Positions 1 through 64,000 of a stretch of 64,000 bases of DNA are shown piece after piece. How positions within the stretch are numbered: position 1 is the stretch's first letter; the number at the start of each line of letters is the position of its first letter. A model generated the notes under the pieces. It was not told the DNA's origin. It did not search any database and saw nothing but the letters and a program-made list of their open reading frames with translations. This DNA comes from Nannocystis bainbridge (lineage in GTDB: Bacteria > Myxococcota_A > Polyangia > Nannocystales > Nannocystaceae), in NCBI RefSeq assembly GCF_028368995.1, contig NZ_JAQNDL010000002.1, positions 1,632,001 through 1,696,000 on the forward strand, written 5' to 3'. A program made the position numbers and the translations under genes.

Positions 1-2
1 AG

Positions 3-2243
3 ACTGGCCGCGCCGTCCACGAGGCCGCGCGGGCCCGCGACGCCAACCGCCTGGCCCAGGCCCTCGCCGGCGCGCGCGGCGATCCGACCACCGTGCTGGC
101 CCTGCTGCGCGAAGTCGAAGATCCGGCCGCCGCGTCCGGGTGGGTGCCCGCGGCCGTGTCGGCGCTGCTGCACCCGGTCAGCGTCGCCGTCCTGCGCGGC
201 CGCGGGGCCGCCCTGCAGGTCGCCGCGTTCAGCCCCGACGGCGCCCGGATCGCCGCCGCCGGCGAGGATCGGCGCGTGACCCTTTGGTCATGGCCCGAAG
301 ACCATGTCCTGAAGATCCACGAGCACCAGGGCCCCGTGCGCGCCGTCGCCTTCGCCCCCGGCGGCGCGCTCGTCAGCGGCGCCGAGGACGGCGCGGCCGT
401 GTGGCAGGATCCGCCGCTGCGCCTGCCCGCGTCGGCCGGCGCCGACCTGCGGGCCTTCGCCCTCGCGCCCGACGGCCGCACCCTCGTCACCGGCGGCGGC
501 GACGGCCGCGTGCGCGCTTGGGACCTGGGGGCCGCGCCGCCGCGCCCGCGCGAGCTGGCCCGCCACGAGGGACCTGTCCATGCGGTCCTGTTCGACAGGA
601 CAGGTCACCTCGTCGCATCCGCCGGCGCCGACGGGGCCGCGCGCATCGTCGACCTGCGCGCCGGTCCTCCGCGCTCCCTGGCCCACCCGAGCGGCGCCGT
701 GCGCAGCGCTGCGTTCAGCCCCGACGGCCGCAAGCTCGCCACCGGGGCCCAGGACGGGCTCGTGCGGGTGTGGGACACCCAGGGCTCGGGCGCGCCGGCG
801 CTGCTGCGCGGACACGCCGACGAGGTCGTCGCCCTGGCCTGGAGCCCCGACGGCGAGCACCTCGCGTCCGCCTCGCTCGACCGCAGCGCCCGCCTGTGGA
901 CCGCCGCGGGCGCCCTCCAGCGGACCCTGCGCGGCCACGACGGCCGCGTCTACGCCGTCGCCTGGAGCCCCGCCGGCGAGCGCCTCGTCACCGCCTCGCA
1001 GGACGGCACCGCCCGCGTCTGGCCGGTCGCCGGCGCACCTGTCCCCGGGGACATGCCGCTGGTCCTGCGCGGCCACGGCGAGGCGGTGGTCGCCGCCGGC
1101 TTCAGCCCCGCCGGCGACCACGTCGTCACCGCCTCGCGCGACGGCACCGCCCGCGTCTGGCGGGTCCGCGGCGGCGATCCGCTGGTCCGCGCCGTCGCGC
1201 TCGGCGGCCCCGTCGATCACCTGGTCTGGACCGCCGCCGGCCTGCACGCCGTCCGCACCGACGGCCGCGGCTTTCACCTCGCGTCGCGGGACATGCCCGA
1301 TAGGTCAGGCCCCAAAGGACATGTCGAAAAGGACATGTCATCCTCGCCAGACGAGTCCCGCGCGCGCCCCAGCCCGCTCGCCGGCGGCCCCGCCCCTTCC
1401 ATGTTCCTCGGGCCAGGTACGAACGGACATGTCCTCACCATCACCCGCGCCGGGGCCCTGCAGGGCTGGGACGACGCCCGCCGGCCGCTGCGGCCGCGCC
1501 CGCTCGACCCCGCGGCCGCGGCCGCGGCCGTCACCGCCGACCTCACCCTCGCCGCCCTCGCCGTGCCCGACGGCGCCCGTCTTTTCGACCTGTCCGATGG
1601 GACATCTCGCGCCCTGACCGGCCACCGCGGCAGCGTCACCGCCCTGGCCTTCTCGCCCGACGGCAGCAGGCTCGCCACCGGCGCCGCCGACCGCACGGCC
1701 CGGCTCTACGACGTGCGCGACCTCGCCGCCCCGCGCGAGCTCGGGCCGCACTCGGGCAGCGTCACGGTCCTCGCCTTCTCACCCGACGGCCAGCGGCTGG
1801 CCACGGGCTCGTGGGACCGCCGGGTCCGGATCTGGCCGCTCGACGGGTCCGCGCCGACGATCCTCGAGGAGCACAGCGGCCCGGTGCGCGCGCTCGCCTG
1901 GCGTCCCGACGGCGCCGCCCTCGCTACCGCCAGCGACGACGCGACGGTGCGGGTCTGGCCGCTCGACGGCCGCGACGAGCCGGTGGTCCTGACCGGCCAC
2001 CAGGGCCCCGTGCGCGCCCTCGCGTGGTCACCCGCCGGCCCGCACCTCGCCTCGGCCGGCGACGACGGCCAGCTCCGCCTGTGGTCGGCCGACTTCGCCC
2101 CCGCGACCCTGCAGGCCCGCCTGCGCGCCGCCTCGCCGGTGTGCCTGTCGGCGCGCCAGCGCGGCCAGCTGCTCGGCGAACCCCCAGCCCTCGCCGAGGC
2201 CAACGCGAGCGCGTGCCAGAGCGCGCGCGAACCGGCGCCGTGA
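3..2243 (+). CDS. WD40-repeat protein (5'-truncated by window edge; probably the C-terminal part of a large kinase/NTPase-WD40 protein)
   Basis: More than 12 GH...AFSPDG...SGxDxTxRxW repeats. Frame is open back to position 3 (TGRAVHEAARARDANRLA...DPTTVLALLRE). Confidence 0.9.
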   Translation, partial: TGRAVHEAARARDANRLAQALAGARGDPTTVLALLREVEDPAAASGWVPAAVSALLHPVSVAVLRGRGAALQVAAFSPDGARIAAAGEDRRVTLWSWPEDHVLKIHEHQGPVRAVAFAPGGALVSGAEDGAAVWQDPPLRLPASAGADLRAFALAPDGRTLVTGGGDGRVRAWDLGAAPPRPRELARHEGPVHAVLFDRTGHLVASAGADGAARIVDLRAGPPRSLAHPSGAVRSAAFSPDGRKLATGAQDGLVRVWDTQGSGAPALLRGHADEVVALAWSPDGEHLASASLDRSARLWTAAGALQRTLRGHDGRVYAVAWSPAGERLVTASQDGTARVWPVAGAPVPGDMPLVLRGHGEAVVAAGFSPAGDHVVTASRDGTARVWRVRGGDPLVRAVALGGPVDHLVWTAAGLHAVRTDGRGFHLASRDMPDRSGPKGHVEKDMSSSPDESRARPSPLAGGPAPSMFLGPGTNGHVLTITRAGALQGWDDARRPLRPRPLDPAAAAAAVTADLTLAALAVPDGARLFDLSDGTSRALTGHRGSVTALAFSPDGSRLATGAADRTARLYDVRDLAAPRELGPHSGSVTVLAFSPDGQRLATGSWDRRVRIWPLDGSAPTILEEHSGPVRALAWRPDGAALATASDDATVRVWPLDGRDEPVVLTGHQGPVRALAWSPAGPHLASAGDDGQLRLWSADFAPATLQARLRAASPVCLSARQRGQLLGEPPALAEANASACQSAREPAP

Positions 2244-2553
2244 GGCGCATCCCTGACTCGCGCGCCCGCGGACGCATTCCCGGACGAGGAAGCGACGCGC
2301 GCCGTCCTTCGCAAATTCGTGCGCCTGCCGACGCAATTTCGAGACGATGGGGCGATACGCATCGCCCCTCCGCAAACTCGATCGCTCCGGCCAGCACACC
2401 CGGGCGACCTCGAGCTCGCGGGTCGTGGACTCGAGGCGACACGCTCGCGCTTTCTCGAATTCGCCTCGGCGACATCTCGGTCCTTCATGGGCATCCGCCC
2501 GCGCGAACGCGTCCAGTGAACGTCACCGCCCCGGCGTGCTAAAACCTCGCCCC

Positions 2554-3447
2554 ATGCATCGTCGCAGCGCCGCCGTCGTCACGATCGTCGCGCTCGCGCT
2601 GGCCGGCGCCCCCGCGCCTGCCCGCGCCCAGCAGCCCGCGGCCCCCGCGTACGAGCCCGCGCCGCCGCCCACGCAGGAGGTCGTTCGGATCGCCGAGTCC
2701 GCGCCGCCGCCCCTGCAGGAGCCGCCCCCGCCCGCGGCCTACGACACCGTCATCCTGCGCGACGGCAGCGTCCTGCGCGGCACCATCCTCGAGCTCCACC
2801 AGGACCGCGAGGTCATCATCCAGCTCACCGGCGGGCTGCGCACGATCGCCTGGGCGGACATCGCCTCGACCACCTTCGCCGGCGCGGCGACAGGTCCCCA
2901 GGGACAGGCTCCGCAACCTTCGGGACATGTCCCTGCGGACAGCCTCGCCGTCGCCGTCGCGCCCGAGGACGAGGTCGCGCCGGGCCCGAGCCGGCCGCGG
3001 ATCTTCATCGAGGTCACGCGCCCGGCCGACGTCCACCTGCTCGAGGGCACGCCCACGGCGAACAGCAACACGCAGATGGGCCGCGGCCCCCGCACGGTCT
3101 GTCGCGCTCCGTGCGGCAAGGTCATCGACGGCCGCGCCGGCTACCCGTTCCATTTTGGCGGCGACCGGGTCATGCCGTCGTCGACCTTCTTCCTCAAGGA
3201 TCTCGAGGGCGAGTACGTCGCCCGCGTCCAGCCCGGCCGCCGCGGTCTCCTCATCGGCGGCATGCTGCTGTCAGGCTACGGGGCCGGCGGCGCGCTGGCC
3301 GGCGGCATGCTCACCGCGCTCGGCAACGACCGCGACCGTCGCACCGTCGGCAGCGTGATCCTGGGCGTCGGCCTGGCGATGCTGATCGGCGGCATCGCCA
3401 TGGCGATCCGCGGCACGACCCGCTACAGCCTCACGCGCCGCCGCTGA
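2554..3447 (+). CDS. Hypothetical exported protein with C-terminal transmembrane hairpin
   Basis: ATG 2554, signal peptide (AVVTIVALALAGAPAPARA), Pro-rich linker, DTVILRDGSVLRGTI domain, two C-terminal hydrophobic helices, GC3-biased codons. Confidence 0.75.
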   Translation: MHRRSAAVVTIVALALAGAPAPARAQQPAAPAYEPAPPPTQEVVRIAESAPPPLQEPPPPAAYDTVILRDGSVLRGTILELHQDREVIIQLTGGLRTIAWADIASTTFAGAATGPQGQAPQPSGHVPADSLAVAVAPEDEVAPGPSRPRIFIEVTRPADVHLLEGTPTANSNTQMGRGPRTVCRAPCGKVIDGRAGYPFHFGGDRVMPSSTFFLKDLEGEYVARVQPGRRGLLIGGMLLSGYGAGGALAGGMLTALGNDRDRRTVGSVILGVGLAMLIGGIAMAIRGTTRYSLTRRR

Positions 3448-3498
3448 CGCCAGCGCCTCACGTGCCTCCGCGGTGACGCGCCGCCGCTGATGCCAAAA

Positions 3499-3538
3499 GT
3501 CCGAAGGGACATGTCCGAGTAGACATGTCCCTTCGGAC
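3499..3538. repeat. Perfect 17-bp inverted repeat built from the 14-bp motif, between convergent genes
   Basis: GTCCGAAGGGACATGTC-cgagta-GACATGTCCCTTCGGAC. CATG at 3510 and 3524. Confidence 0.9.
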
Positions 3539-3585
3539 CTTGCGCAACGGTCATGCGGCCGCGGCCGCGAAGCCCGGCGCGCGCG

Positions 3586-5280
3586 TCAGCCCGGCGTCAC
3601 GCCCGGCTCGGCCGCCTCGAGCGACCACTCCCACGCGTCGAGCAGCACCAGCGAGTCGAAGATGTGGCCGCCGGTGTCCCAGATCGCCAGACGAATCTCC
3701 ATGATCTCGCCCGGCTCGACGTTGCCGCGCAGCGTCAGCCAGCCGGTGCCGCCGCCGATCATCGTCTGCGCCGGCTCGCAGGTCGAGTTGTCCTTCTGGT
3801 CGAAGCCGGTGCCGATGAGCTCTGCCGTGCTCTCGCAGCCGTTGTAGTCGGAGGTCGGGACGCCCTGGGCCGCGCAGCCGACCTCGCCGCCCTGGCACTG
3901 GGTGAACAGGCCGGCGGCGACCTTGACGAGGTTGACGCCGATCGGCCACAGCGTCTTGCCGTCGTCGTAGATCGCCACGTTCTTGTCGTCCGGGTTGCCG
4001 TCGGCGTCCGAGTCGACCAGGGCGACGAAGAAGTCGTTGTACTGGCTGCACACGTACTCGGGGTACTCGGCCGAGAAGAAGTACATCTTGGTCGAGAACG
4101 ACTTGGCGTTGGTCGGGACCCGGATCCGCAGCTTGAGCATGATCGGGTCGTTGGCCGACGGCACCAGCGGCACGTTGCAGCCGGGCGGGTTGGGCAGCTT
4201 GCCGCCGATCGCCGTCCACCAGTCCTGCGGCGGCGGGCTCGAGGTGCCGAGGTTGGCGCCGCCCTCGAACTTCACGAAGTTCGGCTTGGTGTCGTTGGCG
4301 TCGGCGGCGTGGCCGCTCGACAGGATCATCAGGCGGCTGTGCTTCTGCGGCGCGATCGTGTCGCCGAAGCCGGCGCGGATCGAGCGCGACGCGGCCGCCG
4401 GCAGACCTGTCCCATCGGCCAGGCTGAACTTGCCGCCGATGACGCCCCAGGTCCGGTCCTTCGGGTCCGCCGGGTTCTCGACCGTCATCTGGCACAGGTC
4501 GAGCGCGCGGGCGTAGTCGAGGGGATCGGCCGAGTCGCTGGCGAGCGCGGCGTCGCAGCTCGGCGCCTCCTCGTCGACGGTGCCGTCGCAGTCGTCGTCG
4601 ACGGTGTTGCCGACGAACTCGTAGGCGCCCGGGTTGACCCGCTCCGGATCGGAGCACGCGCCGCTGGCGACGTCGCAGCAGTCGCCGCTGCACACGCCCC
4701 AGCCGTCCCCGTCCTCGTCGGCGTCCTCGTCGACGTCGCCGTCGCAGTCGTCGTCGATCTCGTTGCCGCAGGCCTCGGGGGCTGGCCACACCGCGCCCTC
4801 GCACGCGCCAAAGCCGAGCCCGCCGTCGAGGCAGGTCCGCACCCCGGACACGCAAGCGCCGACGTCCTGGGTGCCGTCGGGCCCGCCATAGCACGGCTCC
4901 TCCTGGCCCGGCTCGCACGGCTGGCTGCACACCCCGGCCTCGATGTCGCACTTCGGGCCGTCCGGGCTGTCTTTACATTCCTGGTCCGAAGAACATGGTG
5001 TTCCGGACATGCTCGTCGAGTCGGTGACGACGCTCTCGGTCGTCGTCGTGGTGGTCCCGGCCGTCGTCGGCTCCGGCCCCGTGGTCGGCTCGGCGGTGGT
5101 GACCTCGCCGGTGCCCGTGGTCGTCACGGGCGCCGTGGTCGCGCTGCCTGCCGACGACTCGGTCGCCGAGGCGAACCCGTTGGTGGTGGCGTCCTGACCG
5201 CCCCCGCAGGCGAGGAGCGCCCACAGCGGCAGCGTGGTGACGGCCGCAGACGGCCCGGTGATTCGTGGGTAACGAGACAT
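3586..5280 (-). CDS. Cys/Asp-rich lipoprotein with putative metal-binding (CNxxDDDCDG) repeats and choice-of-anchor-L-like C-terminal domain
   Basis: Lipobox LLAC, Thr-rich linker, EACGNEIDDDCDG repeats, FFSAEYPEYVCSQYNDFF and IWDTGGHIFDSLVLLD motifs. Confidence 0.8.
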   Translation of the reverse strand: MSRYPRITGPSAAVTTLPLWALLACGGGQDATTNGFASATESSAGSATTAPVTTTGTGEVTTAEPTTGPEPTTAGTTTTTTESVVTDSTSMSGTPCSSDQECKDSPDGPKCDIEAGVCSQPCEPGQEEPCYGGPDGTQDVGACVSGVRTCLDGGLGFGACEGAVWPAPEACGNEIDDDCDGDVDEDADEDGDGWGVCSGDCCDVASGACSDPERVNPGAYEFVGNTVDDDCDGTVDEEAPSCDAALASDSADPLDYARALDLCQMTVENPADPKDRTWGVIGGKFSLADGTGLPAAASRSIRAGFGDTIAPQKHSRLMILSSGHAADANDTKPNFVKFEGGANLGTSSPPPQDWWTAIGGKLPNPPGCNVPLVPSANDPIMLKLRIRVPTNAKSFSTKMYFFSAEYPEYVCSQYNDFFVALVDSDADGNPDDKNVAIYDDGKTLWPIGVNLVKVAAGLFTQCQGGEVGCAAQGVPTSDYNGCESTAELIGTGFDQKDNSTCEPAQTMIGGGTGWLTLRGNVEPGEIMEIRLAIWDTGGHIFDSLVLLDAWEWSLEAAEPGVTPG

Positions 5281-5511
5281 CGCGTGCACCTCCGGGCTCG
5301 CGGGACGCGAGCGCGCAAGCTATGCCAAAAAGCCCCTGCAGGTGCACGAGGCCCGGTCTTCCGTCAACTCACGCGTGACCCCGGCGTGACCGCTGGGCGG
5401 CGGGCCCTCGAGGGCGTGACACCTCGCTGTCACTTGCTCCTGCAACGGACACTCGTTCATGACGGCGTCGTCATTGCGCCGCGGGGAACGAACCGGTTAT
5501 CGTGGCCCCCG

Positions 5512-8220
<2,709 letters not shown>

Positions 8221-8254
8221 CGCCGCAGGTCGCGCTCGCCTAGACTCGGGCCCG

Positions 8255-10405
8255 GTGCCGCGTTCTCCGGGCCGCTCCCCCCTCGCCTCGGTCCCGTTCG
8301 GGCCGGGGCGTTTTGCGTCGCACGACGCGGGCCGCTCGCCTGGCGAACCATCGCGCGGGAGCACGGTCCGCGGCTCCACGTCGCCGCGCGCTCCGGGCAT
8401 CGCCTCGCCGTCGCGCTCGCGCACCCTGCTCGCGCTCGCCGGCCTGTGCAGCGTCCTGCTACCGGGTGACGCATCCGCCGAGCCCGCGCGGCGCTGGCCG
8501 CTGTGGCCCACCGAGGTCTCGCGGGCGGCCGAGCCGCTGATCGGCGCGCCCGAGAGCGAGCTGCGGCTCGTCCGCGACAGCCGACGCGTCGCCGCCGTCC
8601 GCGACCTCGACGGGTTCGCCACCCCGCTCGTCGCCCCGATCCTCGTCACCGCGCTCGAGGACCGCTCGAGCGCCGTCCGCCGCGAGGTCCTGCAGTCGTG
8701 CCTCGAGCGGCAGCTGCTCGCCTGCGCCCCGGCGGCGCGCAAGATCTGGCAGACCGAGCTCGATGACGCCGCGCTCCGCGTCGCCGCGCTCCGCGTCGTC
8801 GTGCTCGCCGCCGACCCCGAGCGCCTGCAGCTGTTCCTCACCGCCCTGCGCGACCCCGACCCCCTGATCCGCGCCGAGTCGATGCGCACCTTCGCGGCCG
8901 CGACCTGGCCCAAAGACCAGCTCGCGCTCGTGCGCACCAACCTGATCGCCAAGCTCGCCGATCCGACCCCGGAGGTCCGGCGGGCCGCCGCGCACGGCCT
9001 CGGCGTGCTCGGTCCCGACGACCCGCGCACCGGCCGGTCCGACGGCGCCCTGCCGCTCACCCGCTTGCTCGTCGACCCCGATCCGCAGGTCCGCCAGGAC
9101 ACCGCCGACGCGCTCGCGCGCCTGCGCGACAGCCGGGCCGCGCCGGCCCTGCTGCGCGCGCTCCAGGTCGGCGACGAGACCTACGTCGGTCGCAGCCTGC
9201 TGCACGCGTTCGCGGCCTTGCCCGGGCCTGCCGGCAAGCCCGGCGACGGACCCGACGGCCTCGACGTCGACGCCGAGCTGCTGCGCCTGCTCGACGCCCC
9301 GCCGCGCAACCTGCTGCCGCGGCACGTCGCCGAGGCCATCGCCCGCCGGCGCAGCCCTGGCGCCGCCCTGGCCGAGGGCCTGGTCGCCCGCCTCCGCGAG
9401 GACGCGCTGCGCCAGACCGAGGCGCACACACTGCGTCAGCCCGCGCTCGACGCCCTGCTCGGCCTCGGCGAGGCCGCCCGCCCGGCCCTGACCGCCGCCC
9501 TCGCCCGCGGCCTCGAGCCGCCGCTCGAGCGAGAGATCCGGCGCCTGCTCGCCGCCCTCGATCCGCCGCGCACCGCCGCCCTGTTCGCCGCCCCGTGGCC
9601 GGCCGACGCCGACCGCGAGGCCTGGCAGCGCGCCCTCGGCGAGCCCGACCCTGCCGGCCGCCTGCGGGCCGCCGCGGCTCTCGGCGCGCGCGCCCCCGAT
9701 TGGCTCGGCGGCGCCGCCGGCCACCGCCTCGAGCTGGCCGGCAGCCCGGAATTGCGGCGCCCGTGGCTGCTCGCGCTCGCCGGCGCCCCCGGCTGGACCG
9801 CCGTCGACGACGCGCTGGCGCTGCGCCTCGCCGTCTGGGCCGACGACCCGACCCTCGCCAGCGCCGATCGCTGCCTCGCCGTGGCCGCCCTCGCCCGCCT
9901 GCGCCACGGCGGCGCCACCTTCCTGCGCGCCGCCGCCCGCCAGGCCGCCGCCGCCGACCCGGGCGTGCGCGCCTGCACGGCCGCCGCGCTCGCCTGGGCC
10001 TCGCCCCGCCTCGCCGACCCGCTGCTCGCCGGTCTCCTGCGTGACGCATCGGCGCGCGTCCGCACCAGCGCCGCCCTCGCGCTCGCCTGCCGCGACCGGC
10101 CCGACCCCGGATTCGCGCCCCAGCTGGCGCTGATGGCCGCCCGCGACCCCGAGCCGGCCGTCCTGCGCGCCGTCGAACTCGCCCGCGCCCCCGAGCCCTG
10201 CGACAGCTGGGGCCTCGTGATCGCCCCGCCCGGCGAGGCCGGCCCGTGGCTGCCCCTGCGGCTGCGCGGCCACGAGCTCCAGGCTCCGGCCGAGACCGTC
10301 GGCAGCCTGCGCTTCGCCCTCGGCCCCGGCCTGGCCGCCGCGACCCTCCGTGACCTGCCCGGCCCGCCGGTCGAAGTCACGAGCCCGCGGATCGGCTTCG
10401 ACTGA
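8255..10405 (+). CDS. HEAT-repeat protein (start uncertain)
   Basis: Repeated LxDPDPxVRxxAAxALxxL units, coding-like codon bias. Confidence 0.75.
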   Translation: MPRSPGRSPLASVPFGPGRFASHDAGRSPGEPSRGSTVRGSTSPRAPGIASPSRSRTLLALAGLCSVLLPGDASAEPARRWPLWPTEVSRAAEPLIGAPESELRLVRDSRRVAAVRDLDGFATPLVAPILVTALEDRSSAVRREVLQSCLERQLLACAPAARKIWQTELDDAALRVAALRVVVLAADPERLQLFLTALRDPDPLIRAESMRTFAAATWPKDQLALVRTNLIAKLADPTPEVRRAAAHGLGVLGPDDPRTGRSDGALPLTRLLVDPDPQVRQDTADALARLRDSRAAPALLRALQVGDETYVGRSLLHAFAALPGPAGKPGDGPDGLDVDAELLRLLDAPPRNLLPRHVAEAIARRRSPGAALAEGLVARLREDALRQTEAHTLRQPALDALLGLGEAARPALTAALARGLEPPLEREIRRLLAALDPPRTAALFAAPWPADADREAWQRALGEPDPAGRLRAAAALGARAPDWLGGAAGHRLELAGSPELRRPWLLALAGAPGWTAVDDALALRLAVWADDPTLASADRCLAVAALARLRHGGATFLRAAARQAAAADPGVRACTAAALAWASPRLADPLLAGLLRDASARVRTSAALALACRDRPDPGFAPQLALMAARDPEPAVLRAVELARAPEPCDSWGLVIAPPGEAGPWLPLRLRGHELQAPAETVGSLRFALGPGLAAATLRDLPGPPVEVTSPRIGFD

Positions 10406-10908
10406 CGCGTGCCCGCTCCTCGCTCGCGCCGGCGCTGCGGACCGGCCTCGCTGCCGCTCCGCCGCAGGCGCACCTTCACAGTCGCCCGCTTCAGTCACGG
10501 CGCGTCCCGATCGCGTCGCCGCTTCGAAGGGAGCGCACCTTCACGTCACGAGGCGAGGAACCGTCTTCGCGCTCTTATCGGTCGGTCGGCGGGCTGCGTG
10601 GCCTCGTCGGCGACCACTCTCGCTGCGGGCCGCCACGCGGCACCCGCTGTCACGGCGCTCAACGTCCGTCCTCGCGCCGGCCCTGTAAAGAAGATCGGCC
10701 TCGCGCTCCCCTGCGGCCCTGCCACCCCGGCGTTGCGAATCGTGTATCGCAGCCCCCGCGGACCTCGGGCCGTCGGCTCGAAGTCATCAAAAGTTGCTTT
10801 CTCGCCAAGAAAGCAATCGTCCAAGGCTCCCCGATCCTCCCCCTTCCGGCAACCGCTGGCAATCACAACCTTTTTCGTCTGGACTCAGTCTTGCTCATTA
10901 GGTCGGGC

Positions 10909-11472
10909 ATGCGAGCCGTGACCCCTGCCGACGAGTTCCTGGCCCAGATCAACCCTCACCTGCCGCGCCTGACCAGCGTCGGCATGCGCCTCACCCGGCA
11001 GCGCAGCGAGGCCCAGGACCTGGTGCAGGAGGCCCTGACCAAGGCGTGGGCCAACTGGCACCGCTTCCGGCCCGGCGGCAGCCTCGGCGCCTGGCTGTCG
11101 CGGATCCTGGTCAACACCTTCATCTCGCGCCACCGCCACCAGCGCGTCGTCGACGTCACCGCCAGCCGCAGCGACATCGCCGAGCACATGTTCGACGCCG
11201 CCCGGATCGACGCCTGCAGCGCCCCCGAGGCCGCCTGGCACGCCGAGGGCCTGTCCGACGAAGTCGCCGCTGCGCTCGCCGCTCTGCCGCCGAACTACCG
11301 CGAGGTCGTCGAGCTCGTCGACCTGCACGGCCTCGCCTACCGCGAGGCCTCCGAGCAGCTCGGCTGTCCGCTCGGCACCGTGATGAGCCGTTTGCACCGC
11401 GCGCGCCGGCTGCTCCGCGACCAGCTCTCGGACTATGCTCAGCAGCACGGCCTCGCCGCCGCCGCCGCCTGA
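10909..11472 (+). CDS. ECF RNA polymerase sigma-70 factor
   Basis: Region 2 EAQDLVQEAL...AWLSRILVN, region 4 LAYREASEQLGCPLGTVMSRLHRAR. Confidence 0.92.
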   Translation: MRAVTPADEFLAQINPHLPRLTSVGMRLTRQRSEAQDLVQEALTKAWANWHRFRPGGSLGAWLSRILVNTFISRHRHQRVVDVTASRSDIAEHMFDAARIDACSAPEAAWHAEGLSDEVAAALAALPPNYREVVELVDLHGLAYREASEQLGCPLGTVMSRLHRARRLLRDQLSDYAQQHGLAAAAA

Positions 11473-12035
11473 TGCTCGCCCCTCGATCGCGCCGCTTCCT
11501 CGCCTGTCTCTTGGGACTGGTGCTCTCCTCCGCCTGCGAGGGCAAGCCCGGCGCCGGCGCGACGGCCAGGACCGGCGGCGCCGCCCCGGTGCTCGCCCTC
11601 GGCGCGCCGGTCCCCGCCTTCGCCGGCACCACCTTGCGCGGCGAGCCGCTCAGCCTCGCCGACCTGCGCGGCCGCGTCGTCCTCCTCAACGTCTGGGCCA
11701 CCTGGTGCGACCCCTGCCGCGAGGAGCTGCCCGACCTGCAGGCGCTGCACGTCCGCCACGAGCCCGAGGGCCTCACCGTCGTCGGCGTCAGCACCGACGC
11801 CGCGCGCGACGCCCGGACCCTGCGCAACATGGTCGCCGGCTTCGGCCTCACCTACCCGATCGTCCACGACGAGCGCAACGTCGTCAGCGGCCCGTTCCAG
11901 GTCATCGGCTACCCGGCCAGCTACCTCGTCGACCGCGCCGGCAACCTCCGCTGGCGCCGCGACGGCCGGATCCCCACCGGCGACCCCGAGCTCGCCGCCG
12001 CCCTCGCAGCGGCGCTGGCCGAGCCTGCGCCGTAG
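11472..12035 (+). CDS. TlpA/ResA-family thiol-disulfide oxidoreductase lipoprotein
   Basis: VVLLNVWATWCDPCREELP (WCxxC). TGATG overlap with the sigma gene stop. Confidence 0.9.
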   Translation: MLAPRSRRFLACLLGLVLSSACEGKPGAGATARTGGAAPVLALGAPVPAFAGTTLRGEPLSLADLRGRVVLLNVWATWCDPCREELPDLQALHVRHEPEGLTVVGVSTDAARDARTLRNMVAGFGLTYPIVHDERNVVSGPFQVIGYPASYLVDRAGNLRWRRDGRIPTGDPELAAALAAALAEPAP

Positions 12036-12178
12036 AGCATGTCCGTGCGGACATGCCCTCGCGGACGTGTCGCTTCGGACATGTTCACAAGGCCGCCCGC
12101 GCGTCCAGGCCGACCGAGCCTGCGCCGCAGAGCATGTCCGTGAGGACATGCCCTCGCAGACATGTCGCTTCAGACATG
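12019..12178. repeat. Two ~65-bp direct repeats (95-bp period), each with four 14-bp-phased motif junctions
   Basis: CATG/CGTG at 12038, 12052, 12066, 12080 and 12133, 12147, 12161, 12175. Confidence 0.9.
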
Positions 12179-12226
12179 ACCGCGAGGCCAGCTCACTCGC
12201 GCAGCGGCGACCGCCGCGCGAGCGGC

Positions 12227-13207
12227 TCACACTCCGAGCAGCTCGCGCACGCTGCCGGCGACCGCCGCAGTGGGCAGGCACATGCGGGCCCCGGCGGCGC
12301 GCGCGGCCATGCGGATCTCGTCGGTCGGCGCGTCGTGGACCGCGATGATCTGCGGGTTGCTGGGCCCCGCGGCCAGCTTGGCGATCACGTCGGTGCTCTT
12401 GAGGTCGGGCACCGTCATGCTGAGGATCACGTAGCGCGGCGGCGCGGCCTGGGCGACCAGCAGCGCGTCGGCGCCGGTCTGGGCGGTCTTGATCTCGAGC
12501 GCCGGCGTCGCCCGCTCGAGCTCCTCCTTCACCTTGGCGCGGAAGTCGGCGTTCTGGGTCACCAGCAGCACCTTCGAGTTGTCGCGCGCGTCGTTCGACG
12601 GCTCGATGCGGGGCTCGTCGCGCAGGTGGAACGCCTCGACCACGCGGCGACGGACCTCGGCGACGTCGAGCGGCTTCTTGAGGCAGGCCGACGCGCCGGC
12701 CGCCAGGATCCGCTCCATGTTGGCCTCGGTGTAGTAGCCGGTGATGGCGATGATCTCGGTGTGCATCGTCGACGCGTCGCGCTTGAGGCGAGCGCACACC
12801 TCGAAGCCGTCGACGCCGGGCATCATCAGGTCGAGGAAGATGAGCTGCGGGCGGAACGTCGCCACCAGCCGGCCGGCGTCGAACGCGTCGCGGGCGACCT
12901 CGACGTCGAACTGATGCGACAGGTCCTTGAGGACATCCCGCACCAGGTCGAGCACGACCGGCTCGTCGTCGATCACGAGCAGGCGGCCGACCTCGTCGCC
13001 GGTCGGCACGGTGAACGGGATCCCGCGCTCTTGACAGACGCGCTCGAGATCCTCGCGCCGCACGCGGCGGTGGCCGCCCACGGTCTTGAACGCCGGGATG
13101 AGGCCGTCCTCGATCCAGCGGATCACGGTGGTCGGCGTGACGCAGCAGATCCGCGCGACGTCGTGGGTGGAGTAGGTGTCTTTGACTGGAGTGCGTCCGC
13201 GGCTCAT
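12227..13207 (-). CDS. Response regulator: excisionase/MerR-like HTH + receiver + second degenerate receiver
   Basis: YSTHDVARICCVTPTTVIRWI...TVGGHRRV, then LLVIDDE...LIFLDLMMPGVDG...ITG...KP. Confidence 0.88.
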   Translation of the reverse strand: MSRGRTPVKDTYSTHDVARICCVTPTTVIRWIEDGLIPAFKTVGGHRRVRREDLERVCQERGIPFTVPTGDEVGRLLVIDDEPVVLDLVRDVLKDLSHQFDVEVARDAFDAGRLVATFRPQLIFLDLMMPGVDGFEVCARLKRDASTMHTEIIAITGYYTEANMERILAAGASACLKKPLDVAEVRRRVVEAFHLRDEPRIEPSNDARDNSKVLLVTQNADFRAKVKEELERATPALEIKTAQTGADALLVAQAAPPRYVILSMTVPDLKSTDVIAKLAAGPSNPQIIAVHDAPTDEIRMAARAAGARMCLPTAAVAGSVRELLGV

Positions 13208-15969
13208 ACGCTGGGGGGCTGCCCTTCGGGGGCGTCCGGGAGGTGGATCGTGAAGGTCGTACCCAGCCCGGGCTGCGACCTCACGAGGATATCACCTCCG
13301 TGGTCCTTGATGATTCCGTAGGAGATCGCAAGCCCGAGGCCGGTGCCCTTGCCGATGTCCTTGGTGCTGAAGAACGGGTCGAAGATGCGGTCGAGGATCT
13401 CGGGGGGGATCCCGCAGCCCTCGTCGGCGATCTCGAGCACGACGCGGCCGTCTTCCCGGTCGAGGCGGATCCGGATCCGGCCGCCCCGCGGCATGGCGTC
13501 GACCGCGTTCGAGAACAGGTTGAGGAGCACCTGCTCGAGCTGATCGGCGTCGCCGACGAGCATCGCCTTCGGCAGCCCCGAGCGCAGGACCCGGACGTTG
13601 TGCATCCGCCACTGGTACTCGCCGATGCCGATCACGCGGTCGATGAGGCCGCTCAGGTCGACGGGCCGGCGCTTGCCGCCCTCGCGCTGGCGCGAGAACA
13701 GCAGCACGCCCTCGACGATCTTGCGGCAGCGCTCGCCGCTGGCCGCGATCTTCTCGACCTTCTCGCGCACGTTCGGGTCGAGCGGCTTCTCGAGCAGCAG
13801 CCGGCTGTAGCCGACCACGCCGCTGAGCGGGTTGTTGATCTCGTGGGCGATCCCCGCCGCCAGCAGGCCCACGGCCGCGAGCTTCTGCGTGCGCAGCACC
13901 TGGTCCTCGAGCGCTCGCCGCCGCCGCAGGTCGAGCGCGACGAGCACCGCGCCGGCCCCCGGATCGTCGGCCCCGCGCAGCAAGCGACCCTCGAGGTGCA
14001 GCGGGATCTCCTGCCCGCCCTCGGCCAGCACCGCGACCTCGGTGGCGATCGCGCCGGTCGACCGCAGGCTCGTCCACAACGTGTCCCATCGGGCAGGTTC
14101 GGCCAGGCGCGCCACCTCGACCCCGAACTTGCGCCCGCGGGCCGCCTCGGCCGACACGCCGAGCAGCTGCTGGCTGGCGCGGTTCCACGTCACGACCCGC
14201 CCGGCCGCGTCGATCGAATTGATGAGCACGCTGGTCTGGTCGAGCAGCAGCGCCTGATAGTCCGCCAGCGCCTCGGTCTCGATCATCAGGCGACCGCCCT
14301 CGAGCCCGAGCGCCAGCTGCGGGGCGAGCAGCGCCAGCAGCCGCAGCGGCGTCGCGTCGCGCGGCCCGGCGCCGGCCAGCACGAAGAACCCGGCCACCCG
14401 CGGATTGGCCCCCAGCGCCAGCCGGAGCGCGCTCCTCCGGCCCTCGAGCTCGCCGAACCACCGCCGGTGCGTGGGCTCCGTCGCGTCGATCTCGACCACC
14501 GCCGGGCCGCTGCCCCACGCCGCCGGCGGCTCGCTCTCGACGGGCAGCGTCGACACCCGCGGCGCGCAGCCGGTCCGCAGCGTCCACCGCTGCCAGCCCT
14601 CGCCGACGCGCGCGAGCACGACTCCGCGGGTGAACCCGAGCGAGTCCATGATCGCCCCGCAGGCCGCCGCCACGTTGTCGTGCGGCCGCGCCGTCGACAC
14701 CAGCAGGCGGTCGACCTGGGCCAGCAGCCGATCCTCGAAGTCCTGCTGCCGGCGCTCGCGGAGGTCGCGGAGCAGCGCCACCGTCGGCGCCCCCTCCTCG
14801 CGCCCGCCCGCCAGCGACAGCTCGACCGGCAGCGGCGCCCCGTCGAGCCGCCGCAGCTCGATCTCGCCATGCCAGTTGCCGACCCGCGCCTGCGTCAGCG
14901 CCTCGCTCAGCGCCCGCGCGGCCGCCGGCTCGGCCAGCTCGAGCAGGCTGCGCCCGCCCAGGTGCGGCCCGCTCCTGGCCTCCGAGTCCTGTCCCGAAGA
15001 CAAGGTCTTTCCGGACATGCTCTCTGCGCCAGGTCGCGTCCGCGCCAGCGCCCCGTCGGCCGCTGCCTGAGCCCCTGAAACCGCGCTCCGACCCGCTCCG
15101 GCGCCGGTTCGCGCCGCCTCGTCAACGGTTCGATCGGCGGCATGCGGCGCCGCGCTCGCCGCCCCGCCTGTCCACACCGCGTCGTCGCCGTCGCTCGCGC
15201 GTGACCGAACGGACATGTCCCTCGCGCCACCCGCCGCTCCGGCGCGTGACCGATCGGACATGCCCGTCGGGCCAGCCACGCCCCGGCCGGGCCGCGTATC
15301 CACGCCGCCGGCACGTGACCGATCGGGCATGTCCGTAGGGCCAGCCGAGCCGTCCGCCGTCTGCCCCGAAGACACTGTCCGTTGCGACATGTCCTCCACG
15401 CCAGGCCGGACGCGGCCGCGCACGTCGCCGGCGAACAGCACCCGCGCGGCCGGGTTGGCGTGCACGATCATGCCCGCGCCGTCGAGCAGCAGCAGCCCCT
15501 GGTCGAGCGCCTCGAGGCAGCGGGCCAGCGCGCGGCCGACGTCGGGCGTCTGCGACCGCTCGGGCGCGGTGAACGTCAGCAGCACGTTGTCGCTGGCCAG
15601 CTTGCTGGCCCGCACCGCGCACGGCCACGTCCGGCCGCGGCCCGGCACCAGCGTCAGCTCGAGCGAGAAGCTGTGGCCCGCCGGTCGCCCGCGCAGGCCG
15701 GTGAAGGCTCGCCCGAACGCGCTGCGCTCGCTGGCGCGCGCGATGTAGCCGAGGAACGGCTCGCCGCCGAGATCGTGGGCGGCGAGGCCCTCGGCCAGCC
15801 CCGGGTTGGCCGCCAGGATCAGACCCGCGGGCGTGAGCACGGCGGCCGGCATCGCCAGCGCCGCGACGATCTCGCTGTACGCGCCGAGCGCGCCGTCGGA
15901 GCCGAGGCGGACTGTGGCTTCGGCGTCGCCGAGGCGCGGCAGCGAGGAGGTTTTGGAGCCCTGGACCAC
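13204..15969 (-). CDS. PAS-domain sensor histidine kinase (start uncertain; GTG 15969 chosen)
   Basis: H-box AHEINNPL, N-box [30 protein letters not shown], three PAS-like segments. 4-bp overlap with the regulator. Confidence 0.88.
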
Positions 15970-16074
15970 GAGTGCGGCGGCATGCTTAGCAAAATTCCCC
16001 GCCTGGTGCCCGGGGTCGAGTTCGCGCAGCGCCGTCTCGCGCCCCCCGGCCACCCCTGCTAGTCTGCCGCGCCG

Positions 16075-16791
16075 ATGACGCTCACCGACCCTGGCCGCCT
16101 CGCGGGCGTGCGGCTCGCCGCCACCGTCGTCCTCCTGCGCGAGCGCGCCGCCGGCGATCCCCAGGTCTTCATGCTCCGCCGTAGCGCCCGGAGCCCGTTC
16201 ATGCCCGACACCCTGGTGTTCCCCGGCGGCGCGGTCGACCCCGACGACGGCCCCGAGGGCAGCGACGAGGCCTTCGACGCCGCCGCGCGGCGCGAGTGCC
16301 GTGAGGAGGCCGGCGTCGCCCTCGAGGCCCGCGACCTCCACTGGTTCGACACCTGGCTCACCCCCGCCGCCGAGCCGCGCCGCTACTTCGCCCGCTTCTA
16401 TCTCGCGCGCCTGACCGAGGGCGAGTTCGAGGACGCCGCCGCCGACGGCCACGAGACCCACGAGGGCCGCTGGGCCACCCCGGCGGAGCTCCTGGCCGCC
16501 TGGCAGCGCGAAGAGGTCGACCTCCCGCCGCCGACGCTGTGCACCCTCATGCGCCTGGCCGACGAGCGCCGCGCCGGCCTCGTCGGCCTCCCCGCCGCCC
16601 TCGTGCACGAGCCGATCCTCCCCAAGGGCCTCCTCCAGCCCGACGCCGACGGCGAGGCGCGCCTCGTCGTCGTGCTCCCCCACGACCCGGCCTACCCCGA
16701 GCTGCCCGGCGACGGCGTGCCCGCCCCCGCCCGCGTCGCCGACCTGCCCCACCGCCTCGTCCGCGCCGGGAGGACCTGGCGCCTGTGCTGA
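16075..16791 (+). CDS. NUDIX hydrolase
   Basis: AATVVLLR...VFPGGAVD...AARRECREEAG...WLTP...RRYFARFY. Confidence 0.88.
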   Translation: MTLTDPGRLAGVRLAATVVLLRERAAGDPQVFMLRRSARSPFMPDTLVFPGGAVDPDDGPEGSDEAFDAAARRECREEAGVALEARDLHWFDTWLTPAAEPRRYFARFYLARLTEGEFEDAAADGHETHEGRWATPAELLAAWQREEVDLPPPTLCTLMRLADERRAGLVGLPAALVHEPILPKGLLQPDADGEARLVVVLPHDPAYPELPGDGVPAPARVADLPHRLVRAGRTWRLC

Positions 16792-16797
16792 CCCTTC

Positions 16798-16930
16798 GGC
16801 CATGGCCCCCGCGCCATGCTCTTCGGGGCATGTCGCAAGCGACAGGCGCGAACAGCCATGTCCGAAACGACATGTCCCTCGCGCCAGCCACCGCAGCTGA
16901 CCGCAGCGACATGTCCCTCGCGCCAGCCTC
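16798..16930. repeat. 14-bp-phased motif array
   Basis: CATG/CAGG at 16801, 16815, 16829, 16843, 16857, 16871. GACATGTCCCTCGCGCCAGCC duplicated at 16869 and 16908. Confidence 0.9.
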
Positions 16931-16934
16931 CGCC

Positions 16935-18023
16935 ATGCGCCTCTCGACCTGCCTCCTCGCCCTCCTCCTCGCCGCCTGCGGCCGCACCGAGCCCCAAGGT
17001 CCGCGCTCCGCCACGGCGCCCGCCGGCGCGCCCGCGCCGACCGACGCCGCAGATCCGGCCGCCCCTCCCGCGCCCGTCGTGCCGGCCGCGCCCGCGACCC
17101 CCGACGAGCGGCGCGTCCTCGCCTGGCTCGACCCCGACTCGCCCGCCGTCGCGTACATGCGGCTGCCCGCCGACCTCGAGCCCGAGGCGCTCGGCGAGCT
17201 GTTCGCCTTGCCGCCGCGCGCGCTCGCCCTGCTGCGCGCCCCGCTGAGCCTCGAGTCCGGGCTCGCCGCCCTCGTCGGCCCCGCCGCCCCGCCGCCCGAG
17301 CAGTGGCTCGCGCGCGACCTCGTCGTCATGCAGCCCGTGCTCGCCCGCGGCCCCTACCTCGTGCGCCGCCTGCTCGCGCCGCGGGCGGACGTCGAGGCCT
17401 GGCTGCGCAGCGGCGGCATGCAGGTCGACACCGTCGAGGGCCTCGCGGTGTGGACCCCCGGCCAGTCCGCGCCCGAGGCTCCGGTCGACGGCGCCCCCGG
17501 CCTCGCCCCCTCGCTCGTGTTCCCTTGGCGGCTCGTCTTCCTCGCCGACGATCTGGTCGGCGCCTTCTCCCTCACCGAGATGGGCAACGGCCTCGGCCCG
17601 CTGACCGCCGCCCGCGACCTGCCTCCGTCCGATCTCACGCGCATGATCGGCGAGGTCGTCGCCGCCGACCCCGCGCTCCTGCTCGAGCTGTACGTCCAGG
17701 GCGCCATGCTCCACTTCGATCTCAGCGACGACGTCGGGGTCGCCAAGCTGTCCCTGCGCCGCCTCGTCGAGGCCGACGGCGCGCGCTCGTTGCCCCGCCA
17801 CGACGCCGCCGGCATCGACGGCGAGGTCATCCTCCAGCCGCTGGGCGACGTCGCCGACGCCGCCGCCGCGCTCGAGGCCCGCGCCCCCGCCGGCGCCGCC
17901 ACCGACGTCCTGCGCGACCTCTACAAGGCCGTCGCCTACAGCCAGGACGGCCCGGTCGTGCGCGGCCGCCTGCAGCTCGCCGCCGACGACCTCGCGCCCC
18001 TGCGCCGCGGAGGCGGCCGTTGA
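16935..18023 (+). CDS. Hypothetical lipoprotein
   Basis: MRLSTCLLALLLAAC lipobox, coding-like GC3. Confidence 0.75.
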   Translation: MRLSTCLLALLLAACGRTEPQGPRSATAPAGAPAPTDAADPAAPPAPVVPAAPATPDERRVLAWLDPDSPAVAYMRLPADLEPEALGELFALPPRALALLRAPLSLESGLAALVGPAAPPPEQWLARDLVVMQPVLARGPYLVRRLLAPRADVEAWLRSGGMQVDTVEGLAVWTPGQSAPEAPVDGAPGLAPSLVFPWRLVFLADDLVGAFSLTEMGNGLGPLTAARDLPPSDLTRMIGEVVAADPALLLELYVQGAMLHFDLSDDVGVAKLSLRRLVEADGARSLPRHDAAGIDGEVILQPLGDVADAAAALEARAPAGAATDVLRDLYKAVAYSQDGPVVRGRLQLAADDLAPLRRGGGR

Positions 18024-18057
18024 GCGCGCCGCGCCCCGGGCAGCGCGGAGGCCCTCG

Positions 18058-18918
18058 GTGAGCCCCGCGCTCTCCGCTCCGCGCGCCCTCGGCCTCCTCC
18101 GGTCGCGCCTCGCCCTGCTGCTCGCGCTCGCCGCCTGCAACGCCCCACCCGCCGGCGATCCGCCCTCTTCGCGACCTGCCCCCACGGCCATGTCCGAGAC
18201 GACAGGCCCGATCGCCCAGGTCCCCGAGGACATGTCCAAACAGACATGCCCACAAGTGCAGGATCCGATCGGCGACCTCGAGTGGATCCCCGCCGACGCC
18301 CGCGTCGTCGCCCTGTTCGACCTCGGCGACCCTGGCGTCGACGACGCCGCCGCCGAGCTCGCGCGCGCCAGCGCCACCACCCCCGGCATGCCCGTGGTCG
18401 CCGCGCTCGGCCTCGGCTTCGTCGCTACCCAGCTGCACATCCTCCGCCGCCAGCTCGCCGACGCCGCGCTGACCCCCCGCGAGCTGCTCCTCCTCCACGA
18501 TCCGGCCGGCGCCGTCGTCTGGATCGTGCGCGTCCGCTGCGACCTCGCCGTCCTCCAAAACACCCTCGCGCGCGCCTGGGGCGTCACCAGCCGCACCACC
18601 GCCGCCGGCCCGCTCGCCGAGCCCGACCCCGCCCGCGGCTTCCCCCACGACCTCGTCTTCCTCGGCGACGATCGCCTCGCCCTCGTGCCCGCCGGCGCCG
18701 GCGGCAAGCTGCGGCGCTGGCTCGAAGGCCAGGCCGGCCCGCCCGACCTCGGCGAACGCCGCGGCGAGACCCCCGGTCAGGCGCTCGCTCGCCTCGATCC
18801 CGCCCCGATCCGCGTCGTGCTCGCCGGCCGCGGCTTGCTCGCTGGCGACGCCGCCAGCGCCCCTCGCACCGTCCGCGCCTGGCCGGACCGCGTCGCCCTC
18901 GACGCCGCCCCGCCGTGA
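18058..18918 (+). CDS. Hypothetical lipoprotein
   Basis: LALLLALAAC lipobox, coding-like GC3. Confidence 0.7.
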   Translation: MSPALSAPRALGLLRSRLALLLALAACNAPPAGDPPSSRPAPTAMSETTGPIAQVPEDMSKQTCPQVQDPIGDLEWIPADARVVALFDLGDPGVDDAAAELARASATTPGMPVVAALGLGFVATQLHILRRQLADAALTPRELLLLHDPAGAVVWIVRVRCDLAVLQNTLARAWGVTSRTTAAGPLAEPDPARGFPHDLVFLGDDRLALVPAGAGGKLRRWLEGQAGPPDLGERRGETPGQALARLDPAPIRVVLAGRGLLAGDAASAPRTVRAWPDRVALDAAPP

Positions 18919-19017
18919 TCCGGACCTGGCCGATCGGCCAGGCCACCGTCCTCCGGACCGCGCGCATCTGCCCGACCGGACAGCCCCGCGCTCGCACGCG
19001 AGGCTCCGCGCCTCACA

Positions 19018-19070
19018 GGACATGCCCCCTCGGACATGTCTTTCAAAGCATGCCCCTTAGAACATGTTCG
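19018..19070. repeat. 14-bp-phased motif array (intergenic)
   Basis: CATG at 19021, 19035, 19049, 19063. Confidence 0.9.
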
Positions 19071-19307
19071 ATCGAACCCGACACCGCGTGCCGCGCCCGT
19101 GACCCATCGCACCGGCGCGCGCGAGGTCGCTGCGCGCGCACCGGGCCGCGCGGGGGCTCGGACCCGCGACCTGGGCCTGCCTCGTGAACTGCGTTCGTCG
19201 CCTGTTCGCCCGGCCGCGGGCCGCCGCGGCCGGATTTGCCGCAAGGGCGCGCCCACGTGGCCTGCGGGCCCCTTTGCGCGCGTCCTCGCTCAGGTATAGT
19301 GGAGGGT

Positions 19308-19862
19308 ATGCCTGTCGACCCGGGCCCGAGTGCACCTTCATCCTCTGCCGCCATGTCCGTCGCCGCCGTGCTTTCCGGAGGCTCCGGTCCCTGGCCCAGC
19401 CACCCGCCCGCGCTCGCCGACGACGTCAACTCGATCGACGCCATCGTCCGCGCCATGTACGCCTCGGTCTCGTTCACCGAGGGGCGGGGCCCCGACGCCG
19501 AGCGTCTCGCCAGCCTGTGCGTCCCGCACGGCCGCCTGATCAAGGTCCACGCCAACAACATCGACGACATGAGCGTCCCCGAGTTCGTCGAGCGGGTGCA
19601 GACCCGGATCAGCGAGCAGGGCCTGCGCGGCTTCTCCGAGCGCGAGCTGTTCCGCCGCACCGAGGTGTTCGCCGGGATCGCCCACGTCTTCACCACCTAC
19701 GAGAGCCGCACCGACGACGGCGGCGCCGACCACCTGCTCTACCGCGGCATCAACAGCATCCAGCTGCGCCACGACGGCCGGCGCTGGTGGATCCTCACGA
19801 TCCTCTGGGCCGACGAGCGCGACGACTCCCCGATCCCCGCGGCGTATCTTCCTCGCACATGA
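19308..19862 (+). CDS. NTF2-like (SnoaL/DUF4440-type) protein
   Basis: SIDAIVRAMYASVS...FSERELFRRTEVFAGIAHVFTTYE...RGINSIQL...RWWILTILW. GGAGG just before the ATG. Confidence 0.8.
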   Translation: MPVDPGPSAPSSSAAMSVAAVLSGGSGPWPSHPPALADDVNSIDAIVRAMYASVSFTEGRGPDAERLASLCVPHGRLIKVHANNIDDMSVPEFVERVQTRISEQGLRGFSERELFRRTEVFAGIAHVFTTYESRTDDGGADHLLYRGINSIQLRHDGRRWWILTILWADERDDSPIPAAYLPRT

Positions 19863-20788
19863 GCGCGGTCCGCGGTCGCTACGCTCCCAGCCCGACCGGC
19901 CCGCTGCACCTCGGCAACGCGCGCACCGCCCTGCTCGCCTGGCTCGACGCCCGCGCTCGCGGCGGCGCCTTTGTCATGCGCATCGAGGACGTCGACTTCA
20001 CGCGCGCCCGGCCCGAGTTCGAGGCCCAGCTCCTGCTCGACCTGCACTGGCTCGGCCTCGACTGGGACGAGGGCCCCGACGTCGGCGGACCGTCCGGCCC
20101 CTACCGTCAGAGCGAGCGCGGCGATCGCTACGCCGCCGCCCTCGCGCGCCTCGAAGTCTACCCGTGCACCTGCACCCGTCGCGAGCTGCGCGCCTTGCCG
20201 GTCACCAGCATGTCCGGAGAGCCAGTGTACCCGGGGACATGTCGCAAAGGACAGTCGAACCCCGGCCGTCACGCCGCCGTGCGCTGGCGCGTCCCTGGCG
20301 GCAGCGTCGACTTCGTCGATCGCCTGTGCGGCGAGCACCGGCAGGACATCGACCGCGACGTCGGCGACTTCGTGCTGCAGCGCGGCGACGGGGCCTGGGC
20401 CTACCAGCTCGCCGTCGTCGTCGACGACGCCGACATGGGCGTCACCGACATCGTCCGCGGCGCCGATCTGCTCGACAGCACCCCGCGGCAGCTCCACCTC
20501 CTGCGCGCGCTGCACCCTGACCTGCCCGCCCCGCGCTTCGCCCACGTCCCGTTGATCCTCGGCGCCGGCGGGGCCAAGCTCAGCAAGCGCGATGGGGCGC
20601 CCGACCTCGGGGCCCTGCGCGAGGCGGGCGCATCGCCGGCGCGCGTCGTGGCGGCGCTCGCCCGCAGCGTGGGCCTCGTGCCCCCGGAGGTCCGCGAGAT
20701 CCGGCCCCGCGAGCTCTTGACCACCGTTCAGGCCGACGATCCGCTCGCGCGCATCACCTCGCAGCCCCTCGACCTCGCCGGCCTGTGA
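19859..20788 (+). CDS. gluQ: tRNA glutamyl-Q(34) synthetase GluQRS
   Basis: [53 protein letters not shown]. No anticodon-binding domain. Confidence 0.92.
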
Positions 20789-20896
20789 CGGACGTCCTCG
20801 TCCGCCCCGTGAGTCGCCCGACGTTGCGCCCGCGAAGCCTTGTCCGCGCCGACCCGGGTCGATAAAACCCGAATCCTCCCCGGAGTCTCTTCGCCG

Positions 20897-23110
<2,214 letters not shown>

Positions 23111-23128
23111 CCCGCGCCCTCGCGCCCC

Positions 23129-23172
23129 GGAGCCCCGCGATCTCGCCGAGGTCGCGGGGCTCCTGTATTTTT
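23129..23172 (+). terminator. Probable intrinsic terminator
   Basis: GGAGCCCCGCGA...TCGCGGGGCTCC stem followed by TGTATTTTT. Confidence 0.7.
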
Positions 23173-23313
23173 GGACATGCCCTCGAGAGCATGTTCCAAA
23201 TGACATGTCCGATGCGACATGCATCTCTTCATGCCGCGCTAACTTTGGGCAAGCGCTTTAGAGCATGTTCCGAATGACATGTCCGATGCGACATGCAGCT
23301 CTCCATGCCGCGC
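23173..23313. repeat. 14-bp-phased array duplicated as two ~53-bp direct repeats (74-bp period)
   Basis: CATG at 23176, 23190, 23204, 23218 and 23264, 23278, 23292. Confidence 0.9.
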
Positions 23314-23468
23314 GCACGAAAGCGGCCTGATGCGCTCTCCTCGATGCGTCCGCTCGGCGCGACCCGACGAGGGTCCCCGACCCCGGCCGTCCGCATCCGC
23401 GGCCGCACCGTTCGCGCGCGCGCCCGTAGATCCATCCTCTCGACCGCCCGTTGCCGGGGCGAGCCACC

Positions 23469-25109
23469 ATGCCGATCCGCCTGCGCTCCCTCGCCTGTCT
23501 CGCCGCGTTCACCTTCTTCATGCCCGCCGCCGAGGCAGCCCCCGACAAGGAGCGCGAGCGCCCGCACCGCATGAAGGCCTACGACTTCTCGGCCGACACC
23601 TTCGCTGGCGAGATGCTCGCTCCCTCGCCCGCGATGGGGGCCACGCCCGGCGGCGCCCAGGACATCCAGTTCTTCCGCGATCGCGTCAAGGCCGGCGAGG
23701 TCCCGCACCCCAACACCTTCACGCCCGAGGGCCTGTTCAGCGAGCACGACCTCCCGCTCGCGGCCGGGCGCACCTGCGATCAGCTGCTCTGCACCGTCGG
23801 CGAGGCCACCGGCGCCGCCTTGCTCGCCCAGCCCGACGTCCAGTACCTCGCCCAGCTCGGCTTCAGCTCCGGCCTCGATCCGAAGACCTTCAAGCGCGCC
23901 CCGCTCAACCTCGTCGCCGTCATCGACAAGTCGGGCTCGATGTCGGGCCAGCCGCTCGACCTCGTGCGCGAGAGCCTCTACCGCGTCCTCGATCAGCTCG
24001 GGCCTGACGACCAGCTCTCGATCGTCCTCTACGGCGACCGCGCCCACGTCCATCTGGCCCCGACGCCCGCCCGGGACAAGCGCGCGATCGCCAGGCACAT
24101 CGCCGACATCGAGAGCGCCGGCTCGACCGCCATGGAAGAGGGCCTGCGGGTCGGCTACGAGCTCGCCGGTCGCAGCGGCAAGGGCTTCAAGGGCACCACC
24201 CGCGTCATGCTCTTCACCGACGAGCGGCCCAACGTCGGCGCCACCGACAAGCAGAGCTTCATGGGCATGGCCCGCGACGCCTCGCACGGCGGCATCGGCC
24301 TTACCACCGTCGGCGTCGGCGTGCAGTTCGGGGCCGAGCTCGCCACCGCGGTCAGCAGCGTGCGCGGCGGCAACCTGTTCTTCTTCCCCGACGCCGCGCG
24401 CATGTCGAAGGTCTTCCGCGAAGACTTCGACACCATGGTCACCGAGCTCGCCCACGACCTGAAGCTCGAGGTGAAGCCCGCCGCCGGCCTCAAGATCGCC
24501 GGGGTCTACGGGATCCCCGGCAAGGCCATCGAATGGGCCCCCGGCGGCGCCATCCGCCTCAGCGTCGAGACCATCTTCCTCAGCCGCAAGAAGGGCGCCA
24601 TCTTCGTCGGCTTCGGCCCCGCCGATCGCAACTTGCCCGGCCCCAAACAGGCCGTCGATCGTCCGCTCGGCCAGGTCAGCCTCGCCTACACCGAGGTCGC
24701 CGCCGGCAAGCCGCGCAGCTCCACCGTCGACCTGTCCTACAAGCCAGGTGCGAACGCCAGCGTCGGCCTCGTCCGCGGCGCGCGGCTCGTCGATCAGGCC
24801 ACCGCGCTGGCCCGGGCCGCCGCCCTCCACCACGAGCAGAACGACCAGGAGGGCGCCTACCAGCTCGTGCACGCCCTCGCCTCGCTCTACCGCCAGGACC
24901 GCGATCCCGAGCTCGCCGAGGAGCGCACGCTCGTGTTCGCCCTCGAGCGCACCTTCGCCAAGCTCTCGGGCCACGCCGGCGAGCCCTCGCCCGCCGCTCC
25001 CGCCGTCGATCGCGTCAGCGGCCTCCCGCCCGCCCCGTCCTCGCGGCGCTCGCCCGTCGTCACCACCGGCCCGCGCAAGAACCTGCTCGATCGCATCGAC
25101 CACCCGTGA
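23469..25109 (+). CDS. Exported VWA-domain protein (YfbK-like)
   Basis: Signal peptide, PLNLVAVIDKSGSM MIDAS motif, GSTAM, MLFTDE. Confidence 0.88.
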   Translation: MPIRLRSLACLAAFTFFMPAAEAAPDKERERPHRMKAYDFSADTFAGEMLAPSPAMGATPGGAQDIQFFRDRVKAGEVPHPNTFTPEGLFSEHDLPLAAGRTCDQLLCTVGEATGAALLAQPDVQYLAQLGFSSGLDPKTFKRAPLNLVAVIDKSGSMSGQPLDLVRESLYRVLDQLGPDDQLSIVLYGDRAHVHLAPTPARDKRAIARHIADIESAGSTAMEEGLRVGYELAGRSGKGFKGTTRVMLFTDERPNVGATDKQSFMGMARDASHGGIGLTTVGVGVQFGAELATAVSSVRGGNLFFFPDAARMSKVFREDFDTMVTELAHDLKLEVKPAAGLKIAGVYGIPGKAIEWAPGGAIRLSVETIFLSRKKGAIFVGFGPADRNLPGPKQAVDRPLGQVSLAYTEVAAGKPRSSTVDLSYKPGANASVGLVRGARLVDQATALARAAALHHEQNDQEGAYQLVHALASLYRQDRDPELAEERTLVFALERTFAKLSGHAGEPSPAAPAVDRVSGLPPAPSSRRSPVVTTGPRKNLLDRIDHP

Positions 25110-25378
25110 GCCGCTCGCCGGCATCCACCAGCCAGGTCTCACGCGCCATACCGGCCTCTCTCGCGCACGCAACGACCCGACCCACCTCAACCGTCCGACC
25201 GGGCTCGCCTCTCGTCACTGCGCGCGTCGACCGTGAGCCGCGCCTCGGTCGGCCGCTGCGCACCGCGATCTCCCGCACCGAGCTCCGCGCGCGCAGCGAC
25301 CAGGCACCTCGTGTCCCGACCGCGCTCGGCACGCGGCGGTCGTTTGCCCCGCGCGGCCCGCGGCGTTACGCTCCGCGC

Positions 25379-25873
25379 GTGTCGACCCGCGCCGCGCTGT
25401 TCTCCTTCGTGCTTGTGACCTCGGCGGTGCTCGGATGCACCGGCGCCGGCAAGGCACCTGCCCCTTCGGACATGGCCCCGAAGACATCCACCGCCACGGC
25501 AGGCGGCGGCGACCTCGAGGGCTTCCCGCTGTCCCGCCTGCGCTTCGAGCACAACCCCGTCGAGCCGCTCACGTTGCCGGAGCCGCTGAACGAGGCCGAC
25601 CTCAAGGCTCGCGGCGTGCAGAGCCACCGCGTGCTGACGGCCACCAGCCCGCAGGTGTGGCTCTACGTGTTCGAGTTCGCCGACCAGAACGCGATGTTCG
25701 CCGCGCTGCAGGACCCGCGCCTGCTCCTGCCGGGCGAGCCGCCGTACTACCCTGCCACGGCGTTCACCGGCCGCTGGCTGCTCGTCACCGGCTTCCCCTC
25801 GGAGAAGCCGGTCTCGCCGGAGATGGAGGCCGCGCGCACCATGTTCCTCGAGCGCTGGGCCGGCCAGGAGTGA
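25379..25873 (+). CDS. Hypothetical lipoprotein
   Basis: GTG start, hydrophobic stretch ending VLGC, coding-like GC3. Confidence 0.7.
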   Translation: MSTRAALFSFVLVTSAVLGCTGAGKAPAPSDMAPKTSTATAGGGDLEGFPLSRLRFEHNPVEPLTLPEPLNEADLKARGVQSHRVLTATSPQVWLYVFEFADQNAMFAALQDPRLLLPGEPPYYPATAFTGRWLLVTGFPSEKPVSPEMEAARTMFLERWAGQE

Positions 25874-25894
25874 TCCTCGCCCCGGCGCAGTCGC

Positions 25895-27121
25895 TCAGCC
25901 GAGCACCACGCGCACCGACTTGACCAGCGCCCGCAACGCCGTCACGACCTCCTCGGTCGTCTCGCCCTTCACGATCGCGTAGCCCTCGCCCTCGTAGCCG
26001 GACGCGCGCGGCTGCCCGACCTGCGGCAGCTTGCGGTCGACCACCCACGGGCCGGCCTGCTCTTGCGCCTCGGCCAGGCCCTCGACCGCGCGGACCACCT
26101 GCCCCGGACCTTGCCCGCGGAAGAACGCCGTGCCGGCCGCGAACTGGCGCGGCGGCGCCTCGAAGCGGTCGAACACCATCAGCTCGGCCCACTTCTGCCA
26201 CATGTCGACCCCGTGGCAGAGGCCCATCATCGGCATCAGGTGCACGCCGGGCGGGCGGGCCGCCACCTCGCTGATCACCATCGAGCCGTCGGGGCGGAGG
26301 AACCACTCCATATGAGTGAGCGCCGTGCCGACCCCGAGGGCCTGCAGCGCGCGCACGTTGAGCGCGCGGAACGTCTGCGCGTGCGGCTGCAGCTGCTCGC
26401 GCGGCAGCAGCACGCAGTACTGAATCCACGGGTTCTCGAGCACCTGCAGCGGCCCTGGCAGGTAGTAGCTCGACGAGTGCCACACCGGCCTGCCGTCGAT
26501 CGTGATCGTCTCGAACGTGTGCTCCTCGCCGCGCACGAACTCCTCGGCCTGGGCCGGGTTCGACGGCGTCACGAACAGCTCGGCGAGCGCCGACGCCAGC
26601 GACTCGTCGTCGGTCGCGCGGACCGTCGCCCGCGAGCCCAGGCCCGCCGGCGGCTTGAGCACGACCGGGTAGCCGACCTCGCGCACGAACGCCCGCGCCT
26701 CCTCGGCCGAGCCGATCAGCGCCTGCCTCGCCACCGGCAGCCCCGCCTCGCGCAGCTTCGCCTTCATCCGGTTCTTCTCGCGGAAGTTGCGGGCGATCGC
26801 CTCCGTCATGCCCGGGATCCCCAGCTTGTCGCGCGCCACCGCCAGCGGGGTCTGCATCTGCTCGAGGAACCCGATCAGGCGATCGACGCGCCCCCACCCG
26901 GCCTGGAACGCCTTGCCCGCGGACACCAGCTGCTCGGCGTCGAGGCAGTCACGGACCTGGTAGTGCCCGACCACGCGACCGCGGTAGCGCTCGGGCAGCG
27001 TCGCCTCGGACTCGTGGGTGATGAGGCCGATCCGGACATCGGGCAGCGACGTCAGCGCGTCGAGGCACTGCAGGATGTTGGCGCTGTAGAACGGGGCGAC
27101 GTAGAGGACGTGGGCGGGCAT
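25895..27121 (-). CDS. ATP-grasp domain protein
   Basis: FREKNRMK, GYPVVLKPPAGLGS, EEFVRGEE, THMEWF, SEVAARPPG. Confidence 0.9.
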   Translation of the reverse strand: MPAHVLYVAPFYSANILQCLDALTSLPDVRIGLITHESEATLPERYRGRVVGHYQVRDCLDAEQLVSAGKAFQAGWGRVDRLIGFLEQMQTPLAVARDKLGIPGMTEAIARNFREKNRMKAKLREAGLPVARQALIGSAEEARAFVREVGYPVVLKPPAGLGSRATVRATDDESLASALAELFVTPSNPAQAEEFVRGEEHTFETITIDGRPVWHSSSYYLPGPLQVLENPWIQYCVLLPREQLQPHAQTFRALNVRALQALGVGTALTHMEWFLRPDGSMVISEVAARPPGVHLMPMMGLCHGVDMWQKWAELMVFDRFEAPPRQFAAGTAFFRGQGPGQVVRAVEGLAEAQEQAGPWVVDRKLPQVGQPRASGYEGEGYAIVKGETTEEVVTALRALVKSVRVVLG

Positions 27122-27470
27122 GCGCGGCCGCGATCATGCCAGATCCACCGCGACCCGGCGACGCGCTCGGTCAGCGAGAACCGCCGGTCGCACGCGATCC
27201 CGACCGGTCGATGACCGCGGGAGCCCAGCCTCGGCCCGCAAAACGACGTCTCGCAGCGGCGCGTGGCGGTCACGGGACCGGGGCGATCCAGGCCGTGGTC
27301 CGGCGCCCTCCGACGGTCCCCGACCCGGCGCAGCCTCCGATCGGCGAGACCTGCCCGCGTGGCCGATCCTGCGAGCGAGTCGCGGCGAGCCCTCGACGGT
27401 CCTGCGCGATCTTCCGCCCGCCCGGCGCAGCCGACCGTGCTCTCGCCGGCGCCGCGAGCCCTCGCGTGCC

Positions 27471-27561
27471 CCACATGTCTGTTTCGACATGTCTCCGACG
27501 ACATGCCCTTATCGACATGCCCTCGGCGACATATTCCCCACGACATGCCCGATCGGACACT
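27471..27561. repeat. 14-bp-phased motif array directly downstream of rnc
   Basis: CATG/CATA at 27474, 27488, 27502, 27516, 27530, 27544. Confidence 0.9.
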
Positions 27562-27582
27562 CCGCCTACCCGCCAGCCAGGC

Positions 27583-28368
27583 TCACCCGAGCTCGCCGCG
27601 GTCGATGCGATCGAGCGCCGTCTCGGCCGCCGCCGACTCGGCCGCGCGCAAGCTCGGGCCCTCGCCCTCGGCCAGCGCCACGATCAGGCCGTCGGAGCAC
27701 GTCACCTCCGCGCGCACCCGCCACAGCGAGCGGTCGTGCGCCGGGCGGTCGCCGAGCGGCACGTAGACCGGCGGCCGCCGCCAGCGCGCCTGGGCCCACT
27801 CCTGCAGCCGCGCCTTGGCCGGCTTGCCGTCGTCCGGGCGCAGCGCCGCCAAACGGGGCCCCAGCAGCGCCTGAAACACCACCCCCGACGACGCCAGCGG
27901 ATCGCGGCCGGCCGCGCGCGCGTCGAGGAACGCCGCTCCGAGCACCGCCTCGGCCGCGTCGGCCAGCGACCCGTCGTGTTCGCGCAGCTCCGCCTGCCGA
28001 TGCGCCACCCACAGCGACGGCCCGAGATCGAGCCGCCGGGCCGCCTCGGCCAGCGCCGGCTCCGACACCAGGCTCGCGCGCAGCCGCGTCAGCACCCCCT
28101 CGGGCAGCGCCGGGAAGCGGCGCCACAGCGCCTCGGTCGAAAGCAGGGCCAGCACTGCGTCGCCGAAGAACTCGAGGCACGCGTTGCTCGGCCAGCCCGC
28201 GCGCGCGTGCTCGTTGACCCACGTCGGGTGCGTCAGCGCCACGCGCAGCAGCGCCGGGCGGGTGAACGCGTAGCCGAGCCGCGTCTGCAGCGGCGCCATG
28301 CGGGCCTCGTTGTCGGGCCAGGTCGGCGCCCCGCGGCGGTCGGGCAGATCCTCGAGCAGCTCGGTCAT
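27583..28368 (-). CDS. rnc: Ribonuclease III
   Basis: LGYAF...ALTHPT, LEFFGDAVL, EGVLTRLRASLV, ADAAEAVLGA, C-terminal dsRBD (KARLQEWAQ). Confidence 0.85.
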   Translation of the reverse strand: MTELLEDLPDRRGAPTWPDNEARMAPLQTRLGYAFTRPALLRVALTHPTWVNEHARAGWPSNACLEFFGDAVLALLSTEALWRRFPALPEGVLTRLRASLVSEPALAEAARRLDLGPSLWVAHRQAELREHDGSLADAAEAVLGAAFLDARAAGRDPLASSGVVFQALLGPRLAALRPDDGKPAKARLQEWAQARWRRPPVYVPLGDRPAHDRSLWRVRAEVTCSDGLIVALAEGEGPSLRAAESAAAETALDRIDRGELG

Positions 28369-29444
28369 GCGCCGGTCTCCGCGATCCAGCCGCCGCCGAG
28401 CACTCGGTCACCGGCGTAGATCACCGCGGCTTGCCCCGGCGCCGCCGCCTGGACCGGCGTTTCGAAATGGATCGTCGCCCGCTCGCCCGCCAGCTCGACG
28501 CGCGCCGGCGCCGGCCGCCCGCGGTGACGGATCTGGACCTCCGCGCGGACCGTCGCGTGCTCGCCCAGCGGCGCCAGCCGGCGGAAGTCCGCCAGCGTCA
28601 GCGCGTGCGTCTCGAGGTCCGCCGCGTCGCCCACCACCACCTGGCGCTGCGCCGGCAGCACCCGCAGCACGTAGCGCGGCGACGTGCCCGGGATCCGCAG
28701 CCCGCGGCGCTGGCCGATCGTCACGCGGTGGATCCCGCCGTGCGCCCCGAGCACGCGGCCCTCGGCGTCGACCACCTCGCCGGGCGCCAGCTCCTCGGTC
28801 GCCAGCCCCAGCGTCGCCGCCCGCGCCTCCACCAACTCACCGTGATCGCGGCCGCCGACGAAGCACAGCTCCTGGCTGTCGGGCGTGTCGGCGCTCGGCA
28901 GCCCGAGCGCGCGGGCCTTGGCTCGCACCTGGTCTTTGAGCCATGTCCCGAGCGGAAACTGCACCCCCGCCAGCAGCGCCGGCGGCACCGCGAACAGGAA
29001 GTACGTCTGGTCCTTCGTCGCATCGGCCGCGCGCAGCAGCGCCCCGTCTTCCAGGCGCGCGTAGTGGCCGGTCGCCAGCGCCTCGGCACCGAGCGCGCGG
29101 GCGCGGGCCACCAGCGGCCCGAACTTCACGTGCTCGTTGCAGCGGACGCACGGGTTCGGCGTGCGGCCGCGGGCGTACTCGCGGGCGAAGTCGTCGATCA
29201 CCTGGGCCGAGAAGCGCTCCTGCTCGTCGACCGTGTAGTGCGGGATCCCAAGCAGCGCGCACACGTCTCGCGCCTGATCGATCTCCGCCGGCGAGCAGCA
29301 CGACCCGCCGCGGCCCTGGCGTTCGTGCCCGCTGGCGTCGTAGAGCCGCATCGTCAGGCCCACCACTTCGTGGCCCGCCTCGACCAGCAGCGCCGCCGCC
29401 ACCGACGAGTCGACCCCGCCGGACATCGCGCACACGATCCTCAT
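28365..29444 (-). CDS. mnmA: tRNA 2-thiouridine(34) synthase
   Basis: AMSGGVDSSV, TPNPCVRCN, ATGHYAR, KDQTYFL, DSQELCF, TIGQRRGL, PGQAAV. Confidence 0.96.
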   Translation of the reverse strand: MRIVCAMSGGVDSSVAAALLVEAGHEVVGLTMRLYDASGHERQGRGGSCCSPAEIDQARDVCALLGIPHYTVDEQERFSAQVIDDFAREYARGRTPNPCVRCNEHVKFGPLVARARALGAEALATGHYARLEDGALLRAADATKDQTYFLFAVPPALLAGVQFPLGTWLKDQVRAKARALGLPSADTPDSQELCFVGGRDHGELVEARAATLGLATEELAPGEVVDAEGRVLGAHGGIHRVTIGQRRGLRIPGTSPRYVLRVLPAQRQVVVGDAADLETHALTLADFRRLAPLGEHATVRAEVQIRHRGRPAPARVELAGERATIHFETPVQAAAPGQAAVIYAGDRVLGGGWIAETGA

Positions 29445-30634
29445 GACGGCGTCACCTCGCGCCAGTCGCCGCCGCCCTCCGCCCCGCGCACGCGCGCGAT
29501 CGCCTCGGGCAACGCGGCCAGCAGCGCTTCGACATCCTCTTCGGTGTTGCCGGCGCCGAGCGAGATCCGCAGCGCCGAGCGAGCCGCGGCCGGCGTCAGC
29601 CCCAGCGCCAGCAGCACCGGCGACGGCTCGGGCGTGCCCGAGCTGCAGGCCGCCCCGTACGACACCGCGATCCCTGCCAGGTCGAGGTTCATCGCCAGCA
29701 GCTGCCCGTCGCAGCCGGCGAACCCGGCGCTCACGGTGTTGCCGACCCGGCGCTCGCGATCGCCGTGGACTGTCACATCGGACATGTCCGAAAGGCCAGC
29801 CCGCAAGCGTTCGGCCAGTCGGGTCACGTGGGCGTGGCGCGTCGGCAGCTCGGCCGCGGCCAGCTGCGCCGCGACGCCGAACCCTGTGATGCTGGCGACC
29901 GGCTCGGTCCCCGCCCGGCGCCCGCGCTCTTGCTGGCCGCCGAGCAGCAGCGGATCGATCGCCAGCCGGCGGCGATGGACCAGCGCGCCGACCCCCTTCG
30001 GGCCGTAGATTTTGTGGCTGCTGACGCTGAGCAGGTCGAGATCCCAGCCATGAAAGTCGAGGGGCAGCTTGCCGAACGCCTGCACCGCGTCGCAGTGGAC
30101 CAGCGCCCCGGGCGCGAATTCGCGCACCACGCGGACCAGCGCCGGGATGTCGTAGGCATTGCCGAGCACGTGATTCGCGGCAGCGAGCGAGACAACTCCC
30201 ACGTCCGGGTTCTCCCGGAGGGCGGCGCTCAGCGCGTCGGGCTCGATGCGGCCATGGGCGTCGACCGCGACCAGCGCCAGCGGGTGTCCCTCACGCTGCA
30301 GCCGGCCCGCCGCCGCCAGCACCGCCGGGTGCTCGAGCGGCGAAGTGAGCAGGCCAAAAGGCCGCCCTGCGGCCCGCAGCGCCCTCGCAGCGCCGATCAG
30401 CGCCAGGTTGTCGGCCTCGGTCCCGCCCGACGTGAAAGTCACCTCGAGCGCCTCGGCCCCGAGCGCCCGGGCGACCGCGCGGCGCGCCTGTTCGACGGCC
30501 GCCCGGGCCCGCTGCCCCGTGCTGTGCACGCTGGCCGGGTTCCCCTGAAGGAGGGGGTCGGTCAGCGCGGCGATAACAGCGTCCCGGACCCGGGGATCGA
30601 GGGGGGTCGTCGCGTTGTGGTCGAGGTAGCGCAC
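29441..30634 (-). CDS. iscS: Cysteine desulfurase (IscS/NifS family)
   Basis: YLDHNATT, FTSGGTEADN, HCDAVQ, SSHKIYGPKG, RAGT, GAACSS. Directly upstream of mnmA. Confidence 0.92.
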   Translation of the reverse strand: MRYLDHNATTPLDPRVRDAVIAALTDPLLQGNPASVHSTGQRARAAVEQARRAVARALGAEALEVTFTSGGTEADNLALIGAARALRAAGRPFGLLTSPLEHPAVLAAAGRLQREGHPLALVAVDAHGRIEPDALSAALRENPDVGVVSLAAANHVLGNAYDIPALVRVVREFAPGALVHCDAVQAFGKLPLDFHGWDLDLLSVSSHKIYGPKGVGALVHRRRLAIDPLLLGGQQERGRRAGTEPVASITGFGVAAQLAAAELPTRHAHVTRLAERLRAGLSDMSDVTVHGDRERRVGNTVSAGFAGCDGQLLAMNLDLAGIAVSYGAACSSGTPEPSPVLLALGLTPAAARSALRISLGAGNTEEDVEALLAALPEAIARVRGAEGGGDWREVTPS

Positions 30635-30698
30635 CCAGGGCCGGCTATAGCACGAGGTCCGGCGCCGGGAGCCCCGGTTTAGCCGGCTTGTTGACGGG

Positions 30699-32726
30699 AT
30701 GGGCTCCGGCGTTGAATCATCACAGCGCGTGAGTCTCCTCGGGACCATGATGGTGAGAGCGGGCCTGCTCTCCGACGAGCAGTTAGCCGCGGTACAGGCC
30801 ACAAGCGCCGAGCGCAAGCTCTCCTTCGTCGAAGCTCTGCTTTCGCACAGCTTCGCCGATGAAGACAGCGTCGTCGGTTTCCTTCACAGCAAGCTGATGA
30901 TCCCCAAGGTGGGCGCCAGCATCCTCGACGGCGTCGATCGATCGGCGCTCGATCGGGTCCCCGGTGAATTGGCTGCGCGCCACGCCGTGCTCCCGATCTC
31001 GAGCGACGAGACTGGCAACCTCACCCTGGCGATGGTCGACCCGACCGACATGAAAGCGGTCGACGCCATCTCGGCGCACACGGGCGCGTATCTGGTTCGC
31101 GCGGTCGCGCCGCTGCGAGTCATCCGCTCCTCGATCACGCACCACTACGGGATCCCGGCGCCGACCTTGCCCTCGCTGCAGGCGACCAAGCCGGCCACCG
31201 CCGCGACCCCGGCCGCGGTCATCCCCGCCGGCGCCTCCGCACCTGGCTCGAGCACCAGCCGCGCCCCCTCGGCCGCCGTCAGCTCGGCGCCGACGGTGAC
31301 GCCCCCGACCATTGGCACCCCGCCGAACGGCGCCCTGACCGTGCCTTCGCCGCCGGTCGTCGAGCCCGTCGCCGCGGGCGCCTCTCGCCCCTCCGCCCCC
31401 AGCGGCGCCGCGATCCGTCCGGCCGCCGTGCTCCAGCCCTCGGCCGTGCTCATGGCCGGCGCCCCGCGTCCGGCCGCCGTGTTGCCGGCCGCCGCCTTCG
31501 CGCCCTCGCCGTACGGCATCCCCGCCCACGCCGCCGCGCCCGTGGTCGCATCGAGCGCCACCGCGACCGTAGTCGCACCTGTCCCTTCGGCCAGCCCGCC
31601 CGGCAGCGGCAGCCTCGCCGCGGCGCTCACCGCCACCCCGCCGGTCGCCACCTCCCCCGCGAGCAACGGCGTCTCGTCGGTCGGCGCGACCAACCTCTCC
31701 GCCCCCAACCTCGCCGCCCCCAACCTCGCCACCCCGCCGATCGCCGTACCTGTCTCTTCGGCCAGCTCGGCCCCGGGCAACGTCACCCAGCCGTTCGCCT
31801 CCTCGAGCATCACCGCGGCGATGCCCGCCGCACCTGTCTCTGCGGCCAGCTCGACCACGGGCAGCGTCGCCCAGCCGTCCACCGCCGCGAGCGTCCCCGC
31901 CGCGGTCGCCATCGACGCCGACACCGTACCTGTCCCTGCGGCCAGCCCCGTCAGCGAGCCCGAGGCGCCCGTGCCGACGATCGCTGGCGCCATGGCGACC
32001 CTGCGCCCGGCCGAAGAGATCGACACCTCGCGCGGTCGCACCGAGCCCGGCACCGAGAGCGCCGCCGAGACCCTCTCCGGCGCCCCGCGGCCCAGCGACG
32101 ACCTCGACATCCCGCTCGACGACCTCGAGAGCAACGACCGACCCGGCACCTCCGGGCCCGGCGAGGCGACCTTCGACGCCGCCAAGACCCAGACCTGGAT
32201 CCCGCCGAGCTTCACCGCCGCCAACGAGATCATCCCGCTGTCGCCGGAGGCGTTCCACCGCCTGCTGCCGCGCTTCGCCACCGTCAAGTCGCGCGACGAG
32301 GTCACCGACCTGCTGCTCGATTTCCTCGCCGAGGGCTTCTCGCGGGTCATCATGTTCGTCCACGTCAAGGGCGAGATCCGCGGCCGCGACGCCCGCGGCG
32401 AAGACCTGCTGGTCGAGGCCGTGCGCCAGATCCGGATCCCCGCCGGCGGCCCCTCGGTGTTCTCCGGCGTCATCGAGCGCCGCCTCCCCTACTTCGGCGC
32501 GATGCGGACCGACACCCCGATCGACGCCGCCTTCTTCTCGGCCCTCGGCGGCGTCGAGGGCGTCATCCTGGTCCTGCCCGTCCTCCTGCGCGAGAAGGTC
32601 CCGCTGATCGTGTTCGCCTCGGGCTCGAGCAACCCCGTCGACCCGCGCAGCCTGCACGAGCTGACCCACGAGGTCGCCGCCGCGCTCGAGCGCATCATCG
32701 TGATCGAGAAGGCCCGCGGGAAGTAG
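30699..32726 (+). CDS. MshEN/GspE-N-terminal domain protein with long Ala/Pro/Ser/Thr linker and GAF-like C-terminus
   Basis: LGTMMVRAGLLSDEQL...VPGELAARHAVLPI...LTLAMVDPTD. No ATPase motifs. Confidence 0.75.
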   Translation: MGSGVESSQRVSLLGTMMVRAGLLSDEQLAAVQATSAERKLSFVEALLSHSFADEDSVVGFLHSKLMIPKVGASILDGVDRSALDRVPGELAARHAVLPISSDETGNLTLAMVDPTDMKAVDAISAHTGAYLVRAVAPLRVIRSSITHHYGIPAPTLPSLQATKPATAATPAAVIPAGASAPGSSTSRAPSAAVSSAPTVTPPTIGTPPNGALTVPSPPVVEPVAAGASRPSAPSGAAIRPAAVLQPSAVLMAGAPRPAAVLPAAAFAPSPYGIPAHAAAPVVASSATATVVAPVPSASPPGSGSLAAALTATPPVATSPASNGVSSVGATNLSAPNLAAPNLATPPIAVPVSSASSAPGNVTQPFASSSITAAMPAAPVSAASSTTGSVAQPSTAASVPAAVAIDADTVPVPAASPVSEPEAPVPTIAGAMATLRPAEEIDTSRGRTEPGTESAAETLSGAPRPSDDLDIPLDDLESNDRPGTSGPGEATFDAAKTQTWIPPSFTAANEIIPLSPEAFHRLLPRFATVKSRDEVTDLLLDFLAEGFSRVIMFVHVKGEIRGRDARGEDLLVEAVRQIRIPAGGPSVFSGVIERRLPYFGAMRTDTPIDAAFFSALGGVEGVILVLPVLLREKVPLIVFASGSSNPVDPRSLHELTHEVAAALERIIVIEKARGK

Positions 32727-32742
32727 CCGCGCCGGCCCCGGC

Positions 32743-32862
32743 GCGCATGTCGAAGCGGGCATGTCCAAACGGACATGCCCGTTTCTCTATGTCCGTTCGC
32801 GCATGTCCTCACGGACATGCGCGAAGCGACATGTCCGAAGGCGCAGACTAGTGTGCACGTGA
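32743..32862. repeat. Longest intergenic 14-bp-phased array
   Basis: CATG/TATG at 32746, 32760, 32774, 32788, 32802, 32816, 32830, with a decayed CGTG at 32858. Confidence 0.92.
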
Positions 32863-32873
32863 ACTCTGTCGCT

Positions 32874-33170
32874 GCCGAAGCAGCACCAAGCAGCGCCGCA
32901 CATCGGTAACGCAGCGTCGGCTCGCACCAGAAGCGCTTCGATGCCGAAGCAGCGCCAAGCGTCACCGCAGTCGCAGCGTCGGCTCGCACCAGAAGCGTTT
33001 CGACGCCGAAGCAGCGCCGCACACAGGCGCGCAGCGTCGGCCCGCACCAGAAGCGCTTCGATGCCGAAGCAGCGCCGAGCAGCGCCGCACACAGACGCGC
33101 AGCATCGGCTCGCACCGGGGTGCGTCGATGCCGAAGCAGCGCCAAGCGTCACCGCAGTCGGAGCGACGCC
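32874..33170. repeat. Five-unit imperfect tandem repeat (58-69 bp units)
   Basis: GCCGAAGCAGC at 32874, 32943, 33005, 33063, 33130. Shared block CGCAGCGTCGGCTCGCACCAGAAGCGCTTCGA. Confidence 0.88.
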
Positions 33171-33189
33171 TCCCGAGCGCCCCACCCGC

Positions 33190-34113
33190 TCAAGCGAGCG
33201 GCTTGCCGACGCGCGCGCAGTGCCCGAGGTGGGCCTTGAGGTACTTGCTGGGCAGCTCGCGGGCGAGATGCCCGCCGAGCCGCGCGCTGATGGCCACCAG
33301 CCGGTCGAGATCGATCCCGGTGCGGCAGCCCATCCCGTGCAGCATGTACACCACGTCCTCGGTCGACACGTTGCCCGACGCCCCGGGCGCGTACGGGCAG
33401 CCGCCGAGGCCGCCGATCGCCGAGTCGACCGTGCGGATCCCGAGCTGCAGCGCCACCGTGATGTTGGCCAGCGCCGTCCCGCGCGTGTCGTGGAAATGGA
33501 CCGCGAGCTGATCGAGGCGGACCCCCGCGTGCAACAGGCCGTCGAGGATGTACTCGACCTGGCGCGGCGTGCCGACGCCGATCGTGTCGCCGAGGCTCAG
33601 CTCGTAGCAGCCCATCTCGAGCAGGCTCGAGCCGACGCGCAGCACCTGCTCGAACGGCACCTCGCCCTCGTAGGGGCAGCCGTACACCGTGCTGACGTAG
33701 CCGCGGACCGTCATCCCGCGGGCGCGCGCCTCGGTCACCACCTCGCGGTAGGTCGCCAGCGCCTCTTCCGTGGTCTTGTTGATGTTCTTGCGGTTGTGCG
33801 TCTGCGACGCCGCCATGAACACCGCGATCTCCTGCATGCCCGCGCGCGAGGCCGCGTCGAGGCCGCGCAGGTTCGGCACCAGCGCGCTGTAAGTGACGCC
33901 CGGCTTGCGACGGATGCGGGTCGCCACTTCCATGTGATCGGCGAGCGCGGGGATCCAGCGCGGGTTGACGAAGCTCGTCACCTCGATGCGCTTGACCCCG
34001 GCGTCGACGAGGCCCTCGATCATCTCGATCTTGCGATCGGCCGACAGGATCGTCGCCTCGTTCTGCAGCCCGTCGCGCGGCCCGACCTCGTAGATCGAGA
34101 CCTCGGGCGGCAT
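33190..34113 (-). CDS. Hydroxymethylglutaryl-CoA lyase
   Basis: EVGPRDGLQNE, HFHDTRG, GGLGGCPYAPGASGNVSTED. Confidence 0.95.
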   Translation of the reverse strand: MPPEVSIYEVGPRDGLQNEATILSADRKIEMIEGLVDAGVKRIEVTSFVNPRWIPALADHMEVATRIRRKPGVTYSALVPNLRGLDAASRAGMQEIAVFMAASQTHNRKNINKTTEEALATYREVVTEARARGMTVRGYVSTVYGCPYEGEVPFEQVLRVGSSLLEMGCYELSLGDTIGVGTPRQVEYILDGLLHAGVRLDQLAVHFHDTRGTALANITVALQLGIRTVDSAIGGLGGCPYAPGASGNVSTEDVVYMLHGMGCRTGIDLDRLVAISARLGGHLARELPSKYLKAHLGHCARVGKPLA

Positions 34114-34171
34114 CGATCCGAACAGGCGCGTCGGCTCGACGGTGTCGGTTCCGGAGGGACGTGCGGACGAA

Positions 34172-34780
34172 TCAGTCACTGGCCTTGCTCCCGGGCGCCT
34201 GGGGGCGCAAAAGCTCGAAGCGATCCGTCGTGCGAGTGTACGCGATCCCGCCGAGGCGGCCGATCGACTGCAATTGCCCCGGGTCGATCGGCAGCAGGCG
34301 GCCTCGCGCATCGCGCCGCAGCAGCTCGCTGGCGACGGAGAAATGCACCACCTCGGCCACGACCAGCGTGGCTGACGGTTTTCCGGGGGCGCCGTCCCCC
34401 AGCGGAAGCGCGTGCACGAGCTTGCACTCGAGACAGGCCAGCGCTCCCACGACGCGAGGAGGCGCAACGACCGCAGCCGCCTCGGCCGCGATCGCGCACG
34501 CCTCCCACTCCGAAATCTCGGGCGAAAACGGCGCCGACGTGGCGTTCATCGCCGTGGCGAGGCCATCGGACACGTGGTTGATGACCATCTCGCGGGTCGC
34601 CAGCACGTTCGCCAGCGTGTCCTTCATGCGCCCGTCGGGCCACCACGACACGCTGAACACCACCATCGGCGGGTGCGAGCAGACGGCCTGGTAGTAGCTG
34701 AACGGCGCCAGGTTGCGGCGGCCGTCCTCGCTGACGCTCGACACCCACGCGATCGGACGCGGCGCGACCAGGTCGGTCAT
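34172..34780 (-). CDS. Flavin reductase (DIM6/NTAB) family protein
   Basis: VAPRPIAWVSS...NLAPFSYY...KDTLANV...IGRLGGIAY. Confidence 0.9.
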   Translation of the reverse strand: MTDLVAPRPIAWVSSVSEDGRRNLAPFSYYQAVCSHPPMVVFSVSWWPDGRMKDTLANVLATREMVINHVSDGLATAMNATSAPFSPEISEWEACAIAAEAAAVVAPPRVVGALACLECKLVHALPLGDGAPGKPSATLVVAEVVHFSVASELLRRDARGRLLPIDPGQLQSIGRLGGIAYTRTTDRFELLRPQAPGSKASD

Positions 34781-34917
34781 CAGCCGGTACGTCTCGGCGG
34801 CGCCGAGGCTCGGCGCGGGGATCTCGGTGTGTCCGGGGATGCTCTTGTGATTAGCAGAAAAGGCCGGCGACCTTCCGCGCCAGCCCCGTCTGGACCCTCA
34901 CATCCGCACCTGCGGCC

Positions 34918-36465
34918 TCACCTGGCCGAAGGGACAGACTCGACCGCGCCGCGCACGAAGCCTCGCGCTTCGTCCTCGACCGTGCGGAACACCACCAGCA
35001 TCCCCCGGTTCGACATCGTGTAGAAGCGGCCCAGCTCGGCGTCGTAGACCGGCGGGCCGGAGATCCCACTGCCGGTGTTGAGGTTGGCGAGGTACTCGCC
35101 GGTCTCGACGTCGTAGGCGAGCAGGCCGTCGTCGGAGTGCGCGATGAAGGCGATGTCCCCGACCACCAGCGGCGTCTGCACGAACCCGGGGTTCAGCTGC
35201 TGCCGCCAGCGCACGCGGCCGCCGTGCTCGAGCGCGAAGACCCCCTCGAGCGCCGACGCCACGATCATCAGACCACGCGGACCGGCCACCACCGTGCCCG
35301 CCCCGCGCAGCGGCCGGTACCAGCGCTGCAGCCCGTCGGCCAGCGCCAGCCCGTACACCCCGGTGCTCTGCCCGGTGACCACGAGCTCGCCGCGGTCGGT
35401 CAGGATCAGCGGCGTGCCGTCGGCGTCGACGAAGTCCCCGCCCGCCGGCGGCGCCGCGTTCGCCAGCCACATCGGCTCACCCGACTGGGCCCCGATCGCC
35501 GCGACCTTGCCGTTGCTGAAGCCGGTGAAGATCGTCCCGGTCGGCGGGCTCGATGGCGCACCGTTGGCCGCTTCGCCCCCGAGCACCGCGCCAGCGGGCG
35601 GCGAACCACTCGCCGGTGCGCTCGCCGAACCACTCGCCGCTGCGTTCGCCGGAGCGCTCGTCGAACCACTCGCCGACGCCTTCGCCCCGCCAGTCTGGAC
35701 CGGCACCGCGGTCTCGCCGTCGCCTGCGGGCGAATCGCCGGTCGTCTCGCTGGGCTCTTCCTCAGCCTCAGCCTCGGCCGGCTCGCCGAGCACAGCCTCG
35801 GCCCCGATCCCGGCGGCGGCGGCCGCCTGATCCGGCGTCTGCGTCACCACGCCTTCGCCCGCCAGGTACGACAGGCCCGCGTGCCCGTGGACCGTGAATT
35901 CGGTCGGGTACGGCTGCTCGTACTGCCAGCGCCACGCGCCAGTCTTCAGCTCGAGCGCGAACACCTGGTCGCGCGAGTTGACGACGAACACCGTGCCCTC
36001 ACGGACCAGCGGCTCGTTGCGGATCGTGCCCAGCGTCGAGTAGCTCCACCGCGTCTTGCGGGTCTCGAGCTCGATCGCCAGCAGGTCGCCGTTGTCGGTC
36101 CCGAGCAGCATCAACTCGCCGTCGAGCGCCAGCTTCGGCACACTCGAGATCGCCCCCGGGAACTGCTGCTCCCACACGACGTCGCCGGTCTCCATCGACA
36201 GCGCCAGCAGCGAGCCGGCGCGCGTGCCGACGTAGATCAGCCGGCGGCCCGGATCCGGCGCCACGCCGGCGAACTCGTCGGGGTTGAGCACGCCGTAGTC
36301 GTGCAGCGCGATCTGCTGCACCCGGGCCAGCTCGAGGTTCGCGCGCGCCCCGGGCGTCAGCTCCGGGTGCGGCAGGACCGTGCGGGTCTCGCCGGCACAT
36401 GCCCCGAGGGACAGGGCCAAAGCGACATGTCCCAAGAGACAGTGGAGCCGGGCGGCGGGCGTCAC
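34918..36465 (-). CDS. PQQ-like beta-propeller lipoprotein (BamB-like)
   Basis: Lipobox LGAC, repeated ALxxxTGxxxW blades, GTGA-coupled to a YfgM-like gene (yfgM-bamB order). Confidence 0.8.
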   Translation of the reverse strand: MTPAARLHCLLGHVALALSLGACAGETRTVLPHPELTPGARANLELARVQQIALHDYGVLNPDEFAGVAPDPGRRLIYVGTRAGSLLALSMETGDVVWEQQFPGAISSVPKLALDGELMLLGTDNGDLLAIELETRKTRWSYSTLGTIRNEPLVREGTVFVVNSRDQVFALELKTGAWRWQYEQPYPTEFTVHGHAGLSYLAGEGVVTQTPDQAAAAAGIGAEAVLGEPAEAEAEEEPSETTGDSPAGDGETAVPVQTGGAKASASGSTSAPANAAASGSASAPASGSPPAGAVLGGEAANGAPSSPPTGTIFTGFSNGKVAAIGAQSGEPMWLANAAPPAGGDFVDADGTPLILTDRGELVVTGQSTGVYGLALADGLQRWYRPLRGAGTVVAGPRGLMIVASALEGVFALEHGGRVRWRQQLNPGFVQTPLVVGDIAFIAHSDDGLLAYDVETGEYLANLNTGSGISGPPVYDAELGRFYTMSNRGMLVVFRTVEDEARGFVRGAVESVPSAR

Positions 36466-37355
36466 GGGGTCGGCGCTCCCGGTGCGTCCATCACCTGGAT
36501 CGGCGATTCGGGCGTCGGTTGACCGGCCAGCGCCTGCGGGTCGAGCTCCTCCAGCCGCTTGCGCACGTCGTTCTGGGCGATCGACGGCTGCTGCAGCGGG
36601 TACTCGGCGATGTACTGGCGATAGACCTCGAGCGCGGCGTCGGTCTTGCCCTGGCGCTCGAGGATGCGGCCCTTCTGCCACAGCGCCATGTCGCGGTAGA
36701 ACGCGCCCTTCTGGCCGGCCAGCGTCTCGAGCTCGGCCAGCGCGCCGTCGAGGTCGTTCTGGGCCTCGCGCGCGAACGCCAGCCCCTCGCGGGCCGAGAA
36801 CAGCAGCGGATGACCGGCGCCGGCCTGGCCGAGGAACTCGCGGTACAGCGCCTCTGCGCCCGCCGGATCGCCGGCTCGCAGCAGCCCGGTCGCGCGCACC
36901 AGCTTGCCGTTGAGCGCCGCGTCGCTGCCGGCCGCCGTCGCGTCGAGCTCGTCGAGCGCCTTGGTGACCGCCGCCGAGCGCTCCGCCTCGTCCTTGACGA
37001 TCGGCGCCACCGGCTTGCCCTTGTTGGCCCCCAGCAGCAGCGCCGGATCGCCGACCTCGGCCTCCGACTCGTAGCGGGCCGCCGTCGCCAGCGACCGCGT
37101 CGCCGTCGCCGACGCCGTCTGCCGGCTGTTGTAGACCACGACGACGACGACGAGCACGGCCAGCGCCGCGACCACGACGCCGATCACCAGCCCGCTGCGC
37201 GCCTTGGCCGTGCGCCCTGCTTCCTTCACCCCGGTGACGAAAGCGTCCTCCTGCGGGCCGCCGTCGCCACCGCGACGCTTGCTGCGGCTGTGGTCCCACG
37301 TCGGCAGCTCCATGCGCACGCCACCGGTCGCTGGCGCCTTGTCTTCGTCGCTCAC
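36462..37355 (-). CDS. YfgM-like membrane-anchored TPR protein
   Basis: Single TM helix followed by TPR-like helices, upstream of the BamB-like gene. Confidence 0.75.
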   Translation of the reverse strand: MSDEDKAPATGGVRMELPTWDHSRSKRRGGDGGPQEDAFVTGVKEAGRTAKARSGLVIGVVVAALAVLVVVVVVYNSRQTASATATRSLATAARYESEAEVGDPALLLGANKGKPVAPIVKDEAERSAAVTKALDELDATAAGSDAALNGKLVRATGLLRAGDPAGAEALYREFLGQAGAGHPLLFSAREGLAFAREAQNDLDGALAELETLAGQKGAFYRDMALWQKGRILERQGKTDAALEVYRQYIAEYPLQQPSIAQNDVRKRLEELDPQALAGQPTPESPIQVMDAPGAPTP

Positions 37356-37756
37356 TGGGGCTGTCTACCGGGCCGTGGCGCCTTTGTCCACCATCGCCGC
37401 CCAGGCCCGCCCCTGACCGCTGTCGGGACTTCCCGCCCGCCCTCGCCGCACCTCGCGCAGGCCCCGGAGAAGCTCTGGAGAGCCGCCTTGGCGCCCTCTG
37501 CGCCAATGGCGCAACTCCTCGGGTAGCTGTTCCGGTGTGACTTCCATGAAGCAAGCGGCGATCGCCTCACGCGGCGCAGCCGGCCGGCCGACCGCAGCCG
37601 ATCGACCTGCCCGCCCTTCGGGGCCGGCCCCCGCGCCGCCGCGACGGAGATCCTGTCCCACAAGACATGTCCCCGAGGACATCACCGAGGTCGCTCCACC
37701 AGCGCAGGCGAACCCCGCGAAGGCCTCGCCTGCGCTGCGCACGGCCGCCCGCCCCG

Positions 37757-38542
37757 TCAGCTCGACGCCGACGTGTACCCCCGCACCGACCGCACCCACG
37801 CCAGGCGCGCCACCACCAGCAGCGTCGCGCTCACCGCGGCCAGCTGCGCCACGGTCCCCCACGACAGCCGGCCGAGCAGCGCCTCGGCCGGGTAGCTCGT
37901 CATCACCAGCAGCGGCACCACGAACGTGAAGAGCACCCGCAGCAGCGGCGGGAACACCTGCGCCGGCCAGCGCCCGAAGTCCATCAGCGCCTCCATCACG
38001 TGCGTCAGCGCCTGCAGCTGCAGCGCCTGGAACGACGCGCAAAGCACCAGCACCCCGAACGCGTAGAGCGCCACCACCCCCGCCACGCCGGTCGCCAGCC
38101 CGGCCGCCAGCCCCGCCGCCGTCACCTCCACCTCGCCCAGCCACAGCCCCGCGATTACCAGCGCCAGCCCGCCGACCACCTCGACCAGGTGCCACGGCTG
38201 GAACGCGCACGTCAGGCACAGCACCAGCCCGTCGGCCGGTCGCAGCAACACGTAGTCCAGCGTCCCCTTGAGGATGTGCGTCATGCTCGCGCGCAGCGCC
38301 GGCTGCAGCAGCGCCGTGAACGTCCCCGACAGGACGGTGAAGCAGCCCGTCAGCACCACCAGCTCCCAGCGGCCCCAGCCCTCGACCGCCCCGAGGTGCT
38401 CGACCGCGACGAACAGCGGCGCGATCCCGATCACGCTCCAAAGCAGCCCCAGGAGCCCCTCCGTCCAGAACCCGAGCCGGTACTGCAGCGCCGTCAGCGT
38501 GCTCATCTCGAGCTGCGCCCTCACCAGCCGCAGATAGAACAT
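37757..38542 (-). CDS. ABC-2 family transporter permease
   Basis: GTLDYVLLRP, WPAQVFP...FTFVVP...SYPA...YTSASS C-terminus. Confidence 0.9.
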   Translation of the reverse strand: MFYLRLVRAQLEMSTLTALQYRLGFWTEGLLGLLWSVIGIAPLFVAVEHLGAVEGWGRWELVVLTGCFTVLSGTFTALLQPALRASMTHILKGTLDYVLLRPADGLVLCLTCAFQPWHLVEVVGGLALVIAGLWLGEVEVTAAGLAAGLATGVAGVVALYAFGVLVLCASFQALQLQALTHVMEALMDFGRWPAQVFPPLLRVLFTFVVPLLVMTSYPAEALLGRLSWGTVAQLAAVSATLLVVARLAWVRSVRGYTSASS

Positions 38543-38733
38543 GGCCCGAGAGCCATGTCCTTTCGGACCTGCCCGGTCCGCCCCGCTCACGCGCCCCTCC
38601 TCGGAGCGGGATCGCATGGCCCCGAAGACATGCCCGAAAAGACATGTCCCAACAAACTCGTCCTCCTGTCCAAACGGACAGCCCGGGACGCGACCCAAAC
38701 GCGCTCAGTTAACCTGTCCGCCAGGACATGTCC
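38537..38733. repeat. Cluster of four short 14-bp-phased arrays between the two permease genes
   Basis: Junctions 38540/38554/38568, 38615/38629/38643, 38665/38679, 38713/38727. Confidence 0.88.
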
Positions 38734-38741
38734 CGCAGCGC

Positions 38742-39548
38742 TCACGCCCCGACCCCCTCGTACGCCCGCACTCCGCGCCGCCACAGCACGGTCGCCAGCG
38801 CGCCGAACACGGCCACCCACAGCGCCTGCAACAGGAGCCCGTGCGTCACCGCGGCCCCCGTCGCGCGACCGATCGCCAGCTCCACCGGGAACCCCAGCGA
38901 CGCGTGGAACGGCAGCGCGCGGATCACCTCCGCCAGCCCCGCGGGGTACAGGCTGGTCGGCACCGCCGCCCCCGACAGCACCAGGTAGAGCCCCAGCCAC
39001 ACCTCGAACAGCGCCGTCGACTCCGTGACCCAGAACGCCACGCAGCCGATCGTCACGTGGACCCCCAGGTTGAGCAGCCACGCCAGCGTCAGCGACAGCC
39101 CCAGCGCCAGCAGCGAGCCGGGGCTGGGCCACCCGAGCCCGCCCGTCAGCGTCAGCACCAGCACCCCGATCGGCAGCGCCAGCGCGCAGCGGATCGGCAG
39201 CGCCGCCAGGTTCTGGATCGCGTGGTAGAGCATCGGCGACATCGGCCGCATCAGCAGCGTGTTGAGGTCGCCGCTGCGGATCTGCGCCGACAGCTCCCAC
39301 ACCACCCAGCTGGCCGTGAACTGGCGGACCAGGAACGCCGCCACGAAGTACGCCACGAAGTCCGGGCGCGCGTAATCGCCGATCGGTCCCGACGCCGCCA
39401 GCCCCGACCACAGCGACAGCGACACCAGCGGGAACGTCGTCGTCAGCACCCACATCAGCATCGACACCCGGTACGCGATCGCCTCCGCCAGGCTGATCCG
39501 CCACACCGCCGCCATCACCCGCGTCAGGTGACCTGCCCGCTGGAACAT
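38742..39548 (-). CDS. ABC-2 family transporter permease (start 39515-39590 uncertain)
   Basis: AYRVS...IRSGDLNTLLMRP...LSGAAVP...LPF...YEGVGA. Confidence 0.9.
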   Translation of the reverse strand: MFQRAGHLTRVMAAVWRISLAEAIAYRVSMLMWVLTTTFPLVSLSLWSGLAASGPIGDYARPDFVAYFVAAFLVRQFTASWVVWELSAQIRSGDLNTLLMRPMSPMLYHAIQNLAALPIRCALALPIGVLVLTLTGGLGWPSPGSLLALGLSLTLAWLLNLGVHVTIGCVAFWVTESTALFEVWLGLYLVLSGAAVPTSLYPAGLAEVIRALPFHASLGFPVELAIGRATGAAVTHGLLLQALWVAVFGALATVLWRRGVRAYEGVGA

Positions 39549-39600
39549 GCCCCTTCGCGCATGTCCTTCTGTACCTGTCCTTTCACCCATGTCCGATCGG

Positions 39601-39605
<5 letters not shown>
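39529..39605. repeat. 14-bp-phased array between ABC ATPase and permease
   Basis: Junctions at 39532, 39546, 39560, 39574, 39588, 39602. Confidence 0.9.
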
Positions 39606-40589
<984 letters not shown>

Positions 40590-40593
<4 letters not shown>

Positions 40594-41081
40594 GCCTTGC
40601 CTCGCCGCGCCACCTGCTGCAGCGGCACGAAGGTGCCGACCTTCGTGCACGCGTTCAGGCCGAAGCTGCGGCAGACGTCCGGCCGCGCCACGTGGACCGT
40701 GCAGCCGGCCGCGAAGAAGCGGCACGGCCGCTCGCCGTTCGTGAGGTAGCCCGCCAGATCGTCCTGCTCCTCCTCGCTACCTTGCTTCGGATACAGGCCC
40801 AGCCCGCGGATCGTCGTGCCCACGTGGCGCGCCAGGCGGCGCGCGTCGGTGCGGGTGATCGGCACCCTCAGGCTGGTGCAACACGTCCCCGCGCAGCTGT
40901 GACACAGCGCCAGCGCGCGTGTCACGGCCCCGGTTTCCGGATCCACCGAGCTCTGCTCGTTCAGCGCCGTGACCGGGATCTTCGCCGCGCGCATCCGATT
41001 CGCCAGGCGCTGCAGCGCGACCAGAGGCACGTGGCCGACGTTCAGGTTCATCAGGGGCCCGAGGGGGTCGCGCGGCGGCAT
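40590..41081 (-). CDS. YkgJ-family cysteine-cluster (CxxCxxxCC) protein
   Basis: CHSCAGTCC...PCRFFAAGCTVHVARPDVCRSF. Confidence 0.85.
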
Positions 41082-41244
41082 CGTGGGGGCTGTAGCGCAC
41101 CTTGGAGCGTGACGCGAGCCTCGCCGCCCGGCGGGCTCGCGGACCCGCGCGGACTTGCTCCGGTGGTCGTCCCTGGCTAATCTCCTCCTCCGATCGCAAT
41201 CTCAGGCACCGTGGGACAGCTCCCACGGTCGAGGAGGCCGCCCC

Positions 41245-41973
41245 GTGACGTTCAACCAGCAACAGCAGCCGTATTACGCCGACCCCGCCACCCCCCAGGC
41301 CGCCCTCGCGGGCCGCGCCAAGTTCATCGAGCGCACGTACATCCACCTCGCCGGCGCGATCGCCCTGTTCGTCGCCCTCGAGTTCGTGCTCCTCCGGACA
41401 CCGGCCACCCTGAAGCTGGCGATGCAGATGACCGGCAGCCCGACCAGCTGGCTCGTGGTCCTCGGCCTCTTCATGTTGGTGGGCACCATCGCCACCCACA
41501 TGGCCCAGTCCGCCCGCTCCAAGCCGATGCAGTACCTCGGCCTCGGACTCTACGTGGTCCTCGAGGCGATCATCTTCCTGCCCCTGCTGCTCGTCGCGCA
41601 CATCCTGAGCGGGCCCGAGAACAACATCATCCTCACCGCCGGCGTGACCACTCTGGCCACGTTCGCCGCGCTGACCGGCATCGTCCTGGCGACCAAGCGC
41701 GACTTCTCGTGGATGCGCTCGGCCCTGATGATCGTCAGCTTCGGCGTCCTCGGCCTGATCGTCGCAAGCCTCCTGTTCGGGTTCTCCCTCGGGCTCGGCT
41801 TCACGATCGGCATGATCATCCTGGCCGCCTGCTACATCCTCTACGACACCTCCAACGTGGTGCATCACTACGAGGAAGATCAGTACGTCTCCGCCTCGCT
41901 GGCCCTGTTCGCCTCCGTCGCGCTGATGTTCTGGTACGTCCTCCGCCTGCTCATCTCGCTCAACCGCGAGTGA
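41245..41973 (+). CDS. Bax inhibitor-1/YccA family membrane protein
   Basis: GAGGAGG RBS before GTG, FIERTYIHL, seven hydrophobic helices, KRDFSW, ILYDTS. Confidence 0.9.
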   Translation: MTFNQQQQPYYADPATPQAALAGRAKFIERTYIHLAGAIALFVALEFVLLRTPATLKLAMQMTGSPTSWLVVLGLFMLVGTIATHMAQSARSKPMQYLGLGLYVVLEAIIFLPLLLVAHILSGPENNIILTAGVTTLATFAALTGIVLATKRDFSWMRSALMIVSFGVLGLIVASLLFGFSLGLGFTIGMIILAACYILYDTSNVVHHYEEDQYVSASLALFASVALMFWYVLRLLISLNRE

Positions 41974-41995
41974 GCCCCGCCCACCGCGGCGCCTG

Positions 41996-42033
41996 AACGG
42001 GCGCGGGTCTCCCCCGCGCCCGTTTCGCTTTCT
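41996..42033 (+). terminator. Probable terminator hairpin
   Basis: AACGGGCGCGGG-tctcc-CCCGCGCCCGTT then TCGCTTTCT. Confidence 0.6.
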
Positions 42034-42318
42034 CCGCCGCGGCGCACGCACGCCCGGCGACCGGCTTCGCTGGCCTCCTCGGATCTGGCTCGCCCGCCCC
42101 GCGCCGATCGCCGCGGCGCCGCACCTCCCGTTCCAGAGCACCGCCGCGCGCTCGAGTCCCTGCGCTCCGCTCGCCGCGGCGACTCTGCTCTACGCGTCGG
42201 TCCGGCGCGCCTCGCACGAACTTCGCGGGCCGCAGCTCGTGTCGCTGCGCTTGCTCGCTGCGGCGACTCACTTCTTCGCCCTTAAGTCACCACCGTCGAG
42301 CCGCTACAATCCGGAGTC

Positions 42319-44241
42319 TTGCCGCGCCTCCTCGTCGCCCTCGCCGCGTTCACCGTCACGGCCTGCTCCGCGCCTGCTCCGGCGACGCCGGTCGTCACCC
42401 CGCCGGCCACCGTCGTGCACCTCCCGACCGCTCCCCGTGCCGGCCGCGATCCGCACTCGTTCGCCCGCCCCGACGAGGTCCGCGTCGACGCCGTCGACCT
42501 CGACCTCACCGTCGATTTCGCGGCCCACGTCCTCCGCGGCAGCGCCACCCTCGCGCTCACCCGCACCGTCGCCGACGCCCCGCTGGTGCTCGACACCCGC
42601 GACCTGACCATCGAGCGCGTCGAGGCGCACCTGCCCGATCGGACAGACTGGGTGGCGACGACTCACGCGCTCGGCGGCACCCACCCCATCCTCGGCCAGG
42701 CCCTCACGATCGAGCTCCCGCCCGGTGCCGACCGCGTGCGCGTCCACTACCGCACCAGCCCCGCCAGCATCGGCCTGCAGTGGCTCGCCGCCGAGCAGAC
42801 CAGCGACCGCGCCGGCGAATTCCTCTACACCCAGTCGCAGGCGATCCACGCCCGCTCGTGGGTCCCGTGCCAGGACAGCCCCGGGATCCGCGTCACCGTC
42901 GCCGCCCGGATCGCCGCGCCCGCGCCGTACCGGGCCGTCATGGCCGCCGAAGAGCTGTCTCACGAGACAGGTCCCGAAGGACATGTCCTGAGGACCTTCA
43001 AGCTCGACCAGCCGATCCCGGCCTACCTGCTCGCGCTCGCCGTCGGCCGGCTCGACTCGGCCCCGCTCGGCCCGCGCACCGCCGTGTGGGCCGAGCCCGG
43101 CGTGCTCTCGCGCGCCCGCGCCGAGTTCGCCGACCTCGAGGCCATGCTGACCGCCGCCGAGGCCGCCGTCGGCCCGTACCGCTGGGGCCGCTACGAGGTG
43201 CTCGTGCTGCCGGCCGCCTTCCCGTTCGGCGGCATGGAGAACCCGCGCGTCACCTTCGTCACCCCGACGATCCTCGCCGGCGATCGCTCGCTCGTGTCGC
43301 TGATCGCCCACGAGCTGGCCCACGCCTGGTCCGGGAACCTGGTCACCAACGCCACCTGGCGCGATTTCTGGCTCAACGAGGGCTTCACGGTCTACATCGA
43401 GCGCCGGATCCTCGAGGCCATCTACGGCCGCGAGCGCGCCGAGGTCGAGGCCGTGCTCGGCCGCGAGCACCTCGAGATCGAGCTCGCCGACATGTCCGAA
43501 CGGCCAGGCGACCAGATCCTCCACCTCGACCTCGCCGGCCGCGACCCTGACGACGCCGTCACCGACGTCGCCTACGAGAAGGGCGCCCTGTTCCTCCGCC
43601 GGCTCGAGCAGGCCTACGGCCGCGACGCCTTCGACCCGTTCGTCCGCGCCTGGTTCGATCGCCACGCATTCACCGGCCAGACCACCGAGGCCTTCCGCGC
43701 CTTCCTCGACGCCGAGCTCAAGGCTCCGCTGCTCGCCGGACAGACCGCCCCCGACATCGATCTCTGGCTCGAGGCGCCCGGGCTCCCCGAAGACGCGCCC
43801 CGGCCCCAGGCGGCCAGCCTCACCGTCGCCGCCGACGCTGCGCGAGCCTTCGCGGCTGGCGGCAAGCCCGACACTCGCGCCTTCTCGCCCCTGCAGTGGA
43901 TCCATTTCCTCCGCGCCGTGCCGCTGGTCGAGGGTCCGCGCCCGGCCGCCGCGCTCCTCGCCGAACTCGACGCCGCCTACCACTTCACGACCACCGGCAA
44001 CGCCGAGCTGTTGTCCGAGTGGCTCGTCCTCGCCGCCCGTCACGGCTATCGCCCGGCCGACGCGCGGATCCGCGAGTTCCTCGTCGGCGTCGGCCGCCGC
44101 AAGTACGTCCTCCCGATCTACGACGCGCTGCTCGCCACACCCGAGGGCGCCGCGCTCGCGCGCGAGATCTTCGCGGTCGCCCGTCCGGGCTACCACGCGA
44201 TCACCCGCGGCAGCCTCGACGCCCTGCTCGGCGCGCCCTGA
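42319..44241 (+). CDS. M1-family aminopeptidase (leukotriene A4 hydrolase-like) lipoprotein
   Basis: DPHSF, PCQDSP, FGGMENP, HELAH...WLNEG, YEKG, VGRRKY. Confidence 0.95.
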   Translation: MPRLLVALAAFTVTACSAPAPATPVVTPPATVVHLPTAPRAGRDPHSFARPDEVRVDAVDLDLTVDFAAHVLRGSATLALTRTVADAPLVLDTRDLTIERVEAHLPDRTDWVATTHALGGTHPILGQALTIELPPGADRVRVHYRTSPASIGLQWLAAEQTSDRAGEFLYTQSQAIHARSWVPCQDSPGIRVTVAARIAAPAPYRAVMAAEELSHETGPEGHVLRTFKLDQPIPAYLLALAVGRLDSAPLGPRTAVWAEPGVLSRARAEFADLEAMLTAAEAAVGPYRWGRYEVLVLPAAFPFGGMENPRVTFVTPTILAGDRSLVSLIAHELAHAWSGNLVTNATWRDFWLNEGFTVYIERRILEAIYGRERAEVEAVLGREHLEIELADMSERPGDQILHLDLAGRDPDDAVTDVAYEKGALFLRRLEQAYGRDAFDPFVRAWFDRHAFTGQTTEAFRAFLDAELKAPLLAGQTAPDIDLWLEAPGLPEDAPRPQAASLTVAADAARAFAAGGKPDTRAFSPLQWIHFLRAVPLVEGPRPAAALLAELDAAYHFTTTGNAELLSEWLVLAARHGYRPADARIREFLVGVGRRKYVLPIYDALLATPEGAALAREIFAVARPGYHAITRGSLDALLGAP

Positions 44242-44278
44242 TCTTCACATGTCCTTCGGGACATGTCATTTTCGGCGC

Positions 44279-44312
44279 AAAAAAAAGCGCGCGTCAGTTG
44301 TCTGACGCGCGC
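44279..44312 (-). terminator. Strong intrinsic terminator (minus strand)
   Basis: GCGCGCGTCAG-acaa-CTGACGCGCGC followed by 8 T on the minus strand. Confidence 0.8.
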
Positions 44313-44661
44313 CGCGGCGGAGCACCCCCCAGTGCTCCGACGCACCACTACACAAGAATGTCCGAGACTCGACGAGACCCCCGCGGACTCCAGGGCGCGA
44401 CGATGACGTGCGCCCGTCGATGCAAGCGGTGTTCGGACCCCCCATACAACCCCCGCCGTGATCGGAAGTCGCGGGGCTCGGCGAGTTCGGACTGTGGACC
44501 GCGGCACTCTGCGCTGCCGCTCGGGCAGACGCGGAGAGGAAGAGCGCTCCGGGCGGACCCGAGGCGCGAGCTTCGTGCGTGGCTCACATCCCTTTCATGT
44601 CCGGAGCCTCGACCGTCCTTCACGGTCTTCGAAGATTTTTTTCGAGTCCGAAGAATTTTCT

Positions 44662-45831
44662 TCAGACGCTCGCGGGAGGCGGCGCGCACAGCCAGCGGAC
44701 GCCGTCGAGGAGCACCGCGCTGTCGACGATCGGGTCACCGACGTCGAACAGCGCGAACACGACCTCGATCGACTCGCCGGGGTTGAGCCCGACCTCGCCC
44801 TCGTACCACGCGGTCCCGGCGTGCCCCTCGAAGGCGAACCCACGCAGCGGAATGTCCGGACACTCGTCACCGCAGGCCATGGGCATCGGGTCGAGCTTGA
44901 TCTCGTACGGCAGGGTCTCGGCCGCGATCGGGTTGCCGTCGGGATCGAGGGCGATGTTGCCGGTGTAGCGCTCGCTCGCCACCCAGGCGATGAACATGTC
45001 GTTGTGCCCGCCCGGGAAGCGCGGCGGGTACTCCGAGGTCAAGAACGCGAAGTCGAACGCCAGACCGGTCGTGAACCACGGCGCCACCGCCGAGAAGCGC
45101 AGCTCCGTATAGTCGTAGGCCATCCGCGGATCGCCGCCGAGGGCCCACTGGGCCTCGACCGTCTCGCTGCAGTCGCCGGGGCCGGGCGGCTTCTCGTTGG
45201 CCTCGCACTCCACCGGCGTCGTCACGATCGGCGGCGGCAACTGCGGCAGGTCGTTCCCTGGCCAGTCGGTCGACGGGCACGTCTGCGTGACCGGACAGTT
45301 GCCCAGGCTCGGCATCTGCGGCAGCGTCAGCAGCAGATGCTCGGCGTCGCCGGTCGACAGCACCACGCGACGTGAGCCCTCGGTCGGCGCGAACACGTCC
45401 GTGGTCCCGAGCTGCTCCGAGACCACCCGACGCGAGCCATCCGGGCCCGTCCACGTCAACGCGCCCTCGGTCTGCAGCCCGCCCTCACAGTTGATGCCGA
45501 GCGCGCGGTCGATGTCCTCGCTGTCCGCGTCGCACGCCACCAACGCCGTCGAGCAGAACTCCCACGGCTCGGGCTCGCCGACGTCGAAGCCGAAGTCCGG
45601 CGGGGCCAGCGGGTCGGTCGTCAGCGCCTCGCCGCTGCTGGTCGAGTCCTCTTCCGGACCTGGCTCTTGGGTCATCTGATCGTTGGCGTCCGAGGACTTG
45701 GTGGCCTCGCTCGTCCCCGCATCGTCGCTGCCCGCGTCCTTGACGAAGACCGTCACGAGACAGCCGCTCTCGAGCAGGCATGCCGCGGCCACGATCAGCG
45801 CAGAGTGGGGGGAGCGCACTTTGGCGAGCAT
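44662..45831 (-). CDS. Choice-of-anchor-L-like domain exported protein (paralog of 3586-5280 C-terminus)
   Basis: FLTSEYP...HNDMFIA...LFDVGDPIVDSAVLLD matches the earlier gene's motifs. Confidence 0.78.
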   Translation of the reverse strand: MLAKVRSPHSALIVAAACLLESGCLVTVFVKDAGSDDAGTSEATKSSDANDQMTQEPGPEEDSTSSGEALTTDPLAPPDFGFDVGEPEPWEFCSTALVACDADSEDIDRALGINCEGGLQTEGALTWTGPDGSRRVVSEQLGTTDVFAPTEGSRRVVLSTGDAEHLLLTLPQMPSLGNCPVTQTCPSTDWPGNDLPQLPPPIVTTPVECEANEKPPGPGDCSETVEAQWALGGDPRMAYDYTELRFSAVAPWFTTGLAFDFAFLTSEYPPRFPGGHNDMFIAWVASERYTGNIALDPDGNPIAAETLPYEIKLDPMPMACGDECPDIPLRGFAFEGHAGTAWYEGEVGLNPGESIEVVFALFDVGDPIVDSAVLLDGVRWLCAPPPASV

Positions 45832-45919
45832 GCCACCGGAGTCAACTCACGGCACCTCGCCAGCGGCGGCCCGGCATGTGAGATCTGTGGCGAACGCGGA
45901 CGATTCCGCCCGCTCGCGC

Positions 45920-46708
45920 TCACGGTCGGTCCAGCGCCTCGCGCACCTGGGCCGCGTAGGGCCCGTTCGGGTAGCGGGTCAGGAAGCCCGCTGCGCGCCG
46001 TTCTGCCTCGTTCCGACGATTCAGCTCGAACAGAGCCAGCACCGCCACGCCCTCCCATTCCTGGGCGAACTGCCCGGCCTTGAACTCGGCCGCCCCCGCC
46101 TCGGCTCGGGACAGCGCCTCGGCCGGATCGCGCCCGAGGAACCCGCGGGCGGTCTGCAGGCCGCGAGCCTCGCGGAGGTAGTCGGCCGAGCCGACACCGC
46201 CGCGACCCGCCCCGCGCGCGGCCGACTTGCCGGCGCGCACCTTTTTGGCGTCGCCGCGGGCCGCCGTCGGGGCTGGCTTTTCGGACATGTCGTCGGCGGC
46301 CTCTTCGGGGGCCGGCGCTTCGACTGGCCTTTGGGACATGTCCTGAACGACAGCCTGGGGCGCGCGCGGAGCCGGCGCTCGATCTGTCTCGGGAGACATG
46401 TCCGGAGAGACAGCCGTACGCGCCGCCCCGACGCTGTCGAGGACCGGCACCGGCGCCGGCGCCTCGGGCCGCGACAGCCACAGCCCGCCGCCGATGAGCC
46501 CCCCGAGGATCAGCGCCCCGATCCCGAACGCGCTGGCGCCCCAGCCGGACGAGGCCGCGCTGGCGCCCTTGGCCAGCGAGGCTTCGAAGCGGGCCGCGCC
46601 GGCGCCGGCGTCGTAGGGCACGCGTTGGCGAGCGGCAGCGGCGAGGTCGCGGCGCAAGCCGGCGGAGGCCGACACGTCGTCGAGGAGGCGGGTGGGCTCT
46701 TGGGTCAT
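45920..46708 (-). CDS. Single-TM protein downstream of ECF sigma (probable anti-sigma) with C-terminal TPR-like helices
   Basis: ATGA overlap with sigma stop, one TM segment, C-terminal A..FL.RYP.GPYA. Confidence 0.7.
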   Translation of the reverse strand: MTQEPTRLLDDVSASAGLRRDLAAAARQRVPYDAGAGAARFEASLAKGASAASSGWGASAFGIGALILGGLIGGGLWLSRPEAPAPVPVLDSVGAARTAVSPDMSPETDRAPAPRAPQAVVQDMSQRPVEAPAPEEAADDMSEKPAPTAARGDAKKVRAGKSAARGAGRGGVGSADYLREARGLQTARGFLGRDPAEALSRAEAGAAEFKAGQFAQEWEGVAVLALFELNRRNEAERRAAGFLTRYPNGPYAAQVREALDRP

Positions 46709-47301
46709 GAAGTCACCGTTTGCGAGCGGGCGAGCGGTCGAGGCGGCCCGGCGACGAGGCGGGCGTGGGCCTCCATGAATTGCTTGCGGGCCTTGTGTAG
46801 CCGCGAATACACCGTTCCGATGGGGATCCCCAGGCCTGCGGCGATGGCCTCGCAGCTCTCGCCCTCGAGCTCGAAGAGGATGAACACGGCGCGCTTGCCC
46901 TCTTCCAGGGTGTCGAGCGCCTGCTGCACGCGGCGCAGGGCCTCGCTGGCCTCGGCCTGCTCGCCAGGAGAGCTGCCGGCCTGCGCCGACGCGGCGGCGA
47001 CGGCCTCGGTGTCGGCGTCTTCCCACGACCGTCGCAGCTTGCGACGGCTCGCCGACACCACCCGCAGCGTGATCTCGGCCAGCCACGTGGTCGGCCGCGC
47101 CGGGCCCGGCACGAAGCCTCCGCGGCGGTGAGCCACCAGGAAGACCTCCTGCACCACGTCGTCGACCTCGGGTCGACCGACCCCGAGGCGGATCGCGAAG
47201 TTGGCGACGAACTCCGCATGATCGCGGAACAGGCGCGCCGCATCGAGGACCTGAGGGCCGTCACGCTTGGCTGTATGTCGCGTGTCCGTCAAATCCTTCA
47301 C
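46705..47301 (-). CDS. ECF RNA polymerase sigma-70 factor
   Basis: VDDVVQEVFLVAHRR...TTWL, KRAVFILFELEG...IAAGLGIPIGTVYSRLHKARK. GTGA overlap upstream. Confidence 0.92.
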   Translation of the reverse strand: MKDLTDTRHTAKRDGPQVLDAARLFRDHAEFVANFAIRLGVGRPEVDDVVQEVFLVAHRRGGFVPGPARPTTWLAEITLRVVSASRRKLRRSWEDADTEAVAAASAQAGSSPGEQAEASEALRRVQQALDTLEEGKRAVFILFELEGESCEAIAAGLGIPIGTVYSRLHKARKQFMEAHARLVAGPPRPLARSQTVTS

Positions 47302-48299
47302 CGGATCGTGAACGCTATGCCCAGACTCACCATGGCGCCCACGGGCGGCACCGGCAGCGATTCCCCGACCATATCTTGTTTGCTCGGATCGCGCTCGGCG
47401 AGCACCGGCCGCACCACGGGCACCACGAGGTCGAACGCCAGGTCGAGCGCGAAGCGTTTGGTCGCCCAGACCCTCAGCTCGGGCGCCACCATCAACGCCA
47501 CATAGGGCGCCACCGCGGCCTGCACCCCGGGCGTCTTCGCGCCGCTCTGCAGGGCCCCGGCGGCTGGCCCGAAGCACAGGCGAGGCCGCACTCGCGGACG
47601 TGCAAGCGCGGCACAGACATCGATCCGGCCGCCGACGAGGCTCGGCCGCAGCTCCGTGTCCGCGTCGAGCGCGCGAACCCCTCCGTAGCCGCCGAACAGC
47701 CCCGCGCGCAGGTCCACCCACCTGCGCCATCCGAGCTCGAGCTGGGCCCCGCCGCCACCCGCCAGTCCCGGCAGCACCCCGATCCACACGCCGCCGCGCA
47801 CCGCCGCGACCACCGACACCGAAGCGCGGCGCGGCGGCGTCTCGCTCGCGTCACCTCGTCGCGCGCGTCGCTGCAGCGGCGGCCGCTCCGGCTCTTGCGC
47901 CTGCGGCACGCTCCCCTCGCCTGCCTCGATCACCTCGTAGCCGAGCCCCTCGAGCACCGCCGCGTCGACCGCGATGGCGATCGCCAACCCGACCAGCGCA
48001 TGCAGGTCGCTGCACGTCGGTCGCGGCGGATCCAGCGTGCGCTCCACGAGTTCGCCGCGGATCTCGAGCGCGATGGCTACCGAGTGCGGCCGCGTCGGAT
48101 CGCCGCGGACATCGATGCGAGCGACCGACGCGTCGATCGTGTCGCGTCCGAGCCACGTCGTCGCCGCGTCCGCGAGCGCCTCGCTCGTCAGGCACGTCGC
48201 GCCCGGTTCGACGCGCAGCGCCTCCCGCAGCGGCCGCGGGGGCGGAGGCGCCGACGCCGGCGTGAGCAGCACGCCGGCGGTGAACAGAGCGACGAGCAC
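47298..48299 (-). CDS. Hypothetical exported protein with C-terminal beta-strand-rich region
   Basis: Signal-like N-terminus, Cys pair, alternating hydrophobic strands, translationally coupled to the sigma gene. Confidence 0.65.
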   Translation of the reverse strand: MLVALFTAGVLLTPASAPPPPRPLREALRVEPGATCLTSEALADAATTWLGRDTIDASVARIDVRGDPTRPHSVAIALEIRGELVERTLDPPRPTCSDLHALVGLAIAIAVDAAVLEGLGYEVIEAGEGSVPQAQEPERPPLQRRARRGDASETPPRRASVSVVAAVRGGVWIGVLPGLAGGGGAQLELGWRRWVDLRAGLFGGYGGVRALDADTELRPSLVGGRIDVCAALARPRVRPRLCFGPAAGALQSGAKTPGVQAAVAPYVALMVAPELRVWATKRFALDLAFDLVVPVVRPVLAERDPSKQDMVGESLPVPPVGAMVSLGIAFTIR

Positions 48300-48363
48300 C
48301 GCGCCCAGGATGCGTCGCCTGGCCCGCGCCTGGCCAGTCGCATCTCGTGGTAAGGTCGCGGCG

Positions 48364-49053
48364 ATGCAGCAAAAACGCGTCGGAGTCGTCCTGACCGGCT
48401 GCGGCTACCTCGACGGGGCCGAGATCACCGAGGCCGTCCTCACCCTCTACTTCCTCGAGCGCGCCGGTCTGGAGCCTCGCTGCTTCGCCCCCGATCGTCC
48501 GCAGATGCACGTCGTCGATCACCTCACCGGCCAGCCCACCGGCGAGACCCGCAACGTCCTCGTCGAAGCGGCGCGGATCGCCCGCGGCAAGGTCGAGCCG
48601 CTCGATCGCGCGCGCATGGACGAGCTCGACGCCCTCGTGCTGCCGGGCGGCTTCGGCGTCGCCAAGAACCTCAGCGACTTCGCCTCCCGCGGCCCCGAGG
48701 CCGACATCGAGCCCGAGCTCGTGCGCCTGGTCGGCGAGGCCCTCTCGCGCGCCAAGCCGCTGGTCGCCATCTGCATCAGCCCTGCGATCCTCGCCGCCGC
48801 CCTGCACAAGCTCGGCATCGGCGGCGCCCGCCTCACCATCGGCGACGACGCCGGCACCGCGGCGGCCATCACCGCGCTCGGCGGCCGTCACGAGGCCTGC
48901 CCCGTCGAGCGCGCGGTCGTCGACGAGCGCCACCGCATCGTCTCCACGCCGGCCTACATGCTCGGCCCCGGCCCGCGCGACGTCGGCGCCGGCATCGAAC
49001 AGGCGATTGCGACCCTCGCCGGCTGGCTGCGCGGCGCGACCGGCCCCGTGTAA
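48364..49053 (+). CDS. elbB: ElbB / ES1-like glyoxalase (DJ-1/PfpI superfamily)
   Basis: VLTGCGYLDGAEITE, RNVLVEAARIARG, PGGFGVAKNLSDFA, CISP, STPAYM. Confidence 0.92.
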   Translation: MQQKRVGVVLTGCGYLDGAEITEAVLTLYFLERAGLEPRCFAPDRPQMHVVDHLTGQPTGETRNVLVEAARIARGKVEPLDRARMDELDALVLPGGFGVAKNLSDFASRGPEADIEPELVRLVGEALSRAKPLVAICISPAILAAALHKLGIGGARLTIGDDAGTAAAITALGGRHEACPVERAVVDERHRIVSTPAYMLGPGPRDVGAGIEQAIATLAGWLRGATGPV

Positions 49054-49089
49054 CACTCGCAGCGCCGCACCGTTGCCGAGGAGTTCTCG

Positions 49090-50013
49090 ATGTCGCCGCG
49101 CTCCCTTCGTGCTCTCGCTCTCCTCGTCGCCCTCGCCGCAGCGTGTGGCGGCGAACCGGTCAAGCTGGCGCCCCGGGCCGAAAAACTCGAAGTCCGACCG
49201 CCGCCGCCGGCCCCGACCACCGTGCACCTCGCCATCGACGGCGCGAGCGGACAGCTGGGCTTCGCCATGGAGGCCCCCATCGAGAAGATCCGCGGCAAGG
49301 TCCCGGCATCGGCCCTGAGCGGCGAGGTGTGGCTCGACCCGACCGACCTCGCCAAATCACGCGGCCTCGTGCGCGTCGATCTCCGTCAACTCGAGCTGTA
49401 CCAGCGCACCGTCCCCGAGGGCGGCAAGGAGTTCGGCGAGGAGATCAAGAGCGACACGCAGAACGAGCACGCCCGGCACTGGCTCGAGATTTCGCCCGAC
49501 ACGCCCGCCGACGAGCTGGCCAAGAACAGCGTCGTCGAGTTTGCGCTGGCCCGGATCAGCGACGCCTCCGCGACCGACCTGTCCAAAGTGACAGGTTCCG
49601 AACGCACCGTCACCTTCACGGCCAGCGGCGAATTCCTGCTGCATCAGCGCAAGGCCGAGAAGTCGGTCAAGCTCGAGGCCGTGTTCCGCTACGACGGCGA
49701 CGCGCTGCGCGAGGTCCACGTCAAGAGCGTCGAGCCGCTGACGATCGGCCTCGACGAGTACGATGTCCGCCCGCGCACCGGCTTCAGCCAGCTCGCCGCC
49801 AAGACCCTCGAGCAGCTCGCGCCCAAGGTCGCCAAGGAGGCCCAGGTCTCGCTCGAGTTCGTCGCCAAACCCGACGGCAAGACCGCGAGCCCCGCCGGCC
49901 CCTCGACCCCCGGTCCCGCCGATGCACCCCCGTCCGGCGCCGCGGCCCCGACCGCGCCCGCAACTGCCTCCTCCCCCGGTGCCGCGCCCACCCCCGCGCC
50001 GGCGAACCAGTGA
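49090..50013 (+). CDS. YceI-like lipoprotein
   Basis: Lipobox AAAC, APIEKIRG...DPTDL...GEFLLHQ...IGLDEYDV beta-barrel pattern. Confidence 0.6.
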   Translation: MSPRSLRALALLVALAAACGGEPVKLAPRAEKLEVRPPPPAPTTVHLAIDGASGQLGFAMEAPIEKIRGKVPASALSGEVWLDPTDLAKSRGLVRVDLRQLELYQRTVPEGGKEFGEEIKSDTQNEHARHWLEISPDTPADELAKNSVVEFALARISDASATDLSKVTGSERTVTFTASGEFLLHQRKAEKSVKLEAVFRYDGDALREVHVKSVEPLTIGLDEYDVRPRTGFSQLAAKTLEQLAPKVAKEAQVSLEFVAKPDGKTASPAGPSTPGPADAPPSGAAAPTAPATASSPGAAPTPAPANQ

Positions 50014-50078
50014 CTCGACGCGCGCCGCGATCCGACGCGCGTCCATCCCCGTAACGAACGCACAGGAGCATCTCAGTC

Positions 50079-50480
50079 ATGGATATTCGCACCATCTCCG
50101 CCACCCTCGCCCTACTCGGCTCCGGCCTCACCCTCGGCGGCTGCAACAAGACCCAAACCGACGCCACCGAGGTCCCCGGCAGCACCGCCGCCGAGGGCGA
50201 GAAGACGGGCGCGGAGACCGAGAAGAGCTGCGGCAGCGAGAAGGGCTGCGGCGGCGAGAAGGGCTGCAGCGGCGTGAAGGGCGACACTAGCTGCGCCGCC
50301 TCGAAGCCGACCGAGACCGCGGCCACCGAGCCCGCGACCGACCCGGCGACCACCGCCACCGCGGCCGCCCCGAGCACCGCCGCCGCCGAGCCCGCGGCCA
50401 CCAAGTCGGAGAAGAAGAAGAAGCCCGGCGCCAAGAAGGCCAAGGGCGAGGCCGCCTGCGGCGAGGGCACCTGCGGCTGA
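50079..50480 (+). CDS. Small Cys-repeat lipoprotein; candidate MNIO-modified RiPP precursor
   Basis: CAGGAG RBS, lipobox LGGC, EKSCGS-EKGCGG-EKGCSG, C-terminal ACGEGTCG, directly upstream of the DUF692 gene. Confidence 0.8.
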   Translation: MDIRTISATLALLGSGLTLGGCNKTQTDATEVPGSTAAEGEKTGAETEKSCGSEKGCGGEKGCSGVKGDTSCAASKPTETAATEPATDPATTATAAAPSTAAAEPAATKSEKKKKPGAKKAKGEAACGEGTCG

Positions 50481-50495
50481 TCGCCGACCGCGCCG

Positions 50496-50655
50496 CCTGT
50501 CCCTTCGACCAGCCCGGGCCCGCGCCGGGCTGTCGGCTTTCGCGCGCTGGCAACCTGTCCCTTCGACCAGGCCGGCCCGAGCCCGCAAGTCGGACCCCCC
50601 AAAGCCGGGTGCTCTGCTCGACGCAGCCCCCACGTCGACCTGTCCCTTCGACCAG
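50496..50655 (+). repeat. Three identical 17-bp direct repeats (each one 14-bp motif unit)
   Basis: CCTGTCCCTTCGACCAG at 50496, 50554, 50639. Confidence 0.92.
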
Positions 50656-50664
50656 ACTCGTTGA

Positions 50665-52542
<1,878 letters not shown>

Positions 52543-52632
52543 CTCGCCCCGAGCGAGCAGCATGCCGTCGCAACTTCGGCAGCCGGTGCCGACACCGAGG
52601 TTGCCGCGGTCGCAATCTCGGCCGCGCGCCCG

Positions 52633-53541
52633 TTACCAGTGCAGCCCGAGCTGCAGCGCGCCTTGCAGCGCGTGACCGACTTCCCAACGCGACGGCGTGA
52701 TCCCGTCCTTCGGCATGTGCAGCGCGATCATCCGGTACACCGTCGTGAAGCCGATCGTCACCTGCTGCGACACCCACGCGTCGAAGCCGAGGCCCGCGCG
52801 GATCTGGGCCCCGTGGAGCACATCGCCGAGCGGCATCTTGGCCCGCGCGTAGCCGACGCCGAACTCCATCAGCGGCTGGAACCGCTTCTTCATGAAGTAC
52901 ACGCGGACGAACACCGGGTCCCAGAAGAACATCCCGCCGTTCTTGATGGTCTTGTCGGTCGTGCCGGGCAGCGTCGTGCGCACGCTCGTGTGCGTCTGCC
53001 CCGACATGCCCATGCCCACGCCGAGGCGGTTGTTGATGCGGACGCCGAAGTCGAACCCGCCGCCGATGGTGAGCAGCGTCGGGCGGGCCGGCTTGTCGCC
53101 GCCGATGGGTCCGGAGATCAGCAATCGCGGGGCGATCCAGTAGCGGCCGCGCCACGAGTCGCGCTTGATCTTCGCCGGGTCGGCCGGGGTCGGCGGCGCT
53201 GGCAGCGGCTCGACCTGGCGGCCGCCCCAGTCGAACGACGGCGCAGCGTCCGCTGTCGGCGGGGCGCCGGCAGGAGCGCCGGGCGTCGGCGGGGCGGTCA
53301 CCGGCGGGGCCACCGGCGGCGGTGCGCTCGACGGCGGCGGCACCGACACGCCGGCCTCCGGTGTCGCGCTCGGCGTGGCCACGGTCTCGCTCGCCGGCGG
53401 GGGCGCGGGCACCGGCGCCGTCTCGGTGGCAGGCGTCGTCGCAGGCGCCGTCGCCGGTGCGGGCTCCTGCGCCTGCGCTGGCGTGGTGGCGAGCACGCCG
53501 GTGAGACAGATCAGGACTGCACGGATGTGAGCGAGCGTCAT
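52633..53541 (-). CDS. Hypothetical outer-membrane beta-barrel protein with Pro-rich N-terminal linker
   Basis: Signal peptide AQA, amphipathic strands, terminal aromatic (LQLGLHW). Confidence 0.7.
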   Translation of the reverse strand: MTLAHIRAVLICLTGVLATTPAQAQEPAPATAPATTPATETAPVPAPPPASETVATPSATPEAGVSVPPPSSAPPPVAPPVTAPPTPGAPAGAPPTADAAPSFDWGGRQVEPLPAPPTPADPAKIKRDSWRGRYWIAPRLLISGPIGGDKPARPTLLTIGGGFDFGVRINNRLGVGMGMSGQTHTSVRTTLPGTTDKTIKNGGMFFWDPVFVRVYFMKKRFQPLMEFGVGYARAKMPLGDVLHGAQIRAGLGFDAWVSQQVTIGFTTVYRMIALHMPKDGITPSRWEVGHALQGALQLGLHW

Positions 53542-54407
53542 TGCCGGTGCCCTCGCGCTAACTTCGGAAGATCTACACCACGCGGGACCTCGGCGGCACT
53601 CGGCGGCTTTCCGGACAGCGCCGACGAAAGCGCACGCTCCGCCTCCGCGCGCAGCTCCGGATCGTCCTCGTTGGCGGCCGCGAACCGCAAGAAACCGACC
53701 GCATCGGCCCCGCCCAGGCGGGCGAGCGCGCGGTAAGCCTCGCGCGTCGCCTCGGGATCCAGGCGATGCGCCTCGCGCACGATCGCCGCTGCGTGGTCCC
53801 GTGTCCCCACCATGCCGAGCACATCGAGCGCCGCCACGCGCACCCGCGCGTCCTCGCTGCGCAACAGCGGCAGCAACTGACCCGCGTGCTCCCTCGCTTC
53901 GCGGTCGCCCACGTAGCGCAGCGCCACCAGTAGCTGCGACGGCTCACCCGACGCCAGCAGAACCTCGAGCCCGCTCGCGTCCCCGCGCGCCAGGCGACAC
54001 TGCGCTTCGAGCCCGGTGATCGCCCGTCGCGCCGCGTCCACCAGCGCCGTCATCGACGGACGGAACGCGTCCTTGCCGGCCGACGCCGAAGTCGTGATCG
54101 CCGACACCGCGAACTTGGACCGCAGGTCCGCGGGCACCGCCATGCCCACGTGGAGGACCCACGGCGCCTCCGGGGCCTCGCGCGTCAGCGACGCCTCGCC
54201 GTGGACCGTCGAACCGGTGGCGTCGTCGGGCGCGAAGATCGCGCTGTCGCGCAACGCTGCCTGCAACGCCTCCGACACCGCCCCCTCGAGGTCCACGGCC
54301 TCGCTGGGCAGCGCCAGGCTGAGCCGTACCGGATAGCGACCGCCGTCCGAATCACCGCACGCTGCGGCGAGCAGGACGAGAGCGAGCGCCGCGCGGAGTC
54401 GGATCAT
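53538..54407 (-). CDS. HEAT-repeat lipoprotein
   Basis: Lipobox LAAAC, LLRSEDARVRVAALDVLG, 4-bp overlaps with neighbours. Confidence 0.72.
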   Translation of the reverse strand: MIRLRAALALVLLAAACGDSDGGRYPVRLSLALPSEAVDLEGAVSEALQAALRDSAIFAPDDATGSTVHGEASLTREAPEAPWVLHVGMAVPADLRSKFAVSAITTSASAGKDAFRPSMTALVDAARRAITGLEAQCRLARGDASGLEVLLASGEPSQLLVALRYVGDREAREHAGQLLPLLRSEDARVRVAALDVLGMVGTRDHAAAIVREAHRLDPEATREAYRALARLGGADAVGFLRFAAANEDDPELRAEAERALSSALSGKPPSAAEVPRGVDLPKLARGHRQ

Positions 54408-55087
54408 CGTCGATCGCTACCATACCCCTCCGGGTCCTCCCAGACCAGCGGCAGGCCCAACTGCGCCGCGTAGACGGCCGCGAACCGCCGCCCGGCCGTC
54501 TCGACGCTCGTCGCTCGCCCCCCGACCGCCGCCGCGCTGGTCACGGTCACGCCCTGCAGCCCGCAGGACACCAGCGCGCCGAACAAGCCCGGGTCGACCG
54601 CCAGGTTGATCGAGATCCCCTGAACCGCCACGCCGCGGCTCACGTGGATCCCGATCGACGCCAGCTTCTCGGAACCGCGCCACACGCCCGGCTGCTCCAT
54701 GCGGAACTCGCAGCCGTCGACCCCGAGCTCGGCGAGTACGGCGATCGCCACGTCGCCGAGGCGCACGATGTGCTCGCGGATCCGTCGACCCACCATGACG
54801 ATCGGATAGGCCACCAGTTGGCCCGGCCCGTGGAGCGTCACCTCGCCGCCGCGCGGCGCCTCGCAGACCGTCACGCCTGCGGCCGCGCGCTGCTCCTCCG
54901 ACCACAGGATGTCCTCCATCCGGCCGCGGCGGCCCAGCGTCAACACCGGCGGGTGCTCGACCAGGAACAGCACCCCCGGCTCGCCCGCGAGCACCCGCTC
55001 GCGCGCAGCAAGCTGCAGCGCGAGCGCCTCCTCGAAGCCCATGCGGCCGAGCCACACGGCGCGCAGTGATTCAGGTGTCGAGTCCAC
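54404..55087 (-). CDS. lipB: Octanoyltransferase
   Basis: EHPPVLTLGR, RGGEVTLHGPGQLVAYPI, KLASIG, SCGL. Confidence 0.92.
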   Translation of the reverse strand: MDSTPESLRAVWLGRMGFEEALALQLAARERVLAGEPGVLFLVEHPPVLTLGRRGRMEDILWSEEQRAAAGVTVCEAPRGGEVTLHGPGQLVAYPIVMVGRRIREHIVRLGDVAIAVLAELGVDGCEFRMEQPGVWRGSEKLASIGIHVSRGVAVQGISINLAVDPGLFGALVSCGLQGVTVTSAAAVGGRATSVETAGRRFAAVYAAQLGLPLVWEDPEGYGSDRR

Positions 55088-56801
55088 TGATCGACTCGAG
55101 CACGGTCGGATCGAGCGCGCCGATCGCCACCGGCAAGGGGCTGATGCCGACGCCCTGGGCCCGCAGCCAGGCCGCGAGCTCGGCCGCGGTCACGACCCGC
55201 GCGTCGCCCCACGGCGGCTCGCCCGGAGCGTCCCCCATGCAGAACACCAGGCAACCGCTCGCCTGAGTCCGCTCGGCGTCGCCCGCCCACGCCGACGCGT
55301 CGATCCCCGCGCGCCGCGGCAGGATCAGCGCCAGCAACTTCGGGCTCGCCTCGTCCTCGTCGGACTCCGAGTCCGCGTCACCCTCGACGTCGCTGATCAC
55401 GAGCTTGGCGATCCCGCGGGACGGCGGCAGCGTCGCCAGCACCGGGTAGCCCTCGCGGGTCAGCCAGATGCGTGCGACCGCCTCGAGCCCGCGCGGCCCA
55501 AGTGTCTGCAACCACTGTACGAACGCGTTGGTGATCTCGGTGTTGAGGGCCGCGATCGCGGCGTGCAGCGCCTGCTCCGCGGCGGTCACGGCCGGCGGCA
55601 CGCGGGTCGCGTGGAGCTGGTAGCGCGCGTCGCCGCGGGCGATGAACCGCGAAGCGCGACCGCCGTGACGGATGTCGAGCAGGATGGCCGCCGTCACGGC
55701 GCGCTCGATCTCCGAGATCTCGCCGCCGAGCACGCCCATGCCCGCGAGGGTCTCGGCGATCTGGCGGATGTGCAGCGAGCGCGGCCCGGCGTCGGTCATC
55801 ACCTGCGCCACCTGCTGCAGCAGCGTCTCCGAGGCCTCGTCGCGGACCGAGCGGATCTCGGCCGAACCGCCCTCGTTGCGGCGGCCGCGACGGCGACGCC
55901 GGCGACGCCGGCGACCCGGACGGTCGTCGTCGTCGTTGACCGCTTGCGGCTGCGCCTGCGGCGGCTGCGGTCGCGACGGCGGCGGGCCGAGCGGACCGGG
56001 TCGGCGCAGGCTGCGGTGCTCGACCGCCGGCCCGCTCGGAGCCGGAGGCGGCGGCGGCGGCGGCGGACGCTGCATGGTCTCGAGCTCCGTGCGCAGCTCG
56101 GGCCGCTCCTCGGCCAGCCGCGACATCGCGTTCGCCATCACCACGGCGACGTCGGTCACGCCGTCGAGGCCCGCGCCCTTGGGCGCCTCGAACTCGAGGT
56201 TGGGCGTCACCCGCGGGATCACCTCGGTGCGCTTGCCGTTGTCGAGCCCGCGGCGGCTCGGCTTGACCGCCACCGTTTGCGGCGCCGGAGCCTCGCCGCG
56301 GACCCCGAACCGATCCCGGCGACGGCGACGGCGACGGCCGCCGCCTTCCTCGCTCGTGCCCTCTTCGCCCTCGCTCGGCTCGCCCTCTTCACGCGGGTCG
56401 CCGGTCAGCATCGAATTCGCTTCAACTTTTGGCGGCAAGGCTTCGGCATCGTTGGACTTCTTGGTGCTAGGCGGGACCGTCTCGAAGGGCAGCTCGAGGG
56501 TCGGCGCCGGAGCCGGCGGAGGTGCCGGGGCTGGGGGGGGCGGCGGCGGCGGCGGCTCGGGGACGGCCGCGGGCGGCGGCACGGCTCCGGGGCGGAGCTG
56601 GAAGAACCCCGGCTTGCTGCGGACCAGCAGCGCGCTCTCTCCCCGCACGGCCGCGTTCAGGCTCGCCTGCATCGCCGCGACCGGATCCCGGCCCACGTGC
56701 GAGAGCAGGTTGCGATCGACGGCTCGCTTCACGATCTCGGAGAAATGCAGGGGGTCGGACTCGAGGCGGAGGACTTCGATCGCAGCTTCAAGGAAGGTCA
56801 T
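55071..56801 (-). CDS. Two HARE-HTH-like winged helices plus degenerate Mrr-like C-terminal domain
   Basis: MTFLEAAIEVLR...PLHFSEI...GRDP, second SLHIRQIAE...RF...YQL, then LQTLGPRGLEAVARIWLTREGY. Confidence 0.7.
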   Translation of the reverse strand: MTFLEAAIEVLRLESDPLHFSEIVKRAVDRNLLSHVGRDPVAAMQASLNAAVRGESALLVRSKPGFFQLRPGAVPPPAAVPEPPPPPPPPAPAPPPAPAPTLELPFETVPPSTKKSNDAEALPPKVEANSMLTGDPREEGEPSEGEEGTSEEGGGRRRRRRRDRFGVRGEAPAPQTVAVKPSRRGLDNGKRTEVIPRVTPNLEFEAPKGAGLDGVTDVAVVMANAMSRLAEERPELRTELETMQRPPPPPPPPAPSGPAVEHRSLRRPGPLGPPPSRPQPPQAQPQAVNDDDDRPGRRRRRRRRRGRRNEGGSAEIRSVRDEASETLLQQVAQVMTDAGPRSLHIRQIAETLAGMGVLGGEISEIERAVTAAILLDIRHGGRASRFIARGDARYQLHATRVPPAVTAAEQALHAAIAALNTEITNAFVQWLQTLGPRGLEAVARIWLTREGYPVLATLPPSRGIAKLVISDVEGDADSESDEDEASPKLLALILPRRAGIDASAWAGDAERTQASGCLVFCMGDAPGEPPWGDARVVTAAELAAWLRAQGVGISPLPVAIGALDPTVLESISGLDT

Positions 56802-56891
56802 GTGTACGACTGCGGCGCGCCGGTCGACGGCGACGGAGAGTTGTGCAGAAAATTTGCGTGCCGAGGTCGGACTCTGCTAGCCGCGGACGAC

Positions 56892-57884
56892 ATGCGTGCG
56901 CACAACGTCGGCGTCCTGATCTCGACCGCCACCGCTCGATCGGTGGGCGCGGACAATGATAGCCAAATCGACCGCGAAAGTGGCAGCGATCTTGCGGAAG
57001 CGCTGGGCGGGCTCGGCCTCGTGCCCGTCTCGCTGACCGCCGACGACGCGCTCGACGTCACCCTGCGGCGGACCCGCCTGCGCGCCTGCTTGCTCGCCAC
57101 CCACGGCCTCGCCGGCGGGCTCGGCCGGATCCAGGCCCTCCTCGAGCTGCGCAAGATCCCGTTCGTCGGCCCCTCGGCGCAGGTCGCCGGGCTCGCCTAC
57201 GACAAGCTGCGCGCGCGCCAGATCTTGGCCTACCACAGCCTCCCGGTCCCGACGACGCTGGCCCTCGGCGGCGCCGAGCCGCCGAGCCGCCACGACATCG
57301 GCATGCTCGGCTGGCCGTGCGTGCTCAAGCCCCGCCGCGGCAGCCACGCAGCCGGGGTCCGCCTGCTCGCCGACGCCGACGCGATCGCCGACGCCAGCGC
57401 GGCCGCGCGGGACGATGCCGGGGAGTTCCTGCTCGAGCGGGCCGTGATCGGCCGCGAAGTCCAGGTCGTGCTGCTGCACGGCAAGGTCCTGGGGACCATG
57501 GAGGTCGTGCGCGAGGCCGGCGATCTGGCGCAGATCCGCGCCATGACTTGCCCCCCGGGCCTCACCCGCAGTCAGCTCAAGGGCATCGGCAACCTCGCCG
57601 AGCACGCCACCCGCGCGCTCGGCCTGGTCCGCGGGGCCGCGCGCGTCGACATCCTGGTCCACCCCCGCCACAACGAGGTCATCCTCGAGGCCGAGCCCTG
57701 CCCCGACCTGCGCCGCTCCGGCGTGGTCGCCCGGGTCGCCCACGCCGCGGGCCTGCGCTACGAGGCGCTCGTCCAGGAGCTCCTGCGCGGGCTGGTCGAC
57801 CTGCCCGAGCGCGTCACCCCGGAGCCCACCGTCCGCCGCGCCCCCGCGCCGATGGTCGAGGCGCCGACCGTGCCGCTGCAGTGA
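56892..57884 (+). CDS. Divergent D-alanine-D-alanine ligase-like ATP-grasp protein
   Basis: THG...GRIQALLEL...PFVGP...YDKL...PCVLKP...ERAVIGREV...ARVD...ILE. Confidence 0.75.
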   Translation: MRAHNVGVLISTATARSVGADNDSQIDRESGSDLAEALGGLGLVPVSLTADDALDVTLRRTRLRACLLATHGLAGGLGRIQALLELRKIPFVGPSAQVAGLAYDKLRARQILAYHSLPVPTTLALGGAEPPSRHDIGMLGWPCVLKPRRGSHAAGVRLLADADAIADASAAARDDAGEFLLERAVIGREVQVVLLHGKVLGTMEVVREAGDLAQIRAMTCPPGLTRSQLKGIGNLAEHATRALGLVRGAARVDILVHPRHNEVILEAEPCPDLRRSGVVARVAHAAGLRYEALVQELLRGLVDLPERVTPEPTVRRAPAPMVEAPTVPLQ

Positions 57885-57962
57885 GCTGTCCCCGGGGACC
57901 TGCTCTCCGGGACCTGTCCCTTCAGACCTGTCACAACGGACCTGCCCCCGAAGACCTGTCCC
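57885..57962 (+). repeat. 14-bp-phased array with polar CCTG junctions
   Basis: GCTG 57885, then CCTG at 57899, 57913, 57927, 57941, 57955. Confidence 0.92.
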
Positions 57963-58357
57963 TCAGGTCCGGCGGCAGGTCCGAGTGCTTTTCGCTCCTC
58001 GCGCAGGCGAGACGACCTGCCAGCTTCGCCAAGCAGCCCGGCATGCGCGCCAGTGGGGTCCTGAGGGCGCAGCGGCTCGTCGCTCGTCCTTCCGCCTGGC
58101 TCCCGTCGGGTAACGAGCCAGGCTCGCTCTCATCGCCGCACTTCGTCGGCTGTGTGGGCCACGACGGTCGGGCTCCTGGAAACGTCCGCCACCGCAGTGA
58201 CTCTCGTGCACCGACGACCGCACACGATGCGCCCGGCCAGCCCGCCGAGCTGCGACGCCGACGTGGTGAACGGATCGTCGGCGAAGTTTGGGCGGACCAG
58301 GCGTTCGCCCCTCGACGGCTCGCTGCGGGGCCACTGCCGACGCACGCACGCGGACCC

Positions 58358-58399
58358 AAAGAGAAAGACCGCGGCGAGTCACCTCGCGCGCGGTCTCTC
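58358..58399 (-). terminator. Probable atp operon terminator
   Basis: Minus strand AGACCGCG...CGCGGTCT stem followed by TTCTCTTT, just after the atpC stop. Confidence 0.65.
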
Positions 58400-58416
58400 G
58401 CGGCCTCGTGGGCCCT

Positions 58417-58836
58417 TCAGGGCTGGGTCGCGCGGATCTGGGCCTCGAGCCAACCTTGCTCGGTGACCAACTTGCGGTGCTCGGCCGCGTCGATCGAGCC
58501 GAGCTCGTGCGACAGCTCGGCCGAGACCCGCTTGAGGTCCTCGCGCGCCTTGTTGGCGTCGATCTCGGACACCTCGAGCGCGCGCTCGACGAGGATGACC
58601 ACCCGGTTGTCGCGGGTGACCTCGAGGAAGCCGGCGCCGACGGCGATCCGGACCGACTCGCCGCCGTCACGGAAGCGGACCACGCCCGGGACGACCGGCG
58701 TGATGAACGGAACGTGCTCGGGCAGGACGCCGAGCTCGCCGAGGAGGCCGGGGACTTCGACCCCGGGCACCACCACGCCGTGGCGCTTGGGGCCCAGCGG
58801 CGTGAGGATGTCGAGCTGGATGGTGGTGTCGGCCAT
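58417..58836 (-). CDS. atpC: ATP synthase F1 epsilon
   Basis: LDILTP...PGLLGELGVLPEH...GFLEV, and operon position. Confidence 0.93.
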   Translation of the reverse strand: MADTTIQLDILTPLGPKRHGVVVPGVEVPGLLGELGVLPEHVPFITPVVPGVVRFRDGGESVRIAVGAGFLEVTRDNRVVILVERALEVSEIDANKAREDLKRVSAELSHELGSIDAAEHRKLVTEQGWLEAQIRATQP

Positions 58837-58853
58837 GACGGTGGACTCCCGGC

Positions 58854-60566
<1,713 letters not shown>

Positions 60567-61493
60567 CTAGCCCTTGAGGGCCTCGGCGCCGCCGATGATC
60601 TCCAGGAGTTCCTTGGTGATCGCGGCCTGGCGCTCGCGGTTGTAGAACAGCGTCAGCTCGCGGATGAGCTGGGTCGCGTTGTCGGACGCCGAGTCCATCG
60701 CGGTGCGACGGGCGGCGATCTCGCCGGCGACCGAGTTGAAGAACGCCTGCTGCAGCCGCGACTCGACGGCGATCGGCAGCAGGTGCCCGAGCAGCGCGTC
60801 GCGCCCCGGCTCGAGCACCGGCAACACGCGCTCGTCGTTCACGACTTCGCGCGACTCGAACGGCAGCAGCTGCTCGATCTTCGGCAGCTGCGTCAGCACG
60901 TTCTTGAAGTAGTTGTAGGCGAAGTACACCTTGTCGACCTGCGGCAGGTCGGTGTCGCCGCCTTCCTTGCCGCCGGTGAACATCGCCATGACCTCGGCCG
61001 CGACCATCTTGGCCTTGACCACCAGGTCGGCCAGCGTCGGCGCGTCGTGGTGACGGACGAGCTTCTGTCCGCTGTGCTGGAAGAACCCGCGGCCCTTCTT
61101 GCCCACCGTCAGCAGCACGACGTCGTTGCCGGCCTCGCGCTCCTTGCGGATGAAGGTGCCCACGGCGCGGTTGAGGTTGGCGTTGAAGCCGCCCGCGAGG
61201 CCGCGATCGGCGGTGATGTGCACGATCACCACGCGACCGTTGCCGCTGCGCTTGAGCAGCAGCGGGTGCGCTGCGCCGGCCTCGCCGGCCTCGCCCTCGC
61301 CCTCGCCGCCGCCGAGGCTGGCGACCAGCGAGCCGACCACCTGGTCGAGACGCTCGCCGTACGGCCGCGCCCCCATCGCCGCCTGCTGCGCCTTGATCAG
61401 GCGCGCCGCGGCGATTCGGCTCATCGCCGAGGTGATCTTGCGCGTGTTCTTGACCGACGTGATCCGGCTTCGGATCTCCTTCAGGTTGGCCAT
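60567..61493 (-). CDS. atpG: ATP synthase F1 gamma
   Basis: MANLKEIRSRI...KITSAM, RQAAITKELLEI. Confidence 0.97.
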   Translation of the reverse strand: MANLKEIRSRITSVKNTRKITSAMSRIAAARLIKAQQAAMGARPYGERLDQVVGSLVASLGGGEGEGEAGEAGAAHPLLLKRSGNGRVVIVHITADRGLAGGFNANLNRAVGTFIRKEREAGNDVVLLTVGKKGRGFFQHSGQKLVRHHDAPTLADLVVKAKMVAAEVMAMFTGGKEGGDTDLPQVDKVYFAYNYFKNVLTQLPKIEQLLPFESREVVNDERVLPVLEPGRDALLGHLLPIAVESRLQQAFFNSVAGEIAARRTAMDSASDNATQLIRELTLFYNRERQAAITKELLEIIGGAEALKG

Positions 61494-61494
61494 G

Positions 61495-63033
<1,539 letters not shown>

Positions 63034-63116
63034 GGTGCGCTCGCGCGGTCCGCCCTGGGCGGCAGGACCTGAAGTTGGGATCGATGGGGTGACGTGGACG
63101 CGGGAGAAGCCGGAGG

Positions 63117-63668
63117 CTAGCCGCGGAGGGAGGAACGGAGGTTGCCGAGCTGGGTCTTCAGGCTGCCGTCGTAGACGACGCTGCCGACCTGGGTGACGAC
63201 GCCGCCGATGAGCTCGGGGTCGACGGCGGACTCGAGGAGGATGGTCTTGCCGGTGGCGCGCTCGAGCGCGGCCTTGATCTTGTTGACCGCGTCAGCAGGA
63301 AGCGGCCGCGCCGAGGTCAGCTTGGCGTGCACGCGCCCGGACAGCGCGTCCGACATCTCGGCGTACTGCCGGGCCATCTGCGACACGCCGGTGATGCGGC
63401 CGCGGTCGAACACGAACAGCAGGAACTTGCCGACGATCGCGTCGAGCGACATCCGCTCGAGCACCTTCTGCAGCACCGCGCGGCGCTCGGGCACCAGGAA
63501 CGCGCCCGACTCGAGCACCGACAGCAGCGAGGGCTTGCCGGGCTCGCTGGCCGTGGCGACGCGGACGAAGCTGGCGATGTCGCGGCCGAAGATCTCGCGC
63601 TGGATCGGCGTGTCCGCGAGCTGGAGGAGCGCGCGGGCGTAACGACGGGCAAGGCTGCCGGGGATCAT
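63117..63668 (-). CDS. atpH: ATP synthase F1 delta
   Basis: ARRYARAL...VDPELIGG...DGSLK. Confidence 0.95.
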
Positions 63669-63726
63669 GAGAGCTCGTCCTGGAGGGGTTTCGGTGTCGG
63701 GGCCCGTAGGCCGAGAAAAGTGCGGC

Positions 63727-64000
63727 TCAGGCAGCCGGGCGGCCGTTCACGACCTCGACCGCGTAGTCGTCGACCAGGCGGGACTGATCCGCGTCGGTGA
63801 AGCGGGCGCGCAGGATCTCCTCGGCCCGGGTGATCGCGCGGTCGAGGACTTCGTTCTCGACCGCCTGCTTGCGCACCGCGACCTCGCGCTGCGCCGCCGA
63901 CAGCGCCTGCGCCTTGAAGCGTTCGACCTCGGCGCGCGCCTCGGTCATCAGCCGCTGGCGGTCGCTCTCGGCGCCGACGCGGGCCTGCTCGAGGATCTCG
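63727..64000 (-). CDS. atpF: ATP synthase Fo b subunit (5'-truncated by window edge)
   Basis: Charged coiled-coil ending DQSRLVDDY, immediately upstream of atpH. Confidence 0.8.
   Translation of the reverse strand, partial: EILEQARVGAESDRQRLMTEARAEVERFKAQALSAAQREVAVRKQAVENEVLDRAITRAEEILRARFTDADQSRLVDDYAVEVVNGRPAA

Follow-up and report, generated by a model that had tools for sequence, protein, structure and literature searches.

The 10-base palindrome GGACATGTCC is a genus-specific, hyper-abundant word of the myxobacterial genome analysed here. With some reserve, we regard it as probable that this word is read by a putative sequence-specific factor, maintained at the level of the DNA itself, and seated mainly at the 3′ ends of genes. 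In the 11-Mb genome, 956 copies are present where 9.5 are expected from base composition (101-fold), and A/T third codon positions inside coding units of the word differ between species about four times less often than those elsewhere. The analysed genome (G000) comprises 11.05 Mb in five contigs with a G+C content of 71.5%, and the window is a stretch of 64,000 nucleotides therein (G000:C3:1632001-1696000). Gene models stem from our own caller, based on GC3 and codon scores, and not from a curated annotation (8153 genes, 83.7% coding); the caller makes some ORFs too long, e.g. 13204-16752.

GGACATGTCC and variants overlapping it top the list of enriched 10-mers of G000, with about one exact copy per 11.5 kb. 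An expectation derived from base composition is unsafe, since codon-driven words, e.g. TCGAGGTCGA, also reach 60-75x, and synonymous permutation was therefore used as the null for coding copies. The flanks of exact copies repeat the word 14 and 28 bp away. When up to two mismatches are allowed, 8198 units are found, whose spacing peaks at 14, 28, 42, 56, 70, and 84 bp (1893, 932, 751, 360, 128, and 52 pairs, respectively). Phased arrays reach up to 7 units, and the 4-bp spacers between the units are essentially free in sequence; their purine fraction of 0.488 reveals no strand bias with regard to the gene upstream. Even spacing is not supported, as the arrays are clustered along the chromosome (CV 1.33), nor is a tendency of coding copies to lie in the gaps between arrays (the closest non-coding unit is at a median of 2370 vs 2515 nt, p 0.07). 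Within the genus, exact copies number 640-956 in six large genomes and 43-206 in five other ones; two sister genera have 25-28, and none of the remaining 18 genomes searched exceeds 16, with 0-7 copies for a reversed-pattern control across the searched genomes. An outgroup contig (G009:C1) shows the same word in weaker form (30 exact copies; AGGACATGTC at 51x), and 339 kb of genome G013 contain no comparable enriched word. The literature searched yielded no description of GGACATGTCC as a bacterial repeat word; among the listed papers that contain the string, the subjects are p53 or unrelated ones.

Exact copies are located between genes in 624 cases (~65%), within coding sequences (CDS) in 311 (33%), and across a gene boundary in 21. 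The 311 coding copies exceed the synonymous-shuffle null 5- to 60-fold, the null consisting of 20 within-gene synonymous codon permutations for exact copies and of 8 for copies with one mismatch. Exact copies number 109 vs 1.8 permuted in the frame GGA CAT GTC C, 22 vs 0.5 in the frame xGG ACA TGT CC, which is the one used in gluQ, and 180 vs 36.0 in the frame xxG GAC ATG TCC; for one-mismatch copies, the respective values are 255 vs 44.5, 143 vs 6.4, and 588 vs 420. A/T occupies 262 of 1113 third positions (23.5%) in exact coding units as compared to 6.0% in all CDS, the GC3 of the genome being 94.2%. A phased neighbour (<=3 mismatches) accompanies 57% of the 311 exact coding units vs 0.8% of random coding positions. 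An imprint is visible in the proteome, where the tripeptide DMS reaches 2.72x and its reverse SMD 0.58x expectation, and where EDMS (7.5x) and PEGHV (12.7x) are still more inflated. The original prediction, that the motif is written into genes with A/T-ending codons more often than synonymous shuffling would allow, is borne out by both the permutations and the third-position counts.

The gluQ site illustrates such a copy. The encoded protein has its nearest named relatives in Enhygromyxa salina (64%) and Plesiocystis pacifica (59%), which points to a myxobacterium of Nannocystaceae type. Positions 20234-20254 read GGG ACA TGT CGC AAA GGA CAG, as had been stated, and the A/T-ending codons are indeed rare: within their synonymous sets in G000, ACA accounts for 2.2% of Thr, TGT for 9.8% of Cys, AAA for 5.1% of Lys, and GGA for 2.7% of Gly codons. 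The first unit is the same in six of six close genomes with no indel, and the entire stretch is GGG ACA TGT CGC AA(A/C) GGA CAG in all of them, the GGA CAG of the second, weak unit included; synonymous sites adjoining the unit vary among these six genomes. Distant orthologues specify the same zinc-knuckle YPGTCR with ACC/ACG and GGG/GGC at the unit codons. The AAA codon goes along with an Asn to Lys change. The TGT codon is old and found in 12 of 18 genomes.

Units were likewise located in each of the other genes cited in the original prediction, namely mnmA, iscS, a WD40 gene, an M1 peptidase, and a 'YceI-like' gene (Table 1). Pfam supports the names given to gluQ, mnmA, the M1 peptidase, and the WD40 gene and assigns the iscS-like gene to the class-V aminotransferases; it lends no support to 'YceI-like', as gene 49222-50013 has no Pfam match at E <= 0.001.

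Table 1. Positions of gluQ, of coding units of the word, and of intergenic arrays in the window (folds are RNA folds; mismatches are counted against GGACATGTCC)
Feature	Position	Strand	Details
WD40-gene units GGACCTGTCC (570) and GGACAGGTCA (598)	570..607	+	Pfam WD40
Two-unit intergenic array	3507..3530		Fold of 3495-3545: 17-bp stem, -33.4 kcal/mol, z -7.7
Two direct ~95-bp copies with a four-unit array in each	12035..12181		Fold of 12030-12095, z -3.7
gluQ gene	19859-20788	+	Pfam tRNA-synt_1c, E 8e-51; GluQ/Glu-tRNA-synthetase-type catalytic domain
gluQ unit GGACATGTCG	20235..20244	+	(GG)G ACA TGT CG(C), zinc-knuckle YPGTCR; 1 mismatch
Weak second gluQ unit GGACAGTCGA, in register	20249..20258	+	GGA CAG TCG A, 14 bp on; 5 mismatches
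mnmA weak unit AGCCATGTCC (as + strand letters)	28939..28948	-	2 mismatches; conserved FPLGTW(L/H)KDQV segment
Class-V aminotransferase (iscS-like) exact unit	29780..29789	-	Frame (TC)G GAC ATG TCC
Intergenic array, five units (<=2 mismatches) within a 14-bp grid of six slots	32757..32836		+28 slot degenerate; fold of 32750-32845: two hairpins, -61.8 kcal/mol, z -10.0
M1-peptidase pair AGACAGGTCC-cgaa-GGACATGTCC	42965..42988	+	Glu-Thr-Gly-Pro-Glu-Gly-His-Val; exact unit at 42979
M1-peptidase unit CGACATGTCC	43488..43497	+	Asp-Met-Ser
Two-unit array directly past the M1-peptidase stop	44245..44268		Fold z -3.6
Pair CGACCTGTCC-aaag-TGACAGGTTC in gene 49222-50013	49575..49598	+	No Pfam family

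Comparison of these sites with relatives reveals how the units came about. The mnmA unit shows no indel in the orthologue alignment; ACA and AAA are common to G000 and four of five close relatives (AAG in G003), with ACC and AAG in G008, and in G003 an independent change of Asp-Gln-Val to Glu-His-Val yields GAACATGTCC. The iscS-like unit is free of indels vs four closer outgroups, and a fifth (G014) has two extra codons inside the unit. Outgroups encode Ala-Leu-(Ala/Pro) or similar where G000 has Asp-Met-Ser, and four close genomes have AAC (Asn) instead of the GAC found in G000 and G010. At M1 42979, the distant same-genus genomes G009 and G008 read GGCCAGGTCC with no gap at the unit, GGC CAG GTC in the distant genomes corresponding to GGA CAT GTC in the close clade (Gln to His); directly 3′ of the unit, G009 is one codon shorter, and the two family-level outgroups, G014 and G013, have other lengths at this place. 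At M1 43488, G009 has CGCCCTCGCC (Ala-Leu-Ala), four substitutions apart and with no indel. A change from Ala-Leu-Ala to Asp-Met-Ser by three or four substitutions is thus found at both this and the iscS-like site. For the pair at 49575, G009 has equal-length unrelated sequence with neither indel nor motif. The WD40 site had been listed among the rare-codon copies as well: the unit at 570 is gapless in five of five close genomes, but the third base of its GGA codon varies and is A in only three of the six close genomes compared.

Point substitution with no insertion had been proposed as the origin of all these copies. This holds for five of the six cited genes (gluQ, mnmA, the iscS-like gene, the M1 peptidase with two sites, and gene 49222-50013), whose six aligned unit sites are all gap-free against close relatives and nearest outgroups, but not genome-wide, where about half of the copies lie at indels. 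Synteny of the window with G009, G013, and G011 spans few genes; single-protein searches and one outgroup contig were used. All unit-bearing genes of G000 were compared with a 1.07-Mb contig of G009, giving 99 genes and 122 sites. A gap within six residues is found at 18 of 34 exact units (binomial p 7e-7) and at 50 of the 122 units overall (p 3e-11), as compared to 15.9% of 1929 control positions; the other 16 exact units have no gap nearby. Two classes appear in these alignments: multi-unit insertions of 8-30 residues (e.g. ...TEGQVPEDMSEGTCAK...) and equal-length patches in which several residues are rewritten. The outgroup sometimes holds a repeat of its own at the insertion spot. The notion that the motif sits in conserved codons fails at the genome level, since local protein identity around units is 0.39-0.47 vs 0.65 for controls, and the changes had been called synonymous, which applies to some (ACA and AAA in mnmA) but not to the many that alter amino acids (iscS-like gene, M1 peptidase, AAA of gluQ). 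To judge from these alignments, coding copies would split roughly half and half between in-place substitution and indel or expansion. As read from the sequences of relatives, the in-place origin is real at the checked sites, and much of it is amino-acid-changing.

Constraint on the word was assessed in 370 kb aligned with two sister species, G001 and G010. Outside units, 59.6% (G001) and 59.9% (G010) of A/T third positions differ; inside units, only 8 of 50 and 7 of 51 do so (Fisher p 5e-10 and 2e-11), and inside exact units 2 of 18 and 0 of 18. A comparison of five genomes over the window gives the same picture (17 of 81 inside units vs 52.6% outside). Codon positions 1 and 2 change faster inside units (~0.10) than elsewhere (~0.06); what is conserved is therefore the word and not the protein. 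Of 56 coding units, 35 remain units in G001 and 32 in G010. For intergenic units, the respective counts are 35 and 19 of 151, with 76 (G001) and 88 (G010) of the 151 unalignable, and those that align are barely more conserved than their surroundings (15.0% vs 15.9% in G001, 15.6% vs 15.6% in G010). The proposal that selection or a comparable force acts on the DNA itself gains support from the excess over shuffled codons together with the stable A/T third positions.

Between genes, units gather behind stop codons. Units per kb amount to 7.57 in convergent, 2.20 in tandem, and 0.74 in divergent intergenic regions, and 56% of the convergent regions hold a unit. Their density is highest 25-50 nt past stop codons, and in tandem regions 1554 units are closer to the upstream stop vs 584 closer to the downstream start. 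Adjacent units carry compensatory variants (GGGCATGTCC then GGACATGCCC, odds ratio 2.43, p 3e-8; inner pair, odds ratio 1.67, p 4e-4), and direct co-variation at the same positions of adjacent units has an odds ratio of ~1.1. RNA folds of five intergenic arrays are strong, with z values from -3.3 to -10; of five coding sites folded, four lack significant structure (z -0.35 to -2.0). The arrays lack a T-tail and thus differ from canonical intrinsic terminators, i.e. a G+C-rich hairpin followed by a T-run; a terminator scan of 30001-50000 gives 2 sites vs 3.7 expected, neither of which is an array. A separate T-tailed terminator (44286-44313) adjoins the array past the M1-peptidase stop. No Rfam family reaches its gathering score in the window. 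Metatranscriptome contigs, which cannot reveal transcript ends, account for small shares only (<=0.10 of the words).

A model in which arrays form extended palindromes was rejected, as spacers flanking a unit are complementary at 1.05 vs 1.07 shuffled positions (n=451) and flanks of exact units do not differ from shuffled ones either (5.45 vs 5.49). Variants of the unit centre (CCTG, CAGG) pair in direct and not in inverted orientation, with 14 CT-CT pairs vs 2.4 expected and 13 AG-AG pairs vs 1.7. This orientation is better accounted for by tandem duplication or oriented binding than by hairpins. Identical neighbouring spacers, present in 25 of 451 triples, also suggest tandem duplication.

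The explanation we propose is that GGACATGTCC has its main home just past stop codons, most of all where genes converge. At these places, 14-bp-phased units would pair with their neighbours as hairpins and probably serve as 3′-end or termination structures that could be used from both strands. Such arrays would expand and contract, and they turn over fast. The same force would make and keep copies inside genes, about half of them presumably born in place by synonymous substitutions (creating rare A/T-ending codons) and amino-acid-changing ones, and the other half entering via indels or recombination patches, with both kinds favouring change-tolerant protein segments. The maintaining force could be selection, or a transmission or repair drive acting on the DNA. 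Abundance, phasing, location, the surplus over shuffled codons, the indel-free origin of the checked units, and the stable A/T third positions are direct results; from them we infer a specific protein that reads the word and an action of the intergenic hairpins on transcripts.

Among the alternatives, a strict DNA uptake sequence, i.e. a word that is taken up preferentially by competent cells and whose motif-creating alleles spread through recombination as a molecular drive, with paired copies serving as terminators, is unlikely, although the analogy extends to several traits. The word is a 10-mer with about 1000 exact copies, and its share of 33% in ORFs is close to the 34.5% given for the DNA uptake sequence (DUS) of N. 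meningitidis in the portion of PMC2817400 drawn on here. The same portion describes coding DUS copies at poorly conserved residues and an inflation of the tripeptides they specify, resembling the poorly conserved coding segments and the ~2-3x rise in tripeptides in our case. Paired DUS at gene ends and new copies that often lie opposite gaps or unrelated sequence in relatives are described in the corresponding part of PMC2397512; both features recur here. G000 encodes ComEC (143 bits) and DprA (116 bits); neither is diagnostic, since ComEC also matches in 10 and DprA in 11 of the 14 control genomes. Furthermore, known uptake sequences are non-palindromic and occur without phased arrays of up to 7 units, and exact copies of GGACATGTCC are roughly ten times less dense than DUS and clustered in their spacing. 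Equally unlikely is a reading by which the word would be an uptake-sequence-like signal of self-recognition, the first in myxobacteria: palindromic and phased at 14 bp, it would be recognised by a receptor for DNA or hairpins that is specific to the genus, spread through recombination and biased transmission, serve in addition as 3′-end hairpins in both directions, and leave a measurable mark on the proteome.

It is improbable, too, that the word represents a selfish mobile repeat of REP or MITE type, with coding copies that inserted in frame and are tolerated in linkers, as in Rickettsia palindromic elements. REPs typically favour gene 3′ ends and the intergenic regions of convergent pairs, as this word does, and the gaps beside 18 of 34 exact coding units, the clear multi-unit insertions of 8 to 30 residues, the fast turnover that leaves 76 and 88 of 151 intergenic units unalignable, and the identical adjacent spacers in 25 of 451 triples all fit mobility. 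This is opposed by the profile search for the REP-associated RAYT (Y1 transposase, PF01797), which gives no match in G000 (90.5% complete) and matches in 6 of 14 control genomes. Moreover, 16 of 34 exact coding units are free of nearby gaps, the cited sites were made by substitutions in length-conserved segments, and rare A/T third positions are conserved, for which insertion alone offers no explanation. The earlier assertion that a purely mobile element would not produce such sites is hence in line with a RAYT search that found none, the copies made in place, and the conserved rare codons.

A mutational artefact that requires no reader, either a VSP-like bias in mismatch repair or the perfecting of quasi-palindromes by template switching, is very improbable. 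The unit is a perfect palindrome and often several changes fall into one unit (4 at M1 43488), as such processes might produce. Yet Vsr (PF03852) is not found in G000 and occurs in just one of six motif-rich genomes, the changes have no common direction and include G/C to A/T steps opposed to the strong GC bias, and template switching would not converge on one sequence genome-wide. In addition, units persist between species, an argument also put forward for the cyanobacterial word HIP1 (PMC5861425, in the section relied on here).

That coding matches arise by chance from codon usage or from wrong gene calls has next to no probability: the xxG GAC ATG TCC frame does expect 36 of 180 exact and 420 of 588 one-mismatch matches and our caller over-extends some ORFs (13204-16752), but the frames with rare codons lie 22- to 60-fold above the null, 198 of the 311 copies stand between flanks with GC3 >0.88 on both sides, and 122 sites fall within tblastn-confirmed homologous protein segments, so that synonymous permutation and confirmed homology refute a chance origin for the rare-codon frames.

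Since an insertional element and a repair bias both fit poorly, a word read by a factor and held by selection or transmission drive is the reading we prefer. Rare codons that are held and amino acids that are changed in genes for tRNA modification, Fe-S metabolism, and peptidases suggest that something reads GGACATGTCC. The identity of this putative reader could reveal how gene ends are marked in large GC-rich myxobacterial genomes, could tell whether a self-recognition signal guides DNA exchange in these organisms, and could aid the genetic manipulation of a hard-to-handle group. The word is also a caution for gene callers and for codon optimisation in the genus.

The closest analogues of the word appear to be neisserial DNA uptake sequences and cyanobacterial HIP1. 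In the sources on which this comparison draws, DUS and USS are words of ~10 bp that are over-represented hundreds to thousands of times, specific for a genus or family, and located within ORFs for a third to two thirds of their copies. GGACATGTCC shares the over-representation in a narrow clade (956 vs 9.5; one genus) as well as the poorly conserved coding context (0.39-0.47 vs 0.65) and the tripeptide and tetrapeptide excess (DMS 2.72x, EDMS 7.5x). It differs in being palindromic, in its strict 14-bp phase with up to 7 units, and in its sparser (about ten times) and unevenly spaced exact copies. The over-representation of HIP1, a short palindrome, is 15- to 300-fold, its copies are conserved both inside ORFs and between them, and selection in place of biased repair has been inferred for it, as far as the part of PMC5861425 used here goes. 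Like HIP1, the palindrome described here is strongly over-represented (101-fold), with conserved third positions and retention of 35 and 32 of 56 coding units in the sister species. HIP1 (GCGATCGC), however, lies for the most part dispersed inside genes, at a density that can exceed one per gene, whereas two thirds of GGACATGTCC copies are intergenic, at 3′ ends, and in phased arrays capable of forming hairpins.

REPs and REPINs are abundant extragenic palindromes near gene 3′ ends that favour convergent pairs, form hairpins, and occur in arrays, features mirrored by the 3′-end, convergent-pair, and hairpin-capable arrays of GGACATGTCC. In contrast to them, no RAYT gene was found, the unit has only 10 bp, some copies were made in place, and the location is not solely extragenic (311 of 956 in CDS, 122 in homology-confirmed protein segments). 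Rickettsia palindromic elements have a length of ~100-150 bp and are known to enter genes by insertion only. A palindromic repeat translated in real proteins is common to both, and insertions in the present case add peptides, e.g. GPEGHVPEDMSEGT; unlike these elements, about half of the coding GGACATGTCC copies come without an indel, with 18 of 34 exact units gapped within 6 residues, 16 gap-free, and the cited sites indel-free at the unit. Beside DUS/USS and HIP1, the palindromic, phased word at 3′ ends would represent a third, structurally different case from which to ask why genomes saturate with one word.

The codon for the zinc-ligand cysteine of gluQ, a rare TGT (20240-20242) within a one-mismatch copy of the 10-base palindromic unit, is common to 12 of the 18 orthologues. 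Since these include orthologues from motif-free genomes, the TGT codon is older than the motif, and it may have a separate cause of its own.

Three units and several arrays, in which units are phased every 14 bp, lie within two open reading frames called by our own codon-based procedure (see table). The stretch 1283-1358 of the WD40 ORF finds no alignment in four of the five sister genomes, and in the close relative G010 a longer segment stands in its place (approximately 281 vs 75 nt). It marks either a linker of hypervariable sequence or a place where two genes once met. The arrays within the minus-strand ORF are unalignable in four or five sister genomes; this ORF is probably either an over-extended call or, in reality, a pair of genes separated by an intergenic array.

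Features discussed, in window coordinates
Feature	Position	Strand	Details
Three units inside the WD40 ORF	1289, 1317, 1331		within 1283-1358
Two direct copies, ~95 bp each	12035-12181		four-unit array in each copy
Called ORF spanning several arrays	13204-16752	-	arrays at 15211-15394
Canonical T-tailed terminator	44286-44313	-	12-bp stem, then TTTTTTT
Four direct units	57910-57961		non-palindromic variant GGACCTGTCC

The array at 44245-44268 is no simple substitute for an ordinary terminator at that spot, because the canonical one immediately adjoins it.

Genome-wide, centre variants like the one at 57910-57961 co-occur in direct orientation (CT-CT pairs, 14 vs 2.4 expected), an excess that points to tandem duplication or to a subfamily with a defined orientation. 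At 12035-12181, a whole array looks to have been duplicated locally and recently. The flanks of both four-unit arrays are almost identical there. In the homologue of gene g6920 on a 1.07-Mb contig (G009:C1) of the distant congeneric outgroup, a different, 32-residue repeat (SAGTGELSEGTGGLSAGTGG...) occupies the place where the G000 gene has its unit. It seems that certain positions in proteins are hotspots at which either lineage acquires repeats.
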